From sequence record NC_026014.1: a DNA stretch of 35,814 nucleotides. One strand, given 5' to 3'. This document shows positions 1-35,814 of this stretch, piece after piece. The position numbers were made by a program, and so were the translations under genes. Under the pieces are notes generated by a model that was not told where the DNA came from, searched no databases, and saw only the letters and a list, made by a program, of their open reading frames with translations. The stretch comes from Escherichia phage P88. Within the stretch, counting starts at the first letter, position 1. Each line of letters begins with the position of its first letter.

Positions 1-107
1 GCCACCCGAAGGTGACATGAAGGAGGCCGAGCACACTGGCCTCCCTTTGATATATCAAATAGTTACATTAATACACATAGTCTTAAGTGGGCTTATTTAG
101 TCCTATT

Positions 108-1139
108 TTATGGGCAATATCTGGACAACTCAGCCACAGGATTAAAGCGCACAGCATCCTGTAGATAATCCGGTGCAAAATGGGCATAAGTCATCGTCTG
201 CTGAATAGTGCTATGTCCAAGTATTCTCTGCAAAGTGATGATATTCCCACCATTAATCATGAAGTGAGTGGCAAAGGTATGCCGTAAAACATGTATCGAC
301 TGCCCTTCAGGAAGATCAGGCCTCACCTTTCTGATAGCAGCTCTGACAGCTGCATAACTTGGATAAATTAAACGACCAGTGGCCTTTGTTTTAATCATGC
401 ACTCCAGTTCTGACGATATAGGTATAACGCGACGCTTCCCATTTTTGGTTTCCATAAAAATGACTTTGCCGCTAATAACATGCTCCCCCTTGATATTTGC
501 AACCTCACTCCATCTTCCACCTGTTGCCAGACACAACAAGACGGCTTTTAATTCATCACCAGATAACAACTCCAGTAATCGTGGAATATCTTCATGATAC
601 AAATAAGCCATTTCAGGCTGTTTGATATTAAGTTTTTTCACATCATGAAACGGATTAGCCCCAGAATATTCCTCTGCGTCAATTAGTTTTGTGAAGAAAC
701 CACTCATCATTGCGCAATAACGATTAACCGTGGATTGTTTTATTCCGCGATTAAGCAACAATAACCGATAATTAATTATGTTCTTACGAGTAAGTTGGTC
801 ACTGCGTGTAACATTAATACTTTCAAGATCACTAATGACCGCAGAAATACGCACTCGCTCCATCGCACCGTAAGGATGATTTTTCCCGTGGTATAGCCAC
901 CAACAATCCAGCAACTCCCTCAGCGAGCGCCGTTCTGTTGGCTTATCAACCCAATCTTTGTCGTGGTAATGCTGCAATACATGACGCTCATACAAAACAG
1001 CCTCACCACGAGTATCAAATCGCCGCCTGAATCTCTTTCCTTCTGATCCAGCTGGCCGCACGTCCACACAAAATTTGCCATTAGCGAGCTTCTTAATCGA
1101 CATAAGGAAGCCCTCCAATGAAAACATCATCTTGATCAC
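108..1139 (-). CDS. int: Tyrosine site-specific integrase (P2 Int-like)
   Basis: 343 aa; C-terminal catalytic region HVLRHTFATHFMINGGNIITLQRILGHSTIQQTMTYAHF with the R..HxxR..Y tyrosine recombinase signature; sits next to the repressor as in P2. Confidence 0.95.
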   Translation of the reverse strand: MIKMMFSLEGFLMSIKKLANGKFCVDVRPAGSEGKRFRRRFDTRGEAVLYERHVLQHYHDKDWVDKPTERRSLRELLDCWWLYHGKNHPYGAMERVRISAVISDLESINVTRSDQLTRKNIINYRLLLLNRGIKQSTVNRYCAMMSGFFTKLIDAEEYSGANPFHDVKKLNIKQPEMAYLYHEDIPRLLELLSGDELKAVLLCLATGGRWSEVANIKGEHVISGKVIFMETKNGKRRVIPISSELECMIKTKATGRLIYPSYAAVRAAIRKVRPDLPEGQSIHVLRHTFATHFMINGGNIITLQRILGHSTIQQTMTYAHFAPDYLQDAVRFNPVAELSRYCP

Positions 1140-1169
1140 AGCTCTGGGAAATAAATGCCTGGTGAACCG

Positions 1170-1469
1170 TTAACCAGTTTTCTTGCCGGAGCGGGATGAT
1201 TCCGCTTCGCCTTGCCCAATGTGTGCGAGAGCCGGTACAACCTGCCCGGCCTTGGGTTCAACTTCATCAAACAAAAACCAGTCGCGGTACTTACGGAACA
1301 TGGGGGCTTTCAGAAGCTTTTTTGTTGACTCAAGGTTGGGTTCATTTCGTCCTTGCTCATATTGCCTTAATGCAGCAAGAGTAAGCCCAGTAATCTCTGC
1401 CATTTTTTCTTGTGTAAGCATTTCTGACTTCCGCATGATGCGAATTTTCATAGCTACGGTAGTTGACAT
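1170..1469 (-). CDS. C: Immunity repressor, P2 C-like (HTH)
   Basis: 99 aa, same length as P2 C; HTH segment EKMAEITGLTLAALRQYEQGRNEP and C-terminal PALAHIGQ...SGKKTG recall P2 C; divergent from cox. Confidence 0.85.
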   Translation of the reverse strand: MSTTVAMKIRIMRKSEMLTQEKMAEITGLTLAALRQYEQGRNEPNLESTKKLLKAPMFRKYRDWFLFDEVEPKAGQVVPALAHIGQGEAESSRSGKKTG

Positions 1470-1577
1470 AGTAAGTTAACTCACTTAGTTTATACATCAA
1501 TTAACACACAACGAATTGCGCTAACTAGTTCTAAATGGTGCTAGTTAGAAGAAAGCACCAATAGCGGAGGATATCAG
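1470..1577. promoter_or_regulatory. Lysis-lysogeny switch region (putative Pe/Pc promoters and operator)
   Basis: 108-bp gap between divergent C and cox; TTGACA hexamer near 1462; inverted repeat CTAACTAG (1521..1528) / CTAGTTAG (1541..1548) as a candidate operator. Confidence 0.4.
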
Positions 1578-2003
1578 ATGCAAGAAAGCACTCAAAACGC
1601 GCCTGAGTCACTTTGCGGAACACGATGCGATCACCTGTCAGAAATGCCAGAAGGTGAGCATCAAAAAACAGGACGCAAAGCACGTGAACGTGAAGAAATT
1701 CGACTTTCAGAAAATCCCTCGCATCTCCTGTCAAAAGAAGGATTTGCGATGTATATCGGAAAGACCGTTGATGCCATCGTAAGCATGGCAAAAGCAGGAA
1801 AGCTACCTGCGGTGTATATGGCGGACCCTCTCAAGCCAGGCGGAAACGCTGAACTCTACATCAACAGAAAAGCGTGGGATGAAGCATGCGATCGCCTCAT
1901 CGAAAACGCACCTCAGGAATGGCACGACTGGGAAAACCGTCTGTTTTTGTTTAAGCCAACAAGTGGCAGACGAAACAGAAATATCAGCGGTAAAGCAGCA
2001 TAA
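1578..2003 (+). CDS. cox: Cox/Apl-like excisionase-regulator; N-terminal extent uncertain
   Basis: Conserved part (MYIGKTVDAIVSMAKAGKLPAVYMADP) starts at the internal ATG near 1749 (85 aa, AAGGA SD); the 1578 ATG has a GGAGGA SD but adds 57 non-conserved residues. Confidence 0.6.
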   Translation: MQESTQNAPESLCGTRCDHLSEMPEGEHQKTGRKAREREEIRLSENPSHLLSKEGFAMYIGKTVDAIVSMAKAGKLPAVYMADPLKPGGNAELYINRKAWDEACDRLIENAPQEWHDWENRLFLFKPTSGRRNRNISGKAA

Positions 2004-2040
2004 CTCAAACCATTATTCATTTTAGGCGGAGTATTTTGAT

Positions 2041-2391
2041 ATGAAGGAACGTCGCAATTCTTCACAGCAGCGCTTCCGCAACGGGGCGGAACGCCATGCT
2101 AACCGTTTCGCTACCAGTGCATCACGTAGCAACTCTCGCTACAGCCTGAGCGAAACACACGCAACGCCGGATGGCTACCCAGTAAAACAAATCGGCGAGC
2201 ACGCCTGGTTGATTGAGAAAGCTGGAATCGTGGTCCACAAATGCCCACGCAATCCGTTTACCGGAAACCGCATTTTTGCACTGAGCAGCGGCGACAATCA
2301 GTTCGGGCAGGATTTCACATTATACGAAGCACTTCGCACGGTTGATCGTCTGCTTCGCGGACAAAGTTTTATTAAACAGGTTGATTTATAA
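2041..2391 (+). CDS. Hypothetical early protein
   Basis: 116-aa ORF, first gene after cox in the early operon; no family recognised by eye. Confidence 0.55.
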   Translation: MKERRNSSQQRFRNGAERHANRFATSASRSNSRYSLSETHATPDGYPVKQIGEHAWLIEKAGIVVHKCPRNPFTGNRIFALSSGDNQFGQDFTLYEALRTVDRLLRGQSFIKQVDL

Positions 2392-2401
2392 CAGGTGATT
2401 T

Positions 2402-2680
2402 ATGACCAAAGAGTATGCACAAGGTGTATTTATCCGTTTTATTGATTTTCGCGGTGAACTGTTATTACGTGCATCAGCTATTGATGCTGTAGCCCAGGCA
2501 GAAAAAAAAGCAGTTACTCACGTTTATGCGAACAACGCACAACTGATCGTGGAGCTTCCGTACCAGACCGTTCGCGAAGCCATTAACGAAGCTGAAAAAG
2601 CGCGCCAAGCTAATGGCGATGAACCCTATATCGAAATTATTTGTATGGATTCAGAAGCTGAAATTAAGAAAGCAGATTAA
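2402..2680 (+). CDS. Hypothetical early protein
   Basis: 92-aa ORF, tightly spaced in the same operon; acidic C-terminus. Confidence 0.55.
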   Translation: MTKEYAQGVFIRFIDFRGELLLRASAIDAVAQAEKKAVTHVYANNAQLIVELPYQTVREAINEAEKARQANGDEPYIEIICMDSEAEIKKAD

Positions 2681-2688
2681 AGGGCGTT

Positions 2689-2934
2689 GTGATGGGCAAA
2701 GAATATAAAACTCTCATTAACAAAGCACTTGAGCGTTTTTATTTTCGCTTAAGCGCATCAGGCGCTCATGCTGAACGTGCAGCCCGTGACTCATTGACCA
2801 GGGCAATCCGGAGTCTGTATGACGTGGCTTTTTACGCTGATGATCTGGATGCACTTAACGAACTTTCCGAGCTGATCTGTGCCGCAGAATGCGGGGAACA
2901 TATTGAACCGTATAAGCTGGGGAATATTGCATGA
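2689..2934 (+). CDS. Hypothetical early protein
   Basis: 81-aa ORF; its stop overlaps the next ATG (ATGA). Confidence 0.55.
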   Translation: MMGKEYKTLINKALERFYFRLSASGAHAERAARDSLTRAIRSLYDVAFYADDLDALNELSELICAAECGEHIEPYKLGNIA

Positions 2935-3044
2935 GTATATTTATCTCATGGCTTGTTCTGATTATTTCGGTGGCCTGCGCCATTGGGATTATGCGAATTA
3001 TTCATTCAGTAAAAAAGATTGAACGCTTTTTCACTGGCGAATAA
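2931..3044 (+). CDS. Putative small hydrophobic membrane peptide (37 aa)
   Basis: ATG overlaps the upstream stop; translation MSIFISWLVLIISVACAIGIMRIIHSVKKIERFFTGE is one predicted TM helix; below the ORF-track size cutoff. Confidence 0.3.
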   Translation: MSIFISWLVLIISVACAIGIMRIIHSVKKIERFFTGE

Positions 3045-3130
3045 CAGAGCAAATAAAACCACAGGTTAAATAAGAAAATGTAAAAACAATCCGCATTCGC
3101 GGAGGTATTCGCACACGCCAAGGAGGCGCA

Positions 3131-3334
3131 ATGGCAATTAAGCGATTTACCGTCGTTCGTTTCACTTCCAGAGGACGTGAATACGAAGTTGACGAACGGC
3201 TGATTAAAACGCTCGACCGTCACCGTTCGCAACCTGACGCGCATCACATTTATCTCACTGACGACACTTACTTCTGCGCCACCAACGTGGTGCAGGTGAA
3301 TCTTATCAGACAGGTACAGGAGTCACGCAGATGA
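3131..3334 (+). CDS. Hypothetical early protein
   Basis: 67-aa basic ORF with GGAGG SD; stop overlaps the next start. Confidence 0.5.
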   Translation: MAIKRFTVVRFTSRGREYEVDERLIKTLDRHRSQPDAHHIYLTDDTYFCATNVVQVNLIRQVQESRR

Positions 3335-3576
3335 CCATTCTGGACTACATCGCCGCCAATCCGGGTTGTAGCGGTGGAGAAATCGCCGCAGCACTGAATA
3401 CCCCAACCACAGCCATTAATGCGGAGTTACGCCGACTCTGGCGCAGCGGTTCAGTCATAAGAAAAGAGCGCAAAACAGGCGGTCGCTTTTCTTACCAGAT
3501 AAACCCGATGCCGTTCGGGTGCGGCAATCCACTTACCAACACGTTTAACCAGCTACTGAAGGAAGCCAGAGCATGA
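3331..3576 (+). CDS. Small winged-helix-like DNA-binding protein (putative)
   Basis: 81 aa; LDYIAANPGCSGGEIAAALNTPTTAINAELRRLWRSGSVIRKER has the helix-turn-wing pattern of MarR/LexA-N type domains; translationally coupled. Confidence 0.55.
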   Translation: MTILDYIAANPGCSGGEIAAALNTPTTAINAELRRLWRSGSVIRKERKTGGRFSYQINPMPFGCGNPLTNTFNQLLKEARA

Positions 3577-3887
3577 GCGCCATCAACCACCAGGAATTAC
3601 GCGAACTGGCGACTGACCTGCAACGAATGGCAACGCCTCAAAAATTACTGGCGTTTCGCGCAATGCTCTCGCCGTCTGCTGTGCTGGCGCTGCTGGATGA
3701 GCTGGAGCACGCCAGAACCATGGCTCCAGCCATTCGCCTGACGCTCCATCATGAAATCAAGGATTTCTGCGCGACGCTGGAGTCACCAGGCGAACCAGAA
3801 ACGCCGGAAGCAATGCAACAAGTGCTGCTGCAACGCATCGACAACGTTTTCGATTTTTTCCTTAACCAGCAAGGGACCACAGCATGA
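3573..3887 (+). CDS. Ead/Ea22-like family protein (putative)
   Basis: 104 aa; LRELA...PSAVLALLDELEHAR resembles the motif I recall from enterobacterial prophage Ead/Ea22-like proteins. Confidence 0.5.
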   Translation: MSAINHQELRELATDLQRMATPQKLLAFRAMLSPSAVLALLDELEHARTMAPAIRLTLHHEIKDFCATLESPGEPETPEAMQQVLLQRIDNVFDFFLNQQGTTA

Positions 3888-4087
3888 ACAAAAAGACCTG
3901 GTTTCGCGCATACATGTGGGCGCTGGTATGCGTCATCGTCTCTCTCATTCTGTATGCAGGACTACTCCCCCGAATGATTTCATCAGACAGCTCCTTCCTG
4001 GTATTGCTGGGCATTTTCATTGCCATGCTGTACCCGGCAGGCGTTGTTCGCCTTTTCAGTAAGTACATCAAGGAAATCAAACAATGA
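3884..4087 (+). CDS. Small two-TM membrane protein, likely partner of the downstream SPFH protein
   Basis: 67 aa with two hydrophobic helices (WALVCVIVSLILYAGLL and FLVLLGIFIAMLYPAGVV); stop overlaps the SPFH gene start. Confidence 0.6.
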   Translation: MNKKTWFRAYMWALVCVIVSLILYAGLLPRMISSDSSFLVLLGIFIAMLYPAGVVRLFSKYIKEIKQ

Positions 4088-4914
4088 AGAAATTCAAACT
4101 CTTTCAGATTCTCCCGCTTTTTGCCGCCATCCTGCTGGTTGGCTGCGATCGCGTTGAGCCAGGTAATGTGGGCATCAAAGTCAACAAGCTGGGCGACGAC
4201 AAAGGCGTTGGCGAAGTGGTTGGCGTTGGCCGCTACTGGACTGGCTGGAATACAGAGGTTTACATCTTCCCGACCTTCAAACAAATGAAGACCTACGATG
4301 AGCCGTTCAGCTTCCAGATGAGTGACGGCACAACCATCGGCTATCACATCGGCGTGGCTTACAAGGTTGATCCATCCAAAGTTACCACAGTGTTTCAGAC
4401 CTACCGCAAAGGCGTGGATGACATTACCGACACTGACCTGCGCCAGAAGATCGCCGATGCACTCAACCGACTGGCCAGCAAAATGACCACCGATAAGTTT
4501 ATCGACGGTGGTAAGTCTGAACTGCTGGATTCAGCACTTAAAGATATTCAGGAAGAGATGACCCCCATCGGCATTCAGGTCATGAGCCTCTCTTATGTCG
4601 GTAAACCGGAATATCCGCCAACCGTTATCGACAGCATTAACGCCAAAGTCACGGCAAACCAGAAAACCCTGCAACGCGAACAGGAAGTCAAGCAACGCGA
4701 AGCTGAAGCCAACATGTTGCGCGCAGAAGCTGCCGGACAGGCTGATGCCATTCGCACAAAAGCCCAGGCTGAAGCTGACGCCATTCGTTTACGCGGTGAA
4801 GCTCTGCGCCAGAATCCCGGCGTTATGGAGCTGGAAGCAATCAACAAATGGAACGGCACGCTGCCGCAATACATGACCAGCAATACTGCTGTTCCGTTTG
4901 TTCCGGTGAAGTAA
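4084..4914 (+). CDS. SPFH/Band-7 (stomatin/prohibitin/HflC-like) lipoprotein
   Basis: 276 aa; lipoprotein signal with lipobox LLVGC; SPFH-like core; Ala/Glu-rich C-terminal coiled coil typical of Band-7 proteins. Confidence 0.85.
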   Translation: MKKFKLFQILPLFAAILLVGCDRVEPGNVGIKVNKLGDDKGVGEVVGVGRYWTGWNTEVYIFPTFKQMKTYDEPFSFQMSDGTTIGYHIGVAYKVDPSKVTTVFQTYRKGVDDITDTDLRQKIADALNRLASKMTTDKFIDGGKSELLDSALKDIQEEMTPIGIQVMSLSYVGKPEYPPTVIDSINAKVTANQKTLQREQEVKQREAEANMLRAEAAGQADAIRTKAQAEADAIRLRGEALRQNPGVMELEAINKWNGTLPQYMTSNTAVPFVPVK

Positions 4915-4920
4915 TTAAAC

Positions 4921-4963
4921 CCGGCCAGTGAAAACCGCTGGCCGGAGCAGTATCAGGATTTTT
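4921..4963 (+). terminator. Putative intrinsic terminator after the SPFH gene
   Basis: Stem CCGGCCAG / CTGGCCGG followed within about 13 nt by a T-run. Confidence 0.35.
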
Positions 4964-5060
4964 TAGTATGTCGTTCTCACAAAAAAACCGCTTGCCATGC
5001 CGCAATCAGTCAGGTTACATTTCCGCTGCACCTCATAAAACGGGTGCCGGGATTTCCACC

Positions 5061-5102
5061 CCGCTGACAACTACAGCGCACAACCGCGCCAGCGGTTTTT
5101 TT
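5061..5102 (+). terminator. Putative intrinsic terminator within a structured non-coding region
   Basis: CCGCTG ... GCGCCAGCGG hairpin followed by seven T. Confidence 0.4.
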
Positions 5103-5281
5103 GTGCGTACTGTATCGCCACGTCTTTTTCGCACACGAATTATGGTGGGGCGTACGGGGCCGACTTCGGTCGGGCCGGGTTCTGTAGTTGCCGGTTGTGG
5201 AAACCCTGTACGTCTCACCACCCCGAGTTTTCCACCTCTGGATGGTGAGTTTTCAAAACTTGCAACTACAGAGGCCACACC

Positions 5282-5512
5282 ATGGCAAACCGCAAACAGC
5301 ACCGCGCTATCGCGGAGCGTCGTCACATCCAGACTGAAATCAACCGCAGACTTTTCCGCGCATCACGCGTCGCGCAAATCATGCACATCAATATGCTGCA
5401 TGAGCGCAGCCACGCACTATCAAACATCTATTCCGCCGCTGTTTTCAGCTATCTGGCGGATGATCTGCACGAGCTTCAACAGCTCATCCAGCAGCAAAAC
5501 AAACTCCATTAA
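5282..5512 (+). CDS. Hypothetical protein (uncertain)
   Basis: 76-aa ORF with AGAGG SD; basic, helical; no family recognised. Confidence 0.35.
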   Translation: MANRKQHRAIAERRHIQTEINRRLFRASRVAQIMHINMLHERSHALSNIYSAAVFSYLADDLHELQQLIQQQNKLH

Positions 5513-5584
5513 TTCCTGTTCCGGGCCTTTCCTGCACCTTGCGGCGGGAGGCCTTCGCACATCTGTAACAAGAGGATTGCCGCA

Positions 5585-5950
5585 ATGATTCTCGCCAACG
5601 ACTTTCTTGAATACCTGCTCAACACAGAACGTGATCTTGCCGCTCGCGTGCGTGAACGTTATGACATGTACCTGAAATCCCTGCCTGTACCGCAGCTCGC
5701 TGACGGAAAGATTGTTATTGATGGTCGCTACATGATTGACAGCCACGAGGGAAATTACAGGCTTTACCGCATTGAAGGTGGCACCCCGTCCGTTATTGGC
5801 ATTTACCAGCGCCCATCCTCTTCAATCGTCGATGTGATTGCCGACAGCATCCGCATCGCACATCGCCATGCCGACACAGAAGACACCGTGCTGGAAATTC
5901 AGCGGCTGGCTACAGTCTGCCGCGACACCCTGAATGGCATGACGAAGTAA
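5585..5950 (+). CDS. Hypothetical protein upstream of replication gene A
   Basis: 121-aa ORF ending 7 nt before the A start; same position as P2 orf81-83-type small genes. Confidence 0.55.
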   Translation: MILANDFLEYLLNTERDLAARVRERYDMYLKSLPVPQLADGKIVIDGRYMIDSHEGNYRLYRIEGGTPSVIGIYQRPSSSIVDVIADSIRIAHRHADTEDTVLEIQRLATVCRDTLNGMTK

Positions 5951-5956
5951 ATCACT

Positions 5957-8779
5957 ATGACGGCAGAGTACATCAGGGACTGGCAACAACCGCGCCACGC
6001 AGTGGGGCGTGAAGGAACGGGGATCCCCGCTCCTGAATCCGCGCTTTCCTCCTGGCTGGATGCCTACCGGGCAGAGAACGAGCGCCGCCAGGAAATGGCT
6101 GATGCGGCGTTCTCCGCCACGCCGCTGGGCAACCTGATTAATAAAAGCCTGGACGCACAGGAAAAACAGGACAAAACCATCACACTGGCAGGAGACGCCA
6201 GAAAACAGGCACGCGGCGCGGTGGATGAAGCCATGGCCTCGCTGCGCCTGCTGCCGTCCTATCTGCGCGATCCGCTTATTCGCCACCTCTCCTTCCTTCG
6301 CAAAAAACAGGAAGCCGATCGCCGGAAAGGCAAAAAGAGCTGGCAGGCGGAACGCTATGCACGCGGAACCCTGCGCAAAATATTCGAACGTCTGGATCGC
6401 ACTGACGGACGCTGGCTGACACCGGGTTATCGCTCCCTTGCCGGACGCGAACGCCTGGACGATTTGCTTTACCTGCCGCAGCTCAACAAACACCAGATAC
6501 AGACGCTGGCCACCATGACGGCAGCGATGTTCAGCAGCACCTTCGAAAAACTCTGCGATGGCTTTGGCGCGACTGATGGCGAACTGACCATGGATGTAAC
6601 GCTGAAGGCGTATCAGATGCTGGCCCGCATGGCGTTACACCTGCACGCTATGCCTCCACATTATGACGCACTGACAACAGACAAAGACCGGAGGAACGAA
6701 CCGGACACAGAGCTGCTGCCGGGCGCAATCCTTCGCCTGACCTGTGCGGAATGGTGGAAACGCAAACTGTGGCTGTTACGTTGCGAGTGGCGGGAAGAAC
6801 AACTCCGCGCCGCCTGTCTGGTTTCCAGAAAAACATCACCCTATCTGAGCCAGGACGCGTTAAGCGAGTTTCGCGCACACCGCGAGAAAACACGCGATTT
6901 CCTGAAAAGTTTCATGCTGGAAAATGAAGACGGGTTCACGATTGATCTCGAGACGGTGTATTACGCGGGAGTAAGTAACCCGGTTCACCGTAAGGCAGAA
7001 ATGATGGCCACCATGAAGGGGCTGGAACTTCTGGCCGAAGCCCGTGGCGACAGAGCGGTGTTTCTGACTGTCACCTGCCCGTCAAAATACCACGCAACAA
7101 CGGAGAACGGTCATCCGAATCCCAAATGGAACGGGGCCACCATGCGCGACTCCAGCGATTACCTGGTTAACACGTTTTTTGCGACGGTCCGCAAAAAACT
7201 GAACCGCGACGGTCTTCGCTGGTATGGCATCCGCACGGTGGAGCCTCACCATGACGGCACTGTGCACTGGCATATGATGGTCTTTGCACATCCGGACGAG
7301 ATTGAAACCATCGTGTCCCACGTCTGCGATATTGCCATTCAGGAAGACCGCCACGAGCTGGGCGATGATATTACTCCGCGTTTTAAAGCGGAGTACGTCG
7401 ACGGCTCAAAAGGCACGCCAACCAGCTACATCGCCACCTACATCGGAAAGAACCTGGACAGCCGCGCCGTGGATGGCATCGACCCGAAAACGGGCAAGCC
7501 ACGCGTTGACCACGAAACCGGAAAATCAATGGCCGAGAGCGTGGAGCGCGCCATCGGCTGGGCGCGCCTTCACCGGGTCCGCCAGTTCCAGTTCTTTGGC
7601 ATCCCCTCCCGTCAGGTGTGGCGTGAACTGCGCCGCCTTGCCAGCCAGATGGCACGCAACCCGGAAGGCCCGCAACGGCTGAAGGATGACGCAATGGATG
7701 CAGTGCTCGCTGCCGCTGATGCCGGGTGTTTTGCCTCCTACATTGAAAAACAGGGCGGCGTACTTGTTCCACGCCAGGACTACCTGATTCGCACCGCCTA
7801 CGACCTCGCAGATGAGCTGAACGATTACGGCGAACAGAGCGTACAGATTTACGGGATCTGGTCACCACTCATCGGGGAGTCTTCCCGTGTGTGCACACAT
7901 CCGGATAACTGGAAGCTGGTAAGACGTAAACCGGAAGCGGAAGACAGCGCCCGCGAAAATGGTTTTGACCTTCAGGGCGGCCCTGCCGCCCCTTGGACTC
8001 GTGGCAATAACTGTCCCCGTGTACAGGAAACGGACAACAACGGGACAGAACAGCCGGAAGAACGGCCAGCACCGTGGCCGCAGCTCCCTGACGGCGTTGA
8101 AGTGAACGAATGGATGCGCTCACTGAAACGGCACGAACGCCGGGCGCTGATGCGTTCGCTTCGTGACAAACAGGCAAAAAACAGCAGTGATGAAATGCAG
8201 AGCTGGACACAGAGCCGCAAACAGCAGCGGCCTTTGCCTGATAACCACGAATTACTCGCTAAAGAATGGCGGGAGTCTGCTGAATCTCTCGGCCTGCATA
8301 TCGGTGAACAACAGATGCAGCACCTGTTACGGGGCGGCAGTCTGTACGTTGACGGCAGCATCATTGCACCGCAGGGATTTGAAATTGTACGCAAACCGGA
8401 TACCCGCCCGGACAGCCGAATCACGCAGCTCTGGCAGCGCCTGAGCCGTAATCATGGCGTAAGCAGCACGGAGATCCGCCATAACCCGGTCGCCAGCTAT
8501 CTGGCACAGCTGGGGGCATCAGACCCTGAAGCCGCCGCACGCCTGGCATCCACACTTCAGCAGGACCAGAACACCATGAAAACACCCGTTACCGTGCTTT
8601 CTGACATGCTGCGCGCCATCCGCGACGCAGAGCACGCACAGAGAATCAGTGAAACCACTGAACGCGCCAGCCGCAAAGCAGACCTGCTGCGGGGTGGCCT
8701 GACCAGTGGAAACAAAAAACAGACAGAAACGGGACTCACGAATCCCGCAAATGAGCAAAAAACGCGCAGCGATATATGA
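5957..8779 (+). CDS. A: Rolling-circle replication initiator endonuclease (P2 gpA-like)
   Basis: 940 aa; HUH-type motif DGTVHWHMMVFAH and twin-tyrosine motif TPTSYIATYIGKN; long low-complexity C-terminal extension versus P2 A (761 aa). Confidence 0.9.
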   Translation: MTAEYIRDWQQPRHAVGREGTGIPAPESALSSWLDAYRAENERRQEMADAAFSATPLGNLINKSLDAQEKQDKTITLAGDARKQARGAVDEAMASLRLLPSYLRDPLIRHLSFLRKKQEADRRKGKKSWQAERYARGTLRKIFERLDRTDGRWLTPGYRSLAGRERLDDLLYLPQLNKHQIQTLATMTAAMFSSTFEKLCDGFGATDGELTMDVTLKAYQMLARMALHLHAMPPHYDALTTDKDRRNEPDTELLPGAILRLTCAEWWKRKLWLLRCEWREEQLRAACLVSRKTSPYLSQDALSEFRAHREKTRDFLKSFMLENEDGFTIDLETVYYAGVSNPVHRKAEMMATMKGLELLAEARGDRAVFLTVTCPSKYHATTENGHPNPKWNGATMRDSSDYLVNTFFATVRKKLNRDGLRWYGIRTVEPHHDGTVHWHMMVFAHPDEIETIVSHVCDIAIQEDRHELGDDITPRFKAEYVDGSKGTPTSYIATYIGKNLDSRAVDGIDPKTGKPRVDHETGKSMAESVERAIGWARLHRVRQFQFFGIPSRQVWRELRRLASQMARNPEGPQRLKDDAMDAVLAAADAGCFASYIEKQGGVLVPRQDYLIRTAYDLADELNDYGEQSVQIYGIWSPLIGESSRVCTHPDNWKLVRRKPEAEDSARENGFDLQGGPAAPWTRGNNCPRVQETDNNGTEQPEERPAPWPQLPDGVEVNEWMRSLKRHERRALMRSLRDKQAKNSSDEMQSWTQSRKQQRPLPDNHELLAKEWRESAESLGLHIGEQQMQHLLRGGSLYVDGSIIAPQGFEIVRKPDTRPDSRITQLWQRLSRNHGVSSTEIRHNPVASYLAQLGASDPEAAARLASTLQQDQNTMKTPVTVLSDMLRAIRDAEHAQRISETTERASRKADLLRGGLTSGNKKQTETGLTNPANEQKTRSDI

Positions 8780-8824
8780 AGCGCGCACAAAACAGGCAAA
8801 AACGGGATTTCAGAATCCCGTAAA
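8727..8824. promoter_or_regulatory. Two related palindromic sites upstream of parM (candidate parC-like centromere/operator)
   Basis: AAACGGGACTCACGAATCCCGCAAA and AAACGGGATTTCAGAATCCCGTAAA, each with CGGGA(T)/(A)TCCCG arms, about 70 bp apart, overlapping the 3' end of A. Confidence 0.3.
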
Positions 8825-8855
8825 CGATTAATTAATCAACATAAGGAAAAGCGAC

Positions 8856-9815
8856 ATGAAAATTTGTATCGACGACGGCTCCACCAACATCAAGCTGGCA
8901 TGGACTGAGAACGGCGAACGCCGCAACGCCATCAGCCCGAACAGCTTCAAGTCGGAATGGTCTGCGCCGTTCGGCGGCACGCAGCCCGCGAACTACATGC
9001 TTGATGGCGTGCGCTATGGTTTTGATCCGGTCAGCGATCGCTTTGTCCAGACGACCGACACGCAATACCAGTACAGCGATGTAAATGTCATTGCCATTCA
9101 TCACGCGCTGGTCAAATCAGGCATCACGCCACAGGAGGTGGATGTGGTTGTCACCCTGCCACTGAGCGAGTATTTCGACACAAACGCACAGCCGGACATG
9201 GCCAACATCAACCGCAAAAAAGCGAACGTTATGCGCCCGGTGGAGTACCAGAACGGCGAAGCATTCACTATCCGTAACGTGCGGGTTATGCCTGAATCCA
9301 TTCCGGCTGGCTTTAAAGCACTGGCTGACATGAGTCCGTTTGAATCCCTGCTGATTGTGGATTTAGGTGGAACCACGCTGGATGTGGCAAAGGTTCAGGG
9401 ACAACTGGCAGGTATCAGCCAGGTGTTTTGCGATCCACACGTAGGCGTTTCCCTGATGGCCGATGCAGTACTGTCGGTGATGGCCACTAACGGTATGCGT
9501 ACCAGTCACCACATCGCCAATACCATTATCGAACATCGCCATGATGAAGCCTGGCTGCGCCAGCACATCCACAATGACGCGCATTACGCCAGCCTGATGG
9601 CGGTTATTCGTGAAAAGGAAGAAACACTGAAACAACGCGTGATCCGCGCGCTGGCGGGTTTTTCGGGTTACGGGCGGGTGATGGTTGTCGGTGGCGGGGC
9701 GGAGATTGTGGCACCCGCTATCCGCGAAGCCTGCGGAGTTAATGCGACTTTCATCGCGGACGGGGTGCCACAGTTTGCTCTGGTTAATGGGCTGTACGCA
9801 ATGGACAAGGAGTAA
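8856..9815 (+). CDS. parM: ParM/StbA-like actin-type ATPase (type II partition motor)
   Basis: 319 aa; N-terminus MKICIDDGSTNIKLAW...ISPNSFKSEW co-linear with plasmid R1 ParM (MLVFIDDGSTNIKLQW...ISPNSFKREW, from memory); also QYSDVNV, IVDLGGTTLDV, VMVVGGGAE. Confidence 0.9.
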   Translation: MKICIDDGSTNIKLAWTENGERRNAISPNSFKSEWSAPFGGTQPANYMLDGVRYGFDPVSDRFVQTTDTQYQYSDVNVIAIHHALVKSGITPQEVDVVVTLPLSEYFDTNAQPDMANINRKKANVMRPVEYQNGEAFTIRNVRVMPESIPAGFKALADMSPFESLLIVDLGGTTLDVAKVQGQLAGISQVFCDPHVGVSLMADAVLSVMATNGMRTSHHIANTIIEHRHDEAWLRQHIHNDAHYASLMAVIREKEETLKQRVIRALAGFSGYGRVMVVGGGAEIVAPAIREACGVNATFIADGVPQFALVNGLYAMDKE

Positions 9816-9819
9816 ACCA

Positions 9820-10131
9820 ATGACGACACCAACCAGACGGATAAGTTTCTATCTGAAGCCCGCCGCCGTCAAGAACGAAGGCGAAGCATGCGCCTGGCTG
9901 GACAGCCTTACACCAGAAGCCCGCAAAAGCGGCCAACGTGTGGCTTTTCTGGCCGGGCTGGCACTTCTGAAAATGAATCCGGCAGAGGCTTACCGACTGG
10001 CTGCATGGGCTGACGATGAGGCGTTATCAGTGACACAAACCAGGACAGAACGCCCCGCGTCACAGCCAGTACCAACCACACAGATAACCAGTCGGATGGC
10101 CGGAAATATCAGGGCGTTATTTCCCGAATAA
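9820..10131 (+). CDS. parR: ParR/StbB-like centromere-binding adaptor
   Basis: 103 aa from the ATG 4 nt after the parM stop; RRISFYLKP...LDSLTP...RVAFLAGLALLKMNP parallels R1 ParR (RRTIAFKLNP...LDSIPQ...AALTAGLALYRQDP, from memory). Confidence 0.7.
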   Translation: MTTPTRRISFYLKPAAVKNEGEACAWLDSLTPEARKSGQRVAFLAGLALLKMNPAEAYRLAAWADDEALSVTQTRTERPASQPVPTTQITSRMAGNIRALFPE

Positions 10132-10194
10132 CACAACATCAGGGCGCATCCGCCCTGATGACTTTAATCCGGGAACATAAACAAGGGGGACACA

Positions 10195-10527
10195 ATGCAA
10201 CACATTGACAGAGAAAAAGCGCAGCGACTGATTGAGCGGATGGAAGCGCTGGCGAAAGAAGAAAATGTCAACATCCAAAAAATAGCTGAATGTGGCCAGA
10301 TAGTTCTTCGTCGTGAAAAAGACCTCAAACAACTGATGTCTGGCGAAACCAGCAAAACATGGACTTCAGGCGAGGAGACGATTTATTGCAGCTTCTGCAA
10401 TAAATCTCAGTACGAAGTCACAAAGGTGATTGCCGGACCGTCTGTTTACATCTGCAATGAGTGCGTGGATTTGTGCAATGAAATTATCAGGAGAGAAGTG
10501 ACAGACAAAAAGGGAAAAAACGCATGA
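10195..10527 (+). CDS. Small protein with C-terminal ClpX-type C4 zinc-binding domain
   Basis: 110 aa; C-terminal [39 protein letters not shown] has the C-x2-C-x18-C-x2-C spacing and roughly 80% identity to the E. coli ClpX N-domain as I recall it; no AAA+ module. Confidence 0.8.
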
Positions 10528-10862
10528 ACAGAAAACAAAAACAAGAGTTGAAATACTTTTTACGTAAAGAAATTGCCAGGCTTGAAGATGCAGAATCACA
10601 ATCATCAGAAATTCCGTTCGGAATGGATATCAACGACGCCCGTATGCTCCAGGCATACCGCATAGCTCAGGCTGCACTACAGGCAAAACCGTCAGATGGA
10701 CTGGTTAGAGCAGTACGATTCTATGAACTGGTAAAGCGTGAGAATCCGCCAGCCGAAACCGGAGCATGGAAAGACGCTGTTGACTGGGTACTCAAAGAGG
10801 CTTGTCAGGTTGTAAACACTGGCATCAAAGGAGACCTAGCCCAGCCTGCATCAAAGCTATAG
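10524..10862 (+). CDS. Hypothetical protein, last gene of the cargo cluster
   Basis: 112-aa ORF overlapping the previous stop; followed by a terminator. Confidence 0.55.
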
Positions 10863-10873
10863 AAATGAGCCAA

Positions 10874-10900
10874 AACGCCCTCTTCCAGGGCGTTTATTTC
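10874..10900 (+). terminator. Rho-independent terminator
   Basis: Stem AACGCCCT / AGGGCGTT with 5-nt loop, then TATTTC. Confidence 0.6.
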
Positions 10901-11353
10901 AATGCACAATAGTGCACAAATTTGCACAATTTTTTTGAACGAATTTTTGCCCTTCCGGCCCGCGTGACAGTTGGATCCGTCAAGGATCCGTGCGTGCACA
11001 AAAAAACGCGCTTTTTCTGCGCGCAGGTGACGGGGGAACAGCCCGCGTTTCAGGGGGTAAATAGCGTTCCCTTAACGATGTCGCAGCGACACGACAGAAT
11101 GGCCGTATTTCTCACGCTGAGCGTGAAAAATACGTGAGGGATTCTGGTTTGATGGGGTGAAAGGTAAGGCCGTCAAAATCGCACTGAGGCGGCGAGAACA
11201 TGCAGTCAGCGCAGTGGGATTGCGTAAGAATCTGACCGTCGATGATGGCAATAAGCAGGAAAGCGTCGTGAAATTATCTGACTGATACAGGAGCTGGAGA
11301 GTCGGGGCATAAATTTTTTATGCCCCGGCGAAGCAGCAGACAAGCGAAGCGCG
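10901..11353. other. Putative cos / packaging region
   Basis: About 450 bp non-coding gap just beyond the 3' end of portal gene Q, where cos lies in P2; three TGCACAA repeats, a GGATCCGT direct repeat and a 10-bp perfect hairpin near 11306..11328. The cohesive-end sequence itself was not identified. Confidence 0.35.
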
Positions 11354-12400
11354 TCAGGATGTGGGCTGGGTATCTAACAGTGCGTAAGGGTTAAAGCGGA
11401 TCACCTCTTCGCCAAGCCAGTCATTGATGTGCTTCATGGCCTCCATGACGGGCATCAGCTCGTTAATTGCGTAAACCCGCGCGGCCTTCTCCACATCACC
11501 AAACGCACTTTTTTCGCCCGGCATCGCCCCCATCAGTTGCGGCGGAACGCGGTGCGCAGCCAGCACATCATCACGGGATGCCGCCTTAACATTCATGAAC
11601 TCATCCTTTGCGGTGATCTGCTGGAACGGCAAAATTTGCACCCCCTCTTTGCCCCCGTTGGGCGCATGAATGAGCACGTTTTTAAACGCACCACCACCAC
11701 GTGCCCCCTGTAGCGTTTCTTTCAGGGAGTCCATGCTTTCGCGGTTTACCTGCGCTGCACCGATGTAGATGATGCACCCGGCGTGGGATCCGTTGTCGTA
11801 GTACAGTTTTCTGAACATGTCCGCCGAATGAGAAAGGCTGGCCGAGAGTAATGCGCCAAGATATTCCGGCATGCCGTAGATTTCCTGGTTAATATCCGGA
11901 TTCATCAGGTGGCACACTTTGCCAGGACGAAACTGAAACGCGTCCTTGCCATCCTGCACATACCACCATGATTCAAGATCGCTTCCGCGTCGCATGTATT
12001 TCGCCAGGGCGTGCCGTAATTTAAGCGGTTCGCCGAGCATATTGCTCCGAAGCTCAAGGAATGCGTTACCGAACACAAACCAGTCCAGCGCCAGCGCCGA
12101 GAAATCCTGCCGGGAAAGCAGCGGGTGCGGAATATAGCAGCCGAGCAATACATTGCGCTTAAAGTAAAGCGCAGACTGATGCCAGGACGTTTGCCGGGCA
12201 GCTCTTGCCAGACCGTACCAGTCCACCGGGGTTTCATACCACCGCCCGTTATCAGCACAGTACATATTGTCCAGCAGGTCATGCCCGGTCAGGCGATAAG
12301 GCCCATCAAATGTGAATGCACTGAGCGATGATTCTTTCCTGAGCGCATCAGCGAGATCAATGCGTGAACTCATGCGCACTTTTTTATTTTTTCTGCTCAT
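11354..12400 (-). CDS. Q: Portal protein (P2 gpQ-like)
   Basis: 348 aa, P2 Q-like size; divergent from the O-N-M-L operon and immediately downstream of P, as in P2. Confidence 0.93.
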   Translation of the reverse strand: MSRKNKKVRMSSRIDLADALRKESSLSAFTFDGPYRLTGHDLLDNMYCADNGRWYETPVDWYGLARAARQTSWHQSALYFKRNVLLGCYIPHPLLSRQDFSALALDWFVFGNAFLELRSNMLGEPLKLRHALAKYMRRGSDLESWWYVQDGKDAFQFRPGKVCHLMNPDINQEIYGMPEYLGALLSASLSHSADMFRKLYYDNGSHAGCIIYIGAAQVNRESMDSLKETLQGARGGGAFKNVLIHAPNGGKEGVQILPFQQITAKDEFMNVKAASRDDVLAAHRVPPQLMGAMPGEKSAFGDVEKAARVYAINELMPVMEAMKHINDWLGEEVIRFNPYALLDTQPTS

Positions 12401-14151
12401 CAGAACTCCATAACCGTGAAACGCTCGTTTTCTCCTTCGCCGCCAATCGGTTCGTTAATGACAGCAAGCATGGTTGCCCACGCAAGGTCACCGTGGCTGA
12501 TCCCCCTCGCTCGGTCCGTTTCGTAAGTGATAAAGCCGCCCGGTGTTTTCACCTTACGCACGGCGTTAAAGGCCGCGACCAGCTCGCGTTCGGCACGATC
12601 GTATTCCCACCGCCCGGCACGCATTATTTGCAGCATTTTCAGTACCAGCGACCGTTTTGATGACAGCGTGAAGGTGTACGGAATAGCAGCAGGGAAAAAC
12701 CGTTTCACTATCTGATAAACGGCATCCCCGTGCCCGCCAGTCGCATCAATGCCGATGTGTTCCACGTTGTAGCGACACGTGAACTCTTCAATGACTCTGG
12801 CCTGTTCTTCAAACTCCAGCCCCTGAACGCGTCGCGTCTCCACCGTTCGAAAACGGCCACCAGGAACAGCCGGAGGAACCACCACGGACACCGCGCCGCT
12901 GTCGCCGTTTCCACTGCTGCCGTTTGCGTCATACCCAATCCATACCGGACGATTCCCCATCGGGCGGGGAGCAAAAGGTTTCCAGTCTTTCCAGTCGTCG
13001 TATCCATCAACACCGCAGCCAATCAGGATATTCAGGTTAAATGCCGATTCCCCTTCGCGGACAAACTCACACATATAGAGATTGCGGAACTCGTCTTCGG
13101 TGTTTTCATCACGAATTTCATCAATATCGGTGTGTTTCCAGCCGTGATTAACCACATCTTCCAGCGTGACAATTTGCCGCCACGTCCGGTCGGGGCAGAT
13201 AAGTCCGTTATGCAGCGTTTTCCAGCCCACAGAAAAACGCTGGCGTTTATGCGCGGCCTTTTTCTCGTTCCAGCGGTCGCCGTTCCAATAGACGTATGCC
13301 TCGTGCGTTTCGGTGGATGGCGTGGAGAAGTAGGTGCGCCGCAGTCCGCTGAGGGTTGCCATAGCGCCAGCCACCTTGCGCAGTTCAGCAAAGCGACTGA
13401 CCCAGAAAAATTCATCAAAATAAAAATTGCCTGTGTAGGACTGTGCCGTCGCAGCAGAAGTACCGAGAAAATGCAGTTCTGCGCCGTTGGAGAGGATGAT
13501 TTTATCGCCCCCTTTCAGCTCCACATCAACTTCAGCCGCGGCCTTCTGAATAATGCTTTTAAACTGGAACGCCTGACGACGCGACGCAGACAAAAAAATC
13601 TGGTTACGCTGGTAAGGTTGTGCCACATCGTCACGCAGCGCCATCAGCAGTGCTTCCTGTGCAAAATACCAGGTCGCCCCAATCTGTCGGGATTTCAGGA
13701 TCATCCTGTTACGTATCCCGGCTTCACTGCAAAGGGTCAGGGAGTCAAACCAGCCCCGCTGATGCCACTCCAGCCTGCTGATGATTTTTTCCCGCAGTGC
13801 GGCAATCTGCTCCGGCGTGAAATGATTTTTAAGTTTTTTTGCCCGGCCTTTCTTTCCTGTGGCCGTCGCATCCGGCTGGCCATCATGCAGTTTTTTAAGC
13901 TGCCGGGTCAGCAGGTCTATTTCCTTAAAGTCACCACCTGTTTTATTCTGTTTTTCAGTAAGCTGGATGAGGCGCGCATCGATGGACTGCGTGACACGCT
14001 GCACGGGTGGCGTTTCATCCCACTGGTCGCGTTTTTTCCACGCATAAATCGTGTTCGGGTTTATTCCCATCAGACGTGATATTTCTGCGGGCGGATAACC
14101 CTGCCAGTAAAGTTGCCGCGCACGCTGGCGCACAAAAGCGTCCTGAATCAT
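12400..14151 (-). CDS. P: Terminase large (ATPase) subunit (P2 gpP-like)
   Basis: 583 aa; N-terminal MIQDAFVRQRARQLYWQGYPPAEISRLMGINPNTIYAWKKRDQWDE HTH-like start typical of P2 P; overlaps Q by 1 nt. Confidence 0.93.
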   Translation of the reverse strand: MIQDAFVRQRARQLYWQGYPPAEISRLMGINPNTIYAWKKRDQWDETPPVQRVTQSIDARLIQLTEKQNKTGGDFKEIDLLTRQLKKLHDGQPDATATGKKGRAKKLKNHFTPEQIAALREKIISRLEWHQRGWFDSLTLCSEAGIRNRMILKSRQIGATWYFAQEALLMALRDDVAQPYQRNQIFLSASRRQAFQFKSIIQKAAAEVDVELKGGDKIILSNGAELHFLGTSAATAQSYTGNFYFDEFFWVSRFAELRKVAGAMATLSGLRRTYFSTPSTETHEAYVYWNGDRWNEKKAAHKRQRFSVGWKTLHNGLICPDRTWRQIVTLEDVVNHGWKHTDIDEIRDENTEDEFRNLYMCEFVREGESAFNLNILIGCGVDGYDDWKDWKPFAPRPMGNRPVWIGYDANGSSGNGDSGAVSVVVPPAVPGGRFRTVETRRVQGLEFEEQARVIEEFTCRYNVEHIGIDATGGHGDAVYQIVKRFFPAAIPYTFTLSSKRSLVLKMLQIMRAGRWEYDRAERELVAAFNAVRKVKTPGGFITYETDRARGISHGDLAWATMLAVINEPIGGEGENERFTVMEF

Positions 14152-14305
14152 TGCTCCCCCTGAGTAATTACAGGAAGATTACCCGCGCGCGAAACCGTTC
14201 TCCTTAACCCCCTGTTCTGGCCGTTTTCTTACAACAAAAGCCCTTTGTATCAGCCTGTTACGCTTTGCCATCATGACTGAAGAACCAGTCAGAGGGGCAA
14301 AAACT
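14152..14305. promoter_or_regulatory. Divergent late promoter region between P and O (expected Ogr-dependent)
   Basis: Position matches the divergent P2 late promoters; no consensus site verified. Confidence 0.3.
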
Positions 14306-15142
14306 ATGGCTAATGAAAAAAAGACATCCCGCAAAAAGTTTCGCGTGGCTGTCTCCGGATCAACTGTTGATGGCCGTGAAATCAGTCCGGTGCATCTGCG
14401 TGAAGCCGCCGAGAACTTCAACCCGGATGTTTACGCTGCCCGCGTGAACGTTGAGCACTATCTCTCGCCATGCCCGTCAAGCGAATTTTCCGCAATGGGC
14501 GATGTCACCGCACTGAGTACGGAAGACATTACGGAAGGTCCGCTGGCCGGACGTACTGCGCTGTATGCAGAAATCGAACCGACCGAGCGCATGAAGCAGC
14601 TTGTCGCGGACGGCAAGAAAATCTATTCCAGTATCGAACTGCACCCGCAGTTCTCCGTTAACGGGCGCGCCTATCTGGTCGGGCTGGCGATGACCGACAC
14701 CCCGGCAAGCCTGGGCACTGAGCGCCTGAAATTCACGGCACAGCAACGTCAGGCGGTGATGACGTTCAACAGTGTCCAGGGTGAAGCACCGCTCATTTCC
14801 GAAGCCATCGAGTCTGAAATCATCGAAATGGCAGAACAACGCCAGGAAGAAGGCACCCAGTGGTTTAACCGCGTAATGGGGATTATTGGTCGTGGCCGCA
14901 AAGCGGATGACGCCAGTTTCTCCCGTATTCAGGAAGCGGTGGAAGGCGTCGCAACGTCACAGGCCGACATTATCGACCGTTTTAATGTGCTGGAAACCCG
15001 CCATCAGCAGGACCGCCAGAAAATCACGTCACTGACCACAGAGCTGACAGCACTGAAGGAAAAACTGCGCACGCAGGACGGCGATCCGCAGAACCGCTTC
15101 ACCGCAACGGGCGCAGCCTCCGACCAGCTGGCTGACTTCTGA
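14306..15142 (+). CDS. O: Capsid scaffolding protein (P2 gpO-like)
   Basis: Start placed at the internal ATG (MANEKKTSRKKFRVAVSGSTVDGREISPVHLREAAENFNPDVY) with GAGGGG SD, paralleling the P2 gpO N-terminus; the track ORF begins at 14273. Confidence 0.88.
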   Translation: MANEKKTSRKKFRVAVSGSTVDGREISPVHLREAAENFNPDVYAARVNVEHYLSPCPSSEFSAMGDVTALSTEDITEGPLAGRTALYAEIEPTERMKQLVADGKKIYSSIELHPQFSVNGRAYLVGLAMTDTPASLGTERLKFTAQQRQAVMTFNSVQGEAPLISEAIESEIIEMAEQRQEEGTQWFNRVMGIIGRGRKADDASFSRIQEAVEGVATSQADIIDRFNVLETRHQQDRQKITSLTTELTALKEKLRTQDGDPQNRFTATGAASDQLADF

Positions 15143-15164
15143 TAAGACAAAGGAGCAAATTTTT

Positions 15165-16217
15165 ATGAATCTGGTGATGTCAGATATTACCCGCAACAAG
15201 CTGGGTTGCTATATGGCGCAGCAGGCGTCGCTTAACAATATCCCGGTATCTGCACTGGTATCGCGATTTACCGTGGAACCCTCGGTGCAGCAGCGTTTTG
15301 AAAACGCAGTAAAGGAGAGCACTGAATTTACAAAAAAAATTAACGTGTTCGGTGTGACTGACCAGAAAGGCGAAAAAATCCTCCTGGACACCACCGGGCC
15401 GATTGCGCGCACGAATACCAGTTATGACGGCACAAAACGCCGTAACCCGAATAACGTGGTTGATCTGAAAAACCGCAAATACCAGTGCGAACAGGTGAAC
15501 TACGACACGTTTATTTCGTATCCGCAGCTTGATGCCTGGGCGGCACACCCTGATTTTCAGTCCCGCGTCAGCACACAGATTGCCCGGCAGGTGGCGCTTG
15601 ACCGCATCATGATCGGTTTCAACGGCACGTCTCACGCGGATGAGTCCAACTTCAGCACTAACAAGCTGCTTCAGGACGTTAACGTGGGATGGCTGGAGCA
15701 CATCAGAACCGACGCCAGCGAGCGCGTTATGAATGATGTAACGCTGACCTCCCGCAACATGGACAACACCGTGGCGCACGCGGGTAAATATGCGAACGCT
15801 GATGCACTGGTACAGGACGCGCGCTCATCCCTGCTGGATGAATGGCACAAGGAAGCTGACGACCTCGTGGTGATTATGGGGCGCAACCTGTTTAACTCGC
15901 TGCGTCTGCCCGTGCTGAACAGCATCAGCGGCCAGAATCCCAATGCGGAATTACTTGCCGGACAGCTCATCCTGTCATCGCGCGCCATTGGCGGGCTGGA
16001 TGTATTCCTTGCGCCGTTCTTCCCGGATGCAACGATGCTGATCACCTCGTTCAACAACCTGTCAATTTACTGGCAGAAAGGAACAATGCGTCGCCTGATG
16101 AAAGACGAGCCGGAATACAACCGCATCGCCACCTACCAGTCCATCAATGACGCTTATGTCGTTGAAGACTATGGCAAGTGCGCGATGGTCACTGGCCTGA
16201 AGTTCGCCGACAGCTAA
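15165..16217 (+). CDS. N: Major capsid protein (P2 gpN-like)
   Basis: 350 aa; blocks FTVEPSVQQ, MLQDVNVGWL, LVVIMGRNL, NLSIYWQ, YVVEDYG match the P2 N pattern. Confidence 0.93.
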   Translation: MNLVMSDITRNKLGCYMAQQASLNNIPVSALVSRFTVEPSVQQRFENAVKESTEFTKKINVFGVTDQKGEKILLDTTGPIARTNTSYDGTKRRNPNNVVDLKNRKYQCEQVNYDTFISYPQLDAWAAHPDFQSRVSTQIARQVALDRIMIGFNGTSHADESNFSTNKLLQDVNVGWLEHIRTDASERVMNDVTLTSRNMDNTVAHAGKYANADALVQDARSSLLDEWHKEADDLVVIMGRNLFNSLRLPVLNSISGQNPNAELLAGQLILSSRAIGGLDVFLAPFFPDATMLITSFNNLSIYWQKGTMRRLMKDEPEYNRIATYQSINDAYVVEDYGKCAMVTGLKFADS

Positions 16218-16262
16218 TCACCTCACGGCGGGCATCATGCCCGCCTGTAACGGAGAGAAAAA

Positions 16263-17063
16263 ATGATTACTCCTGCACAGCAACACTGGCAGAACGTGAT
16301 GGCACAGCGCGCAGGCCGGGCGAATGAAGGCGTGGACCACGCCGCGCGTACCGCGCATGAAGAGGTGCTGTATCGTCTGCGTCTGGCACAGGCCCGGCTT
16401 AAGGGCGTACAGGCCAGAAGCGCGAAAGCCGCCATCAAAAAAGAGTTATTGCCGGACTTTTCCGGCTGGATTGAGGGAACGCTGGAGGCTGACGGCGGGC
16501 AGCAGGATGAAGTGATTGCCACGCTGATGGTGTGGGCGATTGACTGCGGCGATCTTCCGCTGGCGCTGCGTATTGGTGCATATGTGGTCCGTCACAACCT
16601 CATCATGCCGGATAACTTTGGACGTACTGCTGCCACGGTACTGACCGAAGAAATCTGTAATCCGGTACTGACGCAGGCCGGGACGGATGCCGACGCGGAT
16701 TTGTCCGCCTTTATCGAACCACTGGACACCCTCCGGGAGATTGTCACCGACCAGGACATGCCGGACGAAGTGCGCGCCAAATTATGCAAAGCGTGCGCCT
16801 TTGCCCGCCGTGGCCTGACCGATGCGGACAGCATGGCCTCATCACTGAAGCTGCTGCGCGAAGCGATGCACCTGAACCCGAACGCAGGTGTGAAACGCGA
16901 GATTGCAACCCTTTCCCGCGCCCTGAAAAAAGCCGATTCCGCAGCCGAACCAGAAGACGCCAGCGCACCGCAGGCGCAGGACGAAAGCAGCAAAAGTAAA
17001 AAGACAACGCGGAAGCCTGCAACACGAAAAACCACCGCGACGCAGAAGGCGAAGCGCGGTTAA
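16263..17063 (+). CDS. M: Terminase small (endonuclease) subunit (P2 gpM-like)
   Basis: 266 aa; KKELLPDF, MPDEVRAKL and basic C-terminal tail as in P2 M. Confidence 0.88.
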   Translation: MITPAQQHWQNVMAQRAGRANEGVDHAARTAHEEVLYRLRLAQARLKGVQARSAKAAIKKELLPDFSGWIEGTLEADGGQQDEVIATLMVWAIDCGDLPLALRIGAYVVRHNLIMPDNFGRTAATVLTEEICNPVLTQAGTDADADLSAFIEPLDTLREIVTDQDMPDEVRAKLCKACAFARRGLTDADSMASSLKLLREAMHLNPNAGVKREIATLSRALKKADSAAEPEDASAPQAQDESSKSKKTTRKPATRKTTATQKAKRG

Positions 17064-17155
17064 CGACTGACCCCGTCAGCGGGCGGCGTGCGCGGTGTTC
17101 CGGTTTGACTCCGTGACCGTTTACACCGCGCACCCACCGCCCGATTTTTTCAGGA

Positions 17156-17659
17156 GTGAACCCCATGAGTATGGTTGCCAGAACTGAACCCGGACCCGCA
17201 GAGGACGACATCACCGATACCGATGATGGCGATACCCGTATTTCAGCGGGCGCATTCTGGCCGGATATTGTGCTGCGCGAGCTGCGTCTGGCGGTACGAC
17301 TGCCGGGCCGCGTGACCACCTCCCGCCTGCTGCATACTGCCACCGGGGCTGTGGCACACGTTACCCGCGAGCTGGAAGCATGGCAGCAGGAACAGCAGGC
17401 AGCTGGCCATCAGACGCTGGCCGATGTTCCGGCACCCGTAATTAACGGAGAAAGCGTCAATCTCTGGCACTGGCGCAATGCTGTTTATACCGCCACGCGC
17501 GCCCTGATTCTGGAGCGTTATCGTGATGCAGACACAACGGACAAGGGCGACCGCCGGGCGGACGCTCTGGATATACAGACATCGGATTTGTGGCGTGATG
17601 TGAGCTGGGCCATCTCTGACATTCTGTGCCGCCCGCGAATCTTTGCGGAGCTGTGCTGA
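17156..17659 (+). CDS. L: Head completion/stabilisation protein (P2 gpL-like)
   Basis: 167 aa; LADVPAP...GESV...ERYRD...KGDRRADALD...LWRDVSWA parallels P2 L; start could instead be the ATG at 17165. Confidence 0.82.
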   Translation: MNPMSMVARTEPGPAEDDITDTDDGDTRISAGAFWPDIVLRELRLAVRLPGRVTTSRLLHTATGAVAHVTRELEAWQQEQQAAGHQTLADVPAPVINGESVNLWHWRNAVYTATRALILERYRDADTTDKGDRRADALDIQTSDLWRDVSWAISDILCRPRIFAELC

Positions 17660-17859
17660 TGAAAGTGAAGGCACTAGAAGGCGACACCGTGGATTCGCTC
17701 TGTTTCCGGTACTACGGCACGACGCAGGGCGTCACCGAAAAGGTGCTGGATGCCAACCCCGGACTCTGTCAGCAGGTATTTCTGGACGCCGGGCAGGAAG
17801 TTGAGATGCCGGAGCCGGAGAAGAAGAAACGAGAAATGATTCAGTTGTGGGGGGAGTAG
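17659..17859 (+). CDS. X: Tail protein X (LysM-like, P2 gpX-like)
   Basis: 66 aa from the ATG overlapping the L stop (TGATG); MKVKALEGDTVDSLCFRYYGTTQGVTEKVLDANPGL matches P2 X. Confidence 0.82.
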   Translation: MKVKALEGDTVDSLCFRYYGTTQGVTEKVLDANPGLCQQVFLDAGQEVEMPEPEKKKREMIQLWGE

Positions 17860-18185
17860 CAGTGAGCACCATTCAAACAGGGATCACAGAGCAGGTTATT
17901 GCGTGGCTCTTTGACCACCTGCCAACGGTGTATGCAGCAGGCGCGGCGGTCAGCATTTCCGCGCTGATGAGTCTTTATGACGGACGAACACTGGTTCAGA
18001 CCGTAACGGGATCGCTGGCGTGCGGCGTTCTTGCCATGGCCGTGGCCGGGTCGTTGCGCTTCTTCGGGTTTCCTGAAGATGCCGTGACGTTTATCGGCGC
18101 ATCAATCGGTTTTATGGGTGCAGAGAAAGCACGCGACAAGGTTATTGCGGCCTTTAATCGCAGGGTGAAGGAGAAGGACGAATGA
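17847..18185 (+). CDS. Y: Holin (P2 gpY-like)
   Basis: 112 aa with hydrophobic helices and charged C-terminus, immediately before the endolysin. Confidence 0.7.
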   Translation: MGGVAVSTIQTGITEQVIAWLFDHLPTVYAAGAAVSISALMSLYDGRTLVQTVTGSLACGVLAMAVAGSLRFFGFPEDAVTFIGASIGFMGAEKARDKVIAAFNRRVKEKDE

Positions 18186-18574
18186 GCAACACATTTAAAT
18201 TCAGCAGCCGGAGCGAAAAGAATTTGCAGGGCGTAAATCCTGATCTGGTGAAAGTGACCCGACGGGCACTGGAAATCTCGGAAGTGGATTTTGGTATCAC
18301 CGAAGGGTTGCGCAGCCGTTACCGCCAGAAGCAACTGGTGGCCACGGGTAAGAGCCAGACCATGAACAGCCGCCACCTTACGGGGCATGCCGTGGATGTT
18401 GTGGCTTATATCGGCAGCCAGGTGTCATGGGAATGGCCGCTGTACGAAAAAATCGCAGCAGCATTCAGACAGGCCAGCCGGGAACTGAATATTCCGGTGG
18501 AATGGGGCGGCGACTGGAAGACTCTGAAAGACGGACCGCATTTTCAGTTACCACACGGAGCCTATCCGGCATGA
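18182..18574 (+). CDS. Endolysin, peptidase M15-type zinc endopeptidase (not a P2 K-type lysozyme)
   Basis: 130 aa; SRHLTGHAVDV and WGGDW motifs fit the M15/VanY-like metallopeptidase fold; position between holin and spanins. Confidence 0.8.
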   Translation: MSNTFKFSSRSEKNLQGVNPDLVKVTRRALEISEVDFGITEGLRSRYRQKQLVATGKSQTMNSRHLTGHAVDVVAYIGSQVSWEWPLYEKIAAAFRQASRELNIPVEWGGDWKTLKDGPHFQLPHGAYPA

Positions 18575-18978
18575 AGCTCTGGCCCACGCTTGGCGTCGCT
18601 TTCCTTCTGATTGCCGGATGGGGAACATCCATGCGTCTGTCGTGGTCGCTGGGCCGGGAGAACGCCAGAAACGAAGCGCAGGCCAGCACCCTGAAAAGTA
18701 CCGCCGACACCCTGAATATCATCAGCGCCAGGGTACAGGATATGCAACAGGTGCTGGCGCAACTCCGCGTGGAAAATCAGCAACGCAATCAGGACGGAGA
18801 GGTAAGACGTGAACAGCTACGCAACGATATTGCAAAAGATGAATGCGCCCACGCTTTGCCTGACGCTCGTTTTACTGACAGGTTGCGCAGGCACGCAGAA
18901 CGCGCCACGGCCAGCGCCGTCAGTCCGGCTTATACCGCAGACGCTGACCATACCGGTAACGCCTCCCCCCTTCCCTAA
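18571..18978 (+). CDS. Inner-membrane spanin (Rz / LysB-like)
   Basis: 135 aa from the ATG overlapping the endolysin stop; N-terminal TM helix then charged coiled-coil region; o-spanin gene overlaps its 3' end in another frame. Confidence 0.7.
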   Translation: MKLWPTLGVAFLLIAGWGTSMRLSWSLGRENARNEAQASTLKSTADTLNIISARVQDMQQVLAQLRVENQQRNQDGEVRREQLRNDIAKDECAHALPDARFTDRLRRHAERATASAVSPAYTADADHTGNASPLP

Positions 18979-19129
18979 CACTCCCACATGGGGAAATCTC
19001 GGTATATGGGGCGACCGCCTTCTGGATGCACTGGAAACCTGTAACGCGGATAAACGGGCCATTGAATTACTGGAACAGCGCAGGCTGCAACGACTGAACA
19101 ACGAGGACAACAACCATGCTGAAAACTGA
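18809..19129 (+). CDS. Outer-membrane lipoprotein spanin (Rz1 / LysC-like)
   Basis: Signal peptide with lipobox LLTGC then Pro-rich region; alternative start at the internal ATG 18839. Confidence 0.65.
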   Translation: MNSYATILQKMNAPTLCLTLVLLTGCAGTQNAPRPAPSVRLIPQTLTIPVTPPPFPNTPTWGNLGIWGDRLLDALETCNADKRAIELLEQRRLQRLNNEDNNHAEN

Positions 19130-19583
19130 TTCCCTGCGTGAAGCCATGACCCGTTCATGCCGATGGTGTCAGGCCAACCCGGAAAAATTCACCATTTTCG
19201 TGGAGAGCGGCAACATTGAAACGACAGGAGAAACCCCATCGTTTGTTTACCGCTATCAGATGGTGATGTTTGTCATGGATTACGCCGGGGAGCTGGATGA
19301 CCTCACGCTGCCGCTGCTGGCGTGGTTATCCGAAAATCAGCCACAGTTGTTGCTCAACCCTGAGCGTAATCAGGACATCAAATTCTCCGCCGTTATCAAT
19401 GACGATGACAGCGCCGATCTCCTGTTTACGCTCCCCCTGCGGGAACGCGTTCGCATCACGCGCAGCAGTCAGGGCACACCGCAGGCAGAACACCTGCCGG
19501 AGCCAAAACCCCGCCTGCCCTCTTCCGAAGGCGACTGGTCGCATGTATTCCAGGATGTGACGTGGGGTGAAAGCGATGGATAA
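19116..19583 (+). CDS. R: Tail completion protein R (P2 gpR-like)
   Basis: 155 aa, same length and position as P2 R. Confidence 0.82.
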   Translation: MLKTDSLREAMTRSCRWCQANPEKFTIFVESGNIETTGETPSFVYRYQMVMFVMDYAGELDDLTLPLLAWLSENQPQLLLNPERNQDIKFSAVINDDDSADLLFTLPLRERVRITRSSQGTPQAEHLPEPKPRLPSSEGDWSHVFQDVTWGESDG

Positions 19584-20211
19584 GGCATTCACACGCGTGG
19601 ATGAAACCTTTGAGGCCATCCGCGACAGCCTGAATCAGCAGGCCATCAATAACATCGCCAGAAAGCTGGCACAGGATTTACGCCGCGCCCAGCAGGCGCG
19701 TATCCGGTCACAGAAAGCGCCGGACGGGACCGCGTGGACACCACGCAGACGCCGCGTAACCCGGATACAGGAACGCATTCGCTTTATCTGGAATAACGAA
19801 GCACGCACGCTGAAAAACTGGCATCACGACACGGGGAAATACGGGCGAACCATTACCGGGTGGGATGAGGATAAAAACAATATCCGCACGTTTTACCGGG
19901 ATGACATCGACCGTTTTCTGGAAATACGCACCCGGCGCATCAACCAGGACAGCACAAAGCGCGTCCCCATGTTCGTAAAACTGCGCACCGCCCGCTACCT
20001 GAAAGCCCGTGCAGATGCTTCCGGTGTGACGGTGGGTTACAGCGGCGTGGCCGCACGTATTGCCCGCGTTCATCAGTTCGGTGAGCGCGATCAGGTTGCG
20101 CCGGGCATTTTCACCGATTACCCGGTACGTGAGCTGCTGGGTATCAGCCAGGCAGATGAGCGCCTGATTTATAACACGGTGCTGGGCCGGATTGCGGAGG
20201 CTGTACGGTGA
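19567..20211 (+). CDS. S: Tail completion / virion morphogenesis protein S (P2 gpS-like)
   Basis: 214 aa, longer than P2 S (150 aa); position between R and V; start could be the ATG at 19576. Confidence 0.8.
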   Translation: MKAMDKAFTRVDETFEAIRDSLNQQAINNIARKLAQDLRRAQQARIRSQKAPDGTAWTPRRRRVTRIQERIRFIWNNEARTLKNWHHDTGKYGRTITGWDEDKNNIRTFYRDDIDRFLEIRTRRINQDSTKRVPMFVKLRTARYLKARADASGVTVGYSGVAARIARVHQFGERDQVAPGIFTDYPVRELLGISQADERLIYNTVLGRIAEAVR

Positions 20212-20789
20212 GCGCAGAACTCATGCGACTGCTGAGCAATATCATCCGCACCGGGATCATCTCTGAAGTTGATGAGAAGTCCTGGCGCGTGCGCGTTCGC
20301 AGCGGCGAACTGGAAACAGGCTGGTTGCGCTGGAACACCACGCGCGCGGGAGCCTTCAATGTGTGGCTGCCGCCATCACCAGGCGAACAGGTGGTAATTG
20401 CCTGCATTGGCGGCAACCCGGAAACCGCCATGATAATTGGCAGCCTGTGGAGTGATGCCAGTCCGGCACCCGGCAAAAGCCTGAAAGAAATCGTGATCAG
20501 CGCGCCGGACGGCGCGGTGTTCCGCTACGACGCGGACGCTGGCGCACTGAGCGCCAGCGGCATGAAAACGGCCACTTTACAGGCATCCGTCAGCGTGACA
20601 CTGGATACGCCCGTCGTGGAATGCACAAACCTTCTGAGAACGGCGACGCTTGACGTCACAAAAGGAGGAAAGATGAGCGGCAATATCACGCACAGCGGCG
20701 GCGACTTCACCTCAAACGGCATTACCGTGCATACGCATAAACACGGTGGCGTGAAAGGCGGCAGCGATTCGACAGGAGGCCCGCAGTGA
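20208..20789 (+). CDS. V: Baseplate spike/assembly protein V (P2 gpV-like)
   Basis: 193 aa; Gly-rich C-terminus HTHKHGGVKGGSDSTGGPQ typical of gpV spikes; overlaps S stop. Confidence 0.88.
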   Translation: MSAELMRLLSNIIRTGIISEVDEKSWRVRVRSGELETGWLRWNTTRAGAFNVWLPPSPGEQVVIACIGGNPETAMIIGSLWSDASPAPGKSLKEIVISAPDGAVFRYDADAGALSASGMKTATLQASVSVTLDTPVVECTNLLRTATLDVTKGGKMSGNITHSGGDFTSNGITVHTHKHGGVKGGSDSTGGPQ

Positions 20790-21136
20790 CAACCCGCTAC
20801 ACAGGAATGAATCCGGACGGGACGGGAAACCTGAACGATATGGAGCACCTGAAACAGTCAGTCAGGGATATCCTGACCACCCCGCTGGCAAGCCGGGTTA
20901 TGCGACGGGAATATGGCAGCCTTGTGCCTGATTTGATTGACGAACCCATGAATAACACCACGCGTCTGCAATGCATGAGTGCTGCCGTGATTGCGCTGAC
21001 ACGATGGGAACCCCGCATTGCCCTGGATGCCATCGACGTTGTCTGGAAAGCGGGAGGCCGCGCCGGGGTGACGCTGTCGGGCACTGTCATGCAGACCATG
21101 CAGAATGTTGAATTAACCATCACGCTAAGGGAGTAA
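20786..21136 (+). CDS. W: Baseplate wedge protein W (GPW/gp25 family)
   Basis: 116 aa; DMEHLKQSVRDILTTPLASRVMRREYGS matches the gp25/GPW family pattern. Confidence 0.88.
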   Translation: MTTRYTGMNPDGTGNLNDMEHLKQSVRDILTTPLASRVMRREYGSLVPDLIDEPMNNTTRLQCMSAAVIALTRWEPRIALDAIDVVWKAGGRAGVTLSGTVMQTMQNVELTITLRE

Positions 21137-21139
21137 ATC

Positions 21140-22036
21140 ATGCCCGCCGTTGACCTTTCACAGTTACCGGACCCCGCCATCATCGCGGAGCCTGACTTTG
21201 AGGCAATTCTGGCTGACACAAAGGCCATGATGATTGCGGCTTATCCCGCCGAACAGCATGAAGCCGTTTCCGCCGCGCTGGAGCTGGAATCGGAACCCCT
21301 TAACGTTATCGCTCAAACCATGTCGTTTCGTGAAATGCTGTTACGCCAGCGGGTTAACGAGGGGGCACGCGCCTGCATGTTAAGCCACAGCGCCGGGACA
21401 GACCTGGACAACCTCGCGGGCAATATGAACACAAAGCGCCTGGTTATCACTCCGGCAACGGATACCACCGACGCGGTGATGGAGAGCGACACCTCGCTGA
21501 GACTGCGGGCGCAGCGGGCGTACGACGGCCTGAGTGTTGCTGGCCCGTCAGGTGCATACGAGTATTTTGCCCGCAGCGCCAGCGGTCTGGTGCGTGATGC
21601 GCGGGCTATCAGTCCGTCTCCGGCAAATGTGACGGTTTCCATTCTGTCCACTGAAGGCGACGGCACAGCAACGGAGGCGTTGCTTAATACCGTTCGCGCC
21701 GTTCTGAATGCAGAGGACACCCGCCCGGTGGCCGACCGCCTGACCGTACAGAGCGCCAGCATCGTGACATGGCGGCTGAATGCAAAACTGTACTTTTACC
21801 CCGGTCCGGAATCCGAACCTATTCTGGCTGCGGCGGAATCGTCGTTCAGGAAGTGGCTGGCTGAGCAGGGGCTTATCGGTCAGGACGTGGCGTTGTCCGC
21901 CATTGCTGCCGCACTGCATGTGCACGGTGTGCAACGCGTGGAGATAATCGAACCCACACAGAATATGGCCATCAGCGACATACAGGCGGCGCGCTGTGAG
22001 TCATTCACCATCAGCGAAGGTGGGCGCAATGAGTAA
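21140..22036 (+). CDS. J: Baseplate protein J (P2 gpJ-like)
   Basis: 298 aa in the conserved W-J-I order. Confidence 0.88.
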   Translation: MPAVDLSQLPDPAIIAEPDFEAILADTKAMMIAAYPAEQHEAVSAALELESEPLNVIAQTMSFREMLLRQRVNEGARACMLSHSAGTDLDNLAGNMNTKRLVITPATDTTDAVMESDTSLRLRAQRAYDGLSVAGPSGAYEYFARSASGLVRDARAISPSPANVTVSILSTEGDGTATEALLNTVRAVLNAEDTRPVADRLTVQSASIVTWRLNAKLYFYPGPESEPILAAAESSFRKWLAEQGLIGQDVALSAIAAALHVHGVQRVEIIEPTQNMAISDIQAARCESFTISEGGRNE

Positions 22037-22559
22037 TTCGTTGTTACCACCATCAGCCAGCAATTTCATGCGTTGTGCCGAAGCCGTCGGAACACGCATT
22101 ACAGACATTCCGGTAGACCTCAACACACTGTGGTCGCCGGATACCTGCCCGGTGCACCTGCTGCCTTATCTCGCCTGGGCGTTTTCCGTTGACCGCTGGG
22201 ATCGCAACTGGCCGGAAGAGACAAAGCGACAGGTTATTCGTGATGCATGGCTGATACACCGACACAAAGGGACCATCAGCGCACTGCGCCGGGCCATTGA
22301 GCCGCTGGGATACCTCATTCGCGTGTCTGAGTGGTGGGAGTTCGGCGGAGAACCGGGAACATTTACCGTTGAAGTCGGCACGCTGGACAGTGGCGTGACG
22401 GAGGAAATGTATCTGGAAATGGAGCGGTTGATTGCTGATGCCCGCCCGGTCAGCCGCCACATGACAGGGCTGAATATCATTCAGGAAATTCCGGGGGATA
22501 TTTTCGCAGCGGCGGCAACTTATGACGGTGAAGTTATTACCATTTATCCAGGCGATTAA
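22029..22559 (+). CDS. I: Baseplate protein I (P2 gpI-like)
   Basis: Start at the internal ATG overlapping the J 3' end; WSPDTCPVHLLPYLAWAFSVDRWD...HRHKGTISALRRAIEPLGY...MERLIADARPVSRH parallels P2 gpI. Confidence 0.85.
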   Translation: MSNSLLPPSASNFMRCAEAVGTRITDIPVDLNTLWSPDTCPVHLLPYLAWAFSVDRWDRNWPEETKRQVIRDAWLIHRHKGTISALRRAIEPLGYLIRVSEWWEFGGEPGTFTVEVGTLDSGVTEEMYLEMERLIADARPVSRHMTGLNIIQEIPGDIFAAAATYDGEVITIYPGD

Positions 22560-22561
22560 GC

Positions 22562-24856
22562 ATGAGTACCACAACACGAAAATTTAAAACCGTTATCACC
22601 GATACGGGTGCAAAAAAATTAGCTCAGGCAGCCGCGCCAGATGGTAAGCCTGTCCGCCTGACTCATATGGCAGTGGGCGACGGTGGCGGCACGTTGCCCA
22701 CACCAGACAGTAAGCAGACCCGTCTGGTGCATGAGGTGTGGCGACATACTGTTAATCGCGTCATCCTGGACGCAACACATCAGAACCGCATTATTGCGGA
22801 GCTGGTTATTCCTCCTGAAACGGGCGGATTCTGGATCCGGGAAATTGGTGTATTTGATGAGCACGGCGATTTAATCGCGGTGGGAAATACTGCCGAAAGT
22901 TACAAGCCAGCCGTTGCCGAAGGGTCCGGTCGTGCACAAACATTTCGCACCATTCTGACCGTATCCAGCACTGCCACCGTGGCGCTTACCGTGGATAACA
23001 CCATGGTGATGGCCACAGTGGATTACGTGGATGACAAACTGAAAGAGCATGAACAGTCACGACGTCACCCGGACGCCTCGCTGACCGCAAAAGGCTTTGT
23101 TCAACTCAGTAGCGCCACTAACAGCGTGTCTGAAACGCAGGCTGCAACGCCGAAAGCAGTAAAGGCCGCGTATGATCTTGCTAACGGTAAATATACTGCG
23201 CAGGATGCCAGCACGACGCGAAAAGGCCTTGTCCAGCTCAGTAGCGCCACCAACAGCACGTCTGAAACGCAGGCTGCAACGCCGAAAGCAGTAAAGGCCG
23301 CGTATGACCTTGCTAACGCAAAATATACCGCTCAGGACGCTACGACGGCACAAAAAGGGATAGTCCAGCTCAGTAGTGCCACCAACAGCACGTCTGAAAC
23401 ACTGGCCGCGACATCGAAAGCGGTTAAGGCGGTAATGGATGAAACGAACAAGAAAGCGCCCTTAAACAGTCCTGCGTTGACCGGAACGCCAACAACGCCA
23501 ACTGCGCGACAGGGAACGAATAATACCCAAATCGCAAGCACGGCTTTCGTTATGGCTGCGATTGCCGCCCTTGTAGATTCGTCACCTGACGCACTGAATA
23601 CGCTGAACGAGTTAGCGGCGGCGCTGGGAAACGACCCGAATTTTGCGACCACCATGACTAACGCGCTTGCGGGTAAGCAACCGAAAGATGCCACCCTGAC
23701 GGCGCTGGCCGGGCTTGCTACTGCGGCAGACAAGTTTCCGTATTTTACGGGGAATGATGTCGCCAGCCTGGCAACCCTGACAAAAGTCGGGCGGGATATT
23801 CTTGCGAAATCGACCGTTGCTGCCGTTATCGAATACCTCGGTTTACAGGAAACGGTAAACAGGGCTGGTAACGCCGTGCAAAAAAATGGCGATACCTTAT
23901 CCGGTGGGCTTACTTTTGAAAACGACTCAATCCTTGCCTGGATTCGAAATACTGACTGGGCAAAGATTGGTTTTAAAAATGATGCCGATAGCGATACTGA
24001 TTCATACATGTGGTTTGAAACAGGCGACAACGGCAATGAATATTTCAAATGGAGAAGCAAACAAAGCACCACAACAAAAGACCTGATGAATCTTAAATGG
24101 GATGCTTTGTCTGTTCTTGTTAAAGCCCTTTTCAGCAGTGAAGTAAAAATATCGACAGTCAATGCACTGAGGATATTTAATTCATCTTTTGGTGCCATTT
24201 TTCGCCGTTCTGAAGAATGCCTGCATATCATCCCTACACGAGAGAATGAGGGGGAAAATGGCGATATAGGGCCGCTACGCCCCTTTACGCTTAATCTCAG
24301 AACTGGTCGCATAAATATGGGGCATGGTCTGGATGTTACAGGAGATATAACAACTAACGCATGGGTGTACGCAAACCGCCTTGCAATTAACAGCAGCACA
24401 GGCATGTGGATTCATATGCGTGACCAGAATGTTATTTTTGGACGTAATGCGGTATCCACTGATGGTGCTCAGGCTTTGCTCCGTCAGGACCATGCCGACC
24501 GCAAATTTATGATTGGCGGTCTGGGAAATAAGCAATTTGGCATCTACATGATTAATAACTCAAGGACAGCCAATGGCACCGATGGTCAGGCGTACATGGA
24601 CAATAACGGTAACTGGCTTTGCGGTGCGCAAATTATTCCCGGAAATTATGGCAATTTTGACTCACGCTATGTGAGAGATGTCCGACTTGGCACACGTGTT
24701 GTTCAATTGATGGCGCGTGGAGGGCGTTATGAAATAGCCGGACACGCACTTACCGGATTAAGGATTATTGGTGAAGTTGATGGCGATGATGAAGCTATCT
24801 TCAGGCCGATACAAAAATACATCAATGGCATATGGTATAACGTCGCACAGGTGTAA
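22562..24856 (+). CDS. H: Tail fibre protein H; C-terminal third lies in an invertible segment
   Basis: 764 aa; three tandem 44-aa fibre repeats; crossover site at residues 422-430 (VIEYLGLQE); C-terminal ...FRPIQKYINGIWYNVAQV. Confidence 0.93.
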   Translation: MSTTTRKFKTVITDTGAKKLAQAAAPDGKPVRLTHMAVGDGGGTLPTPDSKQTRLVHEVWRHTVNRVILDATHQNRIIAELVIPPETGGFWIREIGVFDEHGDLIAVGNTAESYKPAVAEGSGRAQTFRTILTVSSTATVALTVDNTMVMATVDYVDDKLKEHEQSRRHPDASLTAKGFVQLSSATNSVSETQAATPKAVKAAYDLANGKYTAQDASTTRKGLVQLSSATNSTSETQAATPKAVKAAYDLANAKYTAQDATTAQKGIVQLSSATNSTSETLAATSKAVKAVMDETNKKAPLNSPALTGTPTTPTARQGTNNTQIASTAFVMAAIAALVDSSPDALNTLNELAAALGNDPNFATTMTNALAGKQPKDATLTALAGLATAADKFPYFTGNDVASLATLTKVGRDILAKSTVAAVIEYLGLQETVNRAGNAVQKNGDTLSGGLTFENDSILAWIRNTDWAKIGFKNDADSDTDSYMWFETGDNGNEYFKWRSKQSTTTKDLMNLKWDALSVLVKALFSSEVKISTVNALRIFNSSFGAIFRRSEECLHIIPTRENEGENGDIGPLRPFTLNLRTGRINMGHGLDVTGDITTNAWVYANRLAINSSTGMWIHMRDQNVIFGRNAVSTDGAQALLRQDHADRKFMIGGLGNKQFGIYMINNSRTANGTDGQAYMDNNGNWLCGAQIIPGNYGNFDSRYVRDVRLGTRVVQLMARGGRYEIAGHALTGLRIIGEVDGDDEAIFRPIQKYINGIWYNVAQV
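23090..23440 (+). repeat. Tandem in-frame repeat, about 2.7 copies of 132 bp (44 aa) inside H
   Basis: Repeat unit KG(F/L/I)VQLSSATNS(V/T)SETQAATPKAVKAAYDLAN..YTAQDA occurs at residues 177, 221 and 265. Confidence 0.75.
23826..23851. repeat. Left crossover site of the invertible segment (gix/hix/cix-like, 26 bp)
   Basis: TTATCGAATACCTCGGTTTACAGGAA; near-exact inverted repeat of the site at 26897..26922 (23 of 26 after reverse-complementing). Confidence 0.75.
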
Positions 24857-24859
24857 ATT

Positions 24860-25387
24860 ATGCAGCATTTAAAAAATATTAAGTCTGGAAATCCAAAAAC
24901 AAAAGAACAATATCAGCTAACAAAGAATTTTGATGTTATCTGGTTATGGTCCGAAGACGGAAAAAACTGGTATGAGGAAGTGAAAAACTTTCAGCCAGAC
25001 ACAATAAAGATTGTTTACGATGCAAATAATATTATTGTCGCCATCACCAAAGATGCCTCCACGCTTAACCCTGAAGGTTATAGCGTCGTTGAGGTTCCTG
25101 ATATTACAGCTAATCGTCGTGCTGATGATTCCGGTAAGTGGATGTTTAAGGACGGAGCTGTGGTTAAACGGATTTATACGGCAGACGAGCAACAACAACA
25201 GGCCGAATCACAAAAGGCCGCGTTACTTTCCGAAGCAGAAAACGTTATTCAGCCACTGGAACGCGCTGTCAGGCTGAATATGGCGACGGATGAGGAACGC
25301 GCACGACTGGAGTCATGGGAACGCTATAGTGTTCTGGTCAGCCGTGTGGATACGGCAAATCCTGAATGGCCACAAAAGCCTGAATAA
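24860..25387 (+). CDS. G: Tail fibre assembly chaperone (P2 gpG-like)
   Basis: 175 aa immediately after H; N-terminal [24 protein letters not shown]... of the Tfa family. Confidence 0.9.
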
Positions 25388-25415
25388 AAATTAAGGCCCG
25401 ATAGCGGGCCTTGTT

Positions 25416-25949
25416 TCATTCTGGTTGTTCTGGAAACGTTACTGGCAGGCTGGAGGTGTCTGTGGATTCGACCTTCTGCGCATAGAGCATCCACTCGGTT
25501 AATTTTTGTTTATTCTCGTCGGGAATGATACCCAGCCGTAGCTGTGAGTCCCATAGCTGGGTTTTATCCCTGACAAGTTGCAACAGGCTTTGCTTTTCAT
25601 TCTCTGCCTGCTGCCTCTGTTCCTCCTCGGTATAAGTTCGCTTTATCACTACGCCATCTTTGAACATCCATTTACCCGAAATATCAGCCCGGCGATTTGC
25701 TGTAATATCAGGTAATTCAACGACGCTTGCGCCTTCCGGATTAATTGCTGAAACATCCTTTTCAATACAAATAATAACGCCGTTATGGTCATAGACCATT
25801 TTCAAAGTGTCTGGCTGGAAATTCTTTTGTTCCTCATACCAGTTTTTTCCATCATCTGAATAAAGCCATTTGATGTTAAATTGCTTTGTTAGCTGGTATT
25901 GCTCTTTTGTTTTAGGGTTGCCAGCAGTAATGTTTTTTAAGTGCATCAT
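25416..25949 (-). CDS. Alternative tail fibre assembly chaperone (G')
   Basis: 177 aa; N-terminal half almost identical to G, divergent C-terminal half; convergent with G. Confidence 0.9.
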   Translation of the reverse strand: MMHLKNITAGNPKTKEQYQLTKQFNIKWLYSDDGKNWYEEQKNFQPDTLKMVYDHNGVIICIEKDVSAINPEGASVVELPDITANRRADISGKWMFKDGVVIKRTYTEEEQRQQAENEKQSLLQLVRDKTQLWDSQLRLGIIPDENKQKLTEWMLYAQKVESTDTSSLPVTFPEQPE

Positions 25950-25951
25950 CG

Positions 25952-26914
25952 TTAAATACTCCCCGCGTTATACCACGTCCCATTAATGCAATACTGAATT
26001 GGCCTTGCCTGAGTTGTATCAATTAATTCATCACGGTTTCCGTTAACTGAACCCGTAACGACATAACCTGACCTGTCAGACCAGCCGGGGCCATTCCATG
26101 TCTGAACAGATGACAGACCGCCAAGGCGAATACCTGTAATAAACCTTGAGTTACATTCTGCCTGCGTGTATGCACCAACATCTCCCGCAGAGGGTTTGCG
26201 GGTCGTGGTGTAAAACTCTGACCAGTCAGCCTCAAATCCATAACCATCACGCGCTGAACGATAAAAAATACCGCCGTTCCTGTAATTCACGCGGAACTGT
26301 ACAGCAGGGCAGCTCCCCGTATTCATATTGAAGTGGAGGATTAATGTCGATGCGCCACCAATGTTTGCGTTATAGACCCCGCTATTCCAGTTCCAGCCAA
26401 CAGCTTTATCATTTCCGACAGTGCTTCCTGTTTGCCCTAAAGCAAATGCAGGTTGTTGATTTTTCGTGTTGTAGTCTCGTCGCCAGCCAGGAGCATAAGC
26501 ATCACCATGATTAATATAAGTGAATTGAGCGTTAGTAATTCCGCCACCGCTGGACGTGCTCGGCGTGGTAACGCGTATGGTCATTGCGCCGCGAGTGCCA
26601 ATAACTTCCACCACAGCACCTGCAAGACAAATATTTCCGCAACCTGTATCTGTAATGACCTTATTATTTGCATAAGCCCATGAGCCTTTGCACATCCAGT
26701 AAGGATGGTTAAATGCTCCCTGACTCTCCAGCCACGAAATAAATTGCGCGGTTGTCCAGACCTGACTATCGCCACCAATATTCAGCCATGCGCTATATGC
26801 GCGGCAGGCCCCAATATTTTTGGTGAAGGTATCTTTTCCCGGAATATCTGCGCCGTTCTGGTTTTTCTGTAATGCGCCAGAAGCCTGATTTACCGTTTCC
26901 TGTAAACCGAGGTT
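25952..26914 (-). other. Alternative tail-fibre C-terminal segment (Hv'), start-less, fused to H after inversion
   Basis: Minus-strand frame is open from the right crossover site; my translation reads NLGLQETVNQASGALQKNQNG... across the site, matching H at YLGLQETVNRAGNAVQKNG; ends ...RPIQYCINGTWYNAGSI like H. Confidence 0.75.
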
Positions 26915-26922
26915 TTAGATAA
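26897..26922. repeat. Right crossover site of the invertible segment (gix/hix/cix-like, 26 bp)
   Basis: TTCCTGTAAACCGAGGTTTTAGATAA, about 55 bp upstream of the invertase start; close to the Gin/Hin site consensus as I recall it. Confidence 0.75.
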
Positions 26923-26976
26923 TGGCCGTTTCTGACCTGCATGGCATGATTTACGCTTTTGGACGGGAGATTCAGC

Positions 26977-27564
26977 GTGCTGATTGGCTATGTAAGGGTA
27001 TCAACAAATGACCAGAATACAGACCTGCAACGAAACGCTCTTGTTTGTGCAGGATGTGAACAAATATTTGAAGATAAATTAAGCGGGACAAAGACAGACC
27101 GACCGGGATTAAAACGCGCTTTAAAGCGCCTTCAAAAAGGTGACACGCTGGTTGTCTGGAAACTGGATCGCCTCGGGCGAAGCATGAAACATCTGATTTC
27201 TCTCGTCGGGGAACTACGGGAGCGAGGGATTAATTTTCGCAGTCTGACCGACAGCATAGATACATCTTCTCCAATGGGGCGTTTTTTCTTCCACGTGATG
27301 GGTGCCCTGGCTGAAATGGAACGTGAATTAATTGTTGAACGTACACTGGCCGGACTGGCAGCAGCGCGCGCACGGGGGCGCACAGGCGGACGTCGCCCGA
27401 AGCTGACAAAAGAACAGCATGAGCAAATAGCAAGGCTGATTAAAAACGGTCACGACAGAAAACAACTGGCAATAATTTACGGCATTGGTACATCGACGAT
27501 TTATCGTTACCACCCCGCAGGAGAATCAAGCGGAACAATAGAGAAGAGTCAGAAAACAAAATAA
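26977..27564 (+). CDS. Serine DNA invertase (Gin/Cin/Pin/Hin family)
   Basis: From the GTG start the product begins MLIGYVRVSTNDQNTDLQRNAL... (catalytic Ser in VRVSTNDQ), near-identical to the Gin/Pin N-terminus as I recall; C-terminal HTH. The track ORF starts at a TTG at 26959. Confidence 0.9.
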   Translation: MLIGYVRVSTNDQNTDLQRNALVCAGCEQIFEDKLSGTKTDRPGLKRALKRLQKGDTLVVWKLDRLGRSMKHLISLVGELRERGINFRSLTDSIDTSSPMGRFFFHVMGALAEMERELIVERTLAGLAAARARGRTGGRRPKLTKEQHEQIARLIKNGHDRKQLAIIYGIGTSTIYRYHPAGESSGTIEKSQKTK

Positions 27565-27591
27565 CCGCTAATCTGACCATTAGCGGTTTTT
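27565..27591. terminator. Bidirectional intrinsic terminator between invertase and the tail operon
   Basis: Stem CCGCTAAT / ATTAGCGG, T-run on the plus side and A-rich tract upstream (U-run for the minus-strand transcript). Confidence 0.65.
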
Positions 27592-27599
27592 GTGTTAAA

Positions 27600-28094
27600 T
27601 CAGAACAGCCCTTTAACTGAACTGGCCGCGCTGTTAAGGGATGATGTCACCTTATCTTTGAAGCCGGACAGCATATCGCTGAACGATGAGGATTGCAGGC
27701 GCTCCCGCAAATCCTCATCACAGCGTTCAAGGGTCAGTGAAAATTCTATCTTTTTCGCCTTACCGTAGCGATCAAACTCGGAACGGGTCGTATTCGTTCC
27801 GGTCAGGACATACATGCCGTAAATCTGCCCGACGCCATCAATCAAAGGCCAGGGTCGTCCTGTATACGCCTGCGTGGTCAGCAGCGACAGCGACACTTCG
27901 CCACCTGTAATTTCAGGATAAAGCACACCAGAAAGAACGATGCGATCATCACCTGCACCGATATACTGCCAGCTTGCTGAACGGTTAACGCGTTCATTTT
28001 TCACATGCCGCCAGCTTTTGTTTTGCTGTAACTGCTGATGCGGCAGCGTGCGCAGCTCAAAAACAAACATGCCGTAGATCATCATCATGGCCAT
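27600..28094 (-). CDS. U: Tail protein U (P2 gpU-like)
   Basis: 164 aa; FVFELRTLPHQQLQQ...YPEITGGEVSL...PLIDGVGQIYGMYV...KIEFSLTL pattern of P2 U. Confidence 0.88.
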   Translation of the reverse strand: MAMMMIYGMFVFELRTLPHQQLQQNKSWRHVKNERVNRSASWQYIGAGDDRIVLSGVLYPEITGGEVSLSLLTTQAYTGRPWPLIDGVGQIYGMYVLTGTNTTRSEFDRYGKAKKIEFSLTLERCDEDLRERLQSSSFSDMLSGFKDKVTSSLNSAASSVKGLF

Positions 28095-28100
28095 GACTCC

Positions 28101-30944
28101 TCAATCTTTATCGTAAAAACTGCCACGCCCGGCACGGGCGCGCCGTTCCATTTCTGCCCTGACCATTTCACCGACCAGTTTCGCCAGTTCGCGGGGATTC
28201 TGTGTAACAACGTTATGCAGATGAACATGAATTTCACCGCCAAATCCGGAGGCAACAGGCTCCCGGTTACGGGAAGTTGCAGGAACTGATGCCACTGGCG
28301 ATCGTATGGCCTCTGCCACCGGGCGAGAGCTGGCCGCAACAACAGGGACCAGCGCCGGAGGCAGCGGAGCCGGAACCACAGGTGTGATATTAATTGCGGG
28401 GGCAGGCTTACTGACCTGCGCAATCTTCCGCTCCTGCCACTCCCCACGAACGGCAAGTGCGCGGGGCAGGTTCTTAAAGACAATATCGCCAGGGCCAATA
28501 CGTTTTTTCGTCTCATCAACCAGCTTACCTGTGTTATCAGCAATTTTGCTGAGTCTGCGTAGCGTACCGGTATTGCTGTCTGTGAGCGGTTTGTTGTCTT
28601 TGGGTTTATCACCTCCGGTGCCATTGCCATTTTCCACAGGCTTCGGCGGATTGATTTTCGCCAGGTCCCCCTGAAGCAAGGCAACCTTGTCCTGAAGAAT
28701 GGCCGCACGCTGTGCGTCTTCGATTTTCTTGCGCGCCCTTTCCGCTTCATCCGGAAGCACACCGAGCTTTTCAAGTATCCACGCCAGCGTATCCAGCAAC
28801 ATTTTTGCAGGTGTCAGAACAAGTTGTAACGCACCGCCAAGAACGTTACCGAATATCTCGCCAGCACTGGTACATTTATCCAGCGTTTCCTTGCTGGACT
28901 CCATCGGTGACAGCAGCGATTTAAACCAGTTAAACACCTGGCTGATCCCACTCCCGATTGCGTCAAAAACAGGACCAAACCGTTCAAAGGTTTCGCGCAA
29001 CGGGGTCAGCCTTTCCATAATCCCGCTGAACACCCCGGCAAAAAATGCCCTGATGGGATCCCAGTATTTCCAGATAAGAACGGCAGCTCCGGCAAGCGCA
29101 GCCACGATAAGACCAACCGGACTGAACAACGCCCCGATAGCGCCTCCCAGTAAAGAAACGGAACCCGTCACCATTCCCCACAGCGCAGGCAACACCCTGA
29201 CGACATTCATTGACCGGGTAAGAATGTCAAAACCAAGACGCAGGGTGGCCAGCTTCCCGTAAAGCACCCCAATAACCAGCGACAACGAGCCAATCGTTGC
29301 AGTCATTGCCAGCAGTGCACCGCCTGCAATCAGTAGCTGGCGCGTCAGTGCGGGATGGGCCTGCGCCAGCGCCGTCACCTTTGATACCACACGCGTGAGC
29401 CACTGCGTGACAGAACGCAGCGGACCGTCAATCAGATCTGCAATGCGGATGCGCAACCCTTCCCATGCACTGCTGAGTGATTTCAGATCGCCGTCAAGGT
29501 TGTTGGCCATAACCTTTGCCGTGCGTTCAGCCTCACCGCGCGCGCCTTCAAGTTCTTTTCTCAGTTTGGGTAAGGAGCCGTCACCTGCCGCATCAACGAG
29601 GGCCATAAATGATGTGAAAGCCTCTTCTCCGGCAATGTCCTTAAAGAACGATACCCGGTCAACTTCCCCGTATTTGCGGGTAGCTTTATAAAGGTCAGCC
29701 AGCACATCCTCCATCGGGCGCATTTTGCCCCCGGCATCCGAGACAGACACGCCAAGCTCTTTCAGCGCCTCTGCTGCCGCCTTTGGCGGTGATGCCAGAC
29801 GAGCCAGGCTGGCACGCATTGCCGTCCCGGCATCACTCCCTCTGATACCCATATTCGCCAGCACGCCCGCCATCGCTGCGGCCTGCTCCAGCGATATTCC
29901 CAGCTTACCCGCCACCGGACCTGCATATTTCATGGTTTCGCCCAGCGCGCGAAGGTCAGTGTTAGTACGGGTAAACGCTGCTGTAAGCGTGTCACCGACC
30001 CGGTCCATCTGGTCAGCGGAGAGGCCGAACTGCGTCAGGATATTTGAGCCAATATCCGCCGTCTCGCCAAGGTCCATACCGCCAGCCGTTGCCATGCTCA
30101 GCACGCCCGGAAGCGCAGCCTGAATGGCCTGCGGTGTGAAGCCAGCCATTGCAAGAAATGCCTGCCCACTGGCGGCATCGCCTGCGGTGAACTGCGTTTC
30201 AGAGCCAAGTTTTAACGCCTGCTCACGCAGCGCCTTAAACTGCGGGCTGTTTTTGTCGATTCGCGTCAGTGCCTGAACGCGGGACATCTCTTTCCCGAAC
30301 CCGATCGCAGGCTGCAAAAAACGCCCGGCAGCATAGCCGCCCGCCGCTGCCGCACCAATTGCCAGCGCACCACCTGTTTTCAGTTTTCCCGCTGTTTCCT
30401 GCGCGCGCGAATACCGCTCACGCGCCCGCGTTACACGCGCAAGCGCCTGCCGTTCGCGTTCAAGCTGGTTGTTGTATTGTTCGGTGCGTCTGATGGCCTG
30501 CTGGATGGTGTTATCGCTGCCTGTCAGGGAAATGCCGTGGCGTTTCAGCTCTCCGCCAAGCTCCCGCATTTTCTGAATTTCCCGTGTGCGCGATTCATTC
30601 AGGCGTTCAAGCCGGGTGCTTAACTGCTGCATCAGCTTTTGTTGTTTTTCGCTGAGCACTGTACCCGTGCGTTGTAACTGATTAAGGGCGTTAAGCTGGC
30701 GTCGTGCTTTCACGATACCCGCATCCGCTTTACTGACAGCGTCGCGGGCGCGCTCAAATGAACGCGCCTGACGCTCGAGATTTTTGATCGCCCCCTGCGT
30801 TCGCTGGATGGAGTCACCAAACTGCCCCATCAGGCGGCGTGCGTTTTCGGCAGGTCGGGTCAGCCTGTCAACGGCGCTGAAAGCGACCCGGATATCAAGA
30901 GTCTTCATTGTCTGCATTCCCGCTGCGAAGTGCCGCCCGCTCAC
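28101..30944 (-). CDS. T: Tail tape measure protein (P2 gpT-like)
   Basis: 947 aa; N-terminal coiled-coil, central Gly/Ala-rich hydrophobic segments, downstream of E/E'. Confidence 0.93.
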   Translation of the reverse strand: MSGRHFAAGMQTMKTLDIRVAFSAVDRLTRPAENARRLMGQFGDSIQRTQGAIKNLERQARSFERARDAVSKADAGIVKARRQLNALNQLQRTGTVLSEKQQKLMQQLSTRLERLNESRTREIQKMRELGGELKRHGISLTGSDNTIQQAIRRTEQYNNQLERERQALARVTRARERYSRAQETAGKLKTGGALAIGAAAAGGYAAGRFLQPAIGFGKEMSRVQALTRIDKNSPQFKALREQALKLGSETQFTAGDAASGQAFLAMAGFTPQAIQAALPGVLSMATAGGMDLGETADIGSNILTQFGLSADQMDRVGDTLTAAFTRTNTDLRALGETMKYAGPVAGKLGISLEQAAAMAGVLANMGIRGSDAGTAMRASLARLASPPKAAAEALKELGVSVSDAGGKMRPMEDVLADLYKATRKYGEVDRVSFFKDIAGEEAFTSFMALVDAAGDGSLPKLRKELEGARGEAERTAKVMANNLDGDLKSLSSAWEGLRIRIADLIDGPLRSVTQWLTRVVSKVTALAQAHPALTRQLLIAGGALLAMTATIGSLSLVIGVLYGKLATLRLGFDILTRSMNVVRVLPALWGMVTGSVSLLGGAIGALFSPVGLIVAALAGAAVLIWKYWDPIRAFFAGVFSGIMERLTPLRETFERFGPVFDAIGSGISQVFNWFKSLLSPMESSKETLDKCTSAGEIFGNVLGGALQLVLTPAKMLLDTLAWILEKLGVLPDEAERARKKIEDAQRAAILQDKVALLQGDLAKINPPKPVENGNGTGGDKPKDNKPLTDSNTGTLRRLSKIADNTGKLVDETKKRIGPGDIVFKNLPRALAVRGEWQERKIAQVSKPAPAINITPVVPAPLPPALVPVVAASSRPVAEAIRSPVASVPATSRNREPVASGFGGEIHVHLHNVVTQNPRELAKLVGEMVRAEMERRARAGRGSFYDKD

Positions 30945-31424
30945 GCCAGCTAACCACTTCGCCGGGCGTCATCATGAAGATTTCGGCGGGCGACCAGTTA
31001 AAAATAACGGCAATATCTGCCACAAAGTCTTCTATGTGCTCAAAGCACACAACCGTGATCAGGCTTCCGTCGCCTGTTCGTTCTTCCCGCCAGAGTCCGC
31101 ACCGCTCAAAAAATTTACGGCAACCACACATAACTGAATAAAGTCACGGGATGCCATTTTTTTGATCGTCACTTCATCCAGTCGCGGTGATGTCACGCGT
31201 GACAGCAGCGTAAACATGGATTCCGCTTTCAGACTCAGCACATCAGACAGCGACAAATCTCGCAGAGATCCAGCCTGCTCAATAGCCCCGGTGATCTCCA
31301 CATACGTGATTTTTTCGCCGCTTCGCTCAATTGGTTGGGTAAGTTTTACGCCACGCTCACTGGTTTCTTTCACAGTGTCAGTAACTACCGTGTTTTCGGT
31401 ATCGATGTTTTTCGTCTCTTTCAT
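30895..31424 (-). CDS. E+E' frameshift product (programmed -1 frameshift)
   Basis: The E' ORF (30895..31131) is in the -1 frame relative to E and overlaps the T start; shift expected at ATC-AAA-AAA-ATG as in P2 E/E' and lambda G/GT. Confidence 0.6.
31059..31424 (-). CDS. E: Tail assembly chaperone E (P2 gpE-like)
   Basis: 121 aa between tube gene and tape measure; slippery A7 run in the mRNA (plus-strand T7 at about 31157..31163) near its 3' end. Confidence 0.85.
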   Translation of the reverse strand: MKETKNIDTENTVVTDTVKETSERGVKLTQPIERSGEKITYVEITGAIEQAGSLRDLSLSDVLSLKAESMFTLLSRVTSPRLDEVTIKKMASRDFIQLCVVAVNFLSGADSGGKNEQATEA

Positions 31425-31478
31425 CAGGAAACTCCTTTCAGTCAGAGGCGACGCACTGCGCCGCCTGCATATTACTTA

Positions 31479-31991
31479 TCAGCCAAGCCCAAGCGCGGAA
31501 CGGATGCGATCGGGCACAATGTCCTTGCCGTCCTTCCGGTAAATGAAGTTCAGCAAGTCAATCTCCCACAACGGGCGATCGTTAACACTCAGCTTGTAGT
31601 AGGTGTTTTTAATGGCATAAGTGTGTGATGTGGCTTCGCCCTGTTTGGCTTCCCCCATATCAATTTCCGTCACACGTCCGCGCATTTCGACTTCATACAG
31701 GTCGCTTTCTGCATCGGTGTAGTATTCACCCGCAAAACGCAGCAGTGTGCCGTCAATCGTGCCGCCATACTTAAGGAACAGCTCACGAACTGCGCCCCCC
31801 ATGACAAAGCTCGCATCAAGCGCGGAGTCGTCCAGGCCGAGATCAATACTTACCGCCCCCATCATGCCACCACCCCGGTAGCTGTCGGTTTTGCGCGTCA
31901 GCTTAGGCAGAGTGACGGACGTCACCTTACCCACTTCGTTTTCACCATCCACAAACAGCGTAAAAAAGCGAAGATGTTTTGGCACAGCCAT
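31479..31991 (-). CDS. FII: Tail tube protein (P2 gpFII-like)
   Basis: 170 aa directly after the sheath gene (TGATG overlap). Confidence 0.92.
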   Translation of the reverse strand: MAVPKHLRFFTLFVDGENEVGKVTSVTLPKLTRKTDSYRGGGMMGAVSIDLGLDDSALDASFVMGGAVRELFLKYGGTIDGTLLRFAGEYYTDAESDLYEVEMRGRVTEIDMGEAKQGEATSHTYAIKNTYYKLSVNDRPLWEIDLLNFIYRKDGKDIVPDRIRSALGLG

Positions 31992-33175
31992 CAGGCACCT
32001 CCCAGCACCGCAAATGCGGGTTCAAAGTATTCATCAGTAAACGTCTGGTAAAGCTCCATGTCTTCCAGTGGCGGAACGGGCGTATATTTGTAGCGAATAC
32101 GCACACGTCCCTGACGTAAATCCGTGGTGCTGTTATCCACCACGTCATACCAGCACTCCGCGCCAATCAGTTTCCCGGCAGTAACCAGTGAATCCAGTTT
32201 TGCCCTGATGGCACTGATAACATCCTTCACGTTCGCAGGCGTCAGTGGACTGTCGATGGTTTCAAACTGCGCTTCCGCAATTGAATCAGCCAGCACCTGT
32301 GCGGTTCGGGTATACACCTCAAAGATGTAGGCGTTCGTTTCCGGTGTGCGGTTGCCCCAGAAGCGGAACCCGTTGCGACGAATAATGGTCGTGATTTCTT
32401 TGTTGTTGAGGCTGTTGGCATCGCTGTCTTCGGCCTGCAACGACCAGAACACATGCCTCGACATCCCCAGCACATTTTTAACCGGAACGTTGGACAGTGA
32501 TTTGTGCCATCCCTGCTCATGGTCAATGTACGCACGAAGGCCGCACGCATAGGCAGACGCGGGGAACGTTTCGTTTTTGCCACTTTTCGGGTTGTAGGCG
32601 ATGAAGTCCGGCCATAAGAGCATCACCTCACGTTCGTTGAATTTCTGGCGGTAGGTAATCGCCTCAGCCATCGTGTTACAGCCGTGACATGAGGCATACA
32701 CAAACGCGCGCAGTTTACCTGCAATCACGCACAGGGATTTTGTTACAGCCTCCGTGTCCAGCTCCGGCGCGGCCAGAATACGCGGACGGTATCCGATGCT
32801 TTCATCCTGCTCTGCAACAAGCAGCGCATACATCCCCGTATAGCTGCCGTCATCCTCAGAACCACCGATAACCAGTTGATCCTGCGTCTTTCCGTCTTCT
32901 TCTTTGTGTTCAGCCACGCGAACGACGATCACCTTTGTGCTCACCTGGTCTGCGATGGCCTTAAGCGCACGATAAAGCGTCCCCGTTGTCCCGCATTTTC
33001 CCAGCACGTCATTGACGCGGGTCAGCAGTGTGGGCTTGTTCAGCGGGAACAGCTTCGCGTCCGCATCATCCGCCGTTGCCACGATACCGATAACGCTGGA
33101 ATCAACATCGTTAATCGCTGTTACCAGGTCGGTATTTTCCGTAACACGGGCACCATGAAAACGAGTTTCACTCAT
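31991..33175 (-). CDS. FI: Contractile tail sheath protein (P2 gpFI-like)
   Basis: 394 aa, P2 FI-like size; first gene of the sheath-tube-chaperone-tape measure operon. Confidence 0.93.
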   Translation of the reverse strand: MSETRFHGARVTENTDLVTAINDVDSSVIGIVATADDADAKLFPLNKPTLLTRVNDVLGKCGTTGTLYRALKAIADQVSTKVIVVRVAEHKEEDGKTQDQLVIGGSEDDGSYTGMYALLVAEQDESIGYRPRILAAPELDTEAVTKSLCVIAGKLRAFVYASCHGCNTMAEAITYRQKFNEREVMLLWPDFIAYNPKSGKNETFPASAYACGLRAYIDHEQGWHKSLSNVPVKNVLGMSRHVFWSLQAEDSDANSLNNKEITTIIRRNGFRFWGNRTPETNAYIFEVYTRTAQVLADSIAEAQFETIDSPLTPANVKDVISAIRAKLDSLVTAGKLIGAECWYDVVDNSTTDLRQGRVRIRYKYTPVPPLEDMELYQTFTDEYFEPAFAVLGGA

Positions 33176-33332
33176 AGCTTCAGCCCCTTGTATCCGTTAA
33201 ATGATTCGGCAACAATCATCACCCACCACGCGCGTAATCTCACCCCTGCGCCGTTCTCCCGCCACGGCGACAACAAAAAGCAGTAACCCCCTCCGCACGC
33301 ACATGCGACCATGCCGCACAGGGAGGGAACAG
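33176..33332. promoter_or_regulatory. Divergent intergenic region between FI and D (expected late promoters)
   Basis: 157-bp gap between divergently transcribed FI and D; D has a GGGAGGGA SD. No promoter consensus verified. Confidence 0.3.
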
Positions 33333-34433
33333 ATGACCGATACCACCATGCAATTGCTCAGTCAGGGCACAGACCCCGTGAAAATGCCGGATTTTGATAT
33401 TCTCGCGGAGGGTAAAACGCTGTCAGGCGTGGCAGAGCGCCTGATGAGCCTGTCACTGACCGACAACCGGGGATTTGAAGCGGACCAGCTCACCATCACG
33501 CTGGATGATGCGGATGGTCAGTTGCAGCTACCGCCACGGGGCGCGCGCCTGACGGTTCTCATTGGCTGGAAAGGAGAACCGCTGACAGAAAAAGGCACTT
33601 ACATTGTTGATGAAATCGCTCACGAAGGACCGCCGGACAGGCTGACTGTTTCAGCCAGAAGCGCAGATTTTCGGGATGAATTTAACGTTAAACGTGAGGT
33701 GTCCTGGCATGATGTGACCGTTGAGCGTGTGGTATCCGCCATCGCTCATCGGTATGGTCTGAAACCGCAAATCAGCGAAATGCTGATGGATATCGAAATC
33801 GACCACGCCGACCAGACCGAAGAAAGCGACATGTCCTTCCTTACGCGCATGGCGGAAATGCTGGGCGCAATCACCACGGTAAAAAGCGGTAATCTGTTAT
33901 TCATCATGCCCGGTGGTGGCGTGAACGCACAGGGCCAGCCGTTGCCATCGTTCGCCATCACACGCAGCAGCGGCGATCGCCATCAGTTCCGCATTGCTGA
34001 CCGCGAGGCGTATACGGGTGTACGCGCCTACTGGCTTGATCTTAATTACGGGAAAAAGAAAAAAGTCAGCGTGAAACGCCGCAAACCGAAAAAAGAGAAA
34101 AGCAGCAGCCGTGAAGGTGACTATATGGAAGGTGCGGAAGGCAACGTGTTTGTGTTACGCAAGACTTATCAGAACGAGCAGGCAGCAAGACGCGCAGCGG
34201 CGGCAAAGTGGCAGCAGCTACAACGCGGAGCCGCATCATTCTCCATCACACTGGCACGTGGACGCGCAGAACTCTACCCCGAAATGCATGGCACGGTAAC
34301 AGGATTTAAAAGCGAGATTGATAATCAGGACTGGATTATTGCAAAAGCCGAGCACACCATTGATAACAGTGGCTTTACCACACAGCTTGAGCTTGAGGCA
34401 AAAATCCCGGAATGGATAGCGGAAACAGAGTGA
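33333..34433 (+). CDS. D: Tail protein D (P2 gpD-like)
   Basis: 366 aa from the internal ATG with strong SD (track ORF starts at 33201); sits before ogr as in P2. Confidence 0.88.
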   Translation: MTDTTMQLLSQGTDPVKMPDFDILAEGKTLSGVAERLMSLSLTDNRGFEADQLTITLDDADGQLQLPPRGARLTVLIGWKGEPLTEKGTYIVDEIAHEGPPDRLTVSARSADFRDEFNVKREVSWHDVTVERVVSAIAHRYGLKPQISEMLMDIEIDHADQTEESDMSFLTRMAEMLGAITTVKSGNLLFIMPGGGVNAQGQPLPSFAITRSSGDRHQFRIADREAYTGVRAYWLDLNYGKKKKVSVKRRKPKKEKSSSREGDYMEGAEGNVFVLRKTYQNEQAARRAAAAKWQQLQRGAASFSITLARGRAELYPEMHGTVTGFKSEIDNQDWIIAKAEHTIDNSGFTTQLELEAKIPEWIAETE

Positions 34434-34475
34434 GGAACTTAGAATAGCGACAGCACCACGTTAAGGGAGGTCGCT

Positions 34476-34736
34476 ATGTTCCGTTGTCCGCTTTGTGGCG
34501 CATCTGCCCGTATCCGCACCAGTCGTCCGGAAAATGATTCAAACACCGTGCGGCAAAAGTATTACCAGTGTAACAACCTGGAATGCGGCGTATGCTTCTC
34601 AACACTGGAAGCTTTCCATAAATTTACATCGAAACACGCCTCCGGCGTTCACTCATCAGAAGGTATCCCATGGCATGATCTGCCAGCTTCACACAGGGGA
34701 AACAATCAGATGAGTTTGCCTTTACCTCAGAATTAA
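34476..34736 (+). CDS. ogr: Late transcription activator Ogr/Delta family (zinc finger)
   Basis: N-terminus MFRCPLCGASARIRTSR...YYQCNNLECGVCF matches P2 Ogr (MFHCPLCQHAAHARTSR...YHQCQNVNC...) with the C-x2-C ... C-x4-C pattern. Confidence 0.88.
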   Translation: MFRCPLCGASARIRTSRPENDSNTVRQKYYQCNNLECGVCFSTLEAFHKFTSKHASGVHSSEGIPWHDLPASHRGNNQMSLPLPQN

Positions 34737-34927
34737 CAGGCAGAATTGCCGGAGTAACAAAAAAGCGATAGATTACGCGCGGGTGCCTTTCGGCTGATGG
34801 TCGGAGGGAATACCCGAAGGCCAGATGTGGAAAGGCCCCGGAAAACATTTCTGTTTAACCGAGGCCCTAACATATCTACCTTAAGCAAGTGATAGGTTAG
34901 CGCCTCTCCAACAAAGGAGCAAGCGCT

Positions 34928-35068
34928 ATGTCGCAAAAATCGCTTACGGCCATCACGTTCTGCGTGACGGTAATCCTCATCATCTGGATGCTGCACGGTT
35001 CGCTGTGTGAAATACGGATGAGCTTTTGGGGAGCGGAGTTTGCGGCGTTCTTACAGTGTAAGCAGTAA
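34928..35068 (+). CDS. Hok/Gef-family type I toxin (46 aa)
   Basis: My translation: MSQKSLTAITFCVTVILIIWMLHGSLCEIRMSFWGAEFAAFLQCKQ; one TM helix then the LCE(I/V)R...E(V/F)AAF motif of Hok/Gef; AAGGAG SD 8 nt upstream; below the ORF-track cutoff. Confidence 0.7.
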   Translation: MSQKSLTAITFCVTVILIIWMLHGSLCEIRMSFWGAEFAAFLQCKQ

Positions 35069-35145
35069 GGAAACCGCGACGGGGGAGCAATCCCCCGTCA
35101 ATCGGTTGCTAAGGTTGGCTGAAGTGGCACCCTATCTCTCAGACA

Positions 35146-35178
35146 TGAACAACAAACCCGCAGCGTAAAAACTGCGGG
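35146..35178 (+). terminator. Rho-independent terminator downstream of the hok-like gene
   Basis: Stem ACCCGCAG / CTGCGGGT then TTTCTTTTT. Confidence 0.7.
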
Positions 35179-35424
35179 TTTTCTTTTTCCTGCGCACTCA
35201 CGATTTGCGACATTTACAAATATGCGGGGGATAATCAGCACCACCATTAGGCGGACGACAGCGATAAATCCGGTTCAAGCCTAATCGCCACCCTTCAAAA
35301 AAAACCAAAGCGCCTTATTGCAATCAAGGTATAAGCCGAGCAGCTTGGAGTATAACGACATCTGTTACGAATGCTTGCTGGCGCATGGGCGCGATAATAA
35401 AGAATCAGGCGAATACTAACCCAT

Positions 35425-35667
35425 TTAAACATCTGGCACTTTTTTTCGAAAAGTAATCACATAGTACTGAAAAACCTGTGCCTTTCCGCCATTGAAACAT
35501 CCTGGCTGCTCTTCAATACCAATGGTATCAACTCGCTGAAACTCCCAACCTTCAGCAGCCTGCTCATTGACCACCCCCTGAAGATATGCAGCAGCTACGC
35601 CAGACTTATTATCCTTGGCTTTTACAGAAATATTAGGCGGCACCTGAATCATTTTATAGGTATACAT
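35425..35667 (-). CDS. Small conserved hypothetical protein (DUF4177-like guess)
   Basis: 80 aa from the internal ATG with AAGGAG SD; the track's longer ORF starts at a GTG with no SD. Family assignment is a guess. Confidence 0.45.
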   Translation of the reverse strand: MYTYKMIQVPPNISVKAKDNKSGVAAAYLQGVVNEQAAEGWEFQRVDTIGIEEQPGCFNGGKAQVFQYYVITFRKKVPDV

Positions 35668-35814
35668 TACCTGAGCTCCTTTAATAAAAAAGACAGTAAT
35701 AAACGCCCCTAAAACAGCCCGCACATCACGGCGCGGGCTTTAGTTCACTATGGCAATATGTGGACAATGCGAAAAATAATCCATTATTTTTCATTGCATT
35801 ACAGCAGTTTTCGT

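Follow-up and report, generated by a model that had tools for sequence, protein, structure and literature searches.

Reversed orientation of the FI–U tail gene block appears to be an ancient, fixed trait of a clade of P2-like prophages

The window analyzed here (the whole 35,814-nt sequence of Escherichia phage P88, NC_026014.1) displays a minus-strand block of the tail genes U, T, E/E′, FII and FI at positions 27600–33175, with the DNA invertase gene, D and ogr on the plus strand. This reversed arrangement is the normal order of a common P2-like prophage group that is already sequenced and classified by the ICTV. Judged from sequence comparisons, the flip of the tail block appears to be an ancient, fixed and ordinary trait of a whole P2-like clade. 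The FI to U genes, together with their late promoter pF, very probably inverted once in the common ancestor and have stayed so since, and the activator box in front of FI would now serve two divergent promoters.

Gene order and comparison with P2 and Fels-2

Gene strands and identities are taken from the open reading frame listing and from PHROG profile scans. The features are:

26959–27564, plus strand: DNA invertase, Gin family (PHROG_125 DNA invertase, E = 6.6e-97)
27563–27588, both strands: bidirectional intrinsic terminator where invertase and U converge (10-bp stem hairpin, T-runs on both strands)
27600–28094, minus strand: gpU-like tail protein (PHROG_76 tail protein, E = 8e-75)
28101–30917 (or 30908), minus strand: gpT tape measure protein (PHROG_28, E = 7e-217)
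31059–31424, minus strand: gpE (PHROG_103)
30895–31424, minus strand: gpE+E′, −1 frameshift product (slippery T_TTT_TTG at 31107–31113)
31479–31991, minus strand: FII tail tube protein (PHROG_55, E = 8e-60)
31991–33175, minus strand: FI tail sheath protein (PHROG_23 tail sheath, E = 2e-128)
33176–33332, no strand: FI–D divergent intergenic region (putative bidirectional late promoter)
33333–34433, plus strand: gpD, late control D/VgrG-Pvc8-like tail protein (PHROG_52, E = 4e-167)
34476–34736, plus strand: Ogr-type zinc-finger late activator (PHROG_603, E = 4e-15)

The window has a complete P2-like late tail module, i.e. sheath FI, tube FII, E/E′, T, U, D and the Ogr-type activator, with PHROG E-values of 4e-15 to 7e-217. 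A tblastn search of this module against P2 (NC_001895) and Fels-2 (NC_010463) gives 25%–54% identity; the proteins are about 42%–54% identical to those of the two phages. The first-pass annotation had placed FI, FII, E/E′, T and U on the minus strand and D and ogr on the plus strand, and both the open reading frame listing and the PHROG scans bear this out. The elements it described at the two ends of the block are also present: the hairpin at 27563–27588 forms a bidirectional terminator between U and the invertase gene and marks the block's left boundary, and D and FI have a divergent region of 157 bp in common.

P2 and Fels-2 carry the same gene set, FI, FII, E/E′ (with a T_TTT_TTG frameshift), T, U, D and ogr. 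As in the window, an activator box is present ~83 nt upstream of the FI ATG and a −10 sequence is ~36 nt from the box. The genes of both phages are co-directional, however, with U overlapping D and the pF operon ending with D, whereas the window does not show the canonical FI-FII-E-T-U-D-ogr order: pF-FI...U is reversed and D is separate. The P2 record displays FI-FII-E-E′-T-U-D as one operon transcribed from pF, in agreement with the earlier description. Fels-2 has H-G-G′-H′-invertase-FI...U-D-ogr on one strand, the invertase being between the fibre genes and FI. Because the P2 operon and the Fels-2 order are co-directional, one inversion of ~27.57–33.3 kb restores the canonical order, as had been proposed.

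The Peduoviridae are not defined by gene order, and the reversed order is found in four ICTV genera of this family. Fels-2/SopE-phi was considered as an example of a reversed block and dropped, as the Fels-2 record shows the canonical order. Rfam and tRNA scans of the inverted block gave no matches. GC skew tracks gene orientation and is thus uninformative on the age of the inversion.

Distribution of the reversed order

The Xuanwuvirus phages, P88/P88_4B11 (NC_049391), Shae_phiSM of Citrobacter (OR565851), PhiR44_2, 520873 and 500465-2, are collinear with the window and show ~95% nucleotide identity over window positions 24800–35000. Order and strands are those of the window (H, G, G′, H′, invertase, reversed U-T-E-FII-FI, D, ogr), and the 157-bp FI–D gap is also present. 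The differences are allelic only, and some records carry other tail-fibre or IS100 cargo. Membership in Xuanwuvirus is read from 95% coverage and 95.2% identity, collinear, values that refer to a 10.2-kb query and not to the whole genome. The window is a typical member of the Xuanwuvirus type of E. coli prophages.

The FI–D junction was probed with a 1-kb sequence, and 1356 of 5426 complete E. coli genomes, about a quarter, match at least 80% of the probe's length. The invertase–U junction is present in 622 complete E. coli genomes. The reversed order is also found in Senquatrovirus, Novemvirus and Reginaelenavirus phages (SEN5, phiT5282H and Klebsiella 3LV2017) and in a Xenorhabdus prophage. 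D and FI are divergent in all of the 80 closest IMG/VR loci wherever both genes are present, and none of the 80 is canonical. About 30 IMG/VR contigs (32 loci) that have an FI 56%–61% identical to that of the window show the reversed order; loci with an FI identity of ~52% or less are all canonical. Neighbor-joining trees of FI and of D both place 32 inverted loci in a single clade apart from 75 canonical loci, with 30 of 30 bootstraps for each gene.

An old lineage-specific rearrangement was one of the options given in the first-pass annotation, and the clade-wide order and the FI and D trees strongly support it. Comparison with related genomes shows the closest relatives to have this order as a rule, with no specific repeats at the junctions, which is what would be expected of an ordinary lineage trait.

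The FI–D intergenic region

The elements of the FI–D region, and those of the P–O divergent region used for comparison, are:

33255–33272, no strand: activator box TCT-N12-ACA (extended GTTCT-N12-ACAAC, 33253–33274)
33220–33215, minus strand: −10-like GATGAT for pF, 35/36-nt offset from the box
33307–33312, plus strand: −10-like GACCAT of a putative D promoter, on the mirrored side of the box
14216–14233, no strand: activator box of the P–O divergent region (comparison element), same motif as the FI–D box
14181–14176, minus strand: P–O hexamer TAATCT (NANNNT, offset 35/36)
14269–14274, plus strand: P–O hexamer CATCAT (NANNNT, offset 35/36)

The Ogr box consensus is of the TGT-N12-ACA type (PMC3931495). 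A perfect TGT-N12-ACA is not found in the late intergenic regions of the window; boxes are seen only when one mismatch is allowed, and a comparison of clade members supports them. The FI–D box has one mismatch to TGT-N12-ACA, its left half-site being TCT as opposed to the TGT of the P2 pP/pO type, and most clade members are perfect at the same place. The exact motif TTCT-N12-ACAACAAAA is found in the window at the FI–D and P–O divergent regions only. In the P–O region both the 13-base motif and the geometry are those of the FI–D region. Half-sites differ by subclade (TGT/ACA, TCT/ACA and TCT/AGA), a variation that may reflect co-evolution with the zinc finger of Ogr.

The distance from the FI ATG to the box center is 80–88 nt across the clade, compared with 83 nt in P2 pF, whose mapped −10 is at offset 36. 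A NANNNT hexamer is seen at an offset of 35/36 nt on the FI side of the box in 28/28 inverted regions and in 37/38 canonical ones. All 28 inverted regions also have one on the far (D) side, compared with only 6 of the 38 canonical regions; the inverted regions are related sequences, so that this count reflects conservation and not 28 independent events. In a separate count, hexamers at 35/36 on both sides of the box are found in 33/33 regions of the inverted clade.

P2 has a comparable arrangement at pP/pO: its record gives a single activator site for both promoters, a dyad box midway between two divergent late genes and ~55 nt from each mapped transcription start. P2 uses the shared-box design at P/O only, and its pF is unidirectional. 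The FI–D geometry of the window is that of P2 pP/pO, and this suggests that the FI–D region may be a bidirectional late promoter of the same style which also drives D-ogr. We infer the D-side promoter solely from the conserved geometry; two points count against it, the short leader of the predicted D transcript (only ~12–14 nt) and the TCT mismatch in the box of the window. On balance it seems probable that the inversion placed the pF site next to a promoter-less D and that a mirror −10 sequence was then fixed, giving a bidirectional promoter for D-ogr.

Proposed origin of the arrangement

The FI-FII-E/E′-T-U operon and its own Ogr-dependent promoter pF would have inverted together in a single event. 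The ancestor would be that of a multi-genus P2-like clade that includes Xuanwuvirus, Senquatrovirus, Novemvirus, Reginaelenavirus and related Enterobacterales prophages. The left breakpoint would be directly past the U stop codon, at a site that now serves as a terminator-bounded slot for the exchange of tail-fibre and invertase cassettes. The right breakpoint would lie in the stretch from the pF activator box to the start codon of D. The dyad box at 33255–33272 would now serve pF leftward into FI...U and also a derived promoter rightward into D and ogr. D, which used to close the F operon, would stay late-expressed via the shared box.

Alternatively, a foreign pF-FI...U module may have been acquired by recombination and inserted in reverse, with no inversion in situ. 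P2-like phages are mosaic, and reshuffled late operons are found in others of them, e.g. Smp131 (PMC3931495). In addition, a recombination hot spot lies right after U, where relatives whose FI is 98%–100% identical show at least eight alternative sequences. However, the same clade is recovered with FI and with D, and the two genes have diverged to a similar extent (the subclades are 56%–61% identical to the window in FI and 60%–66% in D), which fits co-inheritance of block and flank, and a single inversion is more parsimonious. Acquisition of a reversed module is considered unlikely. It should be noted that a module swap in reverse orientation leads to the same end state as an inversion in situ.

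The adjoining invertase and the junctions

Enzymes of the Gin family invert DNA that lies between two gix sites in inverted orientation. Like the Gin/Cin/Hin/Pin segments (Mu G, P1 C), the window has such a segment, a fibre segment at 23826–26922 with a gin-like gene at 26959–27564. The only gix sites in the window (three or fewer mismatches) are at 23826–23851 and 26897–26922, and these flank the fibre segment. Window positions 24800–27332 are 98.6% identical to the S′/U′/U/gin sequence of phage D108, which is nearer to this cassette than the Xuanwuvirus records are. Because of this identity, a recent import of the Gin cassette is suggested.

The invertase gene lies directly against the left junction of the tail block, and the first-pass annotation had considered that the enzyme flipped the block at secondary (pseudo-gix) sites, an event that could be recent or reversible. 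A search for gix-like sites at either junction yields best matches with 11–12 mismatches in 26 positions, no better than background, and an inverted repeat pairing the two junctions was not found. The FI–U block is unlike Mu G and P1 C: it has no recombination sites at its ends, it is not found in both orientations among close relatives, and no cognate invertase is consistently linked to it. An invertase beside U is absent in SEN5, phiT5282H, 3LV2017, two further loci (L085, a Salmonella locus with the inverted block, and L086) and most IMG/VR clade members. Moreover the cassette appears to be a recent import, whereas the inversion predates ~40% protein divergence. An invertase-mediated flip of the block is thus highly improbable.

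An assembly artefact, i.e. a mis-oriented contig join, was also proposed and has nothing in its favor beyond the odd order relative to P2; its probability is negligible, as the FI–D junction is present in more than 1300 complete E. coli genomes and the invertase–U junction in the 622 noted above, the same junctions are found in independently sequenced isolates of four genera and in 80 IMG/VR contigs, and P88 and phiSM are viable, plaque-forming phages (PMC5285337, PMC6456863). Invertase action and assembly error are both rejected because most members have no invertase, the junctions have no gix-like sites or inverted repeats, and the cassette appears to be recent. The adjoining invertase belongs to the context of the block and did not bring about its inversion.

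One inverted repeat (26 nt, 77%; 27289–27314 and 33358–33383) has one arm in the coding sequence of the invertase and the other in that of D, off the junctions, and was treated as a chance match.

Significance for annotation

A description of the rearrangement was not found in the literature on P88, SEN4/5, phiSM, Serratia PP4 or inversion in the Peduoviridae. The arrangement has little discovery value, and its practical use is in annotation and in synteny-based prophage calling. A reversed FI–U block beside D is a clade marker and should not be flagged as a misassembly or as a product of the invertase. The putative shared box would give a simple account of the late control of D and ogr once these were cut from the F operon. 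If true, this would be a natural, datable case in which a promoter became bidirectional and rescued a split operon.

Details of individual genes

The assigned start of D is corrected from 33201 to the ATG at 33333. This ATG is preceded by the Shine-Dalgarno sequence AGGGAGGGA, and it matches the 157-bp FI–D gap annotated in relatives, where a 1-bp indel just upstream breaks the frame of the longer D open reading frame. With D starting at 33333, the block boundary is therefore truly 33332, the end coordinate given in the first-pass annotation.

U is 46% identical to U of P2 and Fels-2, and FI is 46%–48% identical to its counterparts. T starts with the ATG at 30917 or 30908; its length is annotated as 2808 nt in relatives. 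E′ is a −1 extension of E that reaches 30895, a frameshift recognized at the level of sequence and of the same kind as that annotated for E+E′ in the P2 record. E′ is annotated as a separate CDS in P88_4B11. PHROG_55 is labeled “head closure” in PHROGs, yet the family corresponds to P2 FII.

The cysteine spacing of Ogr in the window, read from the translation, is CX2C-X24-CX4C; the P2 Ogr motif is CX2CX22CX4C (PMC3931495). The U stop codon is immediately followed by a hairpin in relatives as well, and these hairpins differ among them.

Gene order of the tail block

The sequence is a P2-like (Peduoviridae) prophage, with the following principal features:

108–1139, int
5957–8779, replication gene A
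11354–14151, minus strand, Q and P
about 14306–25387, plus strand, O through G
invertible fibre segment, alternative G' and H' on the minus strand
26959–27564, plus strand, Gin-type invertase
27563–27588, bidirectional hairpin terminator between the converging invertase and U genes
27600–28094, minus strand, U
28101–30917, minus strand, T
31059–31424, minus strand, E
31479–31991, minus strand, FII
31991–33175, minus strand, FI
33333–34433, plus strand, D
34476–34736, plus strand, ogr

In P2, FI-FII-E-E'-T-U-D is annotated as a single operon from pF, and in Fels-2 the order H-G-G'-H'-invertase-FI...U-D-ogr lies on one strand. In the window, however, U through FI are on the minus strand and D stands apart, on the plus strand with ogr. 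These gene orders confirm the genes and strands described in the first-pass annotation, and also its proposal that a single inversion of about 27.57–33.3 kb would restore the canonical order. The bidirectional terminator it placed where U meets the invertase is present as a hairpin.

E' is a −1 frameshift extension of E that reaches 30895, with a slippery sequence T_TTT_TTG at 31107–31113. The D start is the ATG at 33333 and not the upstream ATG of the long open reading frame, because AGGGAGGGA stands just before it, the FI–D gap is annotated as 157 bp in relatives, and some relatives have a 1-bp indel just upstream of the D ATG that would break the longer frame. At the beginning of the O (scaffold) open reading frame (14273–14306), the second ATG, at 14306 (MANEKK...), is the probable start; it presumably aligns with the N-terminus of P2 gpO, and it leaves space for the predicted pO transcription start.

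The prophage early region has Rfam gathering-level matches to isrK (5028–5102, 63.6 bits) and C4 antisense RNA (5138–5225, 80.5 bits). A 46 aa open reading frame at 34928–35068 (plus strand; MSQKSLTAITFCVTVILIIWMLHGSLCEIRM...) is similar to Hok/Mok-type membrane toxins; a "MokW-like host killing" gene is annotated after ogr in P88_4B11, and Chuche has one inside the matched region.

Distribution and age of the reversed order

A megablast search of phage records with window positions 24800–35000 gave matches to the genus Xuanwuvirus, P88_4B11, Shae_phiSM, PhiR44_2, 520873, 500465-2 and Chuche. The Xuanwuvirus matches have ~95% identity and are collinear, with strands as in the window. With the FI protein as query, a scan of IMG/VR yielded 436 relatives; in the best 80 of these (FI 98–100% identical) D and FI are divergent wherever both are present, and the canonical order is found in none. 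Reversed order is also seen in Salmonella SEN4/SEN5 (Senquatrovirus), Enterobacter phiT5282H (Novemvirus) and Klebsiella 3LV2017 (Reginaelenavirus). Among the closest relatives this order is the norm, and no repeats mark the junctions; on the first-pass annotation's own terms this makes it an ordinary lineage trait. The window is a typical representative of a recognised and classified phage group, and the order can be read from RefSeq annotations.

In a GTDB scan (one genome per species, FI alignment as query), 3 of 80 loci are reversed: Salmonella enterica, a "Vagococcus" assembly and Xenorhabdus santafensis, whose FI is 60% identical to that of the window. Canonical order is kept in about 75 loci, whose FI is 46–52% identical; these come from Enterobacterales, Burkholderia, Pseudomonas, Acinetobacter and other hosts. 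A second query, the FI of Xenorhabdus, yielded 52 IMG/VR loci; all 32 with FI 56–61% identical to the window are reversed, and all with FI at most 50% identical and D retained are canonical. After de-duplication at 92% identity, 32 reversed and 75 canonical loci were placed in neighbour-joining trees, one for FI and one for D; in each, 30/30 bootstraps recover the reversed loci as a single clade. The simplest reading of these sequences is that the event happened once, long ago, and became fixed in a clade of several genera; the inversion is older than ~40% protein divergence. Of the origins suggested in the first-pass annotation, the old lineage-specific rearrangement is thus the right one, given the clade-wide order and the monophyly.

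Late-operon reshuffling was noted earlier in other P2-like phages, such as Smp131 (PMC3931495). The accessible literature on P88, SEN4/5, phiSM and Serratia PP4 does not comment on the present rearrangement.

Several records deserve mention. In Citrobacter phage Shae_phiSM (OR565851.1), GenBank product names seem to be out of register by one gene, with "late control gene D protein" assigned to the sheath gene and "ogr/Delta-like zinc finger family protein" to gpD. Its tail is described as long and non-contractile (PMC6456863), yet a sheath is encoded. NC_049344 (520873) and NC_049341 (503458) carry IS100 (IS21-family) within the matched 10-kb fibre cassette–ogr interval, with two tape-measure and two sheath entries beside it, which may point to a split gene. 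The "Vagococcus sp. WN89Y" (Firmicutes) locus, NZ_JBQPOM010000071.1, is a 226-kb contig with an enterobacterial prophage whose FI shares 97% identity with that of the window; contamination or a mixed culture is the probable source.

Alternative origins of the reversal

Inversion of the block by the neighbouring Gin-type invertase is rejected. Only two gix sites are present in the window (23826–23851 and 26897–26922), both flanking the fibre segment and not the block. Near the block junctions the best gix-like matches have 11–12/26 mismatches, the background level, and a search of the window found no inverted repeat pairing the junctions. The reversed block has fibre genes adjoining U and no invertase in SEN5, phiT5282H, 3LV2017 and the Salmonella locus. 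The same is true of roughly one in three near-identical IMG/VR loci and of every distant one except two. The fibre/gin cassette (24800–27332) matches Mu-like phage D108 at 98.6% identity and seems to be a recent import, whereas the inversion is older than ~40% protein divergence. An assembly error is excluded, since the junctions recur in the phage records and IMG/VR loci and in complete E. coli genomes (FI–D 1-kb probe, at least 80% of length matched, 1356/5426; invertase–U probe, 622), and P88 and phiSM are viable temperate phages (PMC5285337, PMC6456863).

The fibre segment and most of the invertase gene (23826–27332; 24800–27332 tested) also match the cassettes of Mu, P7 and P1 at 93–96% identity. 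High identity ends at about 27332, within the invertase gene, so that gene appears to be a mosaic. Past the U stop codon (27565–27599), the sequences of relatives with FI 98–100% identical fall into at least eight unrelated types, most of which contain hairpin-forming sequence. This slot thus looks like a sharp border at which tail-fibre/invertase cassettes are exchanged, and not like a recombination site of the block.

The FI–D intergenic region

The activator site TGT-N12-ACA is common to P2 late promoters (PMC3931495). The exact 13-base motif TTCT-N12-ACAACAAAA has only two copies in the window, both with TCT-N12-ACA, which departs from the P2 core at one position:

14215–14239, P–O divergent region
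33254–33278, FI–D divergent region

Across the clade a T[GC]T-N12-A[CG]A box, mostly a perfect TGT-N12-ACA, is centred 80–88 nt from the FI ATG, comparable to 83 nt in P2 pF. This conserved distance argues that pF moved along with the block, and it places the right breakpoint on the D side of the box, ahead of D.

On the FI side, 28/28 reversed and 37/38 canonical regions have a −10-like NANNNT at an offset of 35/36 nt from the box (in P2 pF the mapped −10, GAAAAT, is at offset 36). On the D side it is found at the same offset in 28/28 reversed compared with 6/38 canonical regions; a separate count gave 33/33 reversed regions, and all these counts, from related sequences, represent conservation and not independent events. 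The window hexamers are:

33220–33215, minus strand, GATGAT, FI side
33307–33312, plus strand, GACCAT, D side

The predicted leftward start is near 33207 and the rightward one near 33320, each upstream of its start codon. P2 pP/pO has one annotated activator-binding site with mapped starts ~55 nt to either side, and the P–O region of the window has the geometry of the FI–D region if O starts at 14306. From this precedent, the shared motif, and the conserved box and hexamers, we infer that the FI–D region is a bidirectional Ogr-dependent promoter. D, cut off from the F operon, would have needed a new late expression route; the box would serve pF leftward and a derived D-ogr promoter rightward, both Ogr-dependent. 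Of all these observations, only the conserved mirror −10 element is somewhat new; it suggests that the promoter became bidirectional.

The half-sites vary. One subclade (L174–L184 and L208 among the compared loci) has a perfect dyad GTTCTC-N10-GAGAAC, i.e. TCT-N12-AGA, and others have TGT-N12-ACA; both boxes of the window are the hybrid, TCT-N12-ACA. This variation may reflect co-evolution with the Ogr zinc finger.

What the first reader, a model, noticed from the sequence alone, without database searches (positions are those of the whole stretch)
30895..31424. Programmed -1 frameshift in the tail chaperone pair E/E'
An A7 slippery run in the mRNA sits near the 3' end of E, and the overlapping E' frame is exactly -1 and extends past the T start, as in P2 E/E' and lambda G/GT. 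This is expected biology but confirms the tail module is intact.
Basis: partly seen in the sequence, partly recalled or inferred. Interest (0 to 1): 0.22.

Follow-up and report, generated by a model that had tools for sequence, protein, structure and literature searches.

The report
P2-type tail chaperone frameshift, site corrected

Summary
The window carries a complete P2-like (Peduoviridae, Gemsvirus-type) E. coli prophage. On the minus strand, between the tail tube gene FII and the tape-measure gene T, lie E (31424..31059, 121 aa) and an ORF in exactly the -1 frame (open 31143..30895). That ORF runs 54 codons past the E stop and overlaps the T start by 14 nt.

The slippery site is not. The A7 run (31163..31157) is read as AAA AAA A, out of phase for an X_XXY_YYZ heptamer. 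A -1 shift there meets TGA (31146..31144) after five codons, so it cannot give E+E'.

The likely site is T_TTT_TTG (31113..31107), overlapped one codon upstream by A_AAT_TTT (31116..31110). T_TTT_TTG is the published P2 slip sequence and sits in the homologous F-L alignment column. Of 57 distinct homologous regions, 53 keep an in-phase canonical heptamer inside the open -1 window. Protein conservation switches from the 0 to the -1 frame at the heptamer. The extension carries Pfam Phage_P2_GpE (E=6e-12). No E'-frame start codon has a ribosome-binding site.

I found no stimulatory RNA structure, which matches reports for P2. The predicted product is E+E', 176 aa and 19.7 kDa. This is known biology and of low interest.

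The parts
31059..31424 (-). Gene E: tail assembly chaperone, 121 aa, 13.2 kDa, the product of standard decoding. Stop TGA at 31061..31059.
   Evidence: ORF list and translation. BLASTP to P2 gpE 2e-10 with 31% identity. phrog_103 at 7e-34. Pfam Phage_TAC_7 only 15.5 bits, below the 25-bit cutoff, although 9 of 10 aligned homologues pass E<=0.01. Molecular weight.
31432..31437 (-). Shine-Dalgarno AAGGAG, 7 nt upstream of the E ATG. It is the only good ribosome-binding site serving E and E+E'.
   Evidence: Anti-SD duplex energy is -8.2 kcal/mol, against a background mean of -3.35. Sequence.
31157..31163 (-). It encodes Lys-Lys plus the A of the Met codon (AAA AAA A). It is not phased as a heptamer, and a -1 shift here is a dead end.
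   Evidence: Codon table. It is not listed among in-phase heptamers. It is not conserved in L117.
31144..31146 (-). TGA stop in the -1 frame. It closes the -1 frame downstream of A7 and marks the 5' edge of the 82-nt stretch in which a -1 shift is productive.
31107..31113 (-). T_TTT_TTG slippery heptamer (0 frame AAT TTT TTG, Asn-Phe-Leu). This is the proposed main -1 slip site and is identical to the P2 site.
   Evidence: P2 annotation and sequence. Literature PMC3091744 and PMC3931495. Invariant in 79 of 79 close relatives. Present in 34 of 57 distinct homologous regions.
31110..31116 (-). A_AAT_TTT, a second in-phase canonical heptamer one codon upstream. With the one above it forms a 10-nt compound site, A_AAT_TTT_TTG. 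It is the only canonical heptamer left in the Xuanwuvirus relatives.
   Evidence: L003 and L105-L116 have AAATTTT followed by ATG. Alignment.
30895..31107 (-). E' extension, read in the -1 frame from G31107 (GAG...) to TGA 30897..30895: 70 codons. The whole product E+E' is join(31424..31107, 31107..30895), 176 aa, 19.7 kDa, with junction ...VAVNFL|ERCGLW...
   Evidence: phrog_1756 at 2e-39 covers fusion residues 103-174, so it spans the junction. The -1 frame is more conserved than the 0 frame directly after the heptamer.
30916..31023 (-). Pfam PF06528 Phage_P2_GpE domain, fusion residues 135-170.
   Evidence: 45.2 bits against a cutoff of 23, E=6.3e-12. All 10 aligned homologues hit it.
28101..30908 (-). 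Gene T, tail tape measure. The ATG at 30908 is the start annotated in the 99.4% identical phage 500465-2. It overlaps the end of E' by 14 nt and lies in the same frame as E.
   Evidence: PF10145 at 3.6e-58.
31479..31991 (-). Gene FII, tail tube, immediately upstream of E.
   Evidence: PF04985 at 7.5e-47.

Best explanation
E and E' are the P2-type tail assembly chaperone pair of a P2-like prophage.

**Initiation (shown).** Ribosomes start at the single well-equipped start, AAGGAG then ATG at 31424. Most decode E through to TGA 31061..31059, giving a 121-aa protein.

**Slip (inferred).** A minority slip back one nucleotide on U_UUU_UUG (31113..31107). At that point peptidyl-tRNA-Phe sits on UUU and aminoacyl-tRNA-Leu on UUG, and both re-pair on UUU UUU. 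A few may slip one codon earlier on A_AAU_UUU. Decoding then continues in the -1 frame from GAG (31107) for 70 codons to TGA 30897..30895.

**Product (inferred).** The result is E+E', 176 aa, which shares residues 1-106 with E and carries a C-terminal GpE domain. No stimulatory hairpin, pseudoknot or upstream Shine-Dalgarno-like element is detectable. The heptamer alone probably sets a low, fixed E : E+E' ratio, as reported for P2 and lambda G/GT.

**Function (inferred from lambda G/GT and P2 genetics, not tested here).** The shared E part coats the tape-measure protein T. The E' part of the rare fusion recruits the tube protein to start tail polymerisation.

It is simply a Lys-Lys coding stretch.
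For: **Geometry**
- The frame is exactly -1. The -1 frame is open only from 31143. There are two in-phase canonical heptamers within the 82-nt productive stretch.

**Homology**
- Gene order is FI, FII, E, E', T, U.
- E matches P2 gpE by BLASTP at 2e-10.
- PF06528 hits the extension at 6e-12.
- The window's protein and P2 E+E' match the same PHROGs. phrog_1756 spans the junction.

**Same site as P2**
- P2 is annotated with a -1 frameshift at TTTTTTG.
- PMC3091744 and PMC3931495 state that P2 shifts at TTTTTTG/T6G and that no downstream structure is needed.
- In the protein alignment, the F-L encoded by the heptamer falls in the same column in P2, 186, RSA1, SEN5, the Klebsiella phages and this window.

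**Comparative evidence**
- 53 of 57 distinct homologous regions have an in-phase canonical heptamer inside the open -1 window: T_TTT_TTG 34, C_CCT_TTC 14, A_AAT_TTT alone 3, T_TTT_TTA 2.
- So a slippery heptamer is kept at this spot even where its sequence changes.
- Two of the four exceptions were inspected and carry single-base indels inside E'. The other two were not examined.
- The background rate of in-phase heptamers is 0.4% per codon.

**Frame switch in conservation**
- In the 12 codons upstream of the heptamer, mean pairwise identity is 0.43 in the 0 frame and 0.26 in the -1 frame, and the -1 frame usually contains stops.
- In the 12 codons downstream, it is 0.30 in the 0 frame and 0.39 in the -1 frame.

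**No independent start for E'**
- ATG 31131 and GTG 31050 have anti-SD energies of +0.6 and -3.5 kcal/mol. The background mean is -3.35, and the E start scores -8.2.
Against: - Nothing here shows the fusion protein. All evidence is sequence-based and comparative.
- Public annotations of near-identical loci (phage 500465-2, PGAP E. coli genomes) call E' as a separate 51-aa GTG-initiated gene without slippage.
- No stimulatory RNA element was found, so efficiency cannot be estimated and could be very low.
- E itself does not reach the Pfam Phage_TAC_7 threshold: 15.5 bits against 25.
- The relative use of the two overlapping heptamers is unknown.
- The homologue survey is not phylogenetically independent.
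- The primary P2 paper (Christie et al. 2002) could not be read. I relied on two later papers that describe it.
Confidence: 0.9

Rival explanations
1. The -1 frameshift takes place on the A7 run (31163..31157).
For: - A7 is a slip-prone homopolymer decoded by tRNA-Lys.
- It lies inside E.
- It is conserved in the Gemsvirus and Xuanwuvirus relatives.
Against: - A -1 shift there reads QKNGIP and then TGA 31146..31144, so it cannot reach E'.
- The run is phased AAA AAA A, not X_XXY_YYZ.
- In P88_4B11 the equivalent run itself supplies the -1 frame stop, TAA AAA AAT.
- It is absent from L117 (AAG CGC) and from P2, 186 and the Klebsiella homologues, which all keep the T-run site.
Confidence: 0.02
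2. E' is translated on its own from an internal start (GTG 31050, as in public annotations, or ATG 31131). No frameshift is involved.
For: - RefSeq, PGAP and phage records annotate a separate 51-aa 'GpE family phage tail protein' or 'tail protein'.
- An ATG and a GTG exist in the -1 frame.
Against: - Neither start has a ribosome-binding site above background.
- The -1 frame peptide upstream of GTG 31050 (ERCGLWREERTGDG...) is conserved across clades at 45-55% identity, with a W..ER.GDG motif. It is covered by phrog_1756 from fusion residue 103.
- A slippery heptamer is maintained in phase in 53 of 57 regions.
- According to PMC3931495, P2 E' lacks a ribosome-binding site and is made as an extension of E.
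Confidence: 0.05
3. The shift occurs mainly at the upstream heptamer A_AAT_TTT (31116..31110) rather than at T_TTT_TTG. The junction would be ...NFF|ER and the fusion 177 aa.
For: - It is in phase and canonical.
- In the Xuanwuvirus clade it is the only canonical heptamer left, because TTG has become ATG. So it is presumably sufficient there.
Against: - Re-pairing of the P-site tRNA-Asn on AAA is poorer than tRNA-Phe on UUU (general knowledge of -1 frameshifting).
- T_TTT_TTG is the site reported for P2 and the most widespread in the family, in 34 of 57 regions.
Confidence: 0.15
4. The fusion arises by transcriptional slippage: RNA polymerase adds one U on the T6 run. Ribosomal frameshifting is not involved.
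For: - The site is a homopolymeric run.
- Transcriptional slippage gives fusion proteins in some bacterial and phage genes (reviewed in PMC5009743).
Against: - Six T is short for efficient slippage, which generally needs about 8-9 or more (general knowledge).
- Clades with C_CCT_TTC or A_AAT_TTT keep the heptamer phase but have only 3-4 identical bases in a row. That fits tandem tRNA slippage and not polymerase stuttering.
Confidence: 0.03

Closest known systems
Bacteriophage P2 E / E+E' programmed -1 frameshift (Christie et al. 2002, J Bacteriol 184:6522, as described in PMC3091744 and PMC3931495; GenBank AF063097 annotation)
   Same: - Position between FII and T.
- E' in the -1 frame, overlapping the T start.
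- The identical slippery heptamer T_TTT_TTG, in phase at the homologous Phe-Leu codons.
- No downstream hairpin.
- E' carries the PF06528 GpE domain.
- E and E' fall in the same PHROGs as P2.
   Different: - E is longer: 121 aa against 91 aa, with an extra N-terminal stretch.
- Identity is only 31-32%.
- The heptamer lies 45 nt before the E stop, against 18 nt in P2, so the dual-coded stretch is longer.
- A second in-phase heptamer, A_AAT_TTT, abuts the site.
- P2 and 186 have an AAGGTG Shine-Dalgarno-like motif shortly upstream of the heptamer. It is absent here.
- Gene D is divergently oriented in this phage.
Phage lambda G / GT tail assembly chaperone frameshift (Levin et al. 1993; Xu, Hendrix and Duda 2004, 2013, 2014, cited in PMC5009743)
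   Same: - The same logic and position: two chaperones from one start between the major tail gene and the tape-measure gene.
[quoted passage not shown]
- A fixed low ratio of long to short product.
   Different: - No sequence similarity.
- Lambda slips on G_GGA_AAG.
- Lambda has a non-contractile siphovirus tail.
- The functional roles (G binds the tape measure, T binds the tube protein) are demonstrated for lambda and only inferred here.
Escherichia phage 500465-2 (Gemsvirus) and Xuanwuvirus P88_4B11 prophage-type phages
   Same: - 99.4% and 86.7% nucleotide identity over this locus, with the same gene order.
- 100% identical copies exist in complete E. coli genomes. The locus is found in 1374 of 5426 genomes.
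   Different: - Their records annotate E' as a separate gene, with no slippage.
- Xuanwuvirus has lost T_TTT_TTG (TTG to ATG) and retains only A_AAT_TTT.

Membership tests
P2-type E / E+E' tail assembly chaperone frameshift pair | Located between the tail tube gene (FII) and the tape-measure gene (T), on the same strand | tested here: met
   FII at 31479..31991 (PF04985, 7.5e-47). T at 28101..30908 (PF10145, 3.6e-58). E and E' lie between them on the minus strand.
P2-type E / E+E' tail assembly chaperone frameshift pair | The second ORF is in the -1 frame of the first, overlaps its 3' end and extends well beyond its stop | tested here: met
   The productive overlap is 82 nt, with 54 codons beyond the E stop.
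P2-type E / E+E' tail assembly chaperone frameshift pair | An in-phase slippery heptamer X_XXY_YYZ inside the overlap (T_TTT_TTG in P2) | tested here: met
T_TTT_TTG at 31113..31107 and A_AAT_TTT at 31116..31110.
P2-type E / E+E' tail assembly chaperone frameshift pair | The extension belongs to Pfam PF06528 (Phage_P2_GpE) | tested here: met
   45.2 bits against a cutoff of 23, E=6.3e-12, fusion residues 135-170.
P2-type E / E+E' tail assembly chaperone frameshift pair | The upstream protein belongs to the gpE chaperone family (Pfam PF10109 Phage_TAC_7) | tested here: inconclusive
   The direct Pfam score is 15.5 bits, below the 25-bit cutoff. However, BLASTP to P2 gpE gives 2e-10, phrog_103 is shared with P2 at 7e-34, and 9 of 10 aligned homologues hit PF10109 at E<=0.01.
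P2-type E / E+E' tail assembly chaperone frameshift pair | The slip site is positionally homologous to that of P2 | tested here: met
   The Phe-Leu encoded by the heptamer aligns in one column across P2, 186, RSA1, SEN5, the Klebsiella phages and the window.
P2-type E / E+E' tail assembly chaperone frameshift pair | The fusion protein is actually produced, and both products are needed for tail assembly | not testable with these tools
   This needs protein detection and genetics. It is reported for P2 only, through secondary citations.
-1 frameshift sites with a cis-acting stimulator (dnaX or IS element type: upstream Shine-Dalgarno-like element and/or downstream hairpin or pseudoknot) | A stable or conserved structure 5-9 nt downstream of the heptamer, or a Shine-Dalgarno-like element upstream | tested here: not met
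   Downstream folds have z-scores of +0.27 and +1.2 to -0.8. No common structure appears in seven homologues. The anti-SD energy upstream of the site is -2.2 kcal/mol, which is background level. There are no Rfam hits.

The most novel reading that the evidence does not exclude
The site may be a 10-nt compound slippery sequence, A_AAT_TTT_TTG, giving the ribosome two consecutive chances to shift. Across Peduoviridae the functional heptamer would then hop between adjacent codons: T_TTT_TTG, then A_AAT_TTT in Xuanwuvirus, then C_CCT_TTC in Reipivirus-like phages, with compound C_CCT_TTT_TTG forms as intermediates. Compound sites would be the evolutionary bridge that lets the slip sequence change without ever losing E+E'. 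If so, the two junction variants (NFL|ER and NFF|ER) should both be produced from this prophage.
Probability: 0.3. Interest if true: 0.25.

Novelty: already known. Interest (0 to 1): 0.1.

Why it matters
Scientifically this matters little. The E/E+E' frameshift is a textbook feature of P2-like phages, and identical copies of this locus sit in about a quarter of complete E. coli genomes.

The practical value is in annotation.
- The correct slip site is T_TTT_TTG at 31113..31107, not the A7 run.
- The correct product is a 176-aa fusion, join(31424..31107, 31107..30895).
- Public records of near-identical loci list E' as a free-standing 51-aa gene.

The comparative survey also gives a clear example of selection keeping an in-phase slippery heptamer while its sequence drifts between neighbouring codons.

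Tried and rejected
- **A7 as slip site.** Rejected. The -1 frame closes at TGA 31146..31144 and the run is out of phase.
- **Downstream stimulatory structure.** The 87 nt after the heptamer fold no better than shuffles, z=+0.27. Folds of 40, 60 and 90 nt in the window and six homologues show no consistent structure.
- **Upstream Shine-Dalgarno-like stimulator.** None here, -2.2 kcal/mol. P2 and 186 do have AAGGTG upstream.
- **Rfam scan of 30700..31600 at E<=1.** No hits.
- **Independent initiation of E'.** There is no ribosome-binding site at ATG 31131 or GTG 31050.
- **Promoter scan of the region.** None found.
- **PDB sequence search with the family profile.** No meaningful homologue, best E about 0.9. 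I did not pursue structure prediction, because it would not bear on the frameshift.
- **NCBIfam.** No model hits E or the fusion.
- **First IMG/VR scan with E alone.** It returned only relatives at 97% identity or more. These are uninformative beyond showing the heptamer invariant in 79 of 79. A second scan with the family alignment gave the diverse set.
- **Christie et al. 2002 (PMC135442).** Not held in the library.
Full report
**What the window is**

The 701 nt around the finding are 99.4% identical to Escherichia phage 500465-2 (Peduoviridae, Gemsvirus). They are about 86-87% identical to Xuanwuvirus P88_4B11 and relatives. Copies 100% identical occur in complete E. coli chromosomes, and the locus is present in 1374 of 5426 complete E. 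coli genomes.

The window as a whole is a full P2-like prophage. It carries integrase, gpA replication protein, head genes, tail fibre genes, gpU, T, E/E', FII, FI, gpD and Ogr.

**Anatomy of the locus**

All relevant genes are on the minus strand.
- **E** runs 31424..31059 (121 aa). It is preceded by AAGGAG, with an anti-SD duplex energy of -8.2 kcal/mol.
- **FII**, the tube gene (PF04985), ends at 31479.
- **T**, the tape-measure gene (PF10145), starts at ATG 30908 in the annotation of the near-identical phage.
- **Frames.** E codons begin at positions with p mod 3 = 2. The second ORF has p mod 3 = 0, which on the minus strand is exactly the -1 frame.
- **The -1 frame** is open from 31143 to TGA 30897..30895. 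That is 82 nt of overlap with E, then 54 codons beyond the E stop. Its end lies 14 nt inside T.

**The A7 run is not the slip site**

- The mRNA does have A7 at 31163..31157, but it is read as ATC AAA AAA ATG. No X_XXY_YYZ heptamer is phased there.
- A ribosome shifting -1 on it would read Q K N G I P and stop at TGA 31146..31144. It cannot reach E'.
- The run lies 96 nt before the E stop.
- It is replaced by AAG CGC in relative L117, which keeps the T-run site.
- It has no counterpart in P2, 186 or the Klebsiella homologues.
- In P88_4B11 the run itself provides the -1 frame stop, TAA AAA AAT.

**The real site**

E contains only two in-phase canonical heptamers: A_AAT_TTT (31116..31110) and T_TTT_TTG (31113..31107). 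They overlap to form A_AAT_TTT_TTG, and both lie inside the open -1 stretch, 45-48 nt before the E stop.

T_TTT_TTG is the P2 slip sequence.
- GenBank AF063097 annotates E+E' as a two-piece CDS with a -1 frameshift site right after GGTTTTTTG.
- PMC3931495 says that P2 E' lacks a ribosome-binding site and is an extension of E after a shift at T6G.

A shift at T_TTT_TTG here gives a 176-aa, 19.7-kDa fusion with junction ...VAVNFL|ERCGLW....

**Is it more than chance?**

- In 39 greedy gene calls of this window, in-phase canonical heptamers occur at 41 of 10,249 codon positions (0.4%). About 0.11 is expected in the 27 codons of the overlap.
- TTTTTTG occurs 26 times on the two strands of the window. 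That gives roughly a 1% chance of one in phase in this stretch.
- Of the 41 heptamers, those feeding a long -1 extension beyond the 0-frame stop fall at only three places. One is the two at this site. One is in a spurious antisense ORF (18065..18071). One is a trio at an ATGA-coupled gene junction (10509..10521) that looks like the downstream gene's ribosome-binding site.

**Homology**

- The fusion hits Pfam PF06528 Phage_P2_GpE at 45.2 bits, against a cutoff of 23, over residues 135-170.
- It also hits phrog_103 for the E part and phrog_1756 and phrog_6416 for the E' part. phrog_1756 spans the junction, residues 103-174. P2 E+E' hits the same three PHROGs.
- E aligns to P2 gpE by BLASTP at 2e-10 with 31% identity.
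- E alone misses the Pfam Phage_TAC_7 cutoff, at 15.5 bits against 25. Nine of ten aligned homologues hit that family at E<=0.01.
- In the alignment of ten reconstructed fusions, the Phe-Leu encoded by the heptamer occupies one column.

**Comparative test**

In eleven annotated phages, the in-phase heptamer inside the open -1 window is as follows:

| Heptamer | Phages |
|---|---|
| T_TTT_TTG | P2, 186, RSA1, SEN5, two Klebsiella phages, 500465-2, Chuche |
| A_AAT_TTT only | Xuanwuvirus P88_4B11 |
| C_CCT_TTC | ST16-OXA48phi5.4 |
| G_GGA_AAG | a Mannheimia phage |

A profile-based scan of IMG/VR gave 57 distinct overlap regions, and 53 had an in-phase canonical heptamer in the open window:

| Heptamer | Regions |
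|---|---|
| T_TTT_TTG (6 of them with C_CCT_TTT abutting, 2 with A_AAT_TTT abutting) | 34 |
| C_CCT_TTC | 14 |
| A_AAT_TTT alone | 3 |
| T_TTT_TTA | 2 |

- Two of the four exceptions were inspected and carry single-base indels inside E'. The other two were not examined.
- Among 79 close relatives the site is invariant.
- Mean pairwise protein identity switches frame at the heptamer. In the 12 codons upstream it is 0.43 in the 0 frame and 0.26 in the -1 frame, and the -1 frame usually contains stops. In the 12 codons downstream it is 0.30 and 0.39.
- These sequences are related to one another, so the counts are not independent events. Even so, the heptamer is maintained under sequence change, which is what selection for frameshifting predicts.

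**Stimulators**

- The 87 nt after the heptamer fold no better than shuffles, z=+0.27.
- Folds of 40-90 nt in seven homologues show no shared structure.
- Rfam finds nothing.
- There is no Shine-Dalgarno-like element upstream of the site, -2.2 kcal/mol. P2 and 186 have AAGGTG there.
- The heptamer alone is therefore the likely determinant, as reported for P2.

**Rivals**

- **Independent initiation of E'.** Public records annotate it from GTG 31050. This is disfavoured. Neither ATG 31131 nor GTG 31050 has a ribosome-binding site above background. The -1 frame peptide upstream of GTG 31050 is conserved, with a W..ER.GDG motif.
- **Transcriptional slippage.** This is disfavoured because clades with C_CCT_TTC or A_AAT_TTT keep the phase without a long homopolymer.
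- **Which overlapping heptamer is used.** This cannot be settled from sequence.

**Mechanism and function**

The steps shown here are the geometry, the homology, the conserved in-phase heptamer and the absence of an alternative start. The following steps are inferred:
- tandem slippage of tRNA-Phe and tRNA-Leu on U_UUU_UUG;
- a low, fixed ratio of E+E' to E;
- E coating the tape measure while E' recruits the tube protein, by analogy with lambda G/GT (PMC5009743).

**Verdict**

The finding is real and ordinary. Novelty is nil, beyond correcting the site and noting that public annotations of this very common prophage omit the fusion.

Noticed in passing
window 23822..23886 and 26862..26926; genes 22562..27564: This looks like an invertible tail-fibre segment of the Mu G / P1 C type. 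It comprises fibre gene H (22562..24856, +), Caudo_TAP (24860..25387, +), an oppositely oriented second Caudo_TAP (25416..25949, -), an alternative fibre C-terminus (25952..26695, -), and a serine invertase (26959..27564, +; Resolvase at 1.5e-50). A 65-nt inverted repeat at 78% identity flanks the segment.
   Followed up: partly
window 8856..9815 (+): A full-length ParM/StbA actin-like plasmid segregation ATPase (PF06406 at 1.8e-82, PF21523 at 1.3e-68) lies just downstream of the gpA replication gene. This is unusual cargo for an integrating P2-like prophage that also carries an integrase at 108..1139.
   Followed up: no
window 10195..10862 (+), heptamers at 10509..10521: A small protein with a ClpX-type C4 zinc finger (10195..10527, PF06689 at 8e-18) is ATGA-coupled to a 112-aa ORF with no family hit. 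Three in-phase heptamers (A_AAG_GGA, G_GGA_AAA, A_AAA_AAC) sit in the last four codons of the first ORF and open onto the second. This is most likely just the ribosome-binding site of the downstream gene, but formally it is a second candidate -1 site.
   Followed up: partly
window 31444..31464 (-), between FII and E: A 9-bp GC-rich hairpin without a U tract (-18 kcal/mol, z=-1.7) lies in the 54-nt FII-E spacer. Phage 186 has an annotated partial terminator (tI) at the same place, and a Mannheimia phage has a rho-independent terminator there. It may lower expression of E, T, U relative to sheath and tube.
   Followed up: partly
window about 31000 (inside E'), compared with L003 (Xuanwuvirus P88_4B11): There is a mosaic joint. 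Identity to P88_4B11 is 78-93% through E and the overlap region. From about 31000 it jumps to 97-100%, through the end of E' and at least 480 nt into T. The C-terminal GpE domain therefore travels with the N-terminus of the tape measure.
   Followed up: partly
L093 and L092 (IMG/VR contigs), E' region: Two close relatives carry single-base indels inside E'. L093 has CCC shortened to CC at the position equivalent to window 30966..30968. L092 has one extra base near the position equivalent to 31030. Either would break the extension. They are probably homopolymer sequencing errors or decaying prophages.
   Followed up: partly
window 33201..34433 (+) against 31991..33175 (-): Gene D (baseplate hub, PF05954) is divergently oriented from the FI-FII-E-T-U block, unlike the co-linear FETUD operon of P2. 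Ogr (34476..34736) follows D.
   Followed up: no

Follow-up and report, generated by a model that had tools for sequence, protein, structure and literature searches.

A probable hok/sok-family type I toxin-antitoxin cassette of the HokA-like subfamily as cargo between ogr and attR in a P88-like prophage

The short open reading frame that follows ogr, the late-gene activator gene, in Escherichia phage P88 raises the question of whether it encodes a true Hok toxin, whether it belongs to the phage or to the bacterial chromosome, and whether it can be expressed with the leader that precedes it. The window analyzed here is the whole stretch of 35,814 nucleotides (sequence record NC_026014.1), corresponding to a complete P2-family prophage with an integrase, an HTH repressor, Cox, a tail-fibre/invertase module, gpD and Ogr, the gpD gene preceding ogr. 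A sequence-only reading had proposed that ogr is directly followed by a type I toxin cassette of the Hok/Gef family, and this was borne out by matches in Pfam, NCBIfam and PHROG together with an Rfam match below the gathering threshold. The locus is very probably a hok/sok-family type I toxin-antitoxin cassette of a HokA-like 46-aa subfamily (cluster 72), carried as cargo between ogr and attR in the right arm of a P88-like (P2-family) prophage. The features on which this assignment is based are listed in Table 1.

Table 1. Cassette features, ogr and the left attachment core, in positions of the window.
Feature	Position	Strand	Basis or remark
attL core GCCACCCGAAGGTG	1..14	.	14-bp direct repeat; attR copy begins one base past 35814
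ogr (late-gene activator)	34476..34736	+	Pfam Ogr_Delta 52.3 bits, cut-off 26.3
Predicted weak hok promoter	34746..34773	+	TTGCCG (34746-51), 16 nt, TAGATT (34768-73); +1 at about G34781; read from sequence
Predicted full-length hok mRNA	34781..35188	+	about 408 nt; putative ends
5' element (tac-like) GGGUGCCUUUCGGCU	34781..34795	+	pairs with 35117-35132 in the MFE structure
Shortened mok-like leader ORF, MWKGPGKHFCLTEALTYLP then stop	34825..34884	+	19 codons; GAAGG at 34815-34819
Predicted Sok-like antisense RNA	34830..34887	-	about 58 nt; putative ends
Predicted Sok promoter	34894..34922	-	TTGCTC (34922-34917), 17 nt, TAACCT (34899-34894)
Hairpin sequestering the hok SD	34898..34928	+	AAGGAG 34914-34919 pairs with CUCC 34906-34909
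hok CDS	34928..35068	+	46 aa; Pfam PF01848, PHROG 251, K-12 HokA identity, dN/dS
GC-rich hairpin directly after the hok stop codon	35077..35100	+	helix 15, 99.1% paired; compensatory changes in 5/9 pairs
3' element (fbi-like) GGCUGAAGUGGCACCC	35117..35132	+	complementary to the mRNA 5' end
Intrinsic terminator	35154..35190	+	stem 35154-35181 plus T run; terminator scan

The peptide encoded by the toxin ORF, MSQKSLTAITFCVTVILIIWMLHGSLCEIRMSFWGAEFAAFLQCKQ, is a member of the Hok family. It matched Pfam HOK_GEF (PF01848) with 30.1 bits against a gathering threshold of 22 (E 3.7e-7) and PHROG 251 with 82.8 bits (E 2.5e-23), and in the NCBIfam search the top model was HokA (NF007290, an equivalog) with 35.8 bits against a cut-off of 89, so that similarity to Hok was found in all three collections. 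By these scores the peptide appears to be HokA-like and not HokA itself; it shared 43% aa identity with HokA of E. coli K-12. The description of a single-pass membrane peptide with the Hok/Gef signature was likewise upheld, with a single hydrophobic stretch at residues ~4–24 (19-residue Kyte-Doolittle means 1.6–2.15). The residues conserved across Hok in a published logo, C16, T18, L30-C31-E32 and E41 (bioRxiv 10.1101/2025.08.07.668861), have their equivalents in C12, T14, L26-C27-E28 and E37 of the window peptide. The strong Shine-Dalgarno (SD) sequence read in front of the toxin ORF was confirmed as AAGGAG at 34914..34919, with the ATG 8 nt further on.

The predicted hok promoter conforms to TTGNNN and TA-A-T, and these elements were kept with equal spacing in aligned relatives with unrelated flanks; the similarity of the cassette to other contexts begins at 34736–34760. 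A consensus promoter scan of the region flagged neither this promoter nor that of the antisense unit. The predicted full-length mRNA gave a minimum free energy (MFE) of −177.7 kcal/mol with a z-score of −7.97 against shuffles. The RNA architecture was examined in 12 assembled relatives from P2-like and lambdoid prophages, Stx phages, an IncI1 plasmid, E. albertii, Salmonella, Klebsiella and Citrobacter, in which Hok is 61–98% identical to the window peptide. A duplex between the 5' and 3' elements was predicted in 12/12 relatives at −22.8 to −31.7 kcal/mol, even though both partners differ in sequence, as shown for UUUCGGCU/GGCUGAAG versus CUUCGACGC/GGCGGUCGUAAG. When the structure of the window mRNA was mapped on the relatives, 87.7% of cells were paired as opposed to 37–45% in slid controls, and 31 pairs had changed on both sides as opposed to 7–20; none of 500 shuffles matched the observed pairing and compensatory values. 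The similarity of the cassette to the Stx-phage copy stops at 35132. RNAalifold paired the 5' end locally (GGGUGCCUUU with GAAAGGCCCC, 34830–34839) in place of the 5'–3' closure, and the two are treated here as alternative pairings of the modeled mRNA; in the literature, mutually exclusive pairing is the basis of the switch from full-length to truncated mRNA in plasmid R1.

The hairpin that would sequester the hok SD was seen in both full-length and 3'-shortened folds, its helix 6 being 91.7% paired in relatives. Downstream of the toxin ORF, the intrinsic terminator proposed earlier was found as a terminator-like hairpin (35154..35181) followed by TTTTCTTTTT, and its helices 17–18 show compensatory changes. 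The closed, covarying mRNA architecture is shown in silico, the transcript ends and their processing being putative. The hok leader elements expected within 34740..34930 were also located there, by the predicted fold, the 5'–3' duplex in relatives and a match of the Rfam “sok” model RF01794 to 34781–34938 on the plus strand (model positions 1–157; E 3.9e-9; 47.9 bits, below the gathering threshold of 59). Both the RF01794 consensus and the K-12 hokA leader, read on its sense strand, start with GGGUGCUUGAG, which shows that the model represents the leader in hok sense; the window match points to a homologous leader. A cassette copy in Salmonella (L020/L021, 1811–2275), at the end of a lambdoid-type prophage beside fieF-pfkA, retains hok, the antisense promoter and, of the two pairing elements, only GGCACCC on the 3' side; the 5' GGGTGCC is missing, and therefore the 5'–3' closure cannot form there.

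A Sok-like antisense unit had been anticipated in the same interval, and the evidence is in its favor: the predicted promoter was kept in 94/94 loci and the predicted RNA adopts a Sok-like fold. Specifically, the −10 was TATCCT in one locus and TAACCT in the other 93, the −35 was TTGCTC in 90/94, and the spacing was 17 nt throughout. TAACCT agrees with the consensus at only 3/6 bases, which is why the consensus scan missed this promoter. The R1 promoter Psok, TTGCGC-17-TATCCT, occupies the same position. The antisense RNA would consist of a 19-nt single-stranded 5' tail, the hairpin GGGCCUCGG...CCGGGGCC and UUUC (−21.5 kcal/mol, z −3.35), and the unit is located within the Rfam sok/hok-leader match. 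One position of the stem (columns C58/A82) forms G.U on the minus strand versus a C.A mismatch on the plus strand, which mildly favors selection on the antisense transcript. The conservation of the antisense promoter could instead stem from the hok SD and the RNA helices encoded by the same bases. The cassette is predicted to express a Sok-like antisense RNA.

The placement of the cassette just past ogr was correct, while its placement at the prophage–host junction was not, the junction lying ~630 bp beyond the cassette, right after window base 35814. Between the cassette and attR there are a yidD-like gene and a DUF4177 gene on the other strand. Across the window and 80 IMG/VR loci, ogr was found ≤700 nt upstream of hok in 78/81 cases. 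The attL core GCCACCCGAAGGTG corresponds to one arm plus the loop of a hairpin, GCCACC-CGAA-GGTGGC, directly past the ytfP stop codon, and integration regenerates this ytfP hairpin at attR, in the bases after 35814 (L001:7385–7400). The yidD-like ORF (window 35295–35432, minus strand, extending to ~35198) stops after 45 codons within a T8 run; with one T removed it gives 77 aa that match YidD (TIGR00278, 68.2 bits), and the longer form is annotated in strain 160-11H1. The short form stems either from a frameshift in the homopolymer or from an error in the sequencing. The DUF4177 (PHROG 12383) gene at 35425–35724 (minus strand) is the last before attR and overlaps, with its 3' end, the first few bases of the yidD-like gene. 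A Leu_leader match at 35711–35794 (E 0.16; 21.7 vs 50 bits) overlaps a minus-strand terminator-like hairpin and was dismissed as chance.

The hok-yidD-DUF4177-attR-ytfP arm was also present in a prophage of another type, in E. coli E7-1N7 (L004, 5001–6070) and TUM9803 (L003), without ogr and with different tail genes (DUF1353, baseplate, YafO toxin). The segment from hok to the att site seems, from such arrangements, to move between phage types as a module.

Elsewhere in the prophage, a ParM/StbA actin-like ATPase is encoded at 8856–9815 on the plus strand (Pfam StbA_N 275 bits, ParM_N 230 bits) and a Plasmid_stab_B (ParR-like) protein at 9685–10131 (+). Together they form a partition pair of the R1 parMRC type in the same integrating P2-family phage as hok/sok, so that both kinds of R1 stability locus, parMRC-type and hok/sok, occur in the window prophage. 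The same ParM (95.9–99.7% aa identity) was found in P884B11, 520873, Shae_phiSM, PhiR44_2, Chuche and a record named Entero_P88. Downstream of the partition genes, a ClpX-type C4 zinc finger (64.5 bits) is encoded by a small ORF (10195–10527, +). A serine invertase (Resolvase plus HTH_7; 26959–27564, +) adjoins oppositely oriented genes for a tail-fibre C-terminal part and tail-fibre assembly (25416–26695, −), and the region 25416–27564 looks like a tail-fibre switching (host-range inversion) module.

The leader is the part of the cassette that departs from what had been expected. A mok-like frame overlapping hok was proposed and is not there: with ATG, GTG and TTG allowed as start codons, the window has no ORF that overlaps the beginning of hok. 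The leader ORF that does exist starts at ATG 34825 in frame −1 relative to hok, which is the frame of mok, and ends at a TAA (34882..34884) placed 43 nt before the hok ATG and 30 nt before its SD. The same leader ORF runs for 60–79 codons across the hok start in L087, L091, L097 and the E. albertii locus L010; at the position of the window's TAA, L087 has TTA and L091 has TCA, and the frame is open again downstream. A long mok-frame ORF was present in 22 of 81 close loci, the other 59 being mok-less, and none was found in the Salmonella, Klebsiella and Citrobacter members examined. Another ORF, 34797..34892 (31 aa), was considered as mok and rejected: it has no SD, it starts inside the 5' stem and its ATG is missing in L012, L013, L014 and L017.

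Three other explanations of the locus were weighed against this material. With only 46 codons, the toxin ORF could be taken for a chance open frame in the spacer after ogr, but this has practically no standing: it is refuted by the matches of the peptide in Pfam, PHROG and NCBIfam, by 68 database homologues of conserved length, by the conserved RNA structure flanking the ORF, and by dN/dS values below 1, which ranged from 0.06 to 0.59 over all pairs among relatives and might be biased by RNA-structure constraints. It is also very improbable that hok is a locus of the host chromosome beside which the phage merely integrated. The adjacency of hok, yidD, DUF4177 and ytfP where the neighboring prophage differs would fit a host locus, but three observations refute such an origin. 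The 14-bp att repeat, found at both prophage ends between ppa and ytfP in strain 160-11H1, encloses the whole window including hok. An empty site rebuilt by placing the core between the 150 nt that precede attL and the 150 nt that follow attR, and hence without hok, yidD and DUF4177, was contiguous at 100% identity in many genomes and ≥80% covered in 5199/5426 complete E. coli genomes (~96%), and therefore the whole window, hok included, is an insertion. Finally, the D-ogr-hok arm is internal in the isolated phages Chuche, Xuanwuvirus P884B11, 500465-2, 520873, PhiR44_2 and Shae_phiSM, and isolated P88-like phages diverge from the window at about 35188, directly after the terminator. The proposal of a phage-borne moron was therefore the right one of the two offered, with the att repeat bracketing hok, hok absent from the empty site and the arm present in isolated phages: the cassette is accessory cargo of a P2-family phage, located between attL and attR.

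More weight belongs to the possibility, still an unlikely one, that the window holds a silenced or decaying copy, in which the nonsense codon in the mok frame uncouples hok so that Hok is not produced and the locus is carried along neutrally, in the manner of the chromosomal hok loci that are inactivated in E. coli K-12, where IS150 disrupts hokA. In R1, mok has to be translated as far as the hok SD or further, and earlier stops abolish Hok translation and suppress toxicity (Le Rhun et al. 2022); by this rule the TAA at 34882, which stops the leader ORF short of the hok SD, means that the window copy would be attenuated, and since there is no intact mok and the hok SD is paired in both predicted folds, it might be poorly translated or not at all. 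Against a dead locus, an intact hok CDS was found in each of the 81 close loci and also in divergent relatives, and dN/dS remains at the values given above even between mok-less lineages (Salmonella, Klebsiella, phage Chuche and the window). Moreover, mok-less copies are the majority and the RNA helices still show compensatory change, and a pattern so common and otherwise so constrained would be unexpected if the locus were dead. Leader-translation coupling of hok would then be either not needed in the subfamily or weakened in the window copy. Because hok is intact in every copy examined and is constrained in mok-less lineages as well, we prefer to infer an active locus with facultative mok coupling in the subfamily. 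A stronger version, that the 46-aa Hok of cluster 72 is expressed with no dependence on a mok frame, is put forward tentatively, as a less likely possibility, because most copies including that of the window are without an intact mok ORF while the toxin is under purifying selection. Under mok-independent expression, the target of the antisense RNA would be a leader with no or only brief translation; the leader might, for example, decay in an RNase III-dependent way, or the antisense RNA might block a site of ribosome standby or of a short leader ORF. If true, cluster 72 would be a natural mok-independent variant of the hok/sok paradigm, and a leader ORF broken in most copies beside a constrained toxin offers a simple test of how general mok coupling is in the family.

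For the active locus preferred here, the mechanism is likely to follow that of R1 hok/sok by homology. The weak constitutive promoter would give a stable mRNA of ~400 nt, translationally inert with its 5' end paired to the 3' element and the hok ribosome-binding site in a hairpin, until slow trimming of the 3' end frees the 5' end to refold. A short, unstable RNA from the opposite strand would pair with the leader (34830–34887), leading to decay or to a block of leader translation until the element is lost or no longer transcribed. Once antisense synthesis stops, possibly upon prophage loss, transcription shut-off by an infecting phage or prophage induction, the stable mRNA would be translated and Hok would insert in the inner membrane and depolarize or kill the cell. 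Prophage retention, abortive infection and help with lysis are candidate roles of the cassette. The cassette is a clean natural example of hok/sok fixed at one position, after ogr, in P88-like phages, where it occurs together with an R1-type parMR pair, and is relevant to the part that type I toxin systems play for prophages.

The window cassette is already known as a gene and as a family. RefSeq annotates the gene as “Hok/Gef family protein”, and the exact peptide is entry 1628 of File S1, cluster 72, in a catalogue of Hok sequences (Escalera-Maurer et al., bioRxiv 10.1101/2025.08.07.668861). Two cluster-72 peptides, 72_1621 and 72_1589, were cloned and tested in that study, whose text names three of 45 peptides as non-toxic, 72_1621 and 72_1589 not being among them (bioRxiv 10.1101/2025.08.07.668861). 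Peptide 72_1621 is the Hok of phage Chuche and differs from the window peptide by one residue (V15A), and 72_1589 is the Hok of the Stx-phage copy. The same authors reported that hok is enriched in prophages, with its role there unknown, and stated that their catalogue deals with the coding sequence only and that Mok, Sok and the mRNA elements were not analyzed (bioRxiv 10.1101/2025.08.07.668861). The linkage to ogr and the mok status of cluster 72 given here are not described there.

The 376-bp cassette was detected in 1545/5426 complete E. coli genomes (28%), at up to 7 copies per genome, and 309 relatives were found in IMG/VR, of which 80 loci were fetched. An alignment-based scan of genome contigs gave no more than 7 loci; the records of three of these bear the names Planococcaceae, Vagococcus and Xanthomonas, and the three are taken to be enterobacterial contamination. 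A copy of the cassette with 73.5% identity is present in a record labeled EDL933 plasmid unnamed1 (NZ_CP124742.1, 212 kb), where it adjoins a type B L31 ribosomal protein gene; the plasmid is labeled non-mobilizable, and the record may be chromosomal sequence mislabeled as plasmid, as is suspected here.

Among the known systems close to the cassette is R1 hok/sok (parB), for which the comparison was made by way of Rfam, Pfam and published work; in a distant search of plasmid DNA no similarity reached the R1 or F hok loci. The two share the toxin family, an mRNA of ~400 nt with 5'–3' closure (tac/fbi), which is predicted in the window, a sequestered SD and a hairpin after the stop codon, and a cis-antisense RNA with a 5' tail and hairpin whose promoter overlaps the hok SD region, again by prediction in the window. 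They differ in the length of Hok (52 aa in R1 versus 46 aa) and in the mok start, which in R1 lies 58 nt before the hok ATG and within the antisense target, whereas the mok-like start of the window lies 103 nt before it and upstream of the target, with the ORF shortened. R1 hok/sok is carried by a plasmid, the window cassette by a phage.

The nearest named chromosomal homologue is hokA/mokA/sokA of K-12, as judged from the best NCBIfam model and the aa identity. A pattern MxQK...W-M...SLCE...AAFL-CK is common to both peptides, and the K-12 locus likewise has GGGTGC at the 5' end of the leader and a GCACCC 3' element; unlike the window cassette, it is split by IS150. Stx phages have a separate copy of the window cassette, with 83% nucleotide identity. 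Another prophage-borne hok/sok locus is hokW-sokW of the Stx2 prophage Sp5 (Takada et al. 2021, PMC8621323). HokW has 51 aa, with MKQQKAM at the N-terminus and DYESEK at the C-terminus (from the primers in PMC8621323), as compared with MSQKSL...QCKQ in the window. With such different termini the window peptide is not HokW, and the label “MokW-like” in phage records is the name of PHROG 251. For hokW-sokW of Sp5, both toxin and antitoxin function were proved experimentally, and the locus was found to speed up lysis and double phage release on induction (PMC8621323). It is the only prophage hok/sok with a tested role and provides a functional precedent for the window cassette.
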